Assembly: GCA_963751455.1 (NCBI GenBank)
Contig: CAVVUN010000009.1
Coordinates: 320,001-384,000 of the forward strand
Reading direction: 5' to 3'
DNA: 64,000 nt
From: Nitrospirota bacterium
GTDB taxonomy: Bacteria; Nitrospirota; UBA9217
In this document: piece after piece, positions 1 through 64,000 of the stretch
How positions within the stretch are numbered: position 1 is the stretch's first letter
Layout: every line of letters begins with the position of its first letter
The notes under the pieces: generated by a model
Told to the model about the DNA's origin: nothing
The model's database searches: none
What the model saw: only the letters and a program-made list of their open reading frames with translations
Translations under genes and position numbers: made by a program

Positions 1-1
1 C

Positions 2-1135
2 TTTACGATAGCCTTACTATTCCTTTATGTAACGAGAAAAAAGGATATATGGTTTTATTGCCTGCTGTTATCTTCAATGCTGGGTGTGTTCAACAATGCA
101 CAGGTCGGCTTGTTTTCGCAGGTTTCTTTAATTCTCGTTCTTATAATGCTCTTTGTCAAAAATAACGAGGGGCTGGTTATTAAAAGAATATTGCCTGTGG
201 TTGTTATCGCAGCTGCCGGAATGTATCTCGCTATCTGGGGAGAATTCGGAAAAGACGGGTTCTCAAAATATTATCTTGAAGGTTTGCTTGGATTTCCGCT
301 GGGGCAAAAAAGAATGATCTCAGTGGCCGTCGTTATCAGTATCGGCTTTGCTTTCATGCAGGTGATGCTAAAAATAAAAGATAACCGTATATATGTCGCA
401 TTATATTTATTCTTTTACTCTCAGGCACTTCTCGTCTATTATGTATGGGGAGCTACACACAATCATTTTCTCAACTTTGCGCCGATATATGCATTAACTA
501 TTGTTTTATTCCTCAAATTAATCCTCAACCATTATCCTTTTACGGCAAACCGCCAGAGTGCAATAATCGGCATATTGATTTTTATATCGTTGGTCGCTTA
601 TGCGTCTTCGCTGGAGCGCTACTATACTGAAAAAAATAATTATGATAACATATTCACGGTACACAAAACCTATGTTTGGGATTTCGAGAGGGCCCGGTTT
701 ACCTCAACCATGGACCCTAAGTACTTTCAGGACGCCGTTACTTTGATAAACAAATATACTCCTCAGAATGATATCTTCATTCTTTCAAAATACGACAGTA
801 TTATTCCGTTCCTCTCCCATAAGTATAGTGCTATGCCCTATTTCGACGTGTCCAATTTTTTAGTCACCCAAAAGGAAATTAACGATTGCATTGCCGCCGT
901 AAAAGATGCTAAACCGGGCTATCTCTATGTCGATACTGATATCAGCAGAAATCTGAATACCGACATCATTCATGAAAATGTTCCCGTCATAGGGTACTTG
1001 CATAACGAATCTGTTTGGAGGGTCCACCGGCTTAGACTTCTCAAAGATATTTATAACGCCATTCGCGATGATTATCACCTTGTTGAAAAAGGCTATTTAA
1101 TTTCGGTTTATAAAAGAAACGATCTGGGTCTATAA
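2..1135 (+). CDS. Polytopic membrane protein of glycosylation locus (5'-partial; possibly GT-C-like)
   Basis: Frame is open from base 2; many hydrophobic segments plus a soluble C-terminal domain; low GC; next to GT2. Confidence 0.55.
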   Translation, partial: FTIALLFLYVTRKKDIWFYCLLLSSMLGVFNNAQVGLFSQVSLILVLIMLFVKNNEGLVIKRILPVVVIAAAGMYLAIWGEFGKDGFSKYYLEGLLGFPLGQKRMISVAVVISIGFAFMQVMLKIKDNRIYVALYLFFYSQALLVYYVWGATHNHFLNFAPIYALTIVLFLKLILNHYPFTANRQSAIIGILIFISLVAYASSLERYYTEKNNYDNIFTVHKTYVWDFERARFTSTMDPKYFQDAVTLINKYTPQNDIFILSKYDSIIPFLSHKYSAMPYFDVSNFLVTQKEINDCIAAVKDAKPGYLYVDTDISRNLNTDIIHENVPVIGYLHNESVWRVHRLRLLKDIYNAIRDDYHLVEKGYLISVYKRNDLGL

Positions 1136-1315
1136 CGCACATGCAATTCAAAACTGATACAGCAAGCCGGTTATGGATTTGAAGAATGATAGGCAAGAAG
1201 GACTGGACTTTTGCGAAAGCTGATGTTATAAAGACTTTAAGAAGGCTAAGGTTATTAAAAGAGAGCCTGAAAATCGGTTTTGATGGTGGTTAATTCGGCA
1301 AAAGGAATATAAAGC

Positions 1316-2275
1316 TTGATTAGAAAACAGTCCTCGGTCTCAATCTGTATCCCTACCTTTAACAGCTCGAAATATCTCGTGCACTGTTTGGACAGCATAG
1401 CTGCTCAGAGCTACCACAATATTGAAGTAATAATATCAGACAACGCATCCACCGATAATACTGTGGATATCATCAAAACCTATGCGGACCGCTACGGTTT
1501 TCAATTCTTCGTTAATAAAAGAAATATAGGCGCCGGCGCGAACTTCAACAGGCTCCTGGGTCTTGCCAAGGGTGATTATGTCGCAATCTACCATGCCGAT
1601 GATATGTATGGAAATACAATAGTTCAAGATTCGGTCAGAGTTCTGGACTTGGATGATACGATCGGCCTGGTAGGAACCATGGGGGACCTGGTAAATGAAG
1701 AAGGAGTTCCTTTCAACAGTTTTAGGCTGCCCCCGCATTTGAAAAAACTGAATAAAACGGTCTACTCGTTCGAGGAAGCTCTTTCGGGCATAGTAAAACG
1801 CGGATGGTTTTTTGTTACACCGACAATCATGGTACGCAGGAAAGTAATCGACCAACTCGGTACCTTCAACATAACGGATTATGGGTCTTCAGGGGATTAT
1901 GAACTCTGGATGCGAATAGCTAGTAATTTCAAGGTGGCAATAATCGATAAAAAATTAATCAGGTACAGGGTCCATAAAAACCAGGGCACGGAACAGGAAG
2001 TCAGGAAAAATCCGGAAGTTGCGGATATAGTTCTGGTCGTAAAGAAATACCGGGACCTGACAACGAATCACAAGTTAAAAAAAATGTGTGACGACTGCAT
2101 TAACTCAAATATCGTCAAGGCGGCGAGAAGACAGAATTACTACGGGCTGTATGATAAAAGCAGTCAAACTTTAAAGTTGCTGAAGTCAAATAACATTCGG
2201 TTTCTGCTTCATAAGTACGGAATCCGGTTTTTCAATGCTCTTAAGTTCTCCATAAAAAAGAGACGACTAGCATAG
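1316..2275 (+). CDS. Glycosyltransferase family 2
   Basis: SICIPTFN, IISDNASTD, YHADD and GDYELW GT-A motifs. Confidence 0.9.
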   Translation: MIRKQSSVSICIPTFNSSKYLVHCLDSIAAQSYHNIEVIISDNASTDNTVDIIKTYADRYGFQFFVNKRNIGAGANFNRLLGLAKGDYVAIYHADDMYGNTIVQDSVRVLDLDDTIGLVGTMGDLVNEEGVPFNSFRLPPHLKKLNKTVYSFEEALSGIVKRGWFFVTPTIMVRRKVIDQLGTFNITDYGSSGDYELWMRIASNFKVAIIDKKLIRYRVHKNQGTEQEVRKNPEVADIVLVVKKYRDLTTNHKLKKMCDDCINSNIVKAARRQNYYGLYDKSSQTLKLLKSNNIRFLLHKYGIRFFNALKFSIKKRRLA

Positions 2276-2380
2276 AGCGTTCCGTTTTCACACCCTGTTT
2301 GGCACTTTGACCGACAAAAGCATTGACGAAACACCTCCTTGTATGAGATAATTACGCGTTTTTAACTATAAAAATTAATA

Positions 2381-3862
2381 ATGAGGAATTCTATGTTTGC
2401 TGTCATCATGGCGGGTGGATCTGGTACTCGATTCTGGCCTCTTTCCCGGGAAAAAATGCCGAAGCAGCTTTTGAAAATCGGCGGTCAGGACACACTCATC
2501 TGCACCACGGTGAGCCGGATGCTGCCCCTGATGCCGATGGACAATATGTTTGTCGTCACGAATCAGGCGCTCGCTGATATCATCGGTTACCAGCTTTCGA
2601 CCAGGTTCGAACGCACTTGGGACGCGAACTTCATTCTCGAGCCTGAGGCTAAAAATACAGCGCCGGCGCTGGGTCTTGCCGCGCTTCATCTGGAGCGCGT
2701 GGATCCTGAAAGCGTAATGGTGGTCCTCGCTGCTGACCATTCGATAAGAAGGGAAGAGGCTTTTCTTGACCTGCTTCGCAAAGCCGACGCAGCAGCTCAA
2801 TCGGGATATCTGGTTACGCTGGGCATCAAACCTGACCGTCCCGAAACCGGTTATGGCTATATAAAAGCCGGAGAAAAATGTAAAGATGGGGGGACAGACG
2901 GCATTTCCAGGGTCGAGGCGTTCGTTGAAAAACCTAACATAGAGACGGCCGGGGAGTACCTGAAGGACGGCCGCTATTTCTGGAACAGCGGCATTTTCGT
3001 ATGGAAGACGAAGACGCTTCTTGCTGAAATAGAAAAGTACCACCCGTCACTGCACCGTGGCCTTTGTGACATAAGAAAAAGCATCGGAACAGATAAGGAA
3101 GCGCAGGTAATCGCAGGCGTCTTTAAAAGCCTTGAGCCCATTTCTATTGACTACGCGGTAATGGAAAAAACGGACCGGGCGGCGGTCATTCCTGCGGATA
3201 TAGAATGGTCGGATGTCGGCAGCTGGACCGCTCTGGACCAGGTTTCGGAAAGAGATCCGTCGGGAAACGTTATATCAGGCAACGTAATCGACCTCGGCAG
3301 CCATGATTCCATCATTTACGGCGAGAAGCGTCTCGTGGCGACCATAGGGCTTAAGGACACGGTCGTCGTGGATACCCCCGATGCGACTCTCGTCTGCAGC
3401 AAGGATCGGGCCCAGGACGTAAAGAAAGTCGTGGACGAGCTCAAGCGGCGCAAGGCTGAAGAGCACCTGACCCATCGTACAACATACCGTCCCTGGGGCT
3501 CCTATACGATCCTCGAGGACGGTGAACGATACAAGATCAAACGCCTTGTAATCAATCCCGGCGCCAAACTTTCGCACCAGTTGCACTACCACAGGAGTGA
3601 GCACTGGGTTGTTGTGGCAGGCACTGCCCGGGTAACCAATGGCGATCGGGAATACGATGTCCATCCGAATGAAAGTACCTATATCCCGATGTCCACGAAA
3701 CACCGGCTTGAAAACCGCGGAAAAGTAGCCCTCCAGATCATCGAGGTCCAGAACGGCGAATATCTTGAAGAGGACGACATCGTTCGTTTTGACGACGATT
3801 ACCGCCGGCACGAAAAAGACAAGCGAAAACCCCTTCCTTCCATTGACAATAAGATCGCATGA
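2381..3862 (+). CDS. manC: Mannose-1-phosphate guanylyltransferase/mannose-6-phosphate isomerase
   Basis: AGGSGTRFWPLSR, KPDRPETGYGYI, WSDVGSW, and C-terminal cupin RPWG...HRSEHW. Confidence 0.95.
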   Translation: MRNSMFAVIMAGGSGTRFWPLSREKMPKQLLKIGGQDTLICTTVSRMLPLMPMDNMFVVTNQALADIIGYQLSTRFERTWDANFILEPEAKNTAPALGLAALHLERVDPESVMVVLAADHSIRREEAFLDLLRKADAAAQSGYLVTLGIKPDRPETGYGYIKAGEKCKDGGTDGISRVEAFVEKPNIETAGEYLKDGRYFWNSGIFVWKTKTLLAEIEKYHPSLHRGLCDIRKSIGTDKEAQVIAGVFKSLEPISIDYAVMEKTDRAAVIPADIEWSDVGSWTALDQVSERDPSGNVISGNVIDLGSHDSIIYGEKRLVATIGLKDTVVVDTPDATLVCSKDRAQDVKKVVDELKRRKAEEHLTHRTTYRPWGSYTILEDGERYKIKRLVINPGAKLSHQLHYHRSEHWVVVAGTARVTNGDREYDVHPNESTYIPMSTKHRLENRGKVALQIIEVQNGEYLEEDDIVRFDDDYRRHEKDKRKPLPSIDNKIA

Positions 3863-5310
3863 TTAACCCAGAGATATTCCGAGAATACGACATACGCGGC
3901 ATCGCGGAACACGATCTTGCCTCCCCGGTGGTTCAAGCCTTGGGACGCGCCTTCGCCGCATATTTAAAACCGAAAAGTATCAGCGCCGTTACAGTCGGTT
4001 ATGACGCGCGGACCAGTTCTCCGCGGTTATGCGACTCGATTGTGGACGGACTTTCGTCCGCCGGAATGCGCGTAACAGTTCTTGGCCTTTGCCCCACGCC
4101 GGCCCTGTACTATTCTCTCTTCTCGTTAATGCCCGGCGCCGGTGTAATGATTACCGGCAGCCACAATCCCGCCGAGTTCAACGGGTTCAAGTTATGCGTC
4201 GGCACCGACACGATCTACGGTGAAGAGATACAGAAAATCATGCGAATCATGGAGGAGGAAGCAGGTAAAACAGACGGCTCACGGCCCGCGGCTCATCAGC
4301 AACTATCCCGTATGAATATGCCGGGAGTTTCCGTTCATCCCATCCTGCCGGATTACAGAAGATATCTCAAACAGCTGTTTACCTCCTATCGAGAACTGCC
4401 TCTGAAGGTAGTTCTCGATTCAGGAAACGGAACCGCTGGACAGGTTGCCCCCGAAGTCATTCGCGAAATGGGGTGCGAGGTAATAGAACTCTTTTCGGAG
4501 CCTGACGGCCGGTTTCCCAATCATCATCCTGACCCTACGATTCCCAAGAACCTGAAGGTACTGATCGAAACGGTAAAAAATTCCAGTGCCGATCTCGGTA
4601 TTGCGTTCGACGGAGATTCCGACAGGATCGGAGTCGTTGACGAAAAAGGGAACATACTCTGGGGCGATCAGCTCATGGTCATTTTTTCACGTGACATCCT
4701 CAATCAGCGCCCGGGGGCCATATTTGTTTCCGAAGTAAAATGCTCTCAAACCATGTACGATGACATCCGTAAAAACGGCGGAAAAGCGATTATGTGGAAG
4801 ACCGGGCATTCCCTGATCAAGGCAAAGATGAAAGAATTGCACGCTGACCTGGCCGGTGAAATGAGCGGTCACCTTTTCTTCGCGGACCGCTATTATGGTT
4901 ATGATGATGCAATCTACGCAGCATGCAGGATCGTGGAAATTTTAAAAAAAGTTCGTGTCGCCGGCGATGGACGAGTATCCTTGAGCTCGCTCCTTGCCGA
5001 TTTGCCGAGGACTTTTAATACGCCTGAAATTCGCTTCGATTGCCCTGATAACATCAAATTCAAAGTGGTGGATAAGGCCAAAGAGATTTTTCTTCAAGGA
5101 ATCGGCCTGTCACTGAAACCCAGGGAAGTTATTACCGTGGACGGAGTTCGTGCAGTGTTCGAAAAAGGGTGGGGACTTATCCGCGCATCGAACACTCAGC
5201 CCGTACTTGTTATGCGTTTCGAGGCGTCGGATCCCGGACACCTTGATACGATCAAAACCATGATGGAGCGTACGTTGAGCGACATCATATCAGGCCTCAA
5301 AACCGCCTAA
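3859..5310 (+). CDS. algC: Phosphomannomutase/phosphoglucomutase
   Basis: FREYDIRG, ITGSHNP, FDGDSDR and GEMSGH motifs. Confidence 0.92.
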   Translation: MINPEIFREYDIRGIAEHDLASPVVQALGRAFAAYLKPKSISAVTVGYDARTSSPRLCDSIVDGLSSAGMRVTVLGLCPTPALYYSLFSLMPGAGVMITGSHNPAEFNGFKLCVGTDTIYGEEIQKIMRIMEEEAGKTDGSRPAAHQQLSRMNMPGVSVHPILPDYRRYLKQLFTSYRELPLKVVLDSGNGTAGQVAPEVIREMGCEVIELFSEPDGRFPNHHPDPTIPKNLKVLIETVKNSSADLGIAFDGDSDRIGVVDEKGNILWGDQLMVIFSRDILNQRPGAIFVSEVKCSQTMYDDIRKNGGKAIMWKTGHSLIKAKMKELHADLAGEMSGHLFFADRYYGYDDAIYAACRIVEILKKVRVAGDGRVSLSSLLADLPRTFNTPEIRFDCPDNIKFKVVDKAKEIFLQGIGLSLKPREVITVDGVRAVFEKGWGLIRASNTQPVLVMRFEASDPGHLDTIKTMMERTLSDIISGLKTA

Positions 5311-5357
5311 AATCTGCTGGTTAGAAATCACTATTGTCTGCGACATTTACGAACATC

Positions 5358-5394
5358 AATTGTTAACCTTTAAAAGTTAAATTGGTTGACAATT
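5358..5394. promoter_or_regulatory. BirA (biotin repressor) operator overlapping a probable -35 box
   Basis: AATTGTTAACC-N15-GGTTGACAATT palindrome directly upstream of bioB; right arm contains TTGACA. Confidence 0.85.
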
Positions 5395-5419
5395 GCGTCG
5401 CTATAAAGTAAAAGATTAC

Positions 5420-6403
5420 ATGCAAACAATGATGAAACAAATGATATCCGCCGCAGTTGACGCTGTACTGACAGGCAGGAACATAACCTATGAAGAAGCA
5501 TTACAACTTTGCCGCGTCAAGGGCGCTGATCTCTGGGACCTGCTTGCAGCTGCAAACAGGCTCCGCGATCATTTCCGCGGACAGGAGATAAATCTCTGCT
5601 CTATCGTGAACGCAAAATCAGGCGAATGCAGCGAAGATTGCTCCTATTGCGCGCAGTCGAGCCATCATAGCACCGGCGCTTCGGTCTATCCCTTGATCTC
5701 AATAGAGCGCATGGCGGAGGCGGCCGCAAGCGCCAGAAAGAACGGTGCTCGGCGCTTCTGCATTGTTACAAGCGGCCGGGGCATTGATTCCCCGGATGAA
5801 TTGGAAAAGATCGCAAATGGCATACGTCACGTCCGTGACATGGGTCTTTCTCCGTGTGCGACACTCGGCACGCTCGCCAGTGACCAGCTTGCGTATTTAA
5901 AGGATGCCGGCCTTGACCGGTATCATCATAATATCGAGACATCCAGGGAATATTTTCCCCGCATCTGTTCGACCCATTCCTTTCAAGACCGTTTAGAAGT
6001 TCTTAAGAGCGCCCGCCTGCTGGGGCTCTCTGTCTGCAGCGGCGGCATTCTGGGCATGGGAGAGAGTCTGGAAGACAGGATCAAAATAGCCCTGACCCTC
6101 CGAGAACTCGAGGTGGATTCCGTTCCAATCAACTTCCTGATGCCTATCAAAGGTACGCCGCTTGAAAACGTCAGCGCGATTACTCCTCTCGAAGGTCTTC
6201 ATTCCCTGGCACTGTTTCGGTTCCTCCTGCCTGATAAAGAGATCCGGGTCTGCGGCGGTAGAGGGACAGCACTCGGCCGGCTGCACCCCCTGATATTTAC
6301 TGCGGGCGCGGACGGCTGCATGGTCGGCAATTATCTCACCACAGCGGGATTAGATCCCCGGGATGACCTTAGCATGATTCATGAACTGGATCTTCACGTC
6401 TAA
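5420..6403 (+). CDS. bioB: Biotin synthase
   Basis: CSEDCSYCAQS radical-SAM motif, YHHNIET, SVPINFL; ATG start chosen downstream of the operator (start uncertain). Confidence 0.95.
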   Translation: MQTMMKQMISAAVDAVLTGRNITYEEALQLCRVKGADLWDLLAAANRLRDHFRGQEINLCSIVNAKSGECSEDCSYCAQSSHHSTGASVYPLISIERMAEAAASARKNGARRFCIVTSGRGIDSPDELEKIANGIRHVRDMGLSPCATLGTLASDQLAYLKDAGLDRYHHNIETSREYFPRICSTHSFQDRLEVLKSARLLGLSVCSGGILGMGESLEDRIKIALTLRELEVDSVPINFLMPIKGTPLENVSAITPLEGLHSLALFRFLLPDKEIRVCGGRGTALGRLHPLIFTAGADGCMVGNYLTTAGLDPRDDLSMIHELDLHV

Positions 6404-6406
6404 ACA

Positions 6407-7225
6407 ATGGCATCGAATAATCTCTATAGTGTCCGAATGCGCGCATCGAGACGGGGAAAACATGTTTCCGGCGCGGAAAAAATAGTTGCTTCAGAAAACA
6501 TTAATCTGTCGCTGTCGGAGCTCGCTGTTCGCGCCCTTAACAAGGCTAACCCTCCGGATGAAATCGTGCTTAAGATCGAAGATATCGGGACAAGACCCAT
6601 ACGGATGTTGAAGGCCCTCGATGTGATCACTATTAAAGCGGCTGATGCGGTTTCCGGAAGGATGTATGCATCGAAAGTGCTTTCCAGAGCCGGTGTTTCT
6701 GATTCGGCTGTTAAATCGGCTATTGACAATCTATCTAATGGTCCTTCTGCGTCGGGCGGAAACATGCGGGGCGCCATGATCATGAACGCGAAGACCGGCG
6801 AACGGATGGAACAGGACCGGGAACGCGGCATACGAGCAACAAGGTTTGATTGGGCAGGGCAGGCAGGAAAAGAGATTGACGGTTTGCTCAGCGGTATCGG
6901 TCTTGTCCATTTTCGTACTCGTGAAGCGCTGGCGTTGGCCACCAAGGTTGCTTACGGGCCGGGAGTAGTTGCCGAACTGTGCTGGTCGGATGATCCGGAG
7001 TATGCAGCAGGGTATGTTTCCTCGGTAAAAACAGGTTATGTCCGATTTTCAAACCTGAAACAGCTGGGAAATGAAACCGGAGGGAGAGCCATATTTATAA
7101 ATCCCGAAATGACCGATATCAGGCCGCTTATACGTTATCTGGAAGATTCTCTAATTCTAATCGATAAGGCCGGTTTATGCAGACCGGCAATAGAGCCGGA
7201 TGACTATTTCGAGTGTTTCAAATAG
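6407..7225 (+). CDS. bioW: 6-carboxyhexanoate--CoA ligase
   Basis: YSVRMRAS...HVSGAE, MRGAM, EALALATKV, ELCWSDDPEY. Confidence 0.9.
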   Translation: MASNNLYSVRMRASRRGKHVSGAEKIVASENINLSLSELAVRALNKANPPDEIVLKIEDIGTRPIRMLKALDVITIKAADAVSGRMYASKVLSRAGVSDSAVKSAIDNLSNGPSASGGNMRGAMIMNAKTGERMEQDRERGIRATRFDWAGQAGKEIDGLLSGIGLVHFRTREALALATKVAYGPGVVAELCWSDDPEYAAGYVSSVKTGYVRFSNLKQLGNETGGRAIFINPEMTDIRPLIRYLEDSLILIDKAGLCRPAIEPDDYFECFK

Positions 7226-8388
7226 ATCTCATGTTCGAACAAGAACTCGCACAATTAAAAAAACACAATCTTCTCCGGTCACTGACGGACATCGAACCTT
7301 ACGACGGACCGCACGTTATCATGAACGGAAAGAAGAGGCTGCTCATGTGCTCCAACGACTACCTTGGACTATCATGCCGCCCCGCTCTTCGAGATGCGGC
7401 CACCCGAGCGATGGCCGTTTACGGTTTCGGATCCGGCGCATCACGGCTGGTTTCAGGCACGAATCCGCTTCATCTGCAACTCGAACAGAGAATCGCTCAA
7501 TTCAAAAAGACCGAAGCAGCGCTTCTCTTCAATTCCGGATATGCCGCGAATACGGGTGTCATTCCGGCGATAGCAGGAGAGGGTGACGCTATTATCAGCG
7601 ACACCCTTAATCATGCAAGCATCGTCGATGGGTGTCGACTAAGCGGTGCAGCTGTCCATATCTACCGCCATCGCGACATTGAACATGCGGAAGTCATTCT
7701 CAAAAAAGCGCATTCAGCCCGCCGTAGACTGATCGTTACGGACGGTGTTTTCAGCATGGACGGTGATCTGGCGCCTCTCAAGGAACTCGCTTTTCTCGCC
7801 GACAAATATAATGGACTGCTCATGGCGGATGACGCACACGCAACAGGCGTATTCGGGGCTGCCGGAACGGGAACCGCTGAACACTTCGGCGTGGCCGGTC
7901 GTGTCCCTATTCAGATGGGAACGCTCGGAAAGGCATTCGGTTCATTCGGAGCCTATATCGCGGGAGCCAGGGACCTGATCGAATACCTTGTAAATAAATC
8001 CAGGTCCTTCATCTACAGTACGGCCCTGCCACCGGCTGTTTGCGCAGCTTCCCTGGCAGCTCTCGATATTATTGAGCGTGAACCCGGTCTCCGGGAAAAA
8101 CTCTGGAAAAACAGGGAACGGTACGTGAAGGGATTAAAGGCTTTCGGCATTGATACCGGGGCATCTCAATCGCCTATCGTTCCACTGATGCTGCAGGATC
8201 AGACAAACGCCGTTGAGGCCGGAAAAAAGCTTGCCGAGTACGGCATCTATGCTCCTGCGATGAGGCCGCCGACTGTTCCCCAAGGAACAGCAAGGATCAG
8301 AACCACGGTAATGGCAACTCATTCATTCGAGCAGATTGACAGGGCGCTTGAGATATTGGGCATCATGAAGCATGAAGGTTATTTCTGA
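7213..8388 (+). CDS. bioF: 8-amino-7-oxononanoate synthase
   Basis: SNDYLGL, GSGASRLVSG, DDAHA, GTLGKAFG, RPPTVP; true start may be 7231. Confidence 0.95.
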   Translation: MFQIDLMFEQELAQLKKHNLLRSLTDIEPYDGPHVIMNGKKRLLMCSNDYLGLSCRPALRDAATRAMAVYGFGSGASRLVSGTNPLHLQLEQRIAQFKKTEAALLFNSGYAANTGVIPAIAGEGDAIISDTLNHASIVDGCRLSGAAVHIYRHRDIEHAEVILKKAHSARRRLIVTDGVFSMDGDLAPLKELAFLADKYNGLLMADDAHATGVFGAAGTGTAEHFGVAGRVPIQMGTLGKAFGSFGAYIAGARDLIEYLVNKSRSFIYSTALPPAVCAASLAALDIIEREPGLREKLWKNRERYVKGLKAFGIDTGASQSPIVPLMLQDQTNAVEAGKKLAEYGIYAPAMRPPTVPQGTARIRTTVMATHSFEQIDRALEILGIMKHEGYF

Positions 8389-9130
8389 TATGGCATACGC
8401 GATACGCAAAAGGGTAATTATTGTAACCGGCGCTTCACGGGGACTGGGCAGGCAGATAGCTCTTTCGTTCGGCAGGGCAGGAGACAGGATCGTTGTGAAT
8501 TATGTATCAGCCGGGCAGCAGGCTGCGGAAGTCGTCAACTCGATACAGGCAGCAGGAGGAGAGGCAATTCCGTTTCGAGCTGATGTCAGGCTGGCCGCCG
8601 AAATCGAGGCGATGACTGCCGAAACGCGTGATCGATGGGGCACTATTGACGTACTTATTAATAATGCAGGCGTTGCCAAAGACTGCCTGACGGTCCGGAT
8701 GCCTGAAACCGACTGGAACGATGTCCTGGATACAAATCTGAAAGGCGCTTTTCAGGTAACGCGTTCGGCGGCAAATATTATGAAGGAAAACCGGGATGGT
8801 CATGTCATCAATGTCTCATCGATTGTCGGTTTGCACGGAAGAGAAGGACAAGCTAATTACTCCGCTTCGAAGGCCGGGCTAATCGGTTTCACCAAGGCAT
8901 GTGCCAGGGAATTGGGCGTCTATAACATAAAGGTAAATGCGGTATTGCCCGGATACATGACGACTGAGCTGGGAAACGGCGTATCCAGCCATATACTTGA
9001 CCGCGTCCTGAAAGATAATGCTCTCGACAGGTTCTCCGATCCGGTTGAAGTCGCGCAATTCATCTGCCACCTTTCGCTGATGCGAAACGTATCGGGCCAG
9101 GTATTTAATTTGGACAGCAGGATATTATGA
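8372..9130 (+). CDS. FabG-like short-chain dehydrogenase/reductase
   Basis: TGASRGLG, NNAG, YSASK motifs. Confidence 0.85.
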   Translation: MKVISDMAYAIRKRVIIVTGASRGLGRQIALSFGRAGDRIVVNYVSAGQQAAEVVNSIQAAGGEAIPFRADVRLAAEIEAMTAETRDRWGTIDVLINNAGVAKDCLTVRMPETDWNDVLDTNLKGAFQVTRSAANIMKENRDGHVINVSSIVGLHGREGQANYSASKAGLIGFTKACARELGVYNIKVNAVLPGYMTTELGNGVSSHILDRVLKDNALDRFSDPVEVAQFICHLSLMRNVSGQVFNLDSRIL

Positions 9131-9144
9131 AAGACAACGCATAG

Positions 9145-9834
<690 letters not shown>

Positions 9835-9924
9835 CTCTTTGGTCCCCGCCTGCTCTTCACTTCAATCAATCCTTGTGATTGACAAAGCGCGTAGGTGCTG
9901 ATATTATTCTCCAAGTTTTAAGCA

Positions 9925-10746
9925 TTGTTCGGGGGATGGATGTCTAACATCGTTACACTCACTACTGACTTCGGAACCAAGGATTCCTTTGCGGGAAGCA
10001 TAAAAGGCGTCCTTTTGAAGTTGAATCCTCAGGCCCAGATTGTCGATATTTCCCATGAGATCGGGCCTCAGGACGTATGGGAGGCTGCGTTCACGCTCAA
10101 AACAGCGTATCGTTACTTTCCAAAGGGCACAATCCATCTCGCGGTGGTCGACCCGGGTGTGGGAAGCGGCAGGCGTCCCATAATCGTTGTTACCGAAAGC
10201 TACTATTTTGTAGGACCTGATAACGGCATTTTCAGCCTCGTTCTCCAGGAAGCCGAGAGAATGCGTGTTCTCCATATTACAGCCAGTCACTATTATCTTC
10301 CCGATGCAGGCCCCACGTTCCATGCAAGAGACATATTCGCTCCTGTTGCGGCCTGGCTGACCAAGGGCATCCCCTCGGGAAATTTCGGCGAAGAAATCGA
10401 AGACTATGTTAAATTGAACGTTCCTGTGCCGAAGCAGACGGTAAACGGTGTGGACGGCCACGTTATTCATATAGATCGCTTTGGTAACGCTATTACGAAT
10501 ATCAGGCTGAGCGATATCCGGAAACTTGTGCCGGAAGTCGATGATTCCCTTCCTGTCTCAGTCAATATAGTGGGCAGAGAGATCAAGGGGCTCAGAAAAT
10601 TTTATGCAGAAGCGGCACCGGGTGAGCCCGCAGCCATCATCAACAGCTCCGGCTATCTCGAGGTATTCCTGTTCAAACAGAATGCACGCACCGCGCTTTC
10701 CATTAAAAGGGGAGAGGCGGTCAATCTGGTCCTCCGGCCTAAATAA
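9925..10746 (+). CDS. SAM hydroxide adenosyltransferase / SAM hydrolase (DUF62; chlorinase/fluorinase superfamily)
   Basis: LTTDFG, VVDPGVGS, GPDNG, TFHARDIF, IDRFGN; true start probably 9940. Confidence 0.88.
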   Translation: MFGGWMSNIVTLTTDFGTKDSFAGSIKGVLLKLNPQAQIVDISHEIGPQDVWEAAFTLKTAYRYFPKGTIHLAVVDPGVGSGRRPIIVVTESYYFVGPDNGIFSLVLQEAERMRVLHITASHYYLPDAGPTFHARDIFAPVAAWLTKGIPSGNFGEEIEDYVKLNVPVPKQTVNGVDGHVIHIDRFGNAITNIRLSDIRKLVPEVDDSLPVSVNIVGREIKGLRKFYAEAAPGEPAAIINSSGYLEVFLFKQNARTALSIKRGEAVNLVLRPK

Positions 10747-10810
10747 CACCAGTCTCTTGTAGGCTGCCATGCCTGTTGTGTTAACCCGCTCGAGAGTATT
10801 ATAATAAGCC

Positions 10811-12121
10811 ATGAAATCATTTCATATCATTACGTTCGGTTGCCAGATGAACGAGCATGATTCCGAGAGAATGACCGGGATTCTGGAGATGCAGGGATGT
10901 TCGAATGCGCCAGATGCCGCGAGTGCGGACATGATCATTATCAACACGTGCAGCATCCGCGAAAAAGCTGAGCAGAAATTTTACAGCGAACTGGGCCGGC
11001 TGAAGAGTCTTAAGGATGCCAGACCCGGGCTGAAAATCGCCGTAGCTGGCTGCATTGCACAGCAGGAGGGATCGAACATCCTGACCCGCGCGCCCTACGT
11101 CGACATGATATTCGGTCCGTCCGATGTTGGCAGGATTTCCGGATTGATTGAAAAAAGCAATTCCCTGCCTTCACCCCTGATTGATATTAGCGGGGACCCG
11201 GATTACCACCGGAAGAGGTTACCTGCGTCGCGTACCGACAAAATCAAGGCGTGGGTCTCGATCATGTACGGATGCGACAATTACTGCACGTATTGTGTTG
11301 TGCCGTATCTGCGCGGCAGGGAACGGTCTCGTTTGCCTGAAGACATCATCGATGAAATCACCAGCCTGGGAAAACGCGGGTACAAGGAAGTGACCCTTCT
11401 GGGGCAGAATGTAAATTCATACGGTAAGGGACTGGAAGAAAACACCGATTTCCCGACGCTCCTCAAATTGCTCAATGCGGTGGAGGAAATCCAACGGATC
11501 AGGTTCGTTACGTCTCATCCACGGGACCTCTCTGATCGATTGATGTCCTCTGTTCGAGACTTGCCCAAGGTGTGCGAATGGCTTCATCTGCCCATACAGA
11601 GCGGTTCAGACTCCGTCCTTCATTCCATGAACAGAAAGTATGGACGCCTTGATTACCTGGATAAGGTTAAACGTCTGCGCGAAGCGGTGCCTCATATTGC
11701 ATTGACAAGCGATATAATTGTCGGGTTCCCCGGGGAGACGGATTCGGACTTCGAAATGACCCTCAGTCTGCTCGAAGAAGTGCAGTACGACAGCGTTTTC
11801 GGATTTAAATATTCGAAAAGGCCAGGTACGGCGGCTCTAAAGCTTGCCGGTCATATACCGGAACCCGTAAAGGAAGAGCGGCTCGCTCGCGTACTCGATA
11901 TACAAAAAGATATCACCATGAGGAAGAATAAATCATTAATAGGGACTATCCAGGAAGTCCTTCTCGATGGATTCAGTAAAAGAGGCGGAACGATCACCGG
12001 CAGGACCAGGGGAAACAAGGTCGTCAATCTCGAGGCTCCTGCGTCGCTTATCGGTTCCAGCGTATCCGTGAAAATCTCGGCCGCAGGCGTCAACTCTTTA
12101 ACAGGCAAGCTATGCGAATAG
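10811..12121 (+). CDS. miaB: tRNA-2-methylthio-N6-dimethylallyladenosine synthase
   Basis: TFGCQMNEHDS, NTCSIREKAE, GCDNYCTYCVVP, C-terminal TRAM domain. Confidence 0.93.
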   Translation: MKSFHIITFGCQMNEHDSERMTGILEMQGCSNAPDAASADMIIINTCSIREKAEQKFYSELGRLKSLKDARPGLKIAVAGCIAQQEGSNILTRAPYVDMIFGPSDVGRISGLIEKSNSLPSPLIDISGDPDYHRKRLPASRTDKIKAWVSIMYGCDNYCTYCVVPYLRGRERSRLPEDIIDEITSLGKRGYKEVTLLGQNVNSYGKGLEENTDFPTLLKLLNAVEEIQRIRFVTSHPRDLSDRLMSSVRDLPKVCEWLHLPIQSGSDSVLHSMNRKYGRLDYLDKVKRLREAVPHIALTSDIIVGFPGETDSDFEMTLSLLEEVQYDSVFGFKYSKRPGTAALKLAGHIPEPVKEERLARVLDIQKDITMRKNKSLIGTIQEVLLDGFSKRGGTITGRTRGNKVVNLEAPASLIGSSVSVKISAAGVNSLTGKLCE

Positions 12122-13392
12122 CGTTCAATACACTCGGCTGCAAAATCAATCAATACGAAACGGATGTAATGCGCCAGGAGCTTCTTTCTCACGGCAACAC
12201 CATTGTGCCCTTCGAAGAAGAGGCGGATGTCTATATTATCAACACCTGTTCCGTAACGGCGAAAAGCGACTATCAATGCAGGCAGGTGATTCATTCAGCA
12301 GTGCGTCGAAGCCATGGCGCAAATATCGTGGTAACCGGCTGCTATGCGGAAACCCGGCCTGACGAAATCAGAAGCATTGAGGGTGTTAACGTGGTTATTG
12401 GGAACCGTGATAAGGCAACAATATCAGAACAAATCATCAAGCTTCAATTCGAACACGGAGATGATGCATCGTTAAAGGGCTGCTCCCTGATAAAGACGAA
12501 GGCTATCAAATCGAGAACGAGGGGGTTTCTGAAAATACAAGACGGCTGTGACAATAATTGTTCATATTGCATCGTGCCGCTGGCAAGGGGAAAATCTCGA
12601 AGCGCGGATCCCGATCAGGTAATTTCTGAATTTGAATTGCTCGTAAAAGCAAAATGCCCTGAAGTCGTCCTGACCGGAATCCATATCGGCAAGTATGGCT
12701 CCGATCTGCCCCGCGGGACCGATCTCTCGAATCTGATCGCGTCGTTGATTGCCAGGCAGGATAACACGAGGATACGGCTGAGCTCCATTGAACCAAATGA
12801 AATAACTGAGGATATCATCGGGTTTCTGGGCAAAGGACTCTGCAGGCATCTCCATATTCCGCTCCAGAGCGGTGATGACAGCATTCTGAAAGCCATGAAT
12901 AGAAATTATTCCTCCGCTTTCTATCTGAATCTGCTCAATACTGTTTATGATCGCGTTCCGGACATTGCGCTCGGGGCAGATGTGATGGTCGGTTTTCCCG
13001 GTGAAGGAGAGCAGGAGTTTCAAAACACGCTCGATCTTGTGGAACGATCTCATTTGACTCATCTTCATGTCTTCATGTACTCGCCAAGACCCGGCACATC
13101 AGCCGCTGAAATGCCGGCACAGGTACCGGAGCAGATCAAAAAGGTCCGCAGTAGCGTACTTCGCAAATTGGGCATGAACAAAAATTATGAATTCAGGAAA
13201 AAACAGATTGGCTTGACAAAGAAAGTAATAGTAGAAGATAAAATAAATTCGTTTGCGGGTGCGTTAACAGGCATTACTGACAACTACATAAAACTCGCTA
13301 TTCTAGGTGCAAACAAGGCGCATATAGGAAAACAAATCCACGTACGGATTGAAAAAGTAGAAGAAGATGTAAATTTGGCAGTCATTATTTAA
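12112..13392 (+). CDS. mtaB: tRNA t6A methylthiotransferase
   Basis: TLGCKINQYET, INTCSVT, KIQDGCDNNCSYCIVP, IRLSSIEP. Confidence 0.9.
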   Translation: MRIAFNTLGCKINQYETDVMRQELLSHGNTIVPFEEEADVYIINTCSVTAKSDYQCRQVIHSAVRRSHGANIVVTGCYAETRPDEIRSIEGVNVVIGNRDKATISEQIIKLQFEHGDDASLKGCSLIKTKAIKSRTRGFLKIQDGCDNNCSYCIVPLARGKSRSADPDQVISEFELLVKAKCPEVVLTGIHIGKYGSDLPRGTDLSNLIASLIARQDNTRIRLSSIEPNEITEDIIGFLGKGLCRHLHIPLQSGDDSILKAMNRNYSSAFYLNLLNTVYDRVPDIALGADVMVGFPGEGEQEFQNTLDLVERSHLTHLHVFMYSPRPGTSAAEMPAQVPEQIKKVRSSVLRKLGMNKNYEFRKKQIGLTKKVIVEDKINSFAGALTGITDNYIKLAILGANKAHIGKQIHVRIEKVEEDVNLAVII

Positions 13393-13698
13393 GTAACTGT
13401 TTTGTTAGGTATTTACCTGTATATTTATTGTGCAATTTGCATTTAATTCGCGCGAAAAGCATCTAAATAAAAGATATACACAGAGTTAGTAACATGTTTT
13501 CCACACGGTTTGTGCAAACAGATGATAAGCCTTTAGTTAATAATAGTTTTTATGCAGAAGAACTTTTAGAAGACTGGAACTGCAATTTTTTTAATTGATA
13601 CTTTAATTCTCAATAAGACACTTCCTGCACAGACTTGATTCTAAAAAATAATACTTTTTATCTATTCAAATTTTTTTCTGCAATGTTTAACTACAATT

Positions 13699-14781
13699 CT
13701 AGAATTTTAGTTCTTCTCTGTTCACGATATTGTATCGCGTATCTCTTTGACCTGCATCATAACCGGCATCTCTGATTAAATTTACAATTTCCTGTCTTGT
13801 CATCCGGAACGTTACGCCTGCTGCCGCCACGACATTTTCCTCGATCATAGTGCTTCCGAAGTCGTTTGCTCCGAATTCCAACGCTACCTGGGCTATTTTA
13901 GCGCCTTGCGTGACCCAGGATGCCTGAATATTGTCGAAATTATCAAGCATGATGCGCGAAAGAGCAAGGGTCTTCAGGTATTCAACTGCTGTGGCCGATC
14001 GGCCTCCGAGTTTGGTATTGCCCGGCTGGTAAGTCCAGGGTATAAAGGCGGTGAATCCTCGTGTCTGGTCCTGTATAGCTCTCAGCCTCATCAGATGTTC
14101 AACGATTTCCTTATCGGTCTCAAGGCTGCCGAACATCATAGTGGCTGTTGTCGGCATGCCGAGGCCATGCGCAGTTTTCATGACCTCCGCCCATTGTCGC
14201 CATCTGATCTTGTTCGGGCTTACTTTTTTACGCACTCGGTCAACCAGTATTTCAGCGCCGCCTCCCGGAATGGAATCTAATCCGGATGCTTTCAAACGTT
14301 TGAGAGCATCAAGAATTCCTATGCCGGCCTTGTTTGCCACAAAAGTAATTTCAGCAGGGGAGAGTGAGTGTATTTGGATCGTGAACCTGGACTTGATTGA
14401 TGAAAACAGATCTTCAAAGTATTCAATACCGAGGTCCGGGTGAACGCCGCCCTGCATCAGTATCTGTGTACCACCCTGTGCTATCGTCTCCTCGATCTTC
14501 CTGAAGATTTCACCTTTACTGAGAACATAAGCATCCGGGCTGTCAGCATCGCGGTAAAACGCACAGAATCTGCATTTATTGATGCAGATGTTCGTGTAGT
14601 TGATGTTGCGGTCTACGATGAACGTGACCAGCCGTTCAGGATGGAGACGTTTGCGGACCGCTGTTGCCAGTTCTCCGAGGGTCAGAAGGTCGGCTTTTCT
14701 GAAGAGAAGTAATCCTTCTTCGGGAGTGAGTCGTTTACCCTCTGTTGCCTCTGCTATTATCTTTTTTAATTCCCTGGCCAT
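13699..14781 (-). CDS. mqnC: Cyclic dehypoxanthinyl futalosine synthase
   Basis: DRNINYTNIC..CRFCAF, NIQASWVTQG, NDFGSTMIEENVV. Confidence 0.92.
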   Translation of the reverse strand: MARELKKIIAEATEGKRLTPEEGLLLFRKADLLTLGELATAVRKRLHPERLVTFIVDRNINYTNICINKCRFCAFYRDADSPDAYVLSKGEIFRKIEETIAQGGTQILMQGGVHPDLGIEYFEDLFSSIKSRFTIQIHSLSPAEITFVANKAGIGILDALKRLKASGLDSIPGGGAEILVDRVRKKVSPNKIRWRQWAEVMKTAHGLGMPTTATMMFGSLETDKEIVEHLMRLRAIQDQTRGFTAFIPWTYQPGNTKLGGRSATAVEYLKTLALSRIMLDNFDNIQASWVTQGAKIAQVALEFGANDFGSTMIEENVVAAAGVTFRMTRQEIVNLIRDAGYDAGQRDTRYNIVNREELKF

Positions 14782-14807
14782 CCCTGTTCATCCCCGGCAG
14801 AATCGTT

Positions 14808-15941
14808 TTACTTGCAAACCTTTACCACGTTGTAAATCGTATCTCTTTCCACCGGAATCCGTCCAGCCTGTTTTATCAGATGCACGATATCATCCTTCGT
14901 CATGCTCCCGTCCGTTGTGCCGCCCGCGGCCTTCGTGATCCGTTCCTCGACTACCGTGCCGTCCAAATCGTCGACGCCGAAGGCAAGGGAGACCTGGGCT
15001 GTCTTTTCTCCAAGCATTACCCAGTAAGCTTTGATGTGATCGAAGTTGTCCAGCATAAGGCGGGATATGGCGAGTGTCTTCAGGTCGTCAAAGCCCGTGG
15101 TGTACGCTGATTTTTTTATTTCCGTATTGGGTGAATGAAAACTGAGGGGAATAAAAGCCTGGAACCCGCCTGTTCTGTCCTGCAGGTCCCTGAGCCTGAT
15201 CAGATGGTCAATCCGGTCTTCGTGTGTTTCAATATGGCCATAAAGCATGGTCGCATTTGTCTTCAGCCCTGTTTTATGTGCCGCCTCAATCACGTCCAGC
15301 CAGCGATCACCGCTTATTTTTTCGGCGCAGAGGGTATTGCGAACCGAGGAGTTAAATATCTCCGCTCCGCCGCCCGGCATGGAATCGAGGCCCGCTTCCT
15401 TAAGCCTGACTAACGTTTCCCCGACGTTGAACCCCGATATCCGCGAAAGATAATCGATCTCTACGGCCGTGAAAGCCTTGAGATGGATATCAGGAAATTC
15501 TTTTTTTAACGCGGAAAGCATATCGAGATACCACTGAAACGGAAGGTCCGGGTGGAGACCGGAAACAATGTGAAGCTCCCGGATGCCTTTTCGTGCGCCC
15601 CGGGCTTTGTTCAAAATATCGTCAATGCTCATTTGATACGCGCCCGGCTCGCCCTTGCTTCTGCTGAACGCACAGAATTTGCATCGGTTGACGCATATAT
15701 TGGTCGGATTGATATGCATGTTCCGGACGAAGTAGACGTTATTGCCGTTCTTTACATGACCGACATGGCTTGCCAGGCGGCCGAGAGCAAGAAGATCATT
15801 CGACCTGAAAAGCTTAATACCGTCTTCACGGGCCAGGCGCCGGCTCGAATACACTTTTTCTTTGATATGATCAATCGACATTATTTTTAAGGTTCGGAGG
15901 TATGATGCAGATGTGCGAACAAGGCGTTTAACGTGGATCAT
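14808..15941 (-). CDS. mqnE: Aminofutalosine synthase
   Basis: HINPTNIC..CKFCAF, HIKAYWVMLG, DDLDGTVVEERI; true start likely near 15881. Confidence 0.9.
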   Translation of the reverse strand: MIHVKRLVRTSASYLRTLKIMSIDHIKEKVYSSRRLAREDGIKLFRSNDLLALGRLASHVGHVKNGNNVYFVRNMHINPTNICVNRCKFCAFSRSKGEPGAYQMSIDDILNKARGARKGIRELHIVSGLHPDLPFQWYLDMLSALKKEFPDIHLKAFTAVEIDYLSRISGFNVGETLVRLKEAGLDSMPGGGAEIFNSSVRNTLCAEKISGDRWLDVIEAAHKTGLKTNATMLYGHIETHEDRIDHLIRLRDLQDRTGGFQAFIPLSFHSPNTEIKKSAYTTGFDDLKTLAISRLMLDNFDHIKAYWVMLGEKTAQVSLAFGVDDLDGTVVEERITKAAGGTTDGSMTKDDIVHLIKQAGRIPVERDTIYNVVKVCK

Positions 15942-17208
15942 GCATCGTGGATCTTTTTTTATCAGTATAAATTATTTTCCCGTTGACCATCGTCATAATA
16001 CAGGATTTCGTTTCTCTGAGCAAGTCGGAATAGACATCCCCGGTATTTATAGTCGGCAGGGGAACAGCAATGATGTCCGCTTTTTTCCCGCGTTCTATTG
16101 TCCCGATTTCATGACCAAGACCCAACGCTTTTGCCCCTTCGATAGTTGCGAGTCTAAAGATATCATCCGGCTTTACACCATCCCGTTGATGAATATGATA
16201 TGCATACCGCATTTCATCCCACATGCTGAGACTCGGTGAACTGGCAAGACTGTCGGTGCCAAGACCAACCATTATACCCGAGTCTAAAAACTTTTTGAGC
16301 CGCATTTTTCCGACTCCGGTTTCCTTGTTGCTCCGGGGACAATGAACAACAGGCGAACCCGCTTTTCGCAGAATTTCAATATCTTCATTCGTTGCCTGTG
16401 TTGCGTGCACCGCGAGAAAATGGGGAGTGAGCAGTCCGAGTTTATTTAGATACTGAAAGGGTGAATCAGCAACCGGCGCCCATGCCACGTTCCAGCCGGC
16501 AAGTTGATAGAGCTTTTCTAAACAGCTTTTCCTGCCGCGCAGGAGCATGGTCTCATCTTTTGATTCCGCCACATGCATGCACAGGGACGGTTTCTTGCGA
16601 CCTGAAATAGCTTTTAGGTGACGCAATATACGTTCAGACACCGTGTACGGCGCATGGGGAGAAATACCGGTTCGTATTTTATGTGTTGAAGATCGTAAAG
16701 GAGTTTTGGAATGGCGCGGTAAGGGCGCGAGGGGATCCATGGAGATAATTTCCCGATAGATCATTGCTCGCAAACCGCTTCGCTTCAACACATCGGGACT
16801 GGCATTATGCGTGCAGATTTCAGCGACCATCGTCGTCCCCGTTTCAATGAGTGTTTGAACATTGTTCAACGCTGCTTTTCGGTAATCATTTATCCGAAGC
16901 CTTTTTTTTGCCGCGATCAGATTGAGTACCCATCCCGGGAATGTTTTGGCACGGACCGAATCGAGCAACTCGGGCAGTTCAAGATGGGCATGAAGGTTGA
17001 TAAGGCCGGGCATGAGAACCGCGTTCTTGAAAGAGCGCACGCGATGGGTCGGATATCTATTTATAATCTCGCTAGCAGGACCAACAGCTTCAATCACGCC
17101 TTGACTGACAACTATGGCGCCGCTATTGATCAATTTCATTCCATGCTGAAGTGCGAGCAGTTTCCGGGCGGTGATGATCATGGCAGTTGCGTGAATGCTA
17201 TCATTCAC
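15928..17208 (-). CDS. Metal-dependent amidohydrolase, probable aminodeoxyfutalosine deaminase
   Basis: PGLINLHAHLE, SPHAPY, HVAES, HCPRSN, LGTDS; adjacent to mqnE-mqnC. Confidence 0.75.
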   Translation of the reverse strand: MNDSIHATAMIITARKLLALQHGMKLINSGAIVVSQGVIEAVGPASEIINRYPTHRVRSFKNAVLMPGLINLHAHLELPELLDSVRAKTFPGWVLNLIAAKKRLRINDYRKAALNNVQTLIETGTTMVAEICTHNASPDVLKRSGLRAMIYREIISMDPLAPLPRHSKTPLRSSTHKIRTGISPHAPYTVSERILRHLKAISGRKKPSLCMHVAESKDETMLLRGRKSCLEKLYQLAGWNVAWAPVADSPFQYLNKLGLLTPHFLAVHATQATNEDIEILRKAGSPVVHCPRSNKETGVGKMRLKKFLDSGIMVGLGTDSLASSPSLSMWDEMRYAYHIHQRDGVKPDDIFRLATIEGAKALGLGHEIGTIERGKKADIIAVPLPTINTGDVYSDLLRETKSCIMTMVNGKIIYTDKKRSTMHDPR

Positions 17209-17279
17209 ACAGTTTCATGTCAATCAGTGTTTTCTAACCGTCATCACCTTATCCAATATACACTTAATATGCCATTTTT

Positions 17280-17297
17280 TGTCACCATCATGTGACA
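17280..17297. promoter_or_regulatory. Candidate enhancer site for a sigma54 activator (PilR-like)
   Basis: TGTCAC-N6-GTGACA palindrome ~60 bp upstream of the sigma54 motif. Confidence 0.45.
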
Positions 17298-17356
17298 ATC
17301 AAAGTCAATTAAGCCTAAATACATACTCAACTACTTGATATTTAATAAATAATTAA

Positions 17357-17372
17357 TGGCACAGTATCTGCA
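17357..17372 (+). promoter_or_regulatory. Sigma54 (-24/-12) promoter of pilA
   Basis: TGGCAC-AGTAT-CTGCA versus consensus TGGCAC-N5-TTGCW; pilA is sigma54-dependent in Pseudomonas, Myxococcus and Geobacter. Confidence 0.75.
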
Positions 17373-17475
17373 CATTCTATTCCGAAAAGTTTGAGGTCTT
17401 TGGAAGGAGGTGAAATCCATAAAAGAGATCTCAAGCCAAACAGGGACTATATTTGGAATTGAAAAATAAACACTT

Positions 17476-18105
17476 ATGGGAGAAAATACAATGAAAATGA
17501 ATAAAAAAGGTTTTACCCTTATCGAACTTCTGATCGTCGTGGCCATCATCGCGATTCTGGCGGCCATCGCTATTCCCCAGTTTTCTTCATACAGAATCAG
17601 AGGCTATAATGCCGCTGCCAACAGCGACATTAGAAATCTGAAACTGGCACAGGAGTCATTCAAAACCGATTGGCAAGTGTATCCCTCTACAATGGGTTGC
17701 GCTCCAAACTATCCATACGGCGGCTGCACTGGCGGTCTCGGAAACGGTGTAGTGGTAAATGGACCTGGTAATGTATCCATGAGCGTCATCCAGTATGGAA
17801 TCGTTGCTGGACAGTATCCGACAGCCGCCACGAAGCATGCTTTTGGTCTTTCAAACGGCGTACGTTCACAAATAGGTAACACCGCCGTAACTGCAGCGAA
17901 TTACATTGCACATACGGCCCATTCGCAGGGTGATACGATCTATAGTGCTGATTCTGACAATACCCAGATTAAAATGGGCGGAAAGACCGCTGGTGGAGCC
18001 CTAACCTCTTTGTCAACTAAAGTTGCCGGTGGCAACTTAGCACTTAGTCCAATTGCCTCGACAGCTGGAGATAACCTTACTGATCCCAACTATGCCAACA
18101 TGTAA
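17476..18105 (+). CDS. pilA: Type IVa major pilin
   Basis: KKG/FTLIELLIVVAIIAILAAIAIPQF prepilin cleavage motif; true start 17491 or 17497. Confidence 0.92.
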   Translation: MGENTMKMNKKGFTLIELLIVVAIIAILAAIAIPQFSSYRIRGYNAAANSDIRNLKLAQESFKTDWQVYPSTMGCAPNYPYGGCTGGLGNGVVVNGPGNVSMSVIQYGIVAGQYPTAATKHAFGLSNGVRSQIGNTAVTAANYIAHTAHSQGDTIYSADSDNTQIKMGGKTAGGALTSLSTKVAGGNLALSPIASTAGDNLTDPNYANM

Positions 18106-18126
18106 TTAGGTGAAATTACAACCATG

Positions 18127-18156
18127 AAAAGGCCGGGGAGATCCCGGCCTTTTTTT
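18127..18156 (+). terminator. Rho-independent terminator after pilA
   Basis: AAAAGGCCGGG-GAGAT-CCCGGCC-TTTTTTT. Confidence 0.9.
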
Positions 18157-18282
18157 AAACCAAATCAATCATCGGAGTTTAGCAGACAACGTCGCTGCTT
18201 CTTCCTTTCATCTTTACCGTGCCGTACCTTCCACGCAAATTCTAGTTGAAATTTCATTATATCGGGGGTATAACTTCATCCA

Positions 18283-19026
18283 ATGATAAAGATTGCAGGG
18301 ATTTCCAAAGAATTTAAAGACGGCGTCCGCGGCAAGAAGATCAAGGCGCTGGAACAGCTTGATCTCGAAGTGCATAAGGGAGAAGTTTTCGGTTTCCTCG
18401 GTCCGAACGGTGCTGGAAAATCAACGACGATGAAGCTCCTCATGAACCTTATTTTTCCGGATCAGGGGACTGCTCTGATTATGGGTCATGATGTCCATAA
18501 CCTGGAAACACGAAGGCATGTGGGATATCTTCCGGAAAATCCCTACTTTTACGATTATCTGACCGCCGAGGAATTGCTCTGGTTCGGAGGCAGGACATCA
18601 GGCATGTCATCCGCCTCCATAAAACAAAGAACCGATGAACTTCTGGTCAAAGTCGACCTTGATAATGTTCGGAAGCGGCAATTAAGAACATATTCAAAAG
18701 GGATGGTCCAGCGGGCAGGGCTCGCTCTGGCACTTGTTCATGACCCCGAGTTAGCGATCCTCGACGAACCCATGAGCGGGCTCGATCCCATCGGAAGAAA
18801 AATGGTTGGGGACCTCATTCTTGAGCTCAAAGCGAGGGGAAAAACGATTTTTTTCTCCTCCCATATTCTTACGGACATCGAGCGGTTTTGCGACAGGGTG
18901 GGCATCATCATCAACGGCAAGCTGCGAATGGTGGATGACTTAAAGCATCTCTTGTCTGTTTCCGCGGGTCTGGAAGAAGTCTTTATGAAGGAAGTGGAAA
19001 AAGCCGGCGGAGGTATCGGAGCATGA
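18283..19026 (+). CDS. ABC transporter ATP-binding protein (pilin-associated)
   Basis: GPNGAGKST, YSKGM, ILDEP, SSH motifs. Confidence 0.92.
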   Translation: MIKIAGISKEFKDGVRGKKIKALEQLDLEVHKGEVFGFLGPNGAGKSTTMKLLMNLIFPDQGTALIMGHDVHNLETRRHVGYLPENPYFYDYLTAEELLWFGGRTSGMSSASIKQRTDELLVKVDLDNVRKRQLRTYSKGMVQRAGLALALVHDPELAILDEPMSGLDPIGRKMVGDLILELKARGKTIFFSSHILTDIERFCDRVGIIINGKLRMVDDLKHLLSVSAGLEEVFMKEVEKAGGGIGA

Positions 19027-19835
19027 GCGCACTTTGGCCTATTTCATTGATCACCTTTAAGGAGGGCATCCGGGACAAGGCAATCTTTGGAATCTTTCTG
19101 ATCGCGCTCTTTCTGCTTGTGGTAAATTCCCTGATTTGCAGCATGATTCCCCGGGAGGTCGGCAAGGTCGCGATTGATATCGCCTTATCCACTGTTTCTT
19201 TTTCCGGCCTCTTGCTCGTATTGTTTGTCGGCATTAACCTTATGGCGAAAGATCTGGACAAGCGGACGATTTACATGGTGCTATCCCGGCCGATTTCCCG
19301 GTCCCAGTATATTCTCGGTAAATTTTTCGGGATGGCCATGCTCATCGTGGCCATGATCGTATTTCTGAGTCTTTTTGCAATCTTTTCCATTTTCATGATC
19401 AAGTCGTCCTATCCGGGCTATTTCCCGATCATATCCTGGCGTCTGTTGCTGGCGGCCATTGCGTTTATCTCCCTGTCGCTCATCCTGCTTTCGTCCTTGA
19501 GTTTTCTTTTTGCTTCATTCACCTCATCGTCGTTCATTACCCTGGTTCTGACCGTGATCTCATACGTCATCGGCCATTCCGTAAATGACGTGAAAGCCCT
19601 TCTTGAATCATCACAAGTTTCCAGCATACAACCATCCGCCGTTACGATTGCCCTGGCGAAAGCAGCATACTATCTCTTTCCCAATCTATCGGTTTTCGAC
19701 ATCAAAATTCAGGTTGCCCACGCTCTTCCTCTTGCCTCGGAATATATAATCTGGGCCGTACTTTACGGACTCGTCTATACTTCGCTGGTTATTGCAGTCG
19801 CAGCCGTGATGTTTCGGAAGAAGGAATTTCCATGA
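19023..19835 (+). CDS. ABC-2 type permease (pilin-associated)
   Basis: About six TM helices, KRTIYMVLSRPISR...LGKF, C-terminal FRKKEF. Confidence 0.85.
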   Translation: MSALWPISLITFKEGIRDKAIFGIFLIALFLLVVNSLICSMIPREVGKVAIDIALSTVSFSGLLLVLFVGINLMAKDLDKRTIYMVLSRPISRSQYILGKFFGMAMLIVAMIVFLSLFAIFSIFMIKSSYPGYFPIISWRLLLAAIAFISLSLILLSSLSFLFASFTSSSFITLVLTVISYVIGHSVNDVKALLESSQVSSIQPSAVTIALAKAAYYLFPNLSVFDIKIQVAHALPLASEYIIWAVLYGLVYTSLVIAVAAVMFRKKEFP

Positions 19836-20698
19836 TAATGCGGAGACTGGCCCCAGCCATTCTGGTGATGCTCTTACTTGCCGCGCATTATATTTCTCTT
19901 CAAAAAATTACCGCAGCACTGAAGGCGCTTCCCAAAAATGAAAACACGGCCTATGTTGTGCCGCCGACGATTTTACGGATCACCGCACTGGAATTCCAGG
20001 GTATTATTTCCGACTATTTATTCCTTAAGTCGCTTGTGTTTATCGGCAGTACGATTGAAAGAACGGAGCGCCCGCGAGTAAAGACTTGGGAATGGAAATG
20101 GCTTTACAACATAATCGATGCCTCGTCGAGCCTCGACCCGTACTTCTTTGATCCCTATTATTTCAGCGAAGCGAATTTCACGTGGGATGCGATGATGATC
20201 GAGGATACAAATCTCCTCCTTGAACGGGGCGTCAAGTACCGTCCTTGGGATTCAACAACTCCATTTTTCATCGGCTTCAACTACTTCTACTTTCTTCGGG
20301 ACAATTTCAACGCCCGTAAATACCTGATCGAAGCTTCACGAAGACCGGATGCACAGGACCTGTATGCCGATCTTGCCGCCAAGCTTTCATCCGAGAGTAA
20401 ACGCACCGAAAATGCGATCAGTTTTCTGGAAGGATTGTTGAAGGGGACTGAGGATGAAGTCCTCCGGAAGCGGTATGAAGCGCGGATAGCGTTCCTCAGA
20501 GGCGTGCTCGAGGTGGAACATGCTGTGGAGCTCTACAAAAAAAGGTTCGCTCGGAAACCCGTTGATATCAGTGTATTGGTCCGTTCAGGTATGCTGCGTG
20601 AGGTTCCGGCGGATCCTTCCGGGGGACAATTATTCCTCGACTATGACGGGAGCGTGAAAAGCATAAGTGAATTGCAACCGGGCAGCGCGCTCCCATAA
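19832..20698 (+). CDS. Membrane-anchored TPR-like protein of pilin locus
   Basis: N-terminal TM, LDPYFFDPY, helical repeats, C-terminal PADPSGG; typical partner of this ABC pair. Confidence 0.6.
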   Translation: MIMRRLAPAILVMLLLAAHYISLQKITAALKALPKNENTAYVVPPTILRITALEFQGIISDYLFLKSLVFIGSTIERTERPRVKTWEWKWLYNIIDASSSLDPYFFDPYYFSEANFTWDAMMIEDTNLLLERGVKYRPWDSTTPFFIGFNYFYFLRDNFNARKYLIEASRRPDAQDLYADLAAKLSSESKRTENAISFLEGLLKGTEDEVLRKRYEARIAFLRGVLEVEHAVELYKKRFARKPVDISVLVRSGMLREVPADPSGGQLFLDYDGSVKSISELQPGSALP

Positions 20699-20715
20699 GA
20701 CTGTGCCGCTGCGCG

Positions 20716-21153
20716 TTAGTTCACCTTCCTTCTTTGTTCATGCCTGATGTCTATGCGTTTCAGTTCCTGGATGCTCTTATTGAGCTGTTCATTCTCTCTC
20801 TTCAGTTCCAGCACGGTTTTAAGCACAGTACGCCAGTTCCTGGCGTCCGTAGCCTTATCATCAGAAGGGTAGAGACGCAGGAATTCTTCGAACTTCTGTA
20901 ACGCGACTCCATAATCCCTGGTTGGATTGTCATAATAGGCGCGTGTTATAGCCGAAGCGAACAGTGCATGTGCTTGATTTTTAGAATGTGGCGACTTCTT
21001 GACGATTTTATCGTAGATCGCAATTGCTTCTGAGTACTTTCTATCCGAAGCAAAACGCTCGGCATCAGCCAGTTGAGCGTCCTGCCCGTTAAAGCCTGCG
21101 CACCCGGAAACTATACAGGCAAGCAGCGCAGCGAAAATAATCAGTCTGCTCAA
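20716..21153 (-). CDS. TPR lipoprotein with C-terminal coiled coil
   Basis: Lipobox VSGC; TPR-like helices. Confidence 0.65.
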   Translation of the reverse strand: MSRLIIFAALLACIVSGCAGFNGQDAQLADAERFASDRKYSEAIAIYDKIVKKSPHSKNQAHALFASAITRAYYDNPTRDYGVALQKFEEFLRLYPSDDKATDARNWRTVLKTVLELKRENEQLNKSIQELKRIDIRHEQRRKVN

Positions 21154-22553
21154 GAATTCCTCCGCTTGTCCACTACGAAGACGCTCTTTGGTATCGTTTT
21201 GGCGTAATCCTTGAGTTCGGCTGCTATTTCGGACGCCTCAAGCGCATTGTTAAGCTTCCTGCGCTCGTTCGTTACGATCGCTATTGATATCGACATGATC
21301 GGGAAATGCATCTCAACGCCCTGCCTTGTTTTTCCGTCAATGTAGCCGCGTGAGCGGTCTTCGGCGTCATAATATTCGGGAATCTGACGGTCGAATTTAC
21401 TGATGATTTCAGCGGCTATTTCACGCATCAGATCGGGAGTTGTAATGACAACGAAGTCGTCACCGCCCACATGGCCTATGAAATCCTGTGTTGACCCTTT
21501 CAGCCTCACTGCATTCTCAATGATATGCGCTGTTTTTTTGATGACTTCGCTTCCATTGGCGTATCCGTAACGGTCGTTAAAAGCCTTGAAATTGTCGAGA
21601 TCCAGGACGCAAAAGGCGAGGGGGTGCCCCGAATCGATCCGTTTTTTGAGAACATTTTCTATCGCTATCCCCCCCGGCAGACGGGTAAGAGGACTGGCAT
21701 CGAGATACATTTCTTCGAGTTTACGAAGCCGCTTCCCCATGGCAGTGAATGACTGCGAGAGACTGCCGATTTCATCTTCTGTCTCGATCCTGGCGTCGAA
21801 GTCGAAATTTCCCTCGGAAATGTGCTCAGTCCCGATTTTTAATTTATTGATCGAGGATGAGATGTGGTGAGTAATCAGCAGAGCGGCCAGCACCCCTGCA
21901 ATGATGCTGAAAACGCACAGCAGCGCGGTCGTAACAAAAGCTGTTCCGCCAATGCTGCTGATCCGTTTCATTTTTCTGTCTTGCGCGGCCTTTGCAATCG
22001 CAGAAGCATTCCTCAGCTCCTCGATCAGTTTTTGTTGTATGTTATTCATGGAGCTGTTCGATAAACTCTCGGCCTTACTGCTCTTTTTCGAACGCACCAA
22101 TTGAACTTCCTGATCGAAGAGCTCCGTATATTTATCGTGCAGTGCCTTGATGCTTTCTACCGGCAAGCTATTCTTATCAGACAGCTTTTTCAAAGAGGTG
22201 AGCCATATTTGAAATTCGTCCCCCCGTTTTGCAAAGAGCGCCTTCATATCGTCGCTTTTAAGGATCAGATAACGTTTTTCGAAGTTGTCCTGCGCCAAGG
22301 CTGCTTCTATCATCTGCTCTGCGGCTTTTTGGGCAAGGATATCACCTTTGACAATGCTTCTGTTAAGAATGTTAATACGCTGGATATTGACAAGGGCGTA
22401 CACGACAACGATAACCGTCAGCACGACAAGAATCATATATCCGAGCAGCATCTTACTGACGATGTTCAGTTTCCCGAAAAGCCTGGCGGGCACTAGTCTG
22501 TTCAGGATATCGGCAGGGAGAACGAGATTGATTTTAGATAGCTGAAAGCTCAC
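21150..22553 (-). CDS. Membrane HAMP-GGDEF diguanylate cyclase
   Basis: Two TMs, HAMP (DEIGSL), DLDNFKAFNDRYG, HVGGDDF. Confidence 0.88.
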   Translation of the reverse strand: MSFQLSKINLVLPADILNRLVPARLFGKLNIVSKMLLGYMILVVLTVIVVVYALVNIQRINILNRSIVKGDILAQKAAEQMIEAALAQDNFEKRYLILKSDDMKALFAKRGDEFQIWLTSLKKLSDKNSLPVESIKALHDKYTELFDQEVQLVRSKKSSKAESLSNSSMNNIQQKLIEELRNASAIAKAAQDRKMKRISSIGGTAFVTTALLCVFSIIAGVLAALLITHHISSSINKLKIGTEHISEGNFDFDARIETEDEIGSLSQSFTAMGKRLRKLEEMYLDASPLTRLPGGIAIENVLKKRIDSGHPLAFCVLDLDNFKAFNDRYGYANGSEVIKKTAHIIENAVRLKGSTQDFIGHVGGDDFVVITTPDLMREIAAEIISKFDRQIPEYYDAEDRSRGYIDGKTRQGVEMHFPIMSISIAIVTNERRKLNNALEASEIAAELKDYAKTIPKSVFVVDKRRNS

Positions 22554-22590
22554 GGCCTCAGGTTAACAAATAATGATGGTATTGTCAATA

Positions 22591-24612
22591 TTATAGTGGT
22601 ATTTCGGGTATTTCGTCCTCGTGAGTATTTGAAGACTCAACCTCCTTCATGGCTGTCTCTTCGCAATATTTTCTTGGTTCAGTTCCGGGTAGAAATGCCT
22701 CTCGAAGCCTTTGGCTGCAGTGTTCGGTGCTGAGCAGGCCGCTTCTTGGATCTATATCTTTAAAAATAATATCTTCAGGAACCGTGAAATCTTCAGGTTC
22801 ATGACCGGCAAGCGCTTTCTTCATAAATTCAAGCCAGATCGGGAGCGCACTATGGGCTCCTGTCTCTTTCGGCCCGATGCTTCGGTGATCATCATAACCC
22901 ACCCAGACTCCGGCAACAAGAGCCGGCGTATACCCAATGAACCATGCGTCGCGGTAATCGTTTGTGGTCCCGGTTTTGCCGGCTGCCGGTTTGCCGAGCT
23001 CGCGGGCCTTCCATCCTGTTCCACGCTCTATGGCTCCTCTGAGCAGGTTCGTTATCAAATAGGCGCTTTCCGTCTTCAGTACCTGCTCGGGAAGAGCTGT
23101 TCCCGCATACAGCACCTGGCCGCTGCTGTCCGTGATGGAAAGTATGGCAGCTGGCTCCAGTTTTATACCATGATTTGCAAAGATGGCATATGCAGACGTC
23201 AATTCGGCCAGGGTGACATCTGAACTGCCCAGTGCAAGCGACAAATACGGCCCCAGATGGCTTTTGATTCCGAACCTCCTTGCATACCGGATTGCGCTCT
23301 CGATTCCGATTTTATTCAGCAGGCGTATGGTCGGCAGGTTAAGTGACTGGGCCAGCGCCTTCCTGAGAGTGACCGCCCCCTGGTAGTTCCGGTTGAAGTT
23401 TTCGGGAGACCAGTTATTCTTCCGGTCCAATTTAACCGACAGCGGCGAATCGTCGAGCAGATCCGCGGAGCCGAACCCTAAATCGAGCGCGGCCGCATAG
23501 ATAACGGGTTTAAAAGCAGAACCGGGCTGACGCAAAGCCTGCCACGTTCGGTTGAACTGGCTTTCATTGAAATCCCTGCCTCCTACCATGGCGCGGATAT
23601 GGCCGGTCAGCGGATCAATAGCCAGGAGAGCCGCCTGCAAGGGCGCAGGAGACGCGGTTATTTTGCCGTTACGGGCACTAATTTTTGCCAATCCGGAGCG
23701 AACCGCTTCTTCAGCATGGTTCTGGAGTTCATCGTTTAGAGTTGTATAAATATTGATCCCGCCGGAATAGAGGAGGCTCGATCCGAACCGTTCTTCAACC
23801 TTTTGCCGGATGTACTCGACAAAATATGGAGCGCTCCATTTTGATTTAGAGTATGGTCGGGTCGGAAGTCCGGCCTTTTTTGCCTCTTCAGCCTGGATGC
23901 TGGTTATACTGTTCATGGCGACCATGCGGTTTAAAACATATGCCCGCCTGCTTATCGCCTGGTCCGGTGATTTAAAAGGAGAATAGTACCGGGGCGACCG
24001 GGGCAGACCGGCAAGCAGTCCGCATTCCGCTATGGTAAGGTCCCTGGCAGGCTTGTCGAAATATATCTGGGCGGCGGACTCAACACCGTAGGCGCCATTT
24101 CCGAAATATATCTGGTTCAGATACAGAGAGAGAATTTCATTCTTGGTGTAACGCTGCTCGATCTTGAGCGCCAGCGCGATTTCCTTCAGCTTGCGGCTGT
24201 AACTCCGCTCAGGGGTAAGAAACAATATCTTTGCCAACTGCTGGGTCAGGGTGCTTCCGCCTTCCAGCACTTTTTTCGCCCGGATATTTCTGACGAGCGC
24301 CCGTGCGATGCCGTGAAAATCGATGCCGCGATGGCTGTAAAACCTCGTATCCTCGGTCGCTATGATAGCATCGATCATGTTCGCCGGCACATCTACAAGG
24401 GCAACGGGTGTCCTGTTCTCCATGAAAAATTCAGCCAGAAGTTTGTTGTTTTCAGAATAGACCCGGGACGTAATGCTCGGTTTGTACTCTTCAAGGGCGG
24501 TCACTTCGGGAAGGTCCCATATCGAGTATATGAAAAAACCGGCCGAACCGCCGATGAGGACCGCCATGAGGATCAAAAAAAGAGAGAGCAGTAGGGATTT
24601 CCTATTTTGCAT
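22591..24612 (-). CDS. Penicillin-binding protein 1A family
   Basis: EDTRFYSH, GGSTLTQQLAK, RQPGSAFKP, KTGTT. Confidence 0.93.
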   Translation of the reverse strand: MQNRKSLLLSLFLILMAVLIGGSAGFFIYSIWDLPEVTALEEYKPSITSRVYSENNKLLAEFFMENRTPVALVDVPANMIDAIIATEDTRFYSHRGIDFHGIARALVRNIRAKKVLEGGSTLTQQLAKILFLTPERSYSRKLKEIALALKIEQRYTKNEILSLYLNQIYFGNGAYGVESAAQIYFDKPARDLTIAECGLLAGLPRSPRYYSPFKSPDQAISRRAYVLNRMVAMNSITSIQAEEAKKAGLPTRPYSKSKWSAPYFVEYIRQKVEERFGSSLLYSGGINIYTTLNDELQNHAEEAVRSGLAKISARNGKITASPAPLQAALLAIDPLTGHIRAMVGGRDFNESQFNRTWQALRQPGSAFKPVIYAAALDLGFGSADLLDDSPLSVKLDRKNNWSPENFNRNYQGAVTLRKALAQSLNLPTIRLLNKIGIESAIRYARRFGIKSHLGPYLSLALGSSDVTLAELTSAYAIFANHGIKLEPAAILSITDSSGQVLYAGTALPEQVLKTESAYLITNLLRGAIERGTGWKARELGKPAAGKTGTTNDYRDAWFIGYTPALVAGVWVGYDDHRSIGPKETGAHSALPIWLEFMKKALAGHEPEDFTVPEDIIFKDIDPRSGLLSTEHCSQRLREAFLPGTEPRKYCEETAMKEVESSNTHEDEIPEIPL

Positions 24613-24772
24613 TGAAGCTATTATACATCGCGGAGCAAAAAAAGTAACCCCCGATAATTCGTGGTTCGTAGAAAAAGCGCAGACTCCAAAACCAACGTGC
24701 CTTGAGTTTTCATCACTAAGATGCTATGATTGACTAACAAATCGTAAACCGTTGTTCTGATAAGGAGGATAC

Positions 24773-25354
24773 ATGCCTTACACGCCAAAAGATTTTAGTT
24801 CCTTGATCGGGATGAAAGGATTCAGCGAGACGCTCCTGAAAAACCATTTTACGCTGTATCAGGGTTATGTGACCAATACGAATAAGACCGCTGAAATCCT
24901 TTTGCAGATGCTGAAAGACGGCAAAACAGGGACGCCGGAATATGCAGAAGTCAAAAGAAGGTTCGGGTGGGAATTCAACGGCATGCGGCTTCACGAACTT
25001 TATTTCCAAAACCTGATAAGCGCCGGCATGGACAAAGACGCGCCTCTAGCAATAAAGATGCAGCAGGAGTTCGGAAGCGTTGGGGCATGGGAAAAGGATT
25101 TCAGGGCGTGCGGGACAATGAGAGGCATCGGTTGGGTGGTGTTGTATTATGACCGCCAGGGCGACCGCCTGTTTAATTCATGGATCAATGAACATGATGT
25201 CGCGCACCTTGCCGGTTGTCAGCCGCTACTTGTTATGGATGTATTCGAGCACGCATATATGACCGACTACCAGCTTAAACGCGTGGATTACATCGAGTCT
25301 TTTTTCGGGAACATTAACTGGAAAGCGGTCGAAGAGAGGATGCGGTCATTGTGA
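24773..25354 (+). CDS. Fe/Mn superoxide dismutase
   Basis: NHFTLYQGYV, LHELYF, DVFEHAY metal-ligand motifs. Confidence 0.88.
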   Translation: MPYTPKDFSSLIGMKGFSETLLKNHFTLYQGYVTNTNKTAEILLQMLKDGKTGTPEYAEVKRRFGWEFNGMRLHELYFQNLISAGMDKDAPLAIKMQQEFGSVGAWEKDFRACGTMRGIGWVVLYYDRQGDRLFNSWINEHDVAHLAGCQPLLVMDVFEHAYMTDYQLKRVDYIESFFGNINWKAVEERMRSL

Positions 25355-25357
25355 TAC

Positions 25358-25429
25358 GCGTCAAAGTATCAGAGCGCCAAAGTGTCAAAGCAGTTACTTT
25401 GATACTCGGATTCTCTGACACTTGGATAC
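25358..25429. repeat. Inverted 8-mer tandem-repeat hairpin
   Basis: Four GYRTCAAA-like units, an 8-nt spacer, then four reverse-complement units. Confidence 0.8.
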
Positions 25430-25441
25430 AGAAGGCTTTTC

Positions 25442-25975
25442 ATGTCTGACAAGGGTCTTGTCATAATTTTTACCGGTGACGGGAAGGGAAAAACAAGTGC
25501 AGCCCTCGGAATAGCGCTTCGGGCATCGGGGCACAAGATGTACGTGTCCGTCGTTCAGTTTATAAAGAGCACTTCCGAAACAGGAGAGGTTAGGGCGGCA
25601 GAACGACTTGCACCGGAGCTGGAGCTCATTTCGCTGGGAAAGGGTTTTGTAAATTGTTGCGGCGGCACCACGCCCATGTATGAACACAAAAAGGCGGCAG
25701 AAGCGGCTCTTACGCTCGCCCGGCAGCGCATGCTGTCCGGCGGATGGGATGTCCTTATTCTTGACGAGATTAATACGGCCGTAACGCTTCGTCTGCTGGA
25801 TGTCGCCGCTGTTCTCGACTTGATCAGGAACAAGCCCCCAAAGCTCCATTTGATACTGACCGGCAGGAACGCGCATCCTGATGTCGTTACCCTTGCGGAT
25901 CTGGTCACCGAAATGCGTTCCCTGAAGCATCCTTACGATAAAGGCGAATCTGCGCGCAAAGGGATCGATTTTTAA
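25442..25975 (+). CDS. cobO: Cob(I)alamin adenosyltransferase
   Basis: TGDGKGKTSAALG, ILDEI, LTGR, ADLVTEM..KHPY..GIDF. Confidence 0.92.
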   Translation: MSDKGLVIIFTGDGKGKTSAALGIALRASGHKMYVSVVQFIKSTSETGEVRAAERLAPELELISLGKGFVNCCGGTTPMYEHKKAAEAALTLARQRMLSGGWDVLILDEINTAVTLRLLDVAAVLDLIRNKPPKLHLILTGRNAHPDVVTLADLVTEMRSLKHPYDKGESARKGIDF

Positions 25976-26198
25976 AACTTGCGTCCAACGGCTTCATTCC
26001 ATGGCAGAGGGTTACCCGAGAAGCCATGATTATTAAAAGAAAAATTGACATTGAAATTTCATAATGCTAGTATTTGATATTGAAAACCGTCCGTAAATTC
26101 CCTTCTAAAGAAGGGATGAATATCGGTATAATTTAATTATCCTGACATCCCGCATTAATTCCTCCCATCGGGGAGACGGTATAGAGAGAGATTTTCAG

Positions 26199-27167
26199 GT
26201 GAAAACAACAGCTGTTATTGTTACGATTGAAGATGAAATGGATCTGCCCGGTCTCTACGGCGACCTCGACAAGAACCTCAGGCTGATCGAGAATACCTAC
26301 GGTGTAATCCTGAATGCTCGGGGGAACAGAATTCAAATAGAGGGCGAGGAAAAATCCGTAGGCAAAGCCGAACGGTTGCTAAAACAGCTTGCCGACATGC
26401 TGTCCCAGGGCGTTATTTCCGGAAAAGAAGACGTATCGGCCGCTATCCAGGCTTACTGCGCGGACCCTTCCACTACATTGAAAGACCTTTTTCAGAAGCC
26501 GATCCCGGTTTCAAGCAGAAAGCGGCCTGTTTCGCCCAAAAACGAGACCCAGCGAAAGTACGTAGAGGCAATCAAGCAGTATGACATAGTCTTCGGCATC
26601 GGTCCTGCGGGCACCGGTAAAACCTATCTTGCCATGGCAACGGCGGTTTCCGCTCTGCTTCGGCGCGAAGTCAGCAGGATAATTCTTGTTCGTCCCGCGG
26701 TAGAAGCAGGCGAAAAACTCGGTTTTCTGCCCGGCGACCTTTACGAAAAGGTCAACCCGTATCTGCGGCCGCTCTACGATGCCCTCTATGATATGATTGA
26801 GACTGAAAAGGCGAATAAACTGGTCGAGCGCGGGGATATCGAAATAGCACCGCTCGCTTTTATGCGCGGACGGACTTTAAACGATTCCTTCATTATTCTC
26901 GATGAAGCGCAGAATACAACCAGCGAGCAGATGAAAATGTTTCTTACGCGGCTCGGTTTTAATTCGAAGACGGTTGTGACCGGTGATATCACGCAAATTG
27001 ACCTGCCGACGGGGAGAAACTCCGGACTGATAGAGGTCAGGAAAATCCTGGAAGGCGTTGAAGGAATACAATTCATCTACTTCACCAACAGGGATGTTGT
27101 GCGACATAAACTGGTTCAGCAGATCATCAAGGCGTACGAAAAGTACGAGGGGACGGATGAGCCCTAA
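26199..27167 (+). CDS. phoH: PhoH family ATPase
   Basis: GPAGTGKTYLA, RPAVEAGEKLGFLPG, MRGRT, DEAQN. Confidence 0.93.
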   Translation: MKTTAVIVTIEDEMDLPGLYGDLDKNLRLIENTYGVILNARGNRIQIEGEEKSVGKAERLLKQLADMLSQGVISGKEDVSAAIQAYCADPSTTLKDLFQKPIPVSSRKRPVSPKNETQRKYVEAIKQYDIVFGIGPAGTGKTYLAMATAVSALLRREVSRIILVRPAVEAGEKLGFLPGDLYEKVNPYLRPLYDALYDMIETEKANKLVERGDIEIAPLAFMRGRTLNDSFIILDEAQNTTSEQMKMFLTRLGFNSKTVVTGDITQIDLPTGRNSGLIEVRKILEGVEGIQFIYFTNRDVVRHKLVQQIIKAYEKYEGTDEP

Positions 27168-28941
27168 GCACGAGTCACTTGCCAAACTCCTGCCCGAGAT
27201 TGAAGTGCCTGATGGAGACCGTGAAACGCCGGCGCCTGTTTCGCGCTCGGCAACGGTGTTCAATATAGTTCTTATCGTCGGAGCTGCCGCTCTCCTGGCC
27301 GCCGTTCTCCTCCTCCCCAAATTCCGTTTTCTTCAAAAAGGCGATACCGCATCCCGGACGATTACTGCTCCGTATACGATCAATATCGAATACCAGGGGC
27401 CTGATATGACTCTTCTTTCCTACAAAATCAGCCGGGGAGAAGTCATAGTCGAGGCGGGCCAGCGGGTCACGGAAAAAGCGTACCGGGTACTTGAAGAGAT
27501 GTCGAGGAGGGAAGGGATCGGAATACGCCGGAATGCCTACATGGGGCTTTCTCTTGTGATCCTGCTTTTCTTTTACCTCATGTATCGCGATATCAAGCGC
27601 TATCGTCCCACTCTCATTGCTGATTCGAAAAAAATGTTCCTGTTGGTTATTCTGCTGGTCGTTACGGTCGTTATTTCGCAGTTTTCAAAATATGTATTAT
27701 CGTTCGCAGCCGACCAGCTGGCCCTGGATGCGGTCACCATAGGCTTTGCTCTGCCGGTTTCGGCGGGAGCCATGCTGGTCTGCCTTCTGCTGGATTTTCA
27801 TCTGGCGCTTTCGTTCTCCTTCGTGGTCAGCGTCCTGCTCGGAATCCTGTATCAGGGAGATCCATTCATACCGATATACTATTTTCTCGGCAGCATAACT
27901 GCGGCACTCTCTGTCATACACTGCAAAAAAAGAACCGCGGTGCTCAGGGCGAGCGCTTTGATCGGCCTGGTCAATATCATATCGATCACCGGTATCGACC
28001 TCTTCAAAGGGGAACTGGCAAGCCGTGGAATTTACGATCTCGCTTCAGGGATTTTCAGCGTCCTCATGGTATCGATGGTAGTGTCCGTGCTGCTTCCGTT
28101 TTTCGAAACGATTTTCGACATCGCTACCGACATCAAGCTGCTTGAACTTCTTGACCCCAATCAGCCACTCCTGAAAGAGCTGGTGTACAAGAGTCCCGGA
28201 ACTTATCACCACAGCATCGTCATAGGCAACCTGGCCGAAGCAGCAGCCGAAGCAATCGGCGAAAACCCCATTCTCGCACGGGTCGGGGCCTATTACCATG
28301 ATGTCGGAAAGATACGCAAACCGGAGTATTTTATCGAAAACCAGCGGGCATTCGAAAATAAACACGATCGATTAACGCCTTCCATGAGCAGTCTCATAAT
28401 CTCTTCCCATGTAAAAGACGGTGTTGAAATAGCACGTGCACAAAGACTTCCCCCTGCAGTTATAGACATTATCCGGCAGCATCATGGCACGGCGCTTATC
28501 TCCTATTTTTTTCAGAAGGCCAGGGATCTGCAGCCACTCATAAAAATAGCCGAAGAGGACTACCGGTACCCAGGTCCCAGGCCCAGAACAAAGGTTGCTG
28601 CTATCGTCATGCTGGCTGATTCCGTTGAAGCTGCTTCAAGGACCGTAGGCAATCCAACGCCCGACAGAATCCAGGCCTTGACGAACAGCGTCATCACCCG
28701 GATTTTCCTGGATGACCAGTTGGGAAAGTGTGACCTTACGCTGAAGGACCTTCGCGATATCGCCCGAAGCTTTAATCTCGTCCTCGGCGGTATTTTCCAT
28801 CAACGCATAGACTACCCCGGGATAGATTTTTTCGGAGAAAAAAAACGGCGTGAAAATCAGGATAAAAAGCAGTCTCAGGAAACCAAGGCCGGAAACGGCA
28901 GCAGTCGAAAAAAAGATCACCAAATTGCTGCGGATCCTTGA
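27157..28941 (+). CDS. 7TM-HD(IG) phosphohydrolase (PgpH-like) with short extracytoplasmic region
   Basis: PGTYHHS, YYHDVGK, HHGT, MLADSVEAASR; sits in phoH-ybeY operon; ATG start chosen. Confidence 0.85.
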   Translation: MSPKHESLAKLLPEIEVPDGDRETPAPVSRSATVFNIVLIVGAAALLAAVLLLPKFRFLQKGDTASRTITAPYTINIEYQGPDMTLLSYKISRGEVIVEAGQRVTEKAYRVLEEMSRREGIGIRRNAYMGLSLVILLFFYLMYRDIKRYRPTLIADSKKMFLLVILLVVTVVISQFSKYVLSFAADQLALDAVTIGFALPVSAGAMLVCLLLDFHLALSFSFVVSVLLGILYQGDPFIPIYYFLGSITAALSVIHCKKRTAVLRASALIGLVNIISITGIDLFKGELASRGIYDLASGIFSVLMVSMVVSVLLPFFETIFDIATDIKLLELLDPNQPLLKELVYKSPGTYHHSIVIGNLAEAAAEAIGENPILARVGAYYHDVGKIRKPEYFIENQRAFENKHDRLTPSMSSLIISSHVKDGVEIARAQRLPPAVIDIIRQHHGTALISYFFQKARDLQPLIKIAEEDYRYPGPRPRTKVAAIVMLADSVEAASRTVGNPTPDRIQALTNSVITRIFLDDQLGKCDLTLKDLRDIARSFNLVLGGIFHQRIDYPGIDFFGEKKRRENQDKKQSQETKAGNGSSRKKDHQIAADP

Positions 28942-29287
28942 TCTCGGACACGCCGAATTGAGCGTCCTGTTTCTGGGGGACCGGGCAATGCGTTCTTTAA
29001 ACCGGAGATACCGGGGCAAGGATGCAACAACCGATGTGCTTTCATTTCCGCTGCGTGAAGGAACATTTCCCCATATCCAGCCCCATGTACTCGGCGATAT
29101 CGTCATTTCCGTTCCGACAGCGGAGCGGTACGCCGCCAAAGCCGGCCATTCGCTCGGCCGGGAAATAGAAATACTGACAGTGCATGCACTTCTCCACCTT
29201 CTCGGCTATGACCATGAACAGGGGAGGGATGAAACGCAGCGAATGGAGCGCCGGGAACGTCAATTGCTGAAAAGGCTGACTTCATGA
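28850..29287 (+). CDS. ybeY: rRNA maturation endoribonuclease
   Basis: LNRRYRGKD.TTDVLSF, HALLHLLGYDH. Confidence 0.93.
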   Translation: MKIRIKSSLRKPRPETAAVEKKITKLLRILDLGHAELSVLFLGDRAMRSLNRRYRGKDATTDVLSFPLREGTFPHIQPHVLGDIVISVPTAERYAAKAGHSLGREIEILTVHALLHLLGYDHEQGRDETQRMERRERQLLKRLTS

Positions 29288-29985
29288 AACCGAAAACATG
29301 GACCGAGAGCGCGAATGTAGCCATAGAGGGAATCATCTATTCCGTCAGGACGCAGCGCCACATGCGGTATCATATGTTCACGGCCCTTGCCGCGCTCATT
29401 GTCAGCCTGCTCCTTGATATATCGAGAACGGATTTTATTCTGCTTTGTGTCGCCATTATTCTGGTAATGACGACCGAGATGCTGAACACGGCCATCGAGG
29501 TCATCGTTGACATGATAGCGGATACCTACCATCCGCTCGGTAAAATCGCCAAGGACATCGGTGCCGGTGTGGTTCTTATCGCATCGATCGGTGCGCTCAC
29601 TCTTGCATATTTTATTCTGTACCCTGCACTCAAAAACACTATTGCAAAAGGCGTGTGGAGGATACAGAAGACCCAGGACGACATAGTGGCCTTCGTTTCA
29701 TTGGCGGTCGTCGTCATTGTAGTTGTCATTATCAAGGCAATCTTAGGCAAAGGCGAACCGCTCCGCGGCGGCATGCCGAGCGGGCATGCCGCTGTTTCTT
29801 TTTCAATATGGGTGGCGGCCATTTATCTGACCCACTCCGTTCCTGCAGGTATTTTGACGTTTCTCCTCGCTGTTATGGTAAGCTGGAGCAGGTGGTCATC
29901 CGGCATTCACCGCCCGCTCGAAGTGCTCTTCGGGGCAGTCCTGGGCTCGGGCTTGACAATGATCTTGTTCTGGTTGTTTACGTAA
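29284..29985 (+). CDS. dgkA: Diacylglycerol/undecaprenol kinase fused to a PAP2 phosphatase domain
   Basis: EMLNTAIE...AKD kinase motif; C-terminal MPSGH...SR...H PAP2 motifs. Confidence 0.85.
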   Translation: MKPKTWTESANVAIEGIIYSVRTQRHMRYHMFTALAALIVSLLLDISRTDFILLCVAIILVMTTEMLNTAIEVIVDMIADTYHPLGKIAKDIGAGVVLIASIGALTLAYFILYPALKNTIAKGVWRIQKTQDDIVAFVSLAVVVIVVVIIKAILGKGEPLRGGMPSGHAAVSFSIWVAAIYLTHSVPAGILTFLLAVMVSWSRWSSGIHRPLEVLFGAVLGSGLTMILFWLFT

Positions 29986-30116
29986 CCCTTGATTCCCATC
30001 TCCTGTTCTCAAAGGAGATGGTACGATAAGGGATTTCGTTTTTCGTACACTGGTCGCACACGTTTTTTGCGCCTTGCATAACCGCAGGCCTGAGCTTATA
30101 ACTATCAGGAGGAGCA

Positions 30117-30470
30117 TTGCTTAACCGCATATTAGAGGATCTTTTGGGTTCTGTCGACGGCGCAAAAGCTGCTATTTTCCTTGACAATGACGGAGAAGCG
30201 ATAGCTCAGGCAGGTGATGCCACGGGTGATATGAAGCTTTTGGGAGCATGGAAGGAAATCCATCTGGATCACATAAAGGAAATAAGCGGTCGCCTTGGAA
30301 TGGGGAACGTTCAGGCTGTTCTGTTCTCGCTGGAACATGGCAACGAACTGATTGCACCCGTTGCCGGCGAATATTCCCTGCTGCTCTTCCTGTCGACATT
30401 CGCAAACATTCATTCTGCAATGAAAGCCTTGAAAATTGCGATAGAACTTCTGAAAAAAGATATTGAGTAG
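30117..30470 (+). CDS. Roadblock/LC7 domain protein
   Basis: SVDGAKAAIFLDNDGEAI pattern, 117 aa, RBS GGAGGAG upstream. Confidence 0.7.
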   Translation: MLNRILEDLLGSVDGAKAAIFLDNDGEAIAQAGDATGDMKLLGAWKEIHLDHIKEISGRLGMGNVQAVLFSLEHGNELIAPVAGEYSLLLFLSTFANIHSAMKALKIAIELLKKDIE

Positions 30471-30549
30471 TGATGCACTCGCAATCTCTTTATAATTTAT
30501 AATACGTTTAAGCTACTTGAGGTCTTCAGGCGGTTATGTGGTTGGCAGG

Positions 30550-31509
30550 TCAAATCTGGTCGAACATTCCCAGTTTTCTGAATTTTTGATACCGGTTTTG
30601 AATAAGGTCGGCAGATGATACATTTTTTATCTCGCTTAAATTCCTGACTATCGCCTCTTTCAAAAGTTCTGCAGCTCTCCGCGGATCACGATGCGCTCCG
30701 CCAATAGGTTCTTCCACCATTTCGTCTATCACATTCATTTGAAAAAGGTCCTGGGCCGTTATTTTAAGAAGGTCCGCAGCCTCATTCGCTTTTGCGCCGT
30801 TGTTCCATAGAATAGCAGCGCAACCCTCCGGTGAAATAACCGAATAGGTTGCGTGTTCCAGCATGAGGACCTTGTCCGCGACGCCGAGCGCAAGCGCTCC
30901 ACCGCTTCCGCCTTCACCGATAACAACCGATACGATAGGTACCTTGAGCGTTGACATGACGTATAAGTTCCGCGCAATCGATTCCCCTTGGCCCCTTTCC
31001 TCGGCGCCGATGCCCGGATAAGCGCCCTGAGTATCAATAAACGTGACAATCGGTTTATTAAATTTCTCGGCAAATTGCATGATGCGGAGGGCTTTGCGAT
31101 AACCCTCAGGATTCGGCTGTCCGAAATTCCGGAACATCCGCTCCTTTAGGGTTCTTCCTTTTTGATGGCCGATGATGACCAACGGCATGCCGTCAAGCCG
31201 CGCCATTCCGCAAACAATAGCCGGGTCGTCAGCGTAACCACGGTCGCCGTGCATCTCGGTGAATTCGGTAAGCATCGCTTCTATATAGTCGAGGCTGTAA
31301 GGGCGGTTGGGATGGCGTGAAATCTGAACCTTCTGCCAGGGTGTAAGGCGGGAATATATCTCCGAACGCAGCTGGTCTGCTTTCTTGTGAAGCTTCAGTA
31401 TCTCTTCTTCCAAATCAAGGTTGCCGTTGGAAGTGAAGAGTGTAAGTTCTTCAATCTTTTTTTCAAGATCCGCGATGGGTTTTTCAAATTCGAGGTATTC
31501 GGGCGGCAA
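30550..31509 (-). CDS. accA: Acetyl-CoA carboxylase carboxyltransferase alpha subunit
   Basis: LEFEKPI, RHPNRP, GAYPGIGAEERGQ, GEGGSGGAL. Confidence 0.96.
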   Translation of the reverse strand: MPPEYLEFEKPIADLEKKIEELTLFTSNGNLDLEEEILKLHKKADQLRSEIYSRLTPWQKVQISRHPNRPYSLDYIEAMLTEFTEMHGDRGYADDPAIVCGMARLDGMPLVIIGHQKGRTLKERMFRNFGQPNPEGYRKALRIMQFAEKFNKPIVTFIDTQGAYPGIGAEERGQGESIARNLYVMSTLKVPIVSVVIGEGGSGGALALGVADKVLMLEHATYSVISPEGCAAILWNNGAKANEAADLLKITAQDLFQMNVIDEMVEEPIGGAHRDPRRAAELLKEAIVRNLSEIKNVSSADLIQNRYQKFRKLGMFDQI

Positions 31510-31802
31510 GAGTTACTCCTGGATATGGCTGTTTAGTTTAAAACTAAAGACTTACTTCGAAATAACATTTTAGAAAACTGGTATTTCTGAAGCGCCCATT
31601 ATCGGATATTGACTAAGTATTGTCAAGGATTTGTTGGGAAACCACCTGTTTCATGCTGGTGAAAATAGCTTTTTGCCCCACTGAGACAAGAAAATGGAGG
31701 GTTGAAGAACTCTTGTAGAAGAGGTCTGCATTGAGCCGGGACATCCAGTCGCTTCTATAGTTGTGAGTTGAGATTTATGGTACGGTTGAGCGGGATCCCA
31801 CG

Positions 31803-31885
31803 CGATTCTTCTTTCGGTCGTTCATCCCGAATGGTAAGTCGGAAAGTTGTCGGTTATGAATGAGATGGCGCCGCTGACCGGAATC
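31803..31885 (-). repeat. Diverged 83-bp duplication of the tRNA-Leu 3' end plus downstream flank (att-like)
   Basis: Aligns ungapped with 31989-32071, including TGGYGCCGCTGACCGGAATC. Confidence 0.8.
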
Positions 31886-32051
31886 TCACGCGCTTCGCTT
31901 CCACAGGGGGCCTGCCCCCTATGGCGTCACGTTCCGCGTGACTGTGACCCCGAAAGCATGGGGGAACCTTTCCCCCATACCCCTTTTTCGATTCTTCTTT
32001 CGGTCGTTTGTTCCGAGTGGTAAGTTAGATAGTTGTCGGTGATGATTTAGA

Positions 32052-32140
32052 TGGTGCCGCTGACCGGAATCGAACCGGTACGGGAGTTGCCCCCCGAGGG
32101 ATTTTAAGTCCCTTGCGTCTGCCAATTCCGCCACAGCGGC
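32052..32140 (-). tRNA. tRNA-Leu(TAA)
   Basis: GCCGCTG acceptor stem, GGCAGAC D-loop, anticodon loop CT-TAA-AA, long variable arm, GGTTCGATTCC, encoded CCA. Confidence 0.95.
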
Positions 32141-32215
32141 TTTTCTATTTACGGAGTAAATCCCCAGAAGAGCGCATCAAATATTATAGAAACAGGAAAT
32201 TTTGTCAAGAGAATA

Positions 32216-33241
32216 TTAAGACGGCCTTTTCTTCGTCACAGCTGCTATCGCGTTGTATACCATATCCACGGATAATCGCTCCATGCACTCGTGTATAATA
32301 GTGTTATTACACTTCCGTTTTCTGCAAGGGACGCACGAAACTCCTTCAGCGTGCAGCACTTTGTGCCCGGGCCCAACAGGACCCGTGCGGGCAGGGTCTG
32401 CTGCGCCGAAGAGGGCGACTACCCTGGTTCCTACTGCGGTCGCAACGTGCATCGGCCCTGTATCTCCGCTGACCAGGGCGTCACAACGTTCCAGCAAAGC
32501 GCCCAATTGCAGAAGATTCAGCTTGCCCGCCATCAAAACAGGTTTCGAAACGCTTTTTCTGATAATCTCTTCCGCAAGAGGTAAATCGTCGTTCCCGCCG
32601 ATGATGATAACGTCGGCAGACAGCTCTTGTGCCAGCATATCAACCAACGATGCGAACCGGCCGGCTCCCCAACGGTTGACCGAATGGCTGGCACCCGGAT
32701 TTACGATGACAAGGGGTCCGGACTTCTTCCGGACGGATGAAACAATGCGTGCAGCCCTTTCTTTGTCCGCTGCGCCCGTCATGAGCTCGAGGTCAAGATT
32801 CGCTGTGTAAACCCCAAGAGAGGCCACTGTTTCAAGGTAATTGGCTACGGCATGAATAGTCCTGTTCCTGGCCTTGTGATAGACGAGAACACGGCAGGGG
32901 AACGCTGCTGCTGACAAAAACCATGTTTTGAGATTGCTGCGCTGAAAATTAATGACAAGATCATACTTGTTTTTCCGCAACGCGCGCCAAAGCTTGATAA
33001 AGTCGGTGACTCTTCCGTGCTTTCCTTGTTTGTCATATACGATAGTTTCTCGAACGTAAGGATTATGCTTGAAAAGCAAGGCAGTCGTATCTGAACCAAC
33101 CAGGAGGGAAATATTTACACCGGGATGCTTTATTTTGATCGCTCGAACTACAGGGGTAAGCTGTAGAGTATCGCCGATCGCACCCGGTTTGATAATAAGG
33201 ATATTATTAATCTTGGCTGACTGTTCCATCCAATTAGGCAA
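32216..33241 (-). CDS. Glycosyltransferase family 9 (LPS heptosyltransferase)
   Basis: AIGD, NPGAS, GDTGPMHVA, LFG..P motifs. Confidence 0.9.
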   Translation of the reverse strand: MPNWMEQSAKINNILIIKPGAIGDTLQLTPVVRAIKIKHPGVNISLLVGSDTTALLFKHNPYVRETIVYDKQGKHGRVTDFIKLWRALRKNKYDLVINFQRSNLKTWFLSAAAFPCRVLVYHKARNRTIHAVANYLETVASLGVYTANLDLELMTGAADKERAARIVSSVRKKSGPLVIVNPGASHSVNRWGAGRFASLVDMLAQELSADVIIIGGNDDLPLAEEIIRKSVSKPVLMAGKLNLLQLGALLERCDALVSGDTGPMHVATAVGTRVVALFGAADPARTGPVGPGHKVLHAEGVSCVPCRKRKCNNTIIHECMERLSVDMVYNAIAAVTKKRPS

Positions 33242-33446
33242 ATCTCAGGCAGTCATAATAATCCATATAAACCTCCCTGGCAAGATCTAAAAAGAGCGCA
33301 GCCATCCCTGAAAAAGCCTATCTTTTAAAAATTGTCTTTACAAATTGACTGCGTTTGCATATTATATAACGTTATTATTGATTAATATTCAACATGTTGT
33401 TCTCGTTTTTCTATAGTTTTCTACAAGCCGGAGAATCATTCTGTTC

Positions 33447-34232
33447 ATGCGTCGCATAATATCGCCTCTTATAATCTGCCTGTTTTTATTCAGTGCAGAC
33501 GCGATATCCGCCGAAACCGGCAAGAGATTGATTTATCCTTCAGTACCGTTTATAACCGGGGAAAAACTTACCTATTCAATAAGCTGGTCTAGCATTCTGG
33601 ATGCAGGCACATCGGTGATGGAAGTAAAAGAAGTCACCGGGCCCGACGGGAAAAAAGCATACAATTTTATTTCCATTGCAAGATCGACGGGTATGATGGA
33701 CAGATTTTACAAGGTTTACGACAGGGTGGAAAGCCTTATTGATGCGGAAAAATTTTCAAGCTTAGCGTTCTATCTCGATCAAACCCATGGGAAAAGAAAG
33801 AAAAAGCGGGAAATGCTGTTCGATCACGTGCACAATACGGTACTTGTGATCACTGACGGTAAAGAGGCATCGTATACGGTTCCGTCTGTTGTTCAGGATT
33901 CGCTTTCATCGCTCTATTATGTCAGGACCCGGCAGGATTTCACGGTAGGGAAACCAATCATTGTAGACGTCCATGAGGATGGAAAGACCTGGGCCGTTGA
34001 AGTCCATACACTGGGAAGGGAAAAAATTAAAACTGCCCTGGGCGAATTCGACACCATCAAGATTAAAACCTATCCCAAATACGAAGGTGTGTTCCGGCAC
34101 ACGGGCGAGATTTATATCTGGTTGACAGACGATGCCAGAAAAGTGCCGGTTCTAATGAAAAGTGAGATCAGCATAGGCACCATTGACGCCAGGCTGGTCG
34201 AGTTCCGGAATGGAGACATGAAAAATTGGTAG
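33447..34232 (+). CDS. DUF3108 family exported protein
   Basis: Signal peptide, GEKLTY, QDSLS..YYVR, IWLTDDARKVPV. Confidence 0.75.
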   Translation: MRRIISPLIICLFLFSADAISAETGKRLIYPSVPFITGEKLTYSISWSSILDAGTSVMEVKEVTGPDGKKAYNFISIARSTGMMDRFYKVYDRVESLIDAEKFSSLAFYLDQTHGKRKKKREMLFDHVHNTVLVITDGKEASYTVPSVVQDSLSSLYYVRTRQDFTVGKPIIVDVHEDGKTWAVEVHTLGREKIKTALGEFDTIKIKTYPKYEGVFRHTGEIYIWLTDDARKVPVLMKSEISIGTIDARLVEFRNGDMKNW

Positions 34233-35221
34233 CCAGGACCGAATTAAGGCGTCTCATTCAATATATCGAACGATTTCGCCGTACGAGAACATTGGTCGTC
34301 GGCGACGTGATGCTCGATCATTATGTTTGGGGCAATGTATCCCGCATTTCTCCGGAAGCCCCTGTGCCCGTTGTGACGGTTACAAAGGAAAGCGTGCTCC
34401 TGGGAGCGGCAACCAATGTCGTAAACAATATCCACGCTCTGGGCGGGCAAGTGAGCGTCTGCGGCGTGATCGGTTCCGATGATGCAGGAAGACAACTCGT
34501 GGGATTGCTGAAACAGCGGGGAATCAGGGCCGACGGCCTCTTCGTGGAAGATTCCAGACCGACAACTATCAAAACCCGCGTGGTAGCCCACAATCAGCAG
34601 GTTGTACGATTCGACCGCGAGACGAAAAACGGGATCGAACCCGAAACGCACCGAAAAGTATTTGAATTGGTCAAACAGGAGATCCACAAGGGCCTGGATG
34701 CCGTTGTACTTTCCGATTATTGTAAAGGCGTGATCACCAAAGAACTGGTACGCGATATTGTCAGAATCGCCCGGAAAAACAAGGTAATCGTCTCAGTTGA
34801 CCCCAAGATTAACCATTTTGGAATTTACAGCGGGGTCACCGTGCTTACCCCGAATACCAAGGAGGCTTCGATCGGCGCCAGGATGGACATCGATGATGAT
34901 AAGAGTCTCTGTAAGGCCGGGGTTCTGCTGCTGAAGCGGCTCAAATGCGACGGAGTGCTGATCACCCGCGGCGAGCATGGGATGAGCCTGTTTGAGCGAA
35001 ACGGTAAGGTAACGCATATCCCCACAATGGCCCAGGAAGTTTTCGATGTGACCGGTGCAGGAGATACGGTTATCAGCGCTTTTACGCTCGCAATGGCGGC
35101 AGGTGCGTCCATGAAAGACGCTGCAAAGATCTCAAATTTTGCCGCCGGGATCGTCGTCGGCGTCGTCGGAACGGCAACGATAACATCGGAAGAATTGAAG
35201 CGGAAAATTGAGGCGAAGTAA
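34226..35221 (+). CDS. rfaE1: D-glycero-beta-D-manno-heptose-7-phosphate kinase
   Basis: GDVMLDHY..RISPEAPVPV, LSDY.KG, DVTGAGDTV. Confidence 0.92.
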   Translation: MVARTELRRLIQYIERFRRTRTLVVGDVMLDHYVWGNVSRISPEAPVPVVTVTKESVLLGAATNVVNNIHALGGQVSVCGVIGSDDAGRQLVGLLKQRGIRADGLFVEDSRPTTIKTRVVAHNQQVVRFDRETKNGIEPETHRKVFELVKQEIHKGLDAVVLSDYCKGVITKELVRDIVRIARKNKVIVSVDPKINHFGIYSGVTVLTPNTKEASIGARMDIDDDKSLCKAGVLLLKRLKCDGVLITRGEHGMSLFERNGKVTHIPTMAQEVFDVTGAGDTVISAFTLAMAAGASMKDAAKISNFAAGIVVGVVGTATITSEELKRKIEAK

Positions 35222-35237
35222 GAAGTAAAAAGTAACC

Positions 35238-35337
35238 GGTTTGTCTGGTTTATCTGGTTTGTCTGGTTCAACTAAGCAAACCAAACAAACCAAAGAAACT
35301 AAAAACACCAAAGAAACTAAAGAAACGAAATAAACTA
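35238..35337. repeat. Family A 9-mer inverted repeat tract (rfaE1-rmlA junction)
   Basis: About 4 GGTTTRTCT units then about 7 AAACYAAAN units. Confidence 0.9.
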
Positions 35338-35355
35338 TTTTGACGAGGGTTCACC

Positions 35356-36249
35356 ATGAAAGGTATCATATTGGCAGGAGGCAGCGGTACACGGCTTTAT
35401 CCCATTACCCGGGGGGTATGCAAACAGCTGCTGCCCGTCTACGATAAGCCGATGATTTATTATCCGCTTTCCGTGCTTATGCTGTCCGGTATACGGGATG
35501 TTTTGATTATTTCAACTCCTGTTGATTTGCCTCGCTTTCAGGACATCTTCGGCAATGGAGAGGATTTGGGGCTCCGTTTTTCCTACAAGGAACAGCCGAA
35601 GCCGAACGGGCTTGCAGAAGCGTTCATTATCGGTGAGAACTTCGTCGGCCGGGACCCGGTTTGTCTTGTGCTGGGTGACAATATCTTTTTCGGTCACGGT
35701 CTTACCGGTATGCTCAAAAAGGCCGTAAAAGACGTGGAGAGCTCAGGTGGAGCAAGAGTATTCGGATATTATGTGAAGGACCCGGAGCGATACGGGATTG
35801 TGGAGTTTGATCCGAACGGGAATGTGCTTTCCATTGAGGAAAAACCAAATCAGCCGAGATCGCGATACGCTGTCACAGGCCTGTACTACTACGACAATCA
35901 GGTCGTGGACATAGCAAAGAACATAAAGCCGTCGCACCGTGGTGAATTGGAAATAACCGATGTGAATAATGTTTATCTCGCGCAGAAAAAGATTACGGTC
36001 GAACTGATGGGCCGCGGCTATGCATGGCTCGATACGGGGACCCATGAGAGCCTCCTCGATGCGGGCGAATTCATCGCTACGATAGAACGGCGCCAGGGCC
36101 TCAAGATGGCCTGTATTGAGGAAATCGCCTTTAAGCTGGGATATATCGACAGGGCGAAACTGCTCAAAGCCGCAGATTATCATAAAAAGAATTCCTACGG
36201 AGATTATCTCAAAATGATTGCCGAACATGAGGTGCCGCATGCCCTTTGA
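35356..36249 (+). CDS. rmlA: Glucose-1-phosphate thymidylyltransferase
   Basis: [39 protein letters not shown]. Confidence 0.96.
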
Positions 36250-36799
36250 ATTCACGGCTCTCAAGATCCCCGGGCTCGTGCTGGTAACACCCCGGGTCTT
36301 TGACGACGGCAGGGGGTTTTTTCTTGAATTCTACAAATATTCCGATTTCAGCAAAGCGGGGATAGGGGATCACCTTGTCCAGGACAACTATTCAAAATCT
36401 GTGAAGGGCGTTCTGAGGGGGCTGCACTATCAGAAAAATCCGAAGGCCCAGGGAAAACTGGTTTCGTGTATAAAAGGCAGGATTTACGATGTCGCCGTGG
36501 ACATTCGTAAAGGTTCCCCGCGATATGGCGCATGGCTGGGTGTCGAGCTTTCAGATAAAAATAAGCAAATGCTTTACGTGCCGTCCGGTTTTGCGCATGG
36601 CTTCCAGGTGCTCACCGATTCAGCTGAGATCATCTATAAGTGCACAGCCGAATATTCTCCGGCCGACGACCGCGGCATCATCTGGAATGATCCCGAGCTC
36701 AACATTGCCTGGCCGTTGAAAAATCCGTTATTATCAGCCAAGGATACAGCGCATCCTTTATTGAGAGCTGCCGATAATAACTTCTTATGGAGTGAATAA
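36239..36799 (+). CDS. rmlC: dTDP-4-dehydrorhamnose 3,5-epimerase
   Basis: [31 protein letters not shown]. Confidence 0.95.
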
Positions 36800-36808
36800 A
36801 GCCTGATT

Positions 36809-36880
36809 CGTTTGTTTGGTTTGTTTAGTTTGTTTGGTTAACCAGATAAACTAAATGAACCAGATAAACCAGACAAACTG
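36809..36880. repeat. Family A 9-mer inverted repeat tract (rmlC-rmlD junction)
   Basis: RGTTTGTTT x3-4 then AACCAGAYA x4-5. Confidence 0.9.
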
Positions 36881-36886
36881 AGACCT

Positions 36887-37732
36887 ATGAAATACCTTAT
36901 TACCGGCAGAAACGGCCAACTTGCCCGCGCATTCATCAAAAAATTCGAAGAACAGTCCATTGATTACAGCGCGCCCGACGAGTCGCAGCTCGACATAACC
37001 GATTTTGACGCCGTTTCCCAGGCTGTTTCGGGATTGAAGCCGGACGTGATCATCAACTGCGCGGCATATAATCTGGTGGACAGGGCGGAACTCGAACGGG
37101 AAAAGGCATTTGCGGTCAATGCCTCCGGGCCGGCGAATTTAGCCCGCGCGGCTGCGGATCGAGGAGCACTGCTGGTTCATTTCGGATCAGATTACGTATT
37201 CGACGGAATCAAGGAAAAAGGCCTTTACACTGAAGAAGACGCGGTCAATCCGCTCAATGAGTACGGAAAAAGCAAGCTTTCCGGTGAAAACTTTGTGTCT
37301 GAATCAGGCGCCCGCCATCTTGTACTGAGGCTTAGCTGGGTATTCGGCGACGGCAATCAGAATTTTATCCACAAGTTAATCGAATGGACGCGGAATAATG
37401 AATATCTCAAGATTGCTTGCGACGAATTTTCAGTTCCTACATACACAAATACAGTGGTCGATATGACCTTGAGAGCAATCAAGAATGATACGCGGGGACA
37501 TTACCATCTGACGAACAGCGGTTTTTGTTCTCGGTATGAATGGGCGAGACACATCGTTCAGGACCTCAAATTGAACAAATTCATACGCCCGGTCTCTATG
37601 GATATATTCAATCTGCCTGCAAAACGGCCAAAATTTTCAGCAATGAGCAACGCCGCCCTCTCCAGAGAACTGAACATCTCGATTCCATCCTGGGAAGAGG
37701 CGGTAAGCACGTTTTTACGGGAAAGGGCTTAG
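36887..37732 (+). CDS. rmlD: dTDP-4-dehydrorhamnose reductase
   Basis: TGRNGQL, NCAAY, SDYVFDG, YGKSK, AKRP. Confidence 0.93.
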
Positions 37733-37734
37733 GT

Positions 37735-38877
37735 ATGCACATAAACCAGACGGATAATTCCGGCAGACCGGCGGTGTCGGCCAATATCCTGGTGACAGGC
37801 GGGGCGGGTTTTATCGGCTCTAATTTCATCAGGCACATTATCACGAAACAGGATTTTTGCGGCATTGTCGTCAATCTCGATAAGCTTACGTACGCCGGCA
37901 ACATGATGAATCTTGCCGACATAGAAAACAAATTCGGCGGCAAAAATTATTTTTTTGAACTCGGCGACATCTGCGATTTTGACAAGGTAAGAGCGGTGTT
38001 CGATAAATATCACATCAACATCGTCGTGCATTTTGCCGCTGAAAGCCATGTCGACCGTTCAATCTTCGGACCAAAGGAATTTGTAGAGACAAACGTCAAA
38101 GGCACTTTCTGCATGCTTGAGACTGCGCGGCAAACATGGAGCAACCGCAAGGATGTACGGTTTCACCACATCAGCACCGATGAAGTGTATGGTTCCCTGG
38201 GAAAAACAGGGTTCTTCCTGGAAACAACACCTTACGACCCGCGGAGCCCTTATTCAGCTTCCAAAGCCGCTTCAGACCACCTCGTAAACGCATACTTTCA
38301 TACCTACGGACTGCCGATCACGATTTCCAATTGTTCAAACAACTACGGTCCCTATCACTTTCCGGAGAAGTTGATCCCGCTCACGATCCTGAACGCTGTT
38401 GAGGGGAAACAACTGCCTATATACGGAGACGGCAAAAATGTCCGCGACTGGCTCTATGTCGAGGACCATTGCGAAGCTATCTGGACGATACTTTCCAGAG
38501 GAAAACCGGGCGAAACGTACAACATCGGCGGCGAATGCGAGAAGCGCAATATCGATGTGGTGAACGAGATATGCGCCGTCCTTGAGAAAGTATATCCCGC
38601 GAGCGAAAATCCCGCAATCCGCAATCCGCAATCCGCAATCCGCAATTACACGGATCTGATCACGTTTGTTTCGGATCGACCGGGTCATGACCGTCGTTAC
38701 GCCATTAACTGCGACAAGATCAAGAATGCTCTGGGGTGGAAACAAAATCACGACTTTGAAAAGGGTCTGAAAAATACCGTTGACTGGTTTCTCAAAAACA
38801 CGGACTGGGTAAATAACGTCAGAAGCGGCGAATATAAGAAGTGGCTGGAAAAAAACTATTCAGGCAGGACATCATGA
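37735..38877 (+). CDS. rmlB: dTDP-glucose 4,6-dehydratase
   Basis: [46 protein letters not shown]; ATG start chosen. Confidence 0.95.
38611..38646 (+). repeat. Heptamer tandem repeat (AATCCGC)x4 inside rmlB
   Basis: Four perfect copies at 38616-38643 with degenerate flanks; encodes [11 protein letters not shown]. Confidence 0.9.
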
Positions 38878-38890
38878 GAGCAGGAGAGAT

Positions 38891-40222
38891 ATGAAGATTT
38901 CAGTAATAGGCACGGGCTATGTAGGCCTCGTAACAGGCACATGCCTTGCCGAAAGCGGCAATGACGTAATCTGCATGGACATCGATATAAAAAAGATCGA
39001 GCTGCTGAATAAAGGCGTCGTGCCGATCTATGAACCCGGGCTTGAAGAGCTCATAAAGCGAAACGTCAGTCATGGACGGCTCAGTTTCACGTCGGATATG
39101 GCGTCTTCCGTAAAAAATGCCGATATTATTTTTATTGCAGTAGGGACCCCACCCGGTCAGGACGGTTCCTGTGATCTGAAATACGTCATCGACGCTGCCC
39201 GGCAGGTAGGTACTCACATGAACGGGTATAAGGTCGTTATCAACAAGAGTACGGTACCCGTCGGAACCGGCGACAGGGTACGGGCCGCCCTCTCGTCCAA
39301 AACGAAACATAAATTCGACGTGGTTTCGAATCCCGAGTTCCTCAAGGAAGGGGCCGCGATCGACGACTTCATGAAGCCGGACCGTGTCGTGATCGGTGCT
39401 GATTCCGCGAGAGCTATTGCAGCTATGGAAGAGCTTTACGGCCCCTTTGTCCGGAAGGGGGACCGCATTCTGATTATGGATATCAAAAGCGCGGAAATGA
39501 CAAAATACGCGTCAAATGCCATGCTGGCAACCAAGATATCCTTCATAAACGAGATGGCGGTCATCTGCTCGAGCATGGGAGCGGACATCGACAGCGTCCG
39601 AAAAGGTATGGGCTATGACAGGCGGATCGGGTTCGAGTTCCTGTTCCCGGGTGTTGGCTACGGCGGGTCCTGTTTCCCGAAAGACGTGAAGGCCCTGGTC
39701 CGGACTGCGAAAGAATATGGTGTTGAGGCCAAGGTGCTTAAAGCCGTCGAGGCCGTGAACGACCGCCAGAAAAACGTTCTGTCCGACATGGTGCTCAAGC
39801 ACTTTGCCCCTCGCATTGCAAAGGGAAGAAAGGCGAGTAAACCGCTTGCCGGAATGACTATCGCGGTCTGGGGCCTCTCCTTCAAGCCGCGCACGGATGA
39901 CATGCGGGAGGCGCCGTCAGTCGTGATCATCAATAATCTCCTTCGGGCAGGCGCCAAGGTCAAGGCGCATGACCCGGTCGCCGAACCCGAAGCGCGGAAG
40001 ATATTCAAGAACAGAATAACCATCATGGACGACAGCTATGATGCTCTTCGCAAGGCAGACGCATTGGCTGTAGTGACCGAGTGGAATGAGTTCCGCACGC
40101 CCGATTTTAAGAAAATCAAACAACTGATGAATAAACCCGTGATCTTTGACGGAAGAAATATTTTTAACCAGGAAGAGCTGCTCAAGATGGGATTTACATA
40201 TTACGGGATAGGGAGAAGGTAA
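38891..40222 (+). CDS. ugd: UDP-glucose 6-dehydrogenase
   Basis: GTGYVG, KSTVPVG, NPEFLKEG, GYGGSCFPKD, FKPRTDDMRE. Confidence 0.94.
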   Translation: MKISVIGTGYVGLVTGTCLAESGNDVICMDIDIKKIELLNKGVVPIYEPGLEELIKRNVSHGRLSFTSDMASSVKNADIIFIAVGTPPGQDGSCDLKYVIDAARQVGTHMNGYKVVINKSTVPVGTGDRVRAALSSKTKHKFDVVSNPEFLKEGAAIDDFMKPDRVVIGADSARAIAAMEELYGPFVRKGDRILIMDIKSAEMTKYASNAMLATKISFINEMAVICSSMGADIDSVRKGMGYDRRIGFEFLFPGVGYGGSCFPKDVKALVRTAKEYGVEAKVLKAVEAVNDRQKNVLSDMVLKHFAPRIAKGRKASKPLAGMTIAVWGLSFKPRTDDMREAPSVVIINNLLRAGAKVKAHDPVAEPEARKIFKNRITIMDDSYDALRKADALAVVTEWNEFRTPDFKKIKQLMNKPVIFDGRNIFNQEELLKMGFTYYGIGRR

Positions 40223-40224
40223 GC

Positions 40225-40400
40225 AGTTTATCAGTATGTCTGGTTTGTTTGATTAATTTGGTTTGTCTGGTTTGTCTAGTTTGTTTGGTTTGCCTGGCTC
40301 ATTTGATTCAAAACAAACTAAACAAACCAAAGAAACTAAAGAAACTTTAATCAACAAAACAACCCAAATAAACTAAAGAAACCAAATCAACTAAATCAAC
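40225..40400. repeat. Family A 9-mer inverted repeat tract (ugd-uxs junction), longest two-armed copy
   Basis: About 9 GGTTTGTYT units then about 9 AAACYAAAN units. Confidence 0.9.
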
Positions 40401-40415
40401 TTTTTGGAGTAATTC

Positions 40416-41345
40416 ATGCGGATTCTGGTCACCGGCGGAGCCGGTTTTCTCGGTTCACACTTATGCGAACGATTGTTGGACGCAGGACACGAAGTCCTCT
40501 GTATGGACAATTTTTACACGGGCAGGAAGAAGAACGTTGCGGGAATGTTGAACAATCCGGTTTTCGAACTGGTGCGGCACGATATCGTTCTCCCTGTTCT
40601 TCTCGAAGTGGACAAAATTTACCATCTGGCATGCCCGGCTTCGCCGATTCATTACCAGTACAATCCGGTAAAGACTATCAAGACAAACATTCTGGGTACG
40701 CTCAATATGCTCGGCAACGCAAAACGAGTAAAGGCTCGCATGCTCCTCGCTTCGACTTCGGAGGTGTACGGGGACCCATCCGTTCATCCCCAGAAGGAAA
40801 ATTACTGGGGCAACGTCAATCCGATCGGCATCCGAAGCTGCTATGACGAGGGGAAACGGGTGGCCGAGACCCTGATGATGGACTATCATCGTCAAAACGG
40901 AGTGGACGTCAAGATCGTCCGGATTTTTAACACGTACGGGCCCCGCATGCTGCAGAATGACGGCCGCGTAGTGAGCAACTTCATTGTCCAGGCGCTCAAA
41001 GGCAATGATATTACGGTATATGGTGATGGTTCCCAGACCCGATCCTTCTGCTATGTGGATGATCTGGTCGACGGAATGGTGCGTATGATGGATTGCGAAA
41101 ATTTCATCGGCCCGGTAAATCTCGGGAACCCTGAGGAATATACGATACTCGATTTCGCAAAAAAAATCATAGCAATGACCGGTTCAGGATCCAAAATCGT
41201 GCACAAGCCGCTTCCCTCTGACGATCCGACCCAGCGCCAGCCCGATATCTCCCTGGCCGGATCAAAGTTGAACTGGAAGCCGAAGGTGAGCGTGGATGAC
41301 GGCTTGAAGAGGACGATTGAATATTTCAGGAAAGAACTGTCATGA
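40416..41345 (+). CDS. UDP-glucuronic acid decarboxylase (UDP-xylose synthase)
   Basis: [41 protein letters not shown]. Confidence 0.92.
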
Positions 41346-41463
41346 TCGTCCATCGGCTACGGCAACGAGGCCCGTATCGTTAAGCGTTAAGCGGATACGG
41401 ACTGCCCAACACGAACGCCGTAACCCAACCACGAAACGGGCATCGTAACCGTGACCTTTTAAC
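41345..41463. repeat. Family B hairpin element, solo copy (uxs-kdsB junction)
   Basis: GGCTACGGCAACGAGGCCCGTATCGT ... ACGAAACGGGCATCGTAACCGTGACC imperfect inverted arms; homologous to the 51213 array unit. Confidence 0.85.
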
Positions 41464-41473
41464 TACTATTCAA

Positions 41474-42289
41474 ATGAACCGAAGCAACCAGATGAACCAG
41501 ACAAACATGACAAACCATAAAAACCAGACAATCATCGCCGTCATTCCTTCCCGCTACGGGTCAACCCGGTTCCCCGGCAAAGCACTCGCAATGATTGAGA
41601 AAAAACCGATGATCCAGTGGGTTTACGAGCGCACAAAGCGTTCTCGCCTCATTACGCGGGTAATCGTGGCCACGGATGATGAACGCATCCGTAAGGCGGT
41701 TTCCGCTTTTGGAGGAGAAGCAATGATGACGTCGGCCGGCCATGCAACCGGTACGGATAGAATCGCCGAAGTGGTCCGTAAGCTTGATTGCGATATTGTT
41801 GTAAATGTTCAGGGAGATGAACCGCTGATCCATCCGGAGATGATCGACGAAGCTGTGACTCCTCTTGTGGACGACCCCTCCATTCCCATGGGCACTGTTT
41901 GCAGAAAGATTGAACGCCGTGATGAAGCTTTTGACGCTAATGTCGTCAAGGTGGTCTTCGATCGAAACGGGTTTGCGTTGTATTTTTCGCGGGCTCCGAT
42001 CCCGTGGGATCGAGACAGCCGAACAGGGAAAATATGTTTAACTGATATGCCTCTTGCAGGCGATATGTATAAGCATATCGGCCTCTATGCGTATCAGAGA
42101 GATTTTCTTTTACAGTACGCGCGGATGCCGCAAACAGGGCTTGAAGCCGTTGAAAAGCTCGAACAGCTGCGGGCGCTCGAATCCGGACATCGCATTAAAG
42201 TGGTTGTAACGAGCCATGAATCCTTTGGTGTTGACATCCCGGACGATTTGAGTAAAATACTGCAACGCCTCAAAGAAAGAAGAGATTAG
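41474..42289 (+). CDS. kdsB: 3-deoxy-manno-octulosonate cytidylyltransferase
   Basis: [27 protein letters not shown]; N-terminus ([11 protein letters not shown]) is encoded by family A 9-mers, so the exact start is uncertain. Confidence 0.95.
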
Positions 42290-42291
42290 GA

Positions 42292-43941
42292 ATGGAAAAG
42301 AAAAAACCTCCGACAAAGTACATTTTCGTGACGGGCGGAGTCGTTTCATCGCTCGGCAAGGGGCTTGCGGCGGCGTCCATAGGCGCTCTGCTCGAGAGCA
42401 GGGGGGTAAAGGTTACCTTTCTCAAGCTTGATCCTTACATAAATGTCGACCCCGGCACCATGAGTCCGTTTCAGCACGGAGAGGTTTATGTAACAGATGA
42501 CGGCGCCGAGACCGACCTCGATCTCGGACATTACGAACGGTATACGAACGTCACGACCGGTCAGAAGAACAACTTTACTTCCGGCAGGATATATAACAAC
42601 GTAATCAGCAAGGAACGAAGAGGGGACTATCTGGGTGGAACGGTTCAGGTGGTACCGCACGTTACGGATGAAATCAAGCGCGCGATTACGGACCTCGCCG
42701 ACGATGAGGAGGTCGTGATCGTCGAGATCGGCGGGACCATCGGCGACATAGAAAGTCTTCCGTTTTTGGAAGCCATCAGGCAATTGAGATATAATCTCGG
42801 CCGGCAAAATGTCCTGTATGTCCATCTTACGCTGGTGCCGTTTATAAAAGCTGCGGATGAGCTTAAGACTAAACCAACCCAGCACAGCGTCAAGGAACTG
42901 CTGTCCATAGGGATCCAGCCGAACATTCTGGTTTGCCGGAGCGAACGGCCCATACCGAAGGAGATGAAACGGAAGATTGCGCTCTACTGCAATGTTGAAG
43001 AGAATGCCGTTATCACCGCACTGGACGTCGATACCATATACGAGGTACCGATCCACCTGCATGAGGAAGGGATCGATGACAGGATAGTCGAGTTGCTCAA
43101 TCTTACCGTATCGGACCACAACCTGAACGCATGGGAAACGATCGTCCAGCGCGTCAAGCACCCGTCAAAGAACGTTACTATAGCCCTTGTCGGGAAATAC
43201 GTTGATCTCAAAGAAGCATATAAAAGCCTGTGTGAAGCATTGACCCACGGCGGCATAGCGAACGAAGCCCGTGTCGCAATCAACTGGGTGGATTCTGAAG
43301 ACATCGAGAGCAGGGGCGCTGAAGAAATGCTGAAAGGCGCCGATGGTATTCTCGTACCGGGCGGGTTCGGAATACGCGGCGTGGAAGGTAAAATCGCGGC
43401 CGTTAAATACGCCCGGGAAAGAAAGATACCGTATTTCGGGATCTGTCTCGGAATGCAATGTGCGGTGATCGAAGCAGCCCGCAATCTTGCGGACATCAAG
43501 GATGCGAACAGTTCCGAATTTGATCAGCAGACTCCCAATCCCGTCATTTACCTGATCGAGCAGTGGTTCGATTACCGGACCCAGTCGGTTCAAAAACGCG
43601 ACACAAGCTGCGATAAAGGCGGGAGCATGCGCCTCGGTTCCTATCCATGCAACATAGAAAAGGGCACTAACGCTTATCGGGCATACGGGAAAAATGCTAT
43701 TACCGAACGGCATCGCCACCGCTACGAGTTCAATAACCGTTACACGGAAACATTAAAAAAGGCCGGACTCGTTATCAGCGGTATTTCTCCGGACGGCGAA
43801 CTGGTAGAGATCGTGGAATACAAGGAACATCCCTGGTTTCTCGGCTGTCAGTTCCATCCGGAATTCAAATCGAGACCGCGCAATCCTCATCCCTTGTTCA
43901 CGGCGTTCATCGATGCGGCGCTGAAGAATAAGAGAAAATAG
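42292..43941 (+). CDS. pyrG: CTP synthase
   Basis: [34 protein letters not shown]. Confidence 0.97.
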
Positions 43942-44063
43942 TTTGTTTAGTTAGTTTGGTTTTTTTAGTTTCTTTGGTTTGTTTAGTTTCTTTTCGTTTC
44001 TTTGGTTTGTTTAGTTTCTCTAGCTTAAGGATAACGAAATAAACCAAACAAACAAGACAAACC
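43940..44063. repeat. Family A 9-mer inverted repeat tract (pyrG-kdsA junction)
   Basis: About 9 RGTTTSTTT units then about 4 AAACCAAAC-like units. Confidence 0.9.
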
Positions 44064-44083
44064 GTTTTTTAAAGGCAATTAAT

Positions 44084-44908
44084 TTGACAAAGGAAATTCG
44101 CTTAAAAAATATCACGATCGGCGGCAATAATCCGCTCGTCTTGATCGCCGGGCCTTGCGTGATAGAATCCGAAGGAGCTGCGCTTGAAGCAGCAGCCAGG
44201 CTCAAGCGGATAACGGACGAGCTCGGCATACCGTTTATCTTCAAGTCATCCTTCGACAAGGCAAACCGCAGTTCCTTGAAGTCCTATCGCGGCCCGGGCA
44301 TGACCGAAGGCCTGAGGATACTTGCGCGCGTTGGAAGGGAATTGGACGTGCCGCTCCTGTCCGATGTCCACCGTTTCGAAGAGATAGGACCGTCATCCGA
44401 GGTTCTTGATATCCTCCAGATCCCGGCATTTTTATGCCGGCAGACTGATTTCGTTATGGATGTGGCGAAGACGGGCCGGATAGTCAATATCAAGAAAGGG
44501 CAGTTTCTTTCCCCGTGGGACATAAAAAATGCAGCTGAAAAAGCAGCGTCAACAGGCAACGATAAGATCATCATCACCGAACGCGGAGTTTCATTCGGGT
44601 ATAATAACCTCATCGCCGACATGCGCTCGCTGCCTATAATACGCGACGCGGGTTATCCCGTGGTATTCGACGCTACTCATTCGGTTCAGTTGCCCGGCGC
44701 AGCCGGAACGGCTTCGTCCGGTGACCGGAAATTCGTACCCTACCTCACCAGAGCGGCAACGGCCGCCGGCATTGATGCGTTGTTCATGGAAGTGCATGCC
44801 TGTCCGGACAAGGCGCTCTGCGACGGGCCGAACATGCTCGCACTGGACCAGCTTCCTGGACTCCTTAAGCAGGTGCGGGAAATAGACAGGATTGTAAAAT
44901 CACTCTAG
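44084..44908 (+). CDS. kdsA: KDO-8-phosphate synthase
   Basis: AGPCVIES, KSSFDKANRSS, QIPAFLCRQTD, FDATHSVQ. Confidence 0.96.
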   Translation: MTKEIRLKNITIGGNNPLVLIAGPCVIESEGAALEAAARLKRITDELGIPFIFKSSFDKANRSSLKSYRGPGMTEGLRILARVGRELDVPLLSDVHRFEEIGPSSEVLDILQIPAFLCRQTDFVMDVAKTGRIVNIKKGQFLSPWDIKNAAEKAASTGNDKIIITERGVSFGYNNLIADMRSLPIIRDAGYPVVFDATHSVQLPGAAGTASSGDRKFVPYLTRAATAAGIDALFMEVHACPDKALCDGPNMLALDQLPGLLKQVREIDRIVKSL

Positions 44909-44915
44909 TTCAGAG

Positions 44916-44994
44916 AGTTTGTTTAGTTTTTTTGGTTTCTTTGGTTTAGAACCAGATAAGCCAAATAAACCAGACAAACGACATAAACCAAAAC
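44916..44994. repeat. Family A 9-mer inverted repeat tract (kdsA-kdsD junction)
   Basis: About 4 T-rich units then about 5 A-rich units abutting the kdsD ATG. Confidence 0.9.
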
Positions 44995-45966
44995 ATGACA
45001 ATAGAACAGGCAAAAAAAGTTCTCCGGATTGAAGCGGATGCAGTCGCTGCGCTTATTGACCGGGTCGATTACCGGTTTGAATTGGCCGTAAAGATGATTC
45101 TGAACTGCAACGGCCGGGTCGTGGTGACGGGCATGGGCAAGTCGGGCCTGATAGGCAAAAAGATAGCGGCGACTCTGGCGTCCACGGGCACGCCCGCGCT
45201 CTTTCTCCATCCTGCAGAGGGAATCCACGGAGACCTTGGTATGGTTACGAGGGGAGATACCGTGATTGCCCTTTCGAACAGCGGCGAGACCGAGGAGATT
45301 GCGAGGATGTTGCCTTCCCTCAAGCGGCTGGGCATAAAAATCATTTGTTTTACCGGCAATACCGAATCAACTCTTTCAAAAAACAGCGACGTCGTAATAG
45401 ACGTCGGAGTTAAGGAGGAAGCCTGCCCGCTGGGGCTGGCGCCGACTGCGAGTACTACGGCTACCCTGGCGATGGGAGACGCATTGGCTGTGGCGCTTCT
45501 TGCACAGAGAGGTTTCAAGGAAGAAGATTTTGCCTGCTTTCATCCGGGCGGCACTCTCGGAAAAAAACTGCTTCTCAGGGTACGGGACCTTATGCATATA
45601 GGTGACGAGATTCCTGTTGTTTCGGAAGGGACTCTGATCAAAGACGCAATCTACGAAATATCTTCAAAAAAAATGGGGATCACCGCGGTATTGGACGGAA
45701 CAGGAAGCCTTGTCGGCGTCATCTCCGATGGAGATCTCCGTCGGTGGATGGAGAAGACGGAAAAGAGCGGCGAGAATCTTCTGACCAAAAAGGCAAAGGA
45801 CATCATGACCACAAAGCCGAAAGTCGCCAACAAGGACTCCCTGGCGGCAGAAGCTGTTGCAATCATGGAAAATAATTCTATCACGTGCCTTATTGTATCC
45901 GACGGCAGCGCCAAACCGGAAGGGGTCATCCATTTGCATGATCTTCTGAAGGCGGGAGTGGTTTGA
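44995..45966 (+). CDS. kdsD: Arabinose-5-phosphate isomerase (KpsF/GutQ family)
   Basis: TGMGKSG, HGDLG, SNSGET, APTAST, HPGG, two CBS domains. Confidence 0.95.
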   Translation: MTIEQAKKVLRIEADAVAALIDRVDYRFELAVKMILNCNGRVVVTGMGKSGLIGKKIAATLASTGTPALFLHPAEGIHGDLGMVTRGDTVIALSNSGETEEIARMLPSLKRLGIKIICFTGNTESTLSKNSDVVIDVGVKEEACPLGLAPTASTTATLAMGDALAVALLAQRGFKEEDFACFHPGGTLGKKLLLRVRDLMHIGDEIPVVSEGTLIKDAIYEISSKKMGITAVLDGTGSLVGVISDGDLRRWMEKTEKSGENLLTKKAKDIMTTKPKVANKDSLAAEAVAIMENNSITCLIVSDGSAKPEGVIHLHDLLKAGVV

Positions 45967-45968
45967 TA

Positions 45969-46024
45969 TGGAGCGAGCCGACCGCGTCGGCGTAAAAATA
46001 CGGCAACACGGTTGCCTTGGTCCA
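45969..46024. repeat. Inverted pair of 25-bp REP-like hairpins left of the RAYT gene
   Basis: TGGAGCGA-GCCGAC-CGC-GTCGGC-GT (45969-45993) facing the reverse complement of TGGACCAA-GGCAAC-CGT-GTTGCC-GT (46000-46024). Confidence 0.75.
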
Positions 46025-46035
46025 AAATATAATGT

Positions 46036-46578
46036 ATGGAAAAATATAAGACGTACGCTCATACGCTGCCTCATTTATATCGTGCTAATGCTAAATATTT
46101 TATAACTGCATCAACATACGAAAAAAAGAAGATTTTTGACAATGCTGCCAAAGAGAAATAGTTATCTTGTCTACTCAAAGCCTGTTTGAACCAGGGATGG
46201 GAGCTTGAAGATTGGGTCATTCTTGATAATCATTACCATATAATGGTAAACGGACCTGGCAATGAAATATTTCTTTCGAAGTTTATCGCTGAATACCATA
46301 AATTTACGGCTTTGTTTATGAAGAAAAATTATGCCGAGCTGGCAAAACTGCCAAAGGTTTTTAACAATTATTGGGATACGTGTATTACGTATGAAAGATC
46401 ATATTTTGCCAGGTTGAATTATCTATACAATAATCCTGTTAAACATGGATATGTACGGAAGGCACATGATTATGAATGGGGCAGTTTCTTTATCAGATAT
46501 AACGAAGATGAACTTTCTATAGATAAGCTGCTGAATCAGTTTCCTTGTGATACGGTTAACATAGAAGACGATTTTTAA
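46036..46578 (+). pseudogene. REP-associated tyrosine (Y1 HUH) transposase with in-frame TAG at 46159
   Basis: ATG 46036 frame reads PHLY..YFITASTY, stop, then WVILDNHYH (HUH) and YLYNNPVKHG..YEWGS; low GC. Confidence 0.85.
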
Positions 46579-46580
46579 TA

Positions 46581-46605
46581 ACGGCAACATGGTTGCCTTG
46601 GTCCA
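46581..46605. repeat. REP-like hairpin right of the RAYT gene
   Basis: ACGGCAACATGGTTGCCTTGGTCCA, 24/25 identical direct repeat of 46000-46024. Confidence 0.85.
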
Positions 46606-46610
46606 TAAAA

Positions 46611-47129
46611 ATGAAAAAATCAACCCAGAGCCTTCGAACGAAGGCGAAACAAATAAAACTTATCCTGCTTGACGTCGACGGAGTGATGACGGACGGAAGC
46701 ATCATTCTCGACAACCAGGGTAATGAAATGAAGGCGTTTCACGTGCGGGACGGCCGGGGCGTTAAACTGGCTCAAAAAGCCGGCATACTGTTCGGGATTA
46801 TTACCGGCAGATCGTCGGAAGTCGTAAACGTTCGTGCCCGCGAACTGGGCATAACCGACGTCTTTCAAGGCGCGCAGGACAAAATTACGGCATATGAGTC
46901 ACTGCTTGCGAAGTATAAACTTCGCGACGCAGAAGTGGCCTATATAGGGGATGACGACATCGACGTGTCTATCTTCAAAAGAGTGGGACTTGCCGCCACG
47001 GTAGCCGACGCGGACCCCTCCGTTAAGCCGCATGTGGACATGGTAACAAAGGCAGCCGGCGGCAGAGGCGCGGTGCGTGAAGTGATAAACCTTGTCCTCG
47101 AAAGTCAGCGTAAATTGCGGGCGTCATGA
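46611..47129 (+). CDS. kdsC: KDO-8-phosphate phosphatase
   Basis: LDVDGVMTDG, FHVRDG, ITGR, YIGDD, GGRGAVRE; ATG start chosen. Confidence 0.93.
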   Translation: MKKSTQSLRTKAKQIKLILLDVDGVMTDGSIILDNQGNEMKAFHVRDGRGVKLAQKAGILFGIITGRSSEVVNVRARELGITDVFQGAQDKITAYESLLAKYKLRDAEVAYIGDDDIDVSIFKRVGLAATVADADPSVKPHVDMVTKAAGGRGAVREVINLVLESQRKLRAS

Positions 47130-48025
47130 ACAGGTGGGCGGTTAAAACCAGGAAAAAGCTGAACAGGGTCTCTGTTCTCTGGTCTGCCAGGCTCGTCTTG
47201 ATGTTGTCGAAATTGCTGCCGTACCGTCTGGGAGTAAGAGCAGGCGGTTGTCTGGGCTGGGTCGGATACTACCTGATCCATCGTGAAAGAACAAGGGCGC
47301 TCATACACCTCCGGTCAGCATTCCCGGACAAGAGTGAAGCCTGGATACGCCGTACAGCGCGCCGCTGCTTCATGCATCTCGGGAAATCCGTTCTCGAAAT
47401 GACGCTCATGTCTCCGGTCCGGCTTGCGAAGGCATCCACGCTGGAGGGCGCCGAAAATCTTGAACGGGCATTCAGCCGGGGAAAGGGCGTCATTTACTTT
47501 ACCGGGCACGTCGGAAACTGGGAATTGTCGGGCGGCGTGCTCGCATCAAGATATCCTTTGAGCGTCGTAGCTGCTCCTCTTGATCCCGAGCCGTTAAATG
47601 ACCTGATCTTAAAACTTCGGAGCAGGATCGGGATCAGGGTCATCCTTCGGGGCAGGCCCGGGGCATCCCGGGAGCTGATACGCGTTTTCAGGGAGAACAG
47701 GATCCTCGGGCTGCTCATCGACCAGGACACGGATGTTGACGGAACGTTCGTTGATTTCATGGGAAGGCCTGCCTGGACGCCGACTGCGGCCGCCTCAATG
47801 GCGATAAAATTCGATGCGCCGGTGGTTTTCGGCTACGCCCAACGCGGCAAAGATAACAATCATACGATAACGATAGAAGGGCCGCTCGAACTGGTCCGGA
47901 CCGGCAATGACGAGCAGGATATAATCACCAACACGGCGCTGTTCACAAAAAAAATAGAAAACTCTATCATGCGGAACCCCGAGCAATGGGTGTGGATGCA
48001 CCGGCGGTGGAGGAGAATGCCTTGA
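47126..48025 (+). CDS. Lipid A late acyltransferase (LpxL/HtrB family)
   Basis: GHVGNWE, LIDQD, PEQWVWMHRRW. Confidence 0.9.
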   Translation: MNRWAVKTRKKLNRVSVLWSARLVLMLSKLLPYRLGVRAGGCLGWVGYYLIHRERTRALIHLRSAFPDKSEAWIRRTARRCFMHLGKSVLEMTLMSPVRLAKASTLEGAENLERAFSRGKGVIYFTGHVGNWELSGGVLASRYPLSVVAAPLDPEPLNDLILKLRSRIGIRVILRGRPGASRELIRVFRENRILGLLIDQDTDVDGTFVDFMGRPAWTPTAAASMAIKFDAPVVFGYAQRGKDNNHTITIEGPLELVRTGNDEQDIITNTALFTKKIENSIMRNPEQWVWMHRRWRRMP

Positions 48026-48576
48026 AAATATTTAACGTACCGAATCTTTTGTCGATCAGCAGAATACTGTCCGTGCCGATATTTATCTCGCTGATGCTCG
48101 AGCCGAATCCCGTACGGGCGCTTCTTGCAGGAATTGTTTTTTCTCTGGCCTCCGCAACGGACTGGCTGGACGGATACCTGGCGCGAAAATGGGGGCAGGT
48201 CACCAAGATCGGCAAGCTGCTGGACCCGATCGCGGACAAAATCCTGATCATGTCCGCTTTGGTCATCCTCGTTGAAATCCGGTCCGATGTGGTCCATGCC
48301 TGGATAGCGATCATTATCATCGGCAGGGAATTTGCGGTCACCGGCCTCCGTGCGATCGCATCGAGCGAGGGAATCATAATCCCTGCTGAGACTGTAGGCA
48401 AATACAAGGTGGGAGCGCAGATTACCGCGGTGCTTTCGCTTCTTCTCGATTATTATCTGGATAAAGGCTGGGTAACGGACGTCGGAAGGGTCGCCCTCTG
48501 GGTGGCGATGATTCTTGCCGTTTACTCCGCCGTCCAGTATTTCAGATCGTACTGGAGTAAGTTAAATAACCGGTGA
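48022..48576 (+). CDS. pgsA: CDP-diacylglycerol--glycerol-3-phosphate 3-phosphatidyltransferase
   Basis: NVPNLLSISR, TDWLDGYLARK...GKLLDPIADK; TTG start after AGGAG. Confidence 0.93.
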   Translation: MKIFNVPNLLSISRILSVPIFISLMLEPNPVRALLAGIVFSLASATDWLDGYLARKWGQVTKIGKLLDPIADKILIMSALVILVEIRSDVVHAWIAIIIIGREFAVTGLRAIASSEGIIIPAETVGKYKVGAQITAVLSLLLDYYLDKGWVTDVGRVALWVAMILAVYSAVQYFRSYWSKLNNR

Positions 48577-48594
48577 TTTGCGAACCATAGAACT

Positions 48595-48712
48595 TGTTTA
48601 TTTAGTTTGTCTTGTTTGTCGGGTTTATCTGGTTTGAAACCAAAGAAACTAAACAAACCAAATGAACTAAACAAACCCAACAAACCAAACAAACGAAACA
48701 AACCAAATGAAC
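48595..48712. repeat. Family A 9-mer inverted repeat tract (pgsA-plsY junction)
   Basis: About 5 T-rich units then about 8 AAACCAAAC units, the last supplying the plsY ATG. Confidence 0.9.
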
Positions 48713-49306
48713 TTCTTCTATCAACCCCTTGCCGTCATCATTTCCTATCTTATCGGAAGCACTCCGTTCGGTGTCATTTTCACGAGATTCTTTTCGGATA
48801 TCGACGTCAGGACCGTGGGAAGCGGCAATATCGGAGCAACGAATGTCCTGCGGGCCGCAGGGAAAAAGGCGGCCATACTTACTTTACTCTCTGACTGTCT
48901 GAAAGGTGTGATTCCGGTTCTTGTGGTCAAGACCCTTTTACAGGATGATTGGACAACGGTTGCCTCTGGGGCGGCCGCTGTTTTGGGTCATAATTTCCCC
49001 ATTTATCTCAAGTTTAAAGGAGGGAAGGGCGTGGCAACAAGCTACGGAGTAGTCCTTGCCATAGTTCCCAAAATAGGCGTTATCTGTCTGGTCGCATGGC
49101 TGGCTGCCGCTCTTGTCTGGCGTTATTCGTCCCTGTCCGCGCTTGCTTCCTTCGCGCTCTTTCCGCTACTGACCTTCATCACTTTCCCTGAATCCAAGCC
49201 GCTCGGTCTTCTATCTCTCTTCGTATTCGGCATGATCTATTACCGGCACCGGGAAAACATCAAGCGACTTATCGCAGGGACGGAGCCGAAGATAGGAAAG
49301 AAATAA
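48707..49306 (+). CDS. plsY: Glycerol-3-phosphate acyltransferase
   Basis: GSGNIGATNVLR, GHNFP..FKGGKGVAT, HRENIKRL..GTE. Confidence 0.95.
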   Translation: MNFFYQPLAVIISYLIGSTPFGVIFTRFFSDIDVRTVGSGNIGATNVLRAAGKKAAILTLLSDCLKGVIPVLVVKTLLQDDWTTVASGAAAVLGHNFPIYLKFKGGKGVATSYGVVLAIVPKIGVICLVAWLAAALVWRYSSLSALASFALFPLLTFITFPESKPLGLLSLFVFGMIYYRHRENIKRLIAGTEPKIGKK

Positions 49307-49315
49307 CGGTTTATA

Positions 49316-49450
49316 ATCGCCATTTCGGTCCGACGGTAACGAAGCCCGTATCGTGGAACGTCAGACGGTAACGTAAAAGACCTCATATACGACAACCGTA
49401 ACCAAAAACCAAAAGGGGCATCGTAACCCTAACCTTTTAAACCCGGCATA
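49316..49450. repeat. Family B hairpin element, solo copy upstream of four-helix-bundle gene 1
   Basis: GGTAACGAAGCCCGTATCGTGGAA ... ACGACAACCGTAACCAAAAACCAAAAGGGGCATCGTAACC..CTTTTAAACC matches the array unit. Confidence 0.85.
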
Positions 49451-49767
49451 CGTTCTCAAACTTGAGGGCAAAATGGTTGACACTAAAAAGCGCATAACGA
49501 GTTTTCGTGATTTAGAAGTTTACCAAAGCACGTATTCGATTTGTATAAAAGTAATGACTGAATTGCTGCCTAAATTGCCAGATATGGAAAAATACGATTT
49601 AAGAGACCAATTAAGCAGATCATCGAAAGCCATCCCCAGGCTAATCGCGGAAGGATATGGGAAACGGCATCAAAAAGCCGGGTTTCAAAAATATCTTGAT
49701 GATGCCATGGCAGAATGCAACGAAACCATGGTAGGTTTGGAAATGTGTCGCGATATTTATAAAAAAC

Positions 49768-51098
49768 CAGTAGTGTCCGGTTATCGTTTTTTTAATGTGC
49801 GATAACTCGCTGTCATTCAAAGATAAAAGAGACTGTATGCAACTTTTCGATTTGAACTTAATTTATCCAGAATCATCCTATAATCCACCTCATCTATGCA
49901 TGAGGAGGGACGAAGATGAATTCCGGAAAGACGGTTTTTGCTCAGCTGATCCAGCATCTACCACGGTACGAGTTCAACCAATGCGTCCTTCGTTATCACG
50001 GCAATCACAAAGTCAGAAGCTTTTCATGCATGGATCAGTTTCTCTGCATGGCATTTGCCCAGCTGACCTATCGCGAAAGCTTGCGCGATATTGTAACGTG
50101 TCTCAACTCCCATCGACCAAAGCTTTACCACATGGGCTTTCGAGGGAAGGTCGCCAAATCCACGTTGGCGGACGCCAACGAGCTTCGAGACTTCCGCATC
50201 TATCAGGACTTCGGCTATTTGCTCATCGACATCGCCAGCAAACTTTATCGGAACGAGGAGTTTGGCCTCGACCTGAAGCTCTCGGTCTTTGCGCTGGACT
50301 CAACGATCATCGATCTTTGCCTTTCCACGTTCCCTTGGGCGACGTTTCGGAAAAAGAAAGCAGCCGTCAAGATTCACACTTTGCTCAACGTGCAGGGATC
50401 GATTCCAACCTTTATTTTCGTGACTCCCGGCAGCGTTCACGATGTCAATATGATGGATACTGTCCCGTTCGAAGCCGAATCGGTCTATACAATGGATCGC
50501 GCTTACCTCGACTTCGAGCGACTTTACCAAATCGATCAACTGTCCGCGTTCTTCGTTATCAAGAGCAAAAGCAATACCCGGCTTCGTCGCGTCTACTCTG
50601 CTCCCGTGGACAAAGCCGACGGGGTGCAAGCCGATCAGACGGTTATGCTCATTGGCTACAAATCCCGCAAGGCTTATCCAGATCCATTTCGTCGGGTGCG
50701 CTATTACGACACCGAACGAAACAAACGCTTGGTGGTTCTTACGAACAATTTCCTTATCCCGGCCAAAACAGTCGCGGATATTTATCGCTCGCGTTGGCAG
50801 GTAGAGCTGTTCTTCAAGTGGATCAAGCAACACTTGCGGATCAAGTCGTTCTTCGGGACATCTCCGAATGCGGTCAAGATCCAAATCTGGATTGCCGTAA
50901 GCGTTTATCTCCTCGTGGCGATTGTCAAGAAGAGATTGAATCTGCCCGGCAGCCTCCACACAATTCTACAGATTTTGGAGGTCAACCTTTTTGAGAAAAT
51001 ACCGATTTCTCAACTGGTTGAAGACACTATCAATCACGAAAACGAATATCGCGACGATAACCAATTGAATCTATTTACGTAACAACCGGACACTACTG
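49768..51098 (+). mobile_element. IS4-family insertion sequence, 1331 bp
   Basis: 15-bp perfect terminal inverted repeats CAGTAGTGTCCGGTT; 9-bp target duplication ATAAAAAAC at 49759-49767 and 51099-51107. Confidence 0.95.
49916..51082 (+). CDS. IS4-family DDE transposase (DUF4372-type N-terminus)
   Basis: MAFAQLTYRESLRDI, DSTIIDL, MDRAY, YRSRWQVELFFKWIKQHL (YREK). Confidence 0.95.
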   Translation: MNSGKTVFAQLIQHLPRYEFNQCVLRYHGNHKVRSFSCMDQFLCMAFAQLTYRESLRDIVTCLNSHRPKLYHMGFRGKVAKSTLADANELRDFRIYQDFGYLLIDIASKLYRNEEFGLDLKLSVFALDSTIIDLCLSTFPWATFRKKKAAVKIHTLLNVQGSIPTFIFVTPGSVHDVNMMDTVPFEAESVYTMDRAYLDFERLYQIDQLSAFFVIKSKSNTRLRRVYSAPVDKADGVQADQTVMLIGYKSRKAYPDPFRRVRYYDTERNKRLVVLTNNFLIPAKTVADIYRSRWQVELFFKWIKQHLRIKSFFGTSPNAVKIQIWIAVSVYLLVAIVKKRLNLPGSLHTILQILEVNLFEKIPISQLVEDTINHENEYRDDNQLNLFT

Positions 51099-51212
51099 AT
51101 AAAAAACATATAATAGGCTTCCCAATCGATGAAACGATAGATCTCTACGACAAGGCAGGCAGACAAATATATAATCTTGCCAAAGCGTGGTCGCAGTTTA
51201 AGCGCGAAACCA

Positions 51213-51843
51213 GTAACCAAAAACCGAAACCGGCATCGTAACCTTTCAAACCGGTCATCGTCTGTTGGTGACGAAACCCGTATCGTGGAAAGCGACCTCA
51301 AACACGACAACCGTAACCAAAAACCGAAACGGGCATCGTAACCTTTTAAACCGGTCATCGTCTGTTGGTGACGAAACCCGTATCGTGGAAAGCGACCTCA
51401 AACACGACAACCGTAACCGAAAACCGAAACGGGCATCGTAACCTTTTAAACCGGTCATCGTCTGTTGGTGACGAAACCCGTATCGTGGAAAGCGACCTCA
51501 AACACGACAACCGTAACCAAAAAAACCGAAACGGGCATCGTAACCTTTTAAACCGGTCATCGTCTGTTGGTGACGAAACCCGTATCGTGGAAAGCGACCT
51601 CAAACACGACAACCCTAACCAAAAACCAAAACAGGCATCGTAACCTTTTAAACCGGTCATCGTCTGTTGGTGACGAAACCCGTATCGTGGAAAGCGACCT
51701 CAAACACGACAACCGTAACCAAAAAAACCGAAACGGGCATCGTAACCTTTTAAACCGGTCATCGTCTGTTGGTGACGAAACCCGTATCGTGGAAAGCGAC
51801 CTCAAACACGACAACCCTAACCAAAAACCAAAACAGGCATCGT
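51213..51843. repeat. Tandem array of ~6.3 near-identical 100/102-bp family B hairpin units
   Basis: Units start at 51213, 51313, 51413, 51513, 51615, 51715 and 51817 (partial); no variable spacers. Confidence 0.97.
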
Positions 51844-52060
51844 TGTACGGGACAAGGAACCGCGGGTTGAATCCGAAATTATCGATATCTTTGTAGATGA
51901 AGAGATGGAAAGCGCTGGAAAGCGGAACATCATTCACTCCGGTCATAAAAGATATCAGGGCTTTCGAATTGGAAGAGAAATTTCACACCCCGTTTTACGA
52001 AAACATCTCCAAGGAAGGGGTGCCGCTATGACCCTGGAACCAAAGGACAAAAGATCACTG
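51839..52060 (+). pseudogene. Remnant of a nucleotidyltransferase (MNT) gene plus the start of a probable HEPN partner
   Basis: IVVRDKEPRVESEIIDIFVDEEMES / GTSFTPVIKD...TPFYENISKEGVPL* broken by a 10-bp duplication (51906-51925); overlapping ATG 52028 MTLEPKDKRSL. Confidence 0.6.
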
Positions 52061-52293
52061 TTTGGTGATATCGAAGAACAGCATGGTTACTCTTGAAGAC
52101 GCAAAAGACGTTTCAAAACACAAATCTTATCTTAAGATTATCTGACCTGCTTTTACCAGTCGCTAAGAACTATGAACCCGAACTTCTGGGAAGGGTTGCC
52201 CTGCAATTCGGCAAACCGGACCGACCGGCCAAACGGGGCAGATTCGATAGATTATCCTTGCTAAAAGGATAATACTATGATAAATTGTCCGCC

Positions 52294-53616
52294 ATGGAAG
52301 GACAATTTCGCGGGATCATCCGTCAGAAAATCATAGACTCATTGGCGGAGTCCGTGCCGGAATTCACGCGCCGGGACGTACGGCTGCCTGCGGTAAAAGG
52401 GAAGGCAACGGCGGTAATCGGCATGCGCCGCACAGGCAAATCCACCTTCCTCTGGCAGGTGCTGGCAGACCGGTTGGCGCGGGGCACAGGCCGGGAGGGG
52501 CTGCTTTTCTTCAGATTCGAGGACGAGCGCCTGGCCGGCATGACCGCCGCCGACCTCCACCTGATCGTTGAGGAATACTACCGTTTGCACCCGGAATGGA
52601 GAGACAGTCGGCGGGCCGTTTTCTTTCTGGACGAGATACAGGTGGTTCCAGGGTGGGAATCCTTTGCACGCCGTCTCCTTGACACGGAAAAGGTGGATCT
52701 GTTTCTCTCCGGCTCGTCGGCGCGTCTCCTCTCACGAGAAGTGACCACGAGCATGCGCGGCCGGGCCATGGAAGCATTGGTTCATCCCTTCAGCTTCCGC
52801 GAATATCTACGGCATTTCGGTCGCGAACCAAAGCTGGGGCCGGAGCGTCTCCCCAAAGCCGCACGTTCCGCCTTGGAGAAGGATTTACGGGAGTATCTGG
52901 CAGGCGGCGGTTTTCCCGAAGCCTTGGGCGTTGCCGCACGGGACCGCTTCGAGCTTTTACGCGGGTATGTGGATACGGCGCTCCTCAGGGATGTCATAGA
53001 GCGTTACTCGGTATCGCATCCTACGGCGCTCCGCTGGATGGTACGGCAGCTTCTCGGAAGCGCCGCCGGTGCGTTCAGCGTGAATAAGTTCCACGGTGAT
53101 CTCCGGTCACAGGGGGTCCATGTTGCCAAGGACACACTGCACGCTTATCTGAGCTATTTGGAAGATGCGTTTCTGATCCGCTCGGTTTTTCTCGCGTCCG
53201 CCTCGGAACGGCGCCGGATGGTGAACCCCCGCAAGGTGTACCCTATAGACCCGGGGTTGATCCCGGTCTTCGACCGGTCGGGGAAGGCAAATCTGGGCCA
53301 CGCCCTGGAAACCTGCGTGCTGTTGGATCTCGAACGGCGGGGGGCCGAGATTTCCTATGTTCGCACCGAAAGCGGGTTTGAGGTCGATTTTCTTGCCCGT
53401 TATCCCGATGGAAAAGAGGAACTGATTCAGGTATGCGCCGATCTGGATGTTCCCAATGTTCGGGAACGCGAAGCGCGCGCCCTTACGGAAGCTGCACGCG
53501 AACATCGCAGAGCGACTTTGCACATTGTCAGCCTCGATCCGGTAATCGCGCCCGATATTTCCAGAAATGTCACGCTTCATTCGGCAGCCGCATGGCTGTT
53601 GATGGAAAAACATTAA
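52294..53616 (+). CDS. AAA+ ATPase with DUF4143 C-terminal domain
   Basis: GMRRTGKS, FLDEIQ, SGSSA, HPFSFRE, GGFPE, KVY..DPG, EVDF; higher GC than neighbours. Confidence 0.9.
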   Translation: MEGQFRGIIRQKIIDSLAESVPEFTRRDVRLPAVKGKATAVIGMRRTGKSTFLWQVLADRLARGTGREGLLFFRFEDERLAGMTAADLHLIVEEYYRLHPEWRDSRRAVFFLDEIQVVPGWESFARRLLDTEKVDLFLSGSSARLLSREVTTSMRGRAMEALVHPFSFREYLRHFGREPKLGPERLPKAARSALEKDLREYLAGGGFPEALGVAARDRFELLRGYVDTALLRDVIERYSVSHPTALRWMVRQLLGSAAGAFSVNKFHGDLRSQGVHVAKDTLHAYLSYLEDAFLIRSVFLASASERRRMVNPRKVYPIDPGLIPVFDRSGKANLGHALETCVLLDLERRGAEISYVRTESGFEVDFLARYPDGKEELIQVCADLDVPNVREREARALTEAAREHRRATLHIVSLDPVIAPDISRNVTLHSAAAWLLMEKH

Positions 53617-53933
53617 ACTCAAATTAAACTCAAATTATGCTGTTTTATGAAAACATGACATGATCGCGCGGATGTTTTAGCGTCAAGGCAACCGCAGGGG
53701 CCAATCCGGAAACTCACGAAGGCGCTGTAACGATACGAACGAAGGTCCTCAACTCCTCAAAAAGAATTAAACTCGTAACTGACTGAATCAATCAAAGCAA
53801 TCCCGGTTTTTAGCCCGGAAAAGCGCTCCTGCCCTCTGCTCCCGACTCCGCAGCAAATATATTACATTGTTATTGACATATTTTTGAAATAATATTACAC
53901 TGCCAATGGAATATTTTGGGGAGCTGCTAACGA

Positions 53934-55244
53934 ATGCAAAAAAGACAATTGCAAGAGCTGATCGGTGAACACAAGGAAAGGGCTCTCTCCGGAAAGGGTT
54001 TTATCGCAAGAGAAGCGGCTGCGGACGCAGCGCGTCTTTTCAAGGAGCGGGAGATACATATCGTTACGGGCGTCAGGCGGTGCGGAAAGTCGACTCTGAT
54101 GCGCCTCTTGATGGAAAAGCTCGTCGCCGAACAGGGGGTAAAGCAAAAAAACATCCTGTACCTGAACTTCGACGACGAACGGTTTACGGAATTTGTTTCT
54201 TCCGACTTCCAAACTCTCTATGAGTCGTTTCTTGAGATCGAGTCGCCGAAAGGTAAAAAATACTTCTTTCTCGACGAGATTCAAAACATTACCGGCTGGC
54301 ACCGGTGGATCAATCGGTTATACGAGTTCGAGGACGTCAAAATCTTTTTGACGGGTTCAAACGCGTCGCTTCTCAGCGGAGAAATCGCAACCACACTAAC
54401 CGGCAGAAACCGCGTCATCGAGCTGTATCCGTTTTCTTTCAGAGAGTTTTTGGCCGCGAGGGGATTCACAGTGAGCGCAAGAGATGCTCTTGTGTCGGAG
54501 CGAAGGGCGTTGATACGGCGGCTTCTACAGGAATACCTTACAACGGGCGGCTTCCCGGAAGTCGTGAAGACGGGAGATCTCTCTCTGCTCCAGCATTACT
54601 TCAAGGATATTCTCTATCGGGACATTATCGCGCGGTATGGCGTTAGAAATATCCGGGAGATAAAAGAACTCGTCCTGTTTCTGGCATCGAATCTTGCAAG
54701 CATTGCGAGCTATAAAAGACTGAAAGACGTCATATCGGTCAACAGCCAGTCAACGGTAAAAAACTACCTTTCCCATTTGGAGGACGTATACCTCTTTTTC
54801 GCGACCGACCTGTTCGATTACTCGTTGAAGCGGCAAATGTACAATCCCTCGAAGGTCTACTGTGTCGACCACGCGCTGGCCGGTTCCATGGCATTCAGAT
54901 TTTCATCCGAGCTCGGGAGGACCCTGGAGAACATCGTCTTTCTTGAATTAAAAAGAAGAGGGCGGGATATCTACTATTGGAAAGGGCTGAAGGGCGAAGA
55001 GACGGATTTTTTGCTGAAACAGGGAAGAAAAATAACGGCGGCCATTCAGGTATCATATGACGTAAATGCTGTTGAGACGAAACAGCGGGAATCTGTCGGC
55101 GCTGTTCAAGCGGCAAGGGAATTCGGGTTGAAAAATGCCATCGTGATCAATTCGGATTACAGCGGAGAGGAAAAATCCGGGGGTATAACAATACGCTATG
55201 TTCCACTCTGGCAATGGCTGACAACCGCAGCCTTAGAACTGTGA
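53934..55244 (+). CDS. Second AAA+ ATPase with DUF4143 C-terminal domain
   Basis: GVRRCGKS, FLDEIQ, TGSNA, YPFSFRE, GGFPE, LENIVF, ETDF. Confidence 0.9.
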   Translation: MQKRQLQELIGEHKERALSGKGFIAREAAADAARLFKEREIHIVTGVRRCGKSTLMRLLMEKLVAEQGVKQKNILYLNFDDERFTEFVSSDFQTLYESFLEIESPKGKKYFFLDEIQNITGWHRWINRLYEFEDVKIFLTGSNASLLSGEIATTLTGRNRVIELYPFSFREFLAARGFTVSARDALVSERRALIRRLLQEYLTTGGFPEVVKTGDLSLLQHYFKDILYRDIIARYGVRNIREIKELVLFLASNLASIASYKRLKDVISVNSQSTVKNYLSHLEDVYLFFATDLFDYSLKRQMYNPSKVYCVDHALAGSMAFRFSSELGRTLENIVFLELKRRGRDIYYWKGLKGEETDFLLKQGRKITAAIQVSYDVNAVETKQRESVGAVQAAREFGLKNAIVINSDYSGEEKSGGITIRYVPLWQWLTTAALEL

Positions 55245-55429
55245 ACTCAGAACAAGGCTAAGAACTGAAATTTACAATTTGCATTCGGCCGCGGCCAACG
55301 GCCGCGATATTATATATAACACCGGCAACTTGATTGACAAATTATCTTGAATTTTTCGTTTTAGTTTTTAGGTTGACTTTGTTACAAGTAATACGTATAT
55401 TACTGGTAATACCATTTCGGAGGTAAGAA

Positions 55430-55675
55430 ATGTCAACGGTAACGAAAAAAGGACAGGTTACAATACCAAAATCGTACCGCGACCGGCTCCATATCAGGGA
55501 AGGCGACAGCCTTGATTTCGAGGTTAAGGATAATCTTCTCATCCTGAAACGAAAAGAACGGAAGTCAATTCTCAGCCTGGGGGGAATCGCTCAGGGGAGA
55601 GCGAGAGGAGCAGGGAACGAACGGGAGTATGCCAAAAAAGCAGTTGCACGTAAGATTGCCGGGGAAGGCCTGTAA
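55430..55675 (+). CDS. AbrB/MazE-type antitoxin (VapB-like)
   Basis: STVTKKGQVTIPK..RDRLHIREGD motif; RBS GGAGG; upstream of a PIN gene. Confidence 0.9.
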   Translation: MSTVTKKGQVTIPKSYRDRLHIREGDSLDFEVKDNLLILKRKERKSILSLGGIAQGRARGAGNEREYAKKAVARKIAGEGL

Positions 55676-55677
55676 AC

Positions 55678-56091
55678 ATGGAAGACCCGATATTCGTGGA
55701 CACCAACGTGTTTCTTCGTTTTTTTGTCAAGGATGTTGAACCTCAGTATGAGAAAGCCGGAAGCTTATTTGAAAGAGCGGAAGCCGGAAAGCTTAAACTC
55801 GAAACGAGTGAACTGGTTATCGCCGAGATCGTGTGGGTGCTCGAATCTTTCTACGGTTTTACAAAAAAAGAAATAGTAGAAGTGCTTACTATCCTCCTGG
55901 AATCAAGAAATCTTAAAATCGAGAGCGCCTCCCGTATCGCCGCCGCAGTAGAAATCTATTCATCAAGGAACATTGATTTTATAGACGCATACAATATCGC
56001 GTACATGAAATCCAAATCGTATAAAAAAGTGGCCACATTCGATATCAAGCATTATAAAAATATCGATGGAATAATCACCACCATGAACTAA
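55678..56091 (+). CDS. PIN-domain toxin (VapC-like)
   Basis: FVDTNVFLR, VIAE, DFIDAY, ATFD. Confidence 0.9.
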   Translation: MEDPIFVDTNVFLRFFVKDVEPQYEKAGSLFERAEAGKLKLETSELVIAEIVWVLESFYGFTKKEIVEVLTILLESRNLKIESASRIAAAVEIYSSRNIDFIDAYNIAYMKSKSYKKVATFDIKHYKNIDGIITTMN

Positions 56092-56160
56092 GCGAGCCTT
56101 TATTGGGTTCGATAAACGACAAGCGGACCGGAGCAGGCGTGTAGCCTGCAGTCGCTCAGG

Positions 56161-56331
56161 GCGGAATTTCTCCAGGCAGCCGTTGAAATGGCTAAATTCA
56201 GGAATCGGTTGACTCATGTCTATTGGGAAGTTGATGATAAATTTCTCTTCCAAATTCTTCAAACACGAATGGACGATTTCGCCGTTTTTATCAAAAATAT
56301 CGCGGTTTTTCTTCAGTTAGACGCTCTTTGA
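56161..56331 (+). pseudogene. C-terminal remnant of a HepT/DUF86 HEPN RNase
   Basis: EMAKFRNRLTHVYWEVDD (Rx4HxY); N-terminal half absent. Confidence 0.75.
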
Positions 56332-56338
56332 GCTCCTT

Positions 56339-56433
56339 TGCCCTCTGCTTTTCCAACTGACAACTCCGAACTGAGAACTCAAAACTGCTTTTTGGTATTG
56401 CCCTCTGCGCTATGCCCCATGCGCTCTGCTCTT
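56339..56433. repeat. Degenerate heptamer tracts
   Basis: CCAACTG ACAACTC CGAACTG AGAACTC AAAACTG and TGCCCTC TGCGCTA TGCCCCA TGCGCTC TGCTCTT. Confidence 0.7.
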
Positions 56434-56543
56434 AAACTGGACGAAATAGTGAGGACAGGTGTTCGAAAATTTACTCTTTCGTAGTTTACTTTAGCGTCCT
56501 TTTGTCGTATATTAATCGCAACTTTCTGAAGCTATGTTCATTC

Positions 56544-56640
56544 CAAACCAAACAAACCAGAGAAACCAAATTAACCAAACAAACTCTTACGGTTTCCAAA
56601 CCAAACAAACCAAATAAACCAAACAAACCGGATAAGCCGG
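56544..56640. repeat. Family A 9-mers, A-rich arm only, upstream of four-helix-bundle gene 2
   Basis: About 10 AAACCARAN units in two blocks. Confidence 0.9.
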
Positions 56641-56647
56641 AACTGAT

Positions 56648-57076
56648 ATGAAAATAACCCGATTTGAAGAGATGGAATGCTGGAAAGAGTCAAGAAAATT
56701 AGTAGACATGATATACAAAGCCATTCAGTCAAATAAATCATTTCAGTCAGATTATCGGTTAAAAGATCAGAGTATCGGCGCTGCTGTATCAGTAATGGGA
56801 AACATCCCGGAGGGATTTGTACGACGTTCGAATAAAGAATTTATACAGTTTCTATTTATCTCGATGTCCTCTGCCGCCGAATTACAGTCTCACCTGTATG
56901 TCGCACTTGATCAGCACTATATCTCTCAGGACACCTTCTCAACAATCTATCAACAAGCTGTGAAAACATCCAAAATAGTATCCGGCCTCATTACATATTT
57001 ACGTAACAATGTCAGCGGTTCCAAACGGATTTCTAATAAACCAAACAAACCAGACAAACTAAATAAACCGGAATAA
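56648..57076 (+). CDS. Four-helix-bundle protein (TIGR02436/23S-IVP/Avd-like), intact
   Basis: RFEEMECWK, DYRLKDQ..AAVSVMGNIPEGF.R.SNKEFIQFL...S.AE..S.LYVALDQ.YI; C-terminal tail NKPNKPDKLNKPE encoded by 9-mers. Confidence 0.92.
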   Translation: MKITRFEEMECWKESRKLVDMIYKAIQSNKSFQSDYRLKDQSIGAAVSVMGNIPEGFVRRSNKEFIQFLFISMSSAAELQSHLYVALDQHYISQDTFSTIYQQAVKTSKIVSGLITYLRNNVSGSKRISNKPNKPDKLNKPE

Positions 57077-57202
57077 CCAAAATATCAAACAAACAAAACA
57101 AACCAAATAATCCAGAGCAACCAAACAAACCAAATAAACCAGAGAAACTAGATGAACCAAACAAACCAGAAAAACGAAACAAACCAAACAAACCAGAAAA
57201 AC
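57037..57202. repeat. Family A 9-mers, A-rich arm only, spanning four-helix-bundle 3' end, spacer and wzi 5' end
   Basis: About 17 AAACCARAN units. Confidence 0.9.
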
Positions 57203-58735
57203 ATTTTTATTAACTTATTCGCCATACTAACCGTCCTATGCTTCTCAACAACCATCCACGCCTCAACATATATAGCCATTGAGGATACTATCGTTTACGA
57301 CCTCCTGAACAAGCTCGAAGCCGAAAGCGTTATCCAATCCGGTCTTCTCAATACCAAACCGATCAGCAGAAAGGAAGCGTTTCGGCTCCTTCAAGAAGCA
57401 GAAGCGAATTCCGAATCCCGCAGCGAATTTATAAAAAACTTGATCCGGACACTTAAGGATAGGCTGGGACCGGATCCATCAAGTGGAACGCAATTAAAAC
57501 CGATTGATTCAATCTATGCAAAATATATCCATACCAATGCGGAAGTTCATACACTGAAATATGGCGAGTCCATTCAAAATCAACAACCGTTTAACTACAA
57601 CAACAACGGAGATCTCTATCAGCGCGGATCAAATGAGAGGATCGGTTTTACGTCGCGGTTGGAAAACTGGGGACCGCTTTCGCTAGAAGTAAACCCGGAA
57701 TTCCGCTATCCCGACACGCCCTTTACCAATCAAGACCTGGTCACCAGGAAGGCCTATGCAGTCCTGGACCTCGGATGGGACGTTGTCCTCGGACAAGACT
57801 CCCAATGGTGGGGTCCCGGATACCATGGCGCTTTGCTGCTATCGAACAACGCCGAACCCTTTACCATGCTCAAGATATCAAATCCCAGCCCTGTCCGCCT
57901 TCCCTGGATTTTCGACAGCCTAGGCCCATTCGGGTTCACGTTCTTTGTTACAAACCTGGAGAAAGCGAGAAAAATTCCGGAACCGTATTTATACGGCATG
58001 AGGTTCGACTTTAAACCGCATCCCAACGTTGAAATCGGTCTGCAGAAGACCGCGTTTCTCGGTGGACGAGCAGGCCGTCCCGAAAATGCCAAGATATGGC
58101 TGCAGAGTTTGTATGGTGCGAATGATGCTGATAACTGCTACGCCGGAGAGGGCTGCTATAAAAAGGAGCCCGGTGACCAGCGGGCGGGGATCGACTTCAA
58201 GCTTACTGTTCCTTGGAATGTTCAGCCGATGCAAATCTATCTTGAAGCCGACGGAGAAGACGAATACCACAATCTGCCGAACCTCTGGGCGTTTATCGGA
58301 GGAATCTACCTGCCCAGGATATTAAATGAAGAGCGTCTCGATTTCAGGATGGAATACACAACTACGCGGGGCAGAAAGAGGAACCCTTATATCTGGTATC
58401 TTCATCACCTCTATTCAGGCTATACTTACAATGGGAACATTATCGGCCATCATGTAGGCACCGACGCTAATGACTTTTTCAGCGAGGTTTCGTATTTAAT
58501 GCAAGAGAGAACCGGTAAAATTTCCCTGTCATATCATAGGGAAGAGCACGACATTTACATCCCGGGAAGCCACGAAAGATTGGAGGATATTACTGCAGGA
58601 ATTATTTTGTCTTTAATGAAACAGATCGATTTAGTAACCCGTTATAGCCGGGGATGGCTGAAAAACAAGGGTAATGCACCAGGTGATACAGTCAATCTCT
58701 TGAAATTCGGGATCGGAATAGAGTATCGATTTTAA
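57152..58735 (+). CDS. wzi: Capsule assembly Wzi family outer-membrane protein
   Basis: QWWGPGYHGALLLSNNAEP, GMRFDFKP, GDQRAG.D, IGHHVG.D, terminal F; repeat-derived N-terminus precedes the signal peptide. Confidence 0.85.
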   Translation: MNQTNQKNETNQTNQKNIFINLFAILTVLCFSTTIHASTYIAIEDTIVYDLLNKLEAESVIQSGLLNTKPISRKEAFRLLQEAEANSESRSEFIKNLIRTLKDRLGPDPSSGTQLKPIDSIYAKYIHTNAEVHTLKYGESIQNQQPFNYNNNGDLYQRGSNERIGFTSRLENWGPLSLEVNPEFRYPDTPFTNQDLVTRKAYAVLDLGWDVVLGQDSQWWGPGYHGALLLSNNAEPFTMLKISNPSPVRLPWIFDSLGPFGFTFFVTNLEKARKIPEPYLYGMRFDFKPHPNVEIGLQKTAFLGGRAGRPENAKIWLQSLYGANDADNCYAGEGCYKKEPGDQRAGIDFKLTVPWNVQPMQIYLEADGEDEYHNLPNLWAFIGGIYLPRILNEERLDFRMEYTTTRGRKRNPYIWYLHHLYSGYTYNGNIIGHHVGTDANDFFSEVSYLMQERTGKISLSYHREEHDIYIPGSHERLEDITAGIILSLMKQIDLVTRYSRGWLKNKGNAPGDTVNLLKFGIGIEYRF

Positions 58736-58786
58736 CGGTAGTTCTTGGGGTTTTTATTTCTACTTAACCAACCAAGACACTCAAAA

Positions 58787-61108
58787 CTATAAACCAAAAA
58801 CTGTTTTGTCGTAGATTGTACCGCCATTATTATCGAACGCAGAAATAAACCTATTTCCTACTTGAAAAATTTTCGCAGTGCTTCCCTCAGCTATTTGCAG
58901 AGAATACAAAATACCTGAAGGTGTATTAAGTTGAGCGCAAAATTCTACACTCAATATTGCCTCATTTGCTACTTTAAAAATTGCTGCGCTGCCAGCAATA
59001 GGGCCGTTTACAGAGGCAATAGCAACATTTTCCACACTAATCAGTGCTGTTCCGGTCAAAGATATAGCAGCGTTTCCACTTGCTAAGGTAAACCCTTCAA
59101 TATTACCACCTATAATAGTTAAGCCGATTACTCCAGTGCCAAATGCCGCTTGAGTATCTGCGCTGGATGTATTTCCTATAGTACAATCCAACATCACACT
59201 TTTTATCATAGCCTGTGTAAAAACAAATGCTTGTCCAGTAGTTCCTCCGCGCCCTGGATTATCGCTATACAACTTTCTAAGTAGATTATCTCCTGTAGTT
59301 TGGTTCGTACCTATAAAACTAAATGCTACAATCTGCGCGCTTGTACTACGAATATCAACAAATTCACACTCCCATACTTCGTCATATCCTCTTATCCCGT
59401 ATCCGAATCCAAAAATTTGCAAATTACTAAACAACCCATGTGCATACCCTTGGTTTAAATCAAAAAGTATTCCAGCGTTTGTGACATCGCTACCATCATG
59501 AGTGATGGTTAGGTCTTTAATACCACCGCCACGTGCTGGAGGTGTTTTACCCTCCATTACAATACCATCTGTATTTGCCGTATTGACTATATTGGTGGTC
59601 AGTCTTCCACTGCCTATCAATATGACTTTATCTTTCAAAGTAATTGCTGTAGATTTTTTATAATAACCAGGACTTAATTTTACAATTCCGCCGACATTTG
59701 GGTCAAAGGCATTTATTGCGTTAGATATGGCAGTTGCACAATCTGTAGTATTATCTGATTTTGCCCCCCACCACTCTGGATAAACCTCTTGTACGCTTCC
59801 ATTCGCAAAGGTTACATTACCGGCATTGAACACCTTATACAATCCCGCAGAAAACGGACCGTTAATTATCAGCTTGTACGAATTCAGGTCTATGATTCCA
59901 GGGTATTCTACGATAGTTGAAATATTTGATGGGATAATAGTATTTAACTTAAGTATTGTTAGAGCGTCGATTACAAGCGTTACTTGTGCTGCGCCTATTT
60001 CATTTACTGCATCTGTGAGCGATGAATATTTTCTGATGCTTAAGATTTCCCTTATCCCCGATATGACATTGAAAGAGGGATCTAGAGCTAAATAATTAGT
60101 TCCGTCATATCCATAGATCCTTACATCTACCCATGCACCGTTAACTAATGTGCCATTGGCATCGGTATTGCTATAATCTACTGTAATTTGGGTTCCTTGG
60201 AAGGCGAGTGTAAATGTGTTGCTGAGAATATTCAGATTCGATGCGGTTCCCTGGATGTTTACTAAAATATTAGCGGCCGTTACTGTTCCGCTGCTCATTA
60301 CATCTGAACTTAGAATATTTAATGTCAGACCATCGTTCTGGGCTATCTGGAGGACTGTATCTAGGTGTGGCTGCTGATCTGTTGTAATCTCGGAATAATC
60401 TATTGTAATCGAAGCATTTTGCCGTATGAAAGAAAAGGTATGATTCGTGAACGTCAAATCAGAGATTAAACCAATTATAGCTTCAGGACGTCCTAGCGCA
60501 ATAACCTCTTCGGTGGTGCGTGCCAATACGCTCATAGTTACAGCACAGGTCGAGAGATCCCCAAAATTCACAACATCGAAGTTTTTGAGATTGAAATCAA
60601 GTGCAAGTTTGTTGTTCTCAGTTGCGATAATCGTAAACAAAGCGCCGATATCCAGCGTACACACAGGACCGCTACATTGAAGGGGATGAGACTCGTTTGC
60701 TTCATCTTTGTAAGAAGCAAGGGAACAGAATGAAACGATTCCGGATGTCGTAGGGGTCGGAGCGCTCATCAGTTGTACGCTTTTGTTAAATTCAATATGG
60801 ATTTGATTATATAATCCAGAAGGGCATTGGGTTTCGTTAGCGAGCAGCAGCACATCAGAGGATTTGGCAATATCTATCGTGGTTGACACGTCAAGCAGAT
60901 CGCATCTGGCTCCTGTATCGGTATTAATGATCTCAATCTTTTCTATTGATGTGATAACTTGCCTGAACTGAGACATATCATCGGTGAAATAGAGTCCAAC
61001 AGTGCCGGTCTCAGGAGACATTCTGTTTCCCTCGCACGAGTAGAAAAACATTATAGAAATGAAGAGAACTATGATAGCTATTTTGCTAAATATTCTCGTC
61101 AGCTTCAT
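58787..61108 (-). CDS. Lipoprotein: DUF4382-like N-terminal region fused to a pectate-lyase-3/tailspike-like beta-helix
   Basis: Lipobox FYSC; VGLYFTDD and LALDFNL; C-terminal YPEWWGAKSDNTTDCATAISNAINA..GGIVKLSPGYY..LIGSG. Confidence 0.65.
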   Translation of the reverse strand: MKLTRIFSKIAIIVLFISIMFFYSCEGNRMSPETGTVGLYFTDDMSQFRQVITSIEKIEIINTDTGARCDLLDVSTTIDIAKSSDVLLLANETQCPSGLYNQIHIEFNKSVQLMSAPTPTTSGIVSFCSLASYKDEANESHPLQCSGPVCTLDIGALFTIIATENNKLALDFNLKNFDVVNFGDLSTCAVTMSVLARTTEEVIALGRPEAIIGLISDLTFTNHTFSFIRQNASITIDYSEITTDQQPHLDTVLQIAQNDGLTLNILSSDVMSSGTVTAANILVNIQGTASNLNILSNTFTLAFQGTQITVDYSNTDANGTLVNGAWVDVRIYGYDGTNYLALDPSFNVISGIREILSIRKYSSLTDAVNEIGAAQVTLVIDALTILKLNTIIPSNISTIVEYPGIIDLNSYKLIINGPFSAGLYKVFNAGNVTFANGSVQEVYPEWWGAKSDNTTDCATAISNAINAFDPNVGGIVKLSPGYYKKSTAITLKDKVILIGSGRLTTNIVNTANTDGIVMEGKTPPARGGGIKDLTITHDGSDVTNAGILFDLNQGYAHGLFSNLQIFGFGYGIRGYDEVWECEFVDIRSTSAQIVAFSFIGTNQTTGDNLLRKLYSDNPGRGGTTGQAFVFTQAMIKSVMLDCTIGNTSSADTQAAFGTGVIGLTIIGGNIEGFTLASGNAAISLTGTALISVENVAIASVNGPIAGSAAIFKVANEAILSVEFCAQLNTPSGILYSLQIAEGSTAKIFQVGNRFISAFDNNGGTIYDKTVFGL

Positions 61109-61947
61109 GTTGATCCTCGTAGATAGACATCAAATAATTAATTAACCCATATAGCTCGAGTAACAATTCCCCTTATCTGTTATGCAAGAGCAATATCATG
61201 ACCTTTAAAACAACCCATTTATTCAATAGGATATCAGCATAAAGAGTTTGAGGTTAATGAGATTGTGTCGGCGGGAAACAAGAAATATCGAAGTGCAAGC
61301 CGCACCCAGATAATGTTTGATTCCGACAGATACACTTTAGAACATTCAGATTCTGAACTTAGGAGTTGATTCAAGGCAGGGCACTAATTATTTGCGAAAA
61401 AACATGACATTTTACGCATTTTTTTTCAATAAGTTAAAATGTTTTATGCAGATTTATAGCTTTATAAGAAAAAAAAGGGAAAGTTGTTTTTCTTTTGAGA
61501 TGTAATCTTCTCCAACATTTCTAAGAAAGTTCTGTGGCTCTTTGTTTAATTCACTCCGCCGACGACACACTCCGTACTGTTTCTTTACCTGTTGCCACAT
61601 ACTCTCAGCGATGGTACCCAAATATCGATTTAAGGCATAAAAACCCTTTACTTTAACGACATTAAGTATTATAATCCGTCTCTGTTTACTGATACTTATA
61701 CCGCAGTCATGGACTTTGACAACACAAAACTCATAAACATAGTTACAGTTGGTTATTTTTGTATTGTTATCATATTTCTAACAAAATAAAATATGTCCTT
61801 CCGTTTAAGTGAAAAACTCATCAATAAGGATAAAAACAGCAGAATCCGCTCCCCTCTTCCCCGGATTATTCCTAGCCTATTGACAATGTAAAGAGCAAGC
61901 TGCTGTTTCTTCGTTATACAAGAAACCAGGACATTCAGAGGTGAATA

Positions 61948-63087
61948 TTGCTGAAGGTTTTATCAGTTTTTGGAACCCGTCCCGAAGCCATCAAAATGGC
62001 GCCGGTCGTCAAGGAACTCCAAAAATTCCCGGCGCGCTTTAAAAGCTTGGTATGCGTTACCGCCCAGCACCGCCAAATGCTTGATCAGGTTCTCAATTTA
62101 TTCCAGGTTAAACCTGATTATGATTTGGACATCATGAAGCCAGGGCAGAATTTATTCAATGTGACCTGTGATGTGCTCCATGGACTCAAAGCGGTCCTTG
62201 AAAAAGAACGTCCCGATATCGTTCTTGTTCACGGAGATACAACTACAACCATGGCAGCAAGCTTGGCCGCGTACTATTGTAAAACCAAGATCGGTCACGT
62301 GGAGGCAGGACTACGGACGAAAAACAAGTATGCACCATTTCCCGAAGAATTGAACCGGAAGTTGACAGGCGTTCTTGCTGATTTGCATTTCGCTCCTACT
62401 GATAAGGCAAAAGACAACCTCTTGCGTGAAGGTGTGCTTTCGGAATCTATTTTCGTGACCGGCAATACCGTTATCGATGCGCTTATGTTCATAGCAGCTA
62501 TGATCAAACACGATCTCAATCTTAAGCAGCAGCTCGATCGGGAATTTTCATTCCTTAACCGTGACAAGAGGCTTATCCTTGTCACCGGCCACCGACGTGA
62601 AAATTTTGGAAACGGATTTGAAAATATCTGTCTGTCATTGGCGGATATCGCGGAGAAGCATCTTGATGTAGAAATTCTTTTCCCTGTGCACTTAAATCCT
62701 AATGTTCAAGAACCTGTAAACCGGATCCTCGGGAAAAAGGGATTAAACAACATTCACCTCATCGGGCCTGTTGACTATCTACCGTTTGTGTATCTGATGG
62801 ACCGTTCCTACCTCATTGTCACCGATTCCGGCGGAGTCCAGGAAGAAGCACCTTCATTAGGAAAACCTGTTTTAGTGATGAGGAATGCTACTGAACGACC
62901 AGAAGCGATAGAGGCCGGTACCGTCAAGCTGGTTGGAGCGGAAAGAAAGATGATTGTTGATCAAATATCATTACTTTTGCATAACCTGCACATCCATCAA
63001 ACTATGAGTATGGCGCACAATCCTTATGGAGATGGCAAAGCTGCGTCAAGAATCATCACCCATCTTGAAAGACCCATCTACATATGA
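61948..63087 (+). CDS. wecB: UDP-N-acetylglucosamine 2-epimerase (non-hydrolysing)
   Basis: [49 protein letters not shown]. Confidence 0.96.
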
Positions 63088-64000
63088 ATGATATGCCTTC
63101 CGATGAAATGAAATTAACCAGTGGACGCTTGCTTGCGAACAATGTTCTTTGGAATTTATTTGGTCGTATTGCCCCGCTGATTACCGCGGTTGTTTCAATT
63201 CCGCTGCTAATCAGTAACCTCGGTATAGAACGATTTGGCATTTTGACTTTAGTTTGGATGATAATCGGCTACTTCAGCTTCTTTGATCTTGGTCTTGGAA
63301 GAGCTTTAACGAAACTCATCTCGGAGCGAATCGGAAAGAACCAAAAAACAGATTTGCCCTCGCTTATCTGGACCGGCTTATTACTCATGTTAATCTTGGG
63401 GATGATCGGCGGAGTCATAAGTGCGATTTTATCTTCATGGCTTGTAAATAGTGCGTTGAAAATTCCTCTCTTATTGCGCATCGAAGCACAAACAGTATTT
63501 TATTTACTTTCTTTTTCCATACCGATTGTTATTACTGGGACTGGATTGAGGGGTATCTTGGAAGCATACCAGCGTTTTGCTCTTGTTAACTCAATCAATA
63601 TCCCGATGGGAATGTTCAGTTTCTTAGCTCCTTTACTGGTCTTACCTTTTTCGAAAAGTCTCGTTCCAATAGTAGTGATACTAGTATTTGGACGATTAGC
63701 AGGCTGGGGCATTTACTTATATTATTGTTACTCCATAATACCCGAAATGCGTCTTGGCGTTTTACTGGAAAAAAAGATGCTCAGCTTATTAATCCGATTC
63801 GGGGGATGGTTGACTGTGACGAACGTTATCGGTCCATTCATGGTCTATTTGGATAGATTCATGATTGGTGCATTTGTTTCCATGGCTTCTCTAGCGTATT
63901 ACACAACACCGTATGAGGTTGTTACAAAATTATGGATCATCCCCGGCGCTATGGTCGGCGTTCTGTTTCCTGCTTTTGCCATGAGTTTTACACAGGATCG
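63084..64000 (+). CDS. wzx: Wzx-type polysaccharide flippase (3'-partial; absent from the ORF track)
   Basis: ATG overlaps wecB stop; reads [17 protein letters not shown]...LGIERFGIL...[11 protein letters not shown]...YLDRFMIG; open to the window end. Confidence 0.85.

Follow-up and report, generated by a model that had tools for sequence, protein, structure and literature searches.

In the window, by which the whole 64,000-nucleotide stretch of DNA from a Nitrospirota bacterium is meant, six gene-less two-armed arrays of a 9-base repeat (family A) lie at gene junctions of an envelope operon, together with a lone arm at the 5' end of kdsB and a four-helix-bundle gene at 56648 with arms of the same repeat on both sides (Table 1). 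The layout described in the original prediction, (GGTTTGTYT)n and then (AAACCARAN)m with varying unit numbers, was present at all six junctions. As predicted, the T-rich arm (T-arm) begins 0-17 nt past the upstream stop codon (for pyrG, the stop lies within the arm), and the A-rich arm (A-arm) ends 0-20 nt before the downstream start codon or, in the case of plsY, provides it. The lack of a Shine-Dalgarno sequence at kdsD and plsY was reproduced in a 4-base test, in which the rmlD and kdsA starts were also negative (no 4-mer at 4/6 downstream starts) and the rmlA and uxs starts were positive. The scan for terminators and promoters gave no signal particular to the six arrays (22 terminator-like sites vs 20 expected), and the Rfam search at gathering score over positions 33000-59000 returned 0 matches, with no known riboswitch or attenuator family in that range. 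One weak terminator call fell inside a T-arm.

Table 1. Family-A features in the window (positions counted from its first nucleotide)
Feature	Positions	Strand	Remarks
Gene-less two-armed array, rfaE-rmlA junction	35235..35339	.	about 3+6 units (T-arm + A-arm); fold z -2.2
Gene-less two-armed array, rmlC-rmlD junction	36806..36882	.	4+4 units; predicted 30-bp stem; fold z -8.4
Gene-less two-armed array, ugd-uxs junction	40239..40395	.	6+8 units; fold z -2.6
Lone A-arm, kdsB 5' end	41475..41528	+	in frame with an upstream ATG before the arm
Gene-less two-armed array, pyrG-kdsA junction	43937..44066	.	9+3 units; pyrG stop from T-arm
Gene-less two-armed array, kdsA-kdsD junction	44913..44992	.	4+5 units; fold z -6.0
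Gene-less two-armed array, pgsA-plsY junction	48592..48716	.	4+8 units; plsY ATG from A-arm
A-arm directly 5' of the four-helix-bundle gene	56535..56641	+	no T-arm detected; no predicted fold, z -0.7
Four-helix-bundle gene (PF05635 / TIGR02436), 142 aa	56648..57076	+	last residues repeat-encoded
A-arm 3' of the four-helix-bundle gene	57028..57206	+	runs into the initial codons of the Wzi-family ORF (57152)

Pairing, arm order and distribution of the arrays

That the arms can pair was confirmed by folding, all six junctions giving better folds than dinucleotide shuffles (z -2.2 to -8.4). Against the proposed sliding between several 9-nt registers, one register accounted for 80-89% of the pairing at 3/6 junctions; the start codon of plsY was paired in one fold and free in another. 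G-U pairing as a feature of the coding strand was not borne out, with 42 G-U vs 53 A-C mismatches over 19 sites (p=0.30), though at rmlC-rmlD the G-U mismatches favoured the coding strand (7:0). The coding-strand fold was the more stable one at only 5/18 sites, and the variable positions matched those of their own partner arm in 91/207 cases (44%) vs 49% for swapped arms. The hairpins are thus without signs of tuning for mRNA pairing.

In the source genome (G000), 21 two-armed sites were found, and repeat arms scoring at least 20 numbered 48 vs 1, 1 and 0 in three shuffles, which shows that the arrays are not a product of chance. The arm order is fixed (T-then-A 19, A-then-T 0, among 29 sites). 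Since the T-then-A layout equals its own reverse complement, the "same polarity on the coding strand" is no strand property, orientation relative to transcription cannot be scored on two-armed copies, and the covariance model matched 20/21 sites on both strands; the genome-wide polarity count therefore yielded a fixed order and says nothing on the direction of transcription. Five other repeat families of the genome also keep one arm order each (28/28, 40/40, 10/10, 7/7 and 54/54), and in 3/5 of them the A-richer arm clearly comes first, away from the start codon. The median number of units per arm is 4, positions 1, 6 and 8 of the unit vary freely, and neighbouring units resemble each other slightly more than shuffled units do (48% vs 44%, p=0.058). 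When 19 sites were compared (171 pairs), the longest common exact stretch had a median of 14 nt and a maximum of 27 nt; the sites are not mutual copies, so that great age, rapid turnover or in situ growth would fit as well as mobility. Within 35 kb of the 56648 gene lie 7/21 sites vs 0.26 expected, a post hoc test in that the window had been chosen for this very cluster. Other family-A sites adjoin unrelated genes (lon-lipA, murD-ftsW, DAHP synthase-prephenate dehydrogenase and an efflux pair), one is situated between convergent genes and adjoins no start codon, and the genes beside the sites share no common pathway.

The orthologous junctions were compared in genomes of the same family, with the best 30 loci per search taken for the counts at these junctions. 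The family-A repeat was present at 2/152 junctions and missing at 150, and at pgsA-plsY it was present in 2/26 relatives. Three of the six junctions are usually 4-nt gene overlaps in the relatives: rmlC and rmlD overlap in 21/29, and overlaps of 4 nt were recorded for pyrG-kdsA in 16/21 and for kdsA-kdsD in 16/20; at two of the junctions, the spacer varies in some relatives. No gene-bearing copy was met at the six junctions in 152 comparisons, so the route of a full cassette followed by gene loss was not caught there. No target-site duplication was clear by eye, with possible 4-8 nt echoes at two junctions, the relatives being distant. Beyond the 21 sites in G000, the model found one site each in 5/60 relatives.

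The four-helix-bundle gene and its repeat dialects

The 56648 protein scored above the curated cut-offs of PF05635 (96.7 bits vs 33.8) and TIGR02436 (94.9 vs 24) and matched 2GSC by sequence (E 6e-11). Its single-sequence structure model was all helical (pLDDT 63), with 2GSC and 2RLD as the best fold matches (E 1e-3 to 6e-2) and a weak fold match to Avd (E 0.1-0.3). By analogy with the five chains of 2GSC and with Avd, the protein is likely to be pentameric. A RAYT-like fragment at 46186 is flanked by a different repeat.

The suspected tie between this protein and the arrays was upheld, the same 9-mer being found around the gene and around its close homologs. A search based on one repeat-encoded peptide pattern was also run with the core only. 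Family-A arms flank 16/20 of the closest homologs vs 3/37 of the most distant ones; 77/80 genome loci were scored for flanking arms (3 with short flanks were left out), and T-gene-A arms were recorded in 10/77. In an independent metagenome set of 58 distinct homologs (80 rows, minus 18 short and 4 duplicate), an arm was found at 57/58, with the layouts A-gene-A (35), TA-gene-A (9), T-gene-A (7) and downstream A only (6). The far-flank control in this set was high (23/132), which means that arms are also present at 330-600 nt from the gene and that the control is a weak one.

In G000 and five other genomes, the repeat dialect of the gene-less dispersed hairpins is that of the resident gene. A at unit position 7 (A7) was recorded in 22/23 gene-flank and 132/146 dispersed units of G000, and in 17/18 and 21/33 of G077; C at this position (C7) in 8/10 gene-flank and 66/72 dispersed units of G086, 11/13 and 38/43 of G082, and 6/7 and 8/8 of G083, the search model having been built from the A7 dialect and thus being biased against C7 matches; and G at position 3 (G3) in 12/15 and 24/29 units of G080 (2/146 in G000). 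One double-counted G077 hairpin and one G080 hairpin next to the gene were excluded from these totals, L052 and L203, which are one stretch, were counted once and omitted from the trees (match split), and no T-then-A pair was present at two G077 loci and the G085 locus. The model matched 7/10 genomes with a 9-mer-armed gene and 0/5 with a 7-mer-armed one; 3/10 of the former had no match, and one further match was weak. Two genomes (G051 and G019, 77% and 86% complete, respectively) carry a hairpin and no gene match at E 1e-20, and in G075 a hairpin goes with a gene match of only 43%. On the 87-protein tree (3 mixed-dialect rows of 90 not counted), the dialect changes once vs about 22 changes for shuffled labels. 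Residues 59 Ser and 74 Lys go with C7, and hydrophobic residues with A7. Dialect and residues changed together in a single event (one independent pair); common descent could therefore account for the tree, and this co-variation was not counted as independent evidence.

Origin of the gene-less arrays

On balance, the six arrays are probably recently inserted, gene-less copies of the ends of a selfish cassette that lacks a transposase and whose protein is likely a reader of the cassette's own repeat; that they are gene-less copies is likely from the 9-base repeat which they share with the 56648 gene. The shared repeat, the gene-matched dialect, the fixed order, the absence in most relatives, the clustering and the lack of tuning for pairing support this reading. 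The 56648 protein would form an Avd-like pentamer in which each subunit holds about one repeat unit of single-stranded RNA or DNA; in Avd, all five protomers are reported to touch one RNA element via the same residues (10.1101/2023.10.23.563531). A T-then-A pair would present one A-arm on either strand. Gene-less pairs would probably be left when a T-A-gene-A copy undergoes deletion between its two direct A-arms, or else be made by direct copying. For cutting or copying, the cassette itself holds no candidate enzyme and would depend on the host, through recombination or a reverse transcriptase. The pairs may persist at stop-start junctions because inserts are tolerated there, helped by arms which supply the stop or the start.

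The original prediction had taken the arrays for evolved RNA switches, in which the arms, which the 56648 protein might open, hide or expose A-rich starts or make cleavage sites through alternative registers and thereby set gene stoichiometry. This is unlikely. The folding of all six junctions, the missing Shine-Dalgarno 4-mers, the two states of the plsY ATG, the 7:0 count at rmlC-rmlD and the upstream A-arm of the 56648 gene, which ends near its ATG like an operator, all fit it, and a translational role was proposed for heptamer repeats before starts in MacGregor 2015 (PMC4679880); however, strand bias over 18-19 sites and co-variation of the arms are both lacking, the repeat is absent at most orthologous junctions, the other sites adjoin unrelated genes or, in one case, no start at all, and the A-rich/T-rich order is reversed in other families. 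Side effects of the arrays on translation are possible. Improbable to a like degree is an mRNA version of the 23S rRNA intervening sequence, in which the arms pair and loop out the cargo, RNase III cuts, and the gene-less hairpins are collapsed remnants. The shared family (PF05635), the T-gene-A arms around the gene in both homolog sets and the 28-bp terminal stem of the Coxiella element, cut by RNase III (PMC4990558), speak for it, but the gene mostly lies between direct A-arms, the window copy, whose upstream arm has no predicted fold, included, and the arms are not tuned for pairing.

An origin without mobility, with the gene acquired by transfer and binding arrays grown in place by mutation and slippage and selected as a small regulon, agrees with the dialect match, with sites that are not mutual copies and with the slight likeness of neighbouring units. 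It is rated as quite improbable, since two inverted arms in fixed order must have arisen 21 times, often at former gene overlaps, while no common pathway unites the target genes, and the sites are concentrated near the gene. Neutral slippage with template switching in A+T-rich spacers is very improbable and largely refuted: arm lengths do vary between sites, as do spacers at two junctions in some relatives, but template switching would give mutually matching arms in both orders, whereas the arms mismatch each other and one order occurs, and the tie to one protein clade is left unexplained. The conclusion of the original prediction against neutral slippage stands, but its argument from polarity fails as stated.

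REP/REPIN elements with RAYT transposases and MITEs are gene-less intergenic inverted repeats as well; they, too, correspond to a resident gene and expand within individual lineages. Unlike in those systems, the partner gene here is not an HUH or DDE transposase. REP/REPIN-RAYT was rejected because the family-A arms flank the PF05635 gene and not the RAYT-like fragment, and a MITE because the copies are unit mosaics and not near-identical. The 23S rRNA intervening sequences with S23p of Coxiella and Leptospira belong to the same PF05635 / TIGR02436 family and are described as sporadic and horizontally spread (PMC4990558). Near-perfect terminal inverted repeats frame the ORF there, and inverted arms enclose the gene here in a minority of homologs only. 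In contrast to them, the present elements lie between protein-coding genes rather than in an rRNA gene, have degenerate 9-mer tandem arrays as arms and include many gene-less copies; with direct A-arms at the window gene, assignment to that class was rejected. The TAACTGA heptamers of Beggiatoaceae (MacGregor 2015, PMC4679880) are likewise patchy short tandem arrays before starts often lacking a Shine-Dalgarno sequence, and a repeat-binding protein is raised as a possible mobile element in that paper, whose main text mentions neither "helix bundle" nor "intervening"; the repeat here differs in being a degenerate, two-armed 9-mer tied to a specific protein clade. Avd of diversity-generating retroelements is a structural relative of PF05635, and its pentamer is reported to bind RNA through identical residues of several subunits (10.1101/2023.10.23.563531, PMC10053308); such a retroelement was rejected, none of the six RVT_1 matches in G000 lying near the 56648 gene. 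The class of element proposed here was not found in the literature covered, with subscription journals mostly outside the coverage.

Implications for the PF05635 family

As the inserts part genes with a 4-base overlap in most relatives, translation in the LPS pathway may change as a side effect. More widely, though with less than even probability, PF05635 proteins may be sequence-specific, ring-shaped readers of 7-10-base tandem repeats with clade-specific codes, driving transposase-free elements that seed operon junctions with gene-less repeat hairpins, with a preference for sites close to their own gene. An unexplained, widespread protein family is linked here, in testable form, with short tandem repeats that lie between genes in bacteria. 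A7, C7 and G3 are natural dialects of one repeat, each matched to a protein subclade and to distant sites in the same genome, and together with residues 59 and 74 these three make the putative repeat code testable. Should the cassette move without any transposase, its route of spread would lie outside the systems compared above; and if PF05635 proteins are indeed repeat readers, this would explain the function of the "intervening-sequence protein" as well as much intergenic short tandem repeat DNA.

Distribution and arm order of family A

A period-9 profile trained on the family-A arms (T-arm, (GGTTTGTYT)n; A-arm, (AAACCARAN)m) of the six gene-less arrays, which are present at rfaE-rmlA, rmlC-rmlD, ugd-uxs, pyrG-kdsA, kdsA-kdsD and pgsA-plsY as originally noted, was run on the 5.7-Mb genome containing the window (G000). 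It called 48 arms at 29 sites (1, 1 and 0 in three shuffles), with T-then-A order at 19, A-then-T at 0 and a single arm at 10. A covariance model of the two-armed hairpin supplied a weaker second arm at 2 of these 10, giving 21 two-armed sites, which is a lower bound since 72 of 573 candidates were scored. A motif-free scan gave 323 tandem arrays of period 7-11 in G000 versus 2 in shuffles.

The argument from polarity relative to transcription fails for two-armed copies, because the T-then-A layout is identical to its reverse complement and so reads alike on both strands. The covariance model matched 20 of the 21 sites on both strands, and the layout occurred in plus-strand operons (12 sites) and minus-strand operons (7), with the strand of some sites assigned from longest-ORF calls, and also between convergent genes. 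The part that stood, the fixed arm order, is the true signal in family A. It is common to this whole kind of repeat: G000 has at least five further two-armed families with fixed order, and five of them showed a single order at 28/28, 40/40, 10/10, 7/7 and 54/54 two-armed sites, respectively. The A-richer arm clearly comes first in three of these five, so an A-rich arm at the next start codon is a family-A trait and not a general rule.

Orthologous junctions were compared in same-family relatives, taken from the best 30 loci per search (29 of these were relatives for every gene except kdsA, which had 21). At their best loci, the repeat was found in 0/27 (rfaE-rmlA), 0/29 (rmlC-rmlD), 0/29 (ugd-uxs), 0/21 (pyrG-kdsA), 0/20 (kdsA-kdsD) and 2/26 (pgsA-plsY), and the gene-bearing copy at none of the six junctions. 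The genes overlapped by 4 nt at rmlC-rmlD, pyrG-kdsA and kdsA-kdsD in 21/29, 16/21 and 16/20 relatives, respectively. Other genomes have other repeat hairpins in some of the six intergenic gaps. The model matched only 5 of 60 relatives, at one site apiece. This scarcity at the junctions, together with the few model matches, makes the six arrays likely lineage-specific insertions.

Two genomes of one other genus (loci L175 and L177) carry a family-A hairpin at pgsA-plsY, the junction also occupied in the window, built from units of another sequence; the spacer there is unrelated in a third genome from this genus. A gene-less repeat similar to that of the RAYT-like fragment fills kdsA-kdsD at locus L018 and is in tandem at ugd-uxs at L157. 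The A-arms at the kdsB and Wzi-family 5' ends would add Asn/Gln/Thr-rich N-terminal extensions.

Repeats and genes in the window and elsewhere
Position	Feature	Context
38607-38650	Heptamer tandem array	Within rmlB coding sequence
41408-41450	Piece of ~100-bp unit	uxs-kdsB; related pieces also at two other genome sites
41474-41528	A-arm	5' end of kdsB, in frame behind ATG
45967-46605	Two short direct repeats	Bracket the RAYT-like fragment
46186-46578	RAYT-like transposase fragment	Below family cut-off
49379-49443	Piece of ~100-bp unit	Upstream of second four-helix-bundle gene
49473-49805	Second PF05635 four-helix-bundle gene, cut short	Flanked by a repeat family other than A
49916-51082	IS4 transposase	Follows second four-helix-bundle gene
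51208-51843	Six near-identical tandem copies of ~100-bp unit	
52285-56091	Two tandem AAA_14/DUF4143 ATPase genes, AbrB-PIN toxin-antitoxin-like pair	Upstream of 56648 gene
56648-57076 (+)	PF05635/TIGR02436 four-helix-bundle gene	A-arm on each side
57152-57206	A-arm	5' end of Wzi-family ORF, in frame behind ATG
G000:C15:1377474, 1385679, 1397314	Three similar single A-arms	Within very long ORFs, near-identical context

The four-helix-bundle gene and its dialect

Among homologs of the 56648 gene from genomes of many phyla, family-A arms flank 16 of the 20 closest; the count falls to 4 in the next 20 and to 3 in the final 37, and distant homologs mostly have 7- or 8-mer arms. The closest homolog (L203, G076:C10:326922) matches at 81% over residues 1-74 and is broken into two frames. 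A T-arm precedes it and an A-arm follows it; a Wzi-family gene lies upstream of it, and one lies downstream of the copy in the window. G000 has 9 matches to TIGR02436 and 10 to GxxExxY (TIGR04256), and two other four-helix-bundle genes in it carry their own repeat arms.

Ten genomes selected for a 9-mer-armed gene were searched for gene-less hairpins, with matches in 3/5 and 4/5 (one weak); five selected for a 7-mer-armed gene gave matches in 0/5. Across six genomes, G000 included, dispersed hairpins share the dialect (the prevailing base at a given unit position) of the resident gene's arms.

Dialect of gene flanks and dispersed hairpins by genome
Genome	Dialect	Gene flanks	Hairpins
G000	A at position 7	22/23	132/146
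G077	A at position 7	17/18	21/33 (looser match)
G086	C at position 7	8/10	66/72
G082	C at position 7	11/13	38/43
G083	C at position 7	6/7	8/8
G080	G at position 3	12/15	24/29 (G000 2/146)

On a tree of 87 proteins, the A7/C7 split required one change versus about 22 with shuffled labels, and residue 74 tracked it (Lys in 25/25 C7 proteins, hydrophobic in 62/62 A7 proteins); this coincidence is a single event and no proof of causation. Position 7 is constant, in contrast to the freely varying positions 1, 6 and 8, a difference suggestive of a protein-linked constraint. Three gene-bearing genomes yielded no hairpin, and G051, G019 and G075 yielded a hairpin but no close match to the gene; both findings speak against a strict gene-hairpin link.

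Weighing of the readings

All six junctions folded better than shuffles (energies from -26.7 to -42.3 kcal/mol, z between -2.2 and -8.4). Of the several pairing registers proposed, a single one took 80-89% of the pairing at three junctions; pairing was more mixed at the other three. The claim of tuned RNA switches failed three tests. Arm mismatches were G-U in 42 and A-C in 53 cases on the coding strand (19 sites, p=0.30), with rmlC-rmlD as an exception at 7:0 in favour of G-U; the coding-strand fold was the more stable at 5/18 sites, several being near ties; and at the three variable unit positions, arms matched their own partners in 91/207 (44%) versus 49% +/- 3% when partners were exchanged (21 sites). 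Evolved switches are therefore unlikely. Local effects are possible, since a fold with downstream sequence pairs the plsY start and a fold without it leaves that start free. A Shine-Dalgarno 4-mer is missing at 4/6 starts downstream of the arrays, as it is at the majority of crude starts in G000 (1163 of 3169 have one).

An intervening sequence acting in mRNA and cleaved by RNase III is also improbable. A search restricted to the core protein gave 58 distinct homologs whose flanks were long enough; 57 were armed, always with an A-arm downstream, and the upstream arm was A in 35, T-A in 9, T in 7 and none in 6. The gene in this clade thus typically sits between direct arms and not in the loop of a stem. 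In-place growth as a regulon is judged quite unlikely, and neutral slippage very much so. The observations on which the favoured reading builds are the shared repeat and dialect, the fixed arm order, the patchy presence, the 7 of 21 two-armed sites that lie within 35 kb of the 56648 gene (0.26 expected, post hoc) and the lack of relation among the genes beside two-armed sites. This reading, held at slightly better than even probability, is that the arms are the ends of an element, the gene-less T-A pairs its non-autonomous copies, and the protein a reader of the repeat. Deletion between the A-arms of a T-A-gene-A copy, a form also present in the relative G006, would leave such a pair. The protein may be a pentamer like its solved relatives, with one repeat unit bound per subunit; the median arm has 4 units.

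The family-A element presumably behaves as non-autonomous repeats of the REPIN or MITE type do, but departs from REPIN, MITE and 23S rRNA intervening sequence alike in at least one defining feature. PF05635 genes, here the partner of family A, are known from 23S rRNA intervening sequences (PMC4990558), and are connected to Avd (PMC10053308). Avd grips RNA bases with the same residues from different subunits (10.1101/2023.10.23.563531). None of the six reverse-transcriptase matches in G000 is near the 56648 gene. MacGregor 2015 (PMC4679880) describes similar repeats before starts, with the PF05635 family unnamed in the available part of that paper. Searches of the mainly open-access literature did not turn up this class of element in print. 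The present analysis contributes the match of dialects within genomes, the negative outcome of the tests for RNA tuning, and the predominance of direct arms in a 9-mer clade.

Follow-up and report, generated by a model that had tools for sequence, protein, structure and literature searches.

A tandem array of hairpin units that starts inside the 3' end of a four-helix-bundle gene is, at a probability of about three in four, a gene-less hairpin that was reiterated by recent local amplification and that has no dedicated function. Judged from sequence comparison, the array unit is a hairpin of the kind that encloses the clade of four-helix-bundle genes to which this gene belongs, in its gene-less form. 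The array alone is a relic, and the parent cassette (the gene together with the hairpin arms around it) is of more importance: PF05635 proteins occur commonly and lack an explanation, and one clade of them is linked here with a single specific hairpin in many phyla. A defined protein together with a defined RNA or DNA ligand gives a handle on four-helix-bundle function and on IVS-like spread outside rRNA.

The array and its locus

The window (the whole stretch of DNA that was analysed, 64,000 nucleotides from a Nitrospirota bacterium) carries the array at 51208-51843, where TRF reports a period of 100, 6.3 copies and 95% matches (score 1164), in agreement with the roughly 6.3 near-identical units described in a first-pass annotation of this DNA. 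The features to which we refer are as follows.

41359-41452, + strand: dispersed gene-less hairpin copy
48707-49306, + strand: plsY, the conserved gene upstream of the insertion
49333-49430, + strand: complete gene-less hairpin ahead of the gene, the copy most similar to the array unit
49473-49767, + strand: four-helix-bundle gene, 5' part (PF05635, TIGR02436)
49768-51098, + strand: IS4-family insertion sequence with 15-bp terminal inverted repeats (transposase 49916-51082)
51108-51241, + strand: four-helix-bundle gene, 3' part, its last codons encoded by the right arm
51208-51843, + strand: tandem array, period 100-102, 6.3 copies, arm order R (L R)x5 L R-truncated
51224-51245, + strand: right arm over the four-helix-bundle stop codon (TAA 51239-51241), which in homologues closes the stem around the gene
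51265-51345, + strand: gene-less hairpin 1 (left arm 51265-51286, right arm 51324-51345)
51365-51445, + strand: gene-less hairpin 2
51465-51547, + strand: gene-less hairpin 3, with an A-run longer by two bases
51567-51647, + strand: gene-less hairpin 4, its right arm with two stem-breaking substitutions
51667-51749, + strand: gene-less hairpin 5, a copy of hairpin 3
51769-51843, + strand: hairpin 6, a copy of hairpin 4, its right arm cut off at the MNT junction
51839-52031, + strand: nucleotidyltransferase (MNT) remnant, 5'-truncated and frameshifted, which ends the array
52028-52096, + strand: 22-codon stub after the MNT remnant

The four-helix-bundle gene that had been placed before the array is indeed there, but it is split by the IS4 element, which is 1331 bp long and bounded by a 9-bp target duplication (49759-49767 and 51099-51107). 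Downstream of the element, the frame at 51101-51238 shares 65% identity with the C-terminal end of an intact homologue. This disrupted gene is the only cognate four-helix-bundle gene in the genome. An identical copy of the IS4 element lies on contig C1 with a different target duplication. (Note that a third IS4 copy, in two pieces approximately 136 nt apart, is found at G000:C11:40651-42121.)

The array units start at 51214, 51314, 51414, 51514 (102 nt), 51616, 51716 (102 nt) and 51818 (partial). As had been reported, the first unit includes the stop codon of the gene, which sits in the first right arm, the arms pair imperfectly at 15 of 19 positions, and the last unit abuts a 5'-truncated MNT gene, the remnant of which corresponds to an intact 107-aa homologue in G006 from residue 48 on. 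The description of the array as spacer-less needs a correction: in hairpin phase an invariant 19-nt linker follows each 81-83-nt hairpin. Approximately 5 bases at the junction between array and MNT remnant are common with the right arm; we infer that a deletion joined the two, and the array may therefore once have been longer. The stub that follows may be HEPN-like, judged by its position in the operon layout only.

Differences between units amount to six substitution types and one A-run change. The variation had been described as lying mostly in the A-run and a few substitutions, which is correct; what can be added is that all changes are confined to approximately 36 nt around the right arm. 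Three of the substitutions fall at right-arm stem positions without a compensating change. The six array copies do not differ in left arm, loop or linker; there are no variable spacers, and a CRISPR array was accordingly rejected. The amplified unit, as seen in hairpin 1, is without an 18-nt inner left segment that the upstream copy (49333-49430) has. Units 4-5 recur as units 6-7, exactly up to the break, and TRF finds a second period of 202 bp (97%) over the array, consistent with the recent unequal expansion that the first-pass annotation had proposed. (Note that four of the six substitution types at 51214-51843 hit the G of a CG pair, and that the substitution at position 13 also occurs in the upstream copy; gene conversion or sequencing error could be behind this.)

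It is highly improbable that the array is an assembly or consensus artefact in which only one or two real units were inflated. Such an artefact would fit the confinement of the differences, including the A-run change, to the same short segment, and the exact repetition of units 4-5 as units 6-7. Moreover, the copy number rests on one assembly: none of the 24 listed sequencing runs covers the array or has half its words, and the four of them that were mapped gave coverage of the IS and of scraps of related hairpins only. Against this stand the five distinct unit types in the array, the contiguity of the assembly (15 contigs of up to 1.72 Mb), the occurrence of similar runs in unrelated assemblies, and the fact that the two identical 1331-bp IS copies were resolved with different target duplications, which argues that the reads were longer than the array.

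The unit belongs to a dispersed hairpin family

The array unit is a member of a family of imperfect palindromes of approximately 100 nt, and the three loci at which the repeat was originally noticed expand to about 25 dispersed copies in the genome. An HMM of the family, made from 23 seed copies that match it by construction, gave 33 non-overlapping genome matches, of which seven belong to the array and 26 to other places; the reversed genome gave no match. Family copies are intergenic, mostly inside operons, and only 55-72% alike; the upstream hairpin (49333-49430) has 72% global identity to the array unit, other copies 69% or less. We take the neighbours of the copy at 41359-41452 to be a UDP-sugar decarboxylase-like gene and a kdsB-like gene; these names, like all neighbour gene names apart from the domain-scanned ones, are our reading of the translations. 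No target duplication was seen by eye at the dispersed copies, in a comparison from which clean empty/filled junction pairs from close strains were absent.

A covariance-model search of genomes, which had been suggested at the outset, found the family in 14 of 40 relatives (12 of the 24 within the same family). In none of these 14 relatives was the cognate four-helix-bundle gene found, which argues that empty hairpins persist without the gene and may serve a host function. When 27 relative hairpin loci were examined, the HMM matched at 26, and 21 of the 26 hairpins are oriented with the flanking genes. Because none of the 26 lies at a junction that bears a family hairpin in this genome, the positions are lineage-specific. 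At the plsY junction in relatives, a family hairpin occurs in one of 29 loci (a single reversed copy) and an array in none of the 29, two of which end at the plsY stop.

At 8 of 11 orthologous junctions with the hairpin family in relatives, this genome has a different palindrome family with at least 14 of 20 paired bases; the background to this figure, based on crude ORF calls, is that 405 of the 1045 co-oriented junctions whose gaps measure 60-300 nt reach such pairing, versus 126 in shuffles. Examples are G000:C2:579740-579942, C1:681017-681098, C15:1501239-1501375, C12:454276-454410 and C9:360222-360415 (window 40222-40415). The same junctions seem to be reused by interchangeable palindrome families.

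The hairpin encloses one clade of four-helix-bundle genes

At homologous loci the parent cassette begins with a left arm, continues with the PF05635 gene and closes with a right arm that extends over the stop codon. The two 22-nt arms are complementary, with mismatches at fixed positions. From 178 confirmed homologous loci 79 were kept, which by record title come from many phyla, and 77 remained once two with short flanks had been dropped. The left arm lies at most 90 nt before the start in 55 of the 77 and the right arm around the stop in 52, with both present in 41; in control windows each arm was found in 4 of 427. Because the arm matrices had been refined on these same 77 loci, the count was repeated on metagenome loci (80 kept of 503, or 62 after removal of a duplicate of L031, of identical genes and of short flanks). 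In this set, which is outside the training, the left arm was found in 46/62, the right arm in 47/62 and both in 34/62, and the plain layout of left arm, gene and right arm in 33/62. Four-helix-bundle genes of other clades have an arm in none of 10 cases, and there are no arms at G004 and G020, the two best distant four-helix-bundle matches in relatives, which also belong to other clades.

Arms of the same locus pair at 16.84 of 22 positions, versus 15.76 +/- 0.17 for shuffled partners (0 of 2000 shuffles, 69 distinct pairs), in a cross-phylum test that is inflated and confounded by relatedness. Compensatory arm changes occur at positions 8, 14 and 20, and the mismatches at positions 6, 11 and 18 are conserved across phyla. 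Wobble counts (G-T 44, A-C 30) indicate no strand preference for folding.

An HMM built from gene-less copies only matches the gene's 5' flank with positions 4-49 and the gene's 3' end with positions 49-102, and 66 of the 93 3' matches begin inside the ORF. Since the two halves of this model map to the 5' flank and to the last codons and 3' flank of the gene, the empty hairpins are the cassette without its ORF. Of the interpretations offered by the first-pass annotation, that of an amplified element end is the one that gains support, the unit being such a gene-less form.

The cassette is poorly understood and probably selfish. We found no catalytic mobility gene linked to it, a search of viral contigs against the protein alignment yielded 148 candidates of which zero were confirmed, and a plasmid search with one array unit gave no match. 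Nor was a description of the element outside rRNA found in a search of the open-access literature.

The predicted structure of the protein (pLDDT 86) matches 2GSC (TM 0.71/0.84), 2RLD and, more weakly, Avd (4DWL, TM 0.60/0.75; 8UB8, 0.61/0.74; E about 0.5). Its score against the Avd family NF033474 is 13.2 bits, versus a cut-off of 80. There is no reverse transcriptase domain among the 12 neighbouring ORFs scanned, and no TR/VR pair was seen beside the gene. According to 10.1101/2023.10.23.563531, the Avd pentamer of a Bordetella phage DGR binds an RNA stem-loop with flipped-out bases and serves the reverse transcriptase.

Duplications are enriched beside the gene

Duplications of the hairpin are enriched at gene-bearing loci. 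In 17/79 genome loci and 19/62 metagenome loci the gene has a further complete hairpin no more than 700-800 nt away, and at least three arms occur within 800 nt in 24/62 metagenome loci, among them runs of seven and four right arms and of four left arms. One locus, L038, has the layout of the window (hairpin, gene, right arm, hairpins), and L095 and L085 carry tandem runs of 110-125 nt at 83-91%, in L095 on both sides (124 nt x 2.8, 91%). As for the question raised at first pass of whether similar arrays lie near homologous genes, extra hairpins do, in numbers between 0 and a few units that are not conserved. None of the other loci examined has as many whole hairpin copies as the window array, or copies as uniform. 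At distinct gene-less hairpin loci of 8 relatives in which the cognate gene was not found, 0/105 have a neighbour within 700 nt; this control used a different detector (the covariance model) on fragmented assemblies, in which near-identical repeats may collapse. That duplications are concentrated beside the gene is a usable clue to the mechanism of spreading.

One tandem pair in this genome lies away from the cognate gene, at G000:C9:406744-406966 (L019), where two diverged family hairpins (406744/406863) stand in tandem and no four-helix-bundle gene is present. Beside them is an oppositely oriented small gene pair that we take to be a PIN-domain toxin-antitoxin pair. Separately, L204 has a near-identical R-L-R block on either side of its gene (81-233 and 727-877), which suggests a very recent duplication or integration. 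At L187 (2500-2941) and L190 (2536-2735), seven and four right arms are repeated in tandem with a period of approximately 66 nt and diverged intervening sequence; these runs lie 137 nt after the cognate gene and superficially resemble a CRISPR array.

One explanation for this clustering is that the reiteration is the footprint of spreading itself, with an Avd-like protein and a reverse transcriptase or recombinase acting in trans copying or re-inserting the hairpin at its own locus. This would be akin to TnpA-REP, which has been proposed to amplify BIMEs, and BIME-2 is likewise homogeneous within a locus and variable in number (PMC3333891). The explanation would also account for extra arms at gene-bearing loci and for the R-L-R block on both sides of the gene in L204, and it draws on the stem-loop binding by which Avd serves a reverse transcriptase (10.1101/2023.10.23.563531). 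We nevertheless regard it as rather unlikely: no reverse transcriptase is among the ORFs scanned next to the array, no family hairpin has any of the 33 Y1-transposase matches within 2.9 kb, the genome contains further short tandem arrays that look non-coding, and a pre-existing direct repeat suffices to seed ordinary slippage.

Folding and transcription of the array

Although the repeat was introduced as a hairpin unit, single array units fold no better than shuffles (z 0.41, -0.47, 0.34 and -0.81, not significant). They are among the weakest folders of the family, with a mean z of -0.10/-0.61 versus -1.76/-2.18 in 25 dispersed copies. The own-genome copies (n=24) are 74% paired, versus 23-41% in slid controls; covariation among these 24 copies is not above that in shuffles (475/500), and RNAalifold recovered only a 4-bp stem and not the long one. 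A scan of 38000-58000 against Rfam gave 24 sub-threshold matches, with zero in the array and no rRNA match. Promoter-like sites number three, versus 3.8 expected by chance, and two sigma-70-like ones lie before the array; a terminator scan, also at chance level, showed no terminator-like site after it. In one contig from an RNA run, 40 nt agree with a unit apart from 5 differences; this says nothing about expression of the array.

A functional multivalent RNA (a scaffold, a decoy or a processed small-RNA array), which the first-pass annotation had listed among its readings, would serve the pentameric four-helix-bundle protein or some other protein. Five complete hairpins do match the five chains listed in the 2GSC and 2RLD entries, the arm mismatches at 6, 11 and 18 are conserved, and the array lies on the sense strand behind the two sigma-70-like sites. 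Weighing against this, the unit is degenerate with uncompensated stem substitutions and folds poorly, the number of units beside homologues is not conserved, the cognate gene is disrupted by IS4, promoter-like sites are at chance, and no Rfam family matches the array. The scaffold or decoy proposal is thus weak, and we consider a multivalent RNA very unlikely.

The comparison with type III antitoxin repeats fares worse, and we judge the array almost certainly not to be such an antitoxin. What the two have in common is approximately six tandem units, the last one partial, followed by the remnant of a toxin-antitoxin-type gene pair; like toxI, cptI and tenpI, the array is made of short near-identical units without variable spacers. 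Published type III units, though, are of 31-62 nt and stand upstream of a terminator and a toxin gene (PMC3401426). Here the unit is 100 nt long and belongs to a dispersed family, no terminator follows, and what comes next, across a break, is an MNT fragment in place of an intact toxin gene. (The ToxN family PF13958 has no match in the genome, nor in any control genome, so that this search was uninformative.)

A proposed origin of the array

Recent local amplification of a gene-less hairpin could have proceeded in four steps. First, the cassette would have entered the plsY junction. Second, an arm-mediated duplication may have produced the complete hairpin on the upstream side and, on the downstream side, a right arm together with a hairpin. 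Third, one downstream copy would have lost 18 nt and been reiterated by slippage or unequal recombination, the last amplification event probably being a two-unit step of 202 bp. Finally, a deletion would have fused the last unit to the MNT gene, and IS4 would have inactivated the four-helix-bundle gene. By analogy, the parent cassette may be IVS-like, with arms that pair in the transcript and a stem that is probably both an RNase III substrate and a binding site for an Avd-like pentamer; its spread would likely have been via recombination at existing hairpins.

We also put forward, tentatively and as a fairly unlikely generalization, that the cassette represents an undescribed class of selfish elements without a nuclease or transposase of their own. 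In such a class an Avd-like pentamer would recognise its own mismatched stem, borrow a reverse transcriptase or recombinase in trans and target pre-existing hairpins at operon junctions. If true, this would explain the empty copies, the arm duplications beside the gene and the swapping of palindrome families across lineages at shared junctions, and arrays like that in the window would be a snapshot of reiterative copying.

Comparison with known systems

Several known systems resemble the cassette, the array or both. The ORF-bearing 23S rRNA IVS of Coxiella burnetii and Leptospira (S23p/PF05635; PMC4990558) has a protein of the same family and fold. It likewise places its ORF within terminal inverted repeats that form an imperfect stem, of 28 bp there and with a core of 22 bp here, and its distribution is, like that of the cassette, sporadic (PMC4990558). 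Unlike the rRNA IVS, the cassette is located at junctions of protein-coding operons, in the window between plsY and the MNT remnant, the homologous loci inspected are flanked by protein genes, and the cassette has many ORF-less copies and tandem runs.

The closest architectural analogue of the array is BIME-2 (PMC3333891). REP, BIME-2 and REPIN sequences (PMC3333891, PMC3733652) are also dispersed intergenic palindromes with two inverted arms and linkers, in part in tandem clusters, and tandem BIME-2 copies are homogeneous within a locus and diverse between loci. The REP/RAYT system shares with the cassette a single-copy cognate gene that is flanked by its own repeats, and repeats that persist in genomes without the gene. 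Unlike TnpA-REP (RAYT), the cassette has as its cognate gene a non-catalytic four-helix bundle and not an HUH transposase. REP arms carry a GTAG tag, which is not apparent in the cassette arms; by eye, a CGTC word precedes many copies. CGTC REPs have stems of 8-9 bp and loops of 4-5 nt, whereas the cassette arm has a 4-bp intra-arm stem in this genome. In 30 diverged arms, the intra-arm stem is 17% paired versus 58% for arm-to-arm pairing, the small arm hairpin being lost on divergence. A link to RAYT was rejected on the distance between family hairpins and PF01797 (Y1) matches (0/33 within 2.9 kb).

With Avd of diversity-generating retroelements the protein shares a related fold, and Avd, as a pentamer, binds a stem-loop that immediately follows its own gene region (10.1101/2023.10.23.563531, PMC10053308). 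Unlike in a DGR, the protein scores far below the Avd cut-off, and neither reverse transcriptase nor TR/VR was seen beside the gene. MITEs as a class are similar in that the gene-less copies resemble what an internal deletion would leave of a gene-bearing element. They differ in that the hairpin family has fuzzy ends and lacks a transposase, in that its copies are only 55-72% alike, and in that no target duplication was seen by eye.

Other repeats and genes in the window and genome

Tandem arrays with a unit of 58-59 nt, 3.8-5.9 copies and 95-99% matches are present at G000:C14:28102-28320, C15:1572029-1572367 and C15:1354290-1354540, the first two being related to each other. At G000:C2:320750-320950, a four-helix-bundle gene is interrupted by a different palindromic element. 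In the window, the array is followed at 52285-56091 by an accessory region with two AAA_14-DUF4143 ATPase genes and a MazE/AbrB-PIN pair, and then at 56648-57076 by a second four-helix-bundle gene, of another clade, which is flanked by 9-nt tandem repeats (region 56544-57195). Similar 9-nt arrays occur at 35238-35337, 36810-36878, 40237-40401, 43939-44019 and 48637-48707. At 46087-46578, between kdsD-like and kdsC-like genes, is a Y1 (RAYT-like) gene whose match is interrupted by a stop, and the four-helix-bundle hairpin cassette of L174 is apparently at the same kdsD-like/kdsC-like junction.
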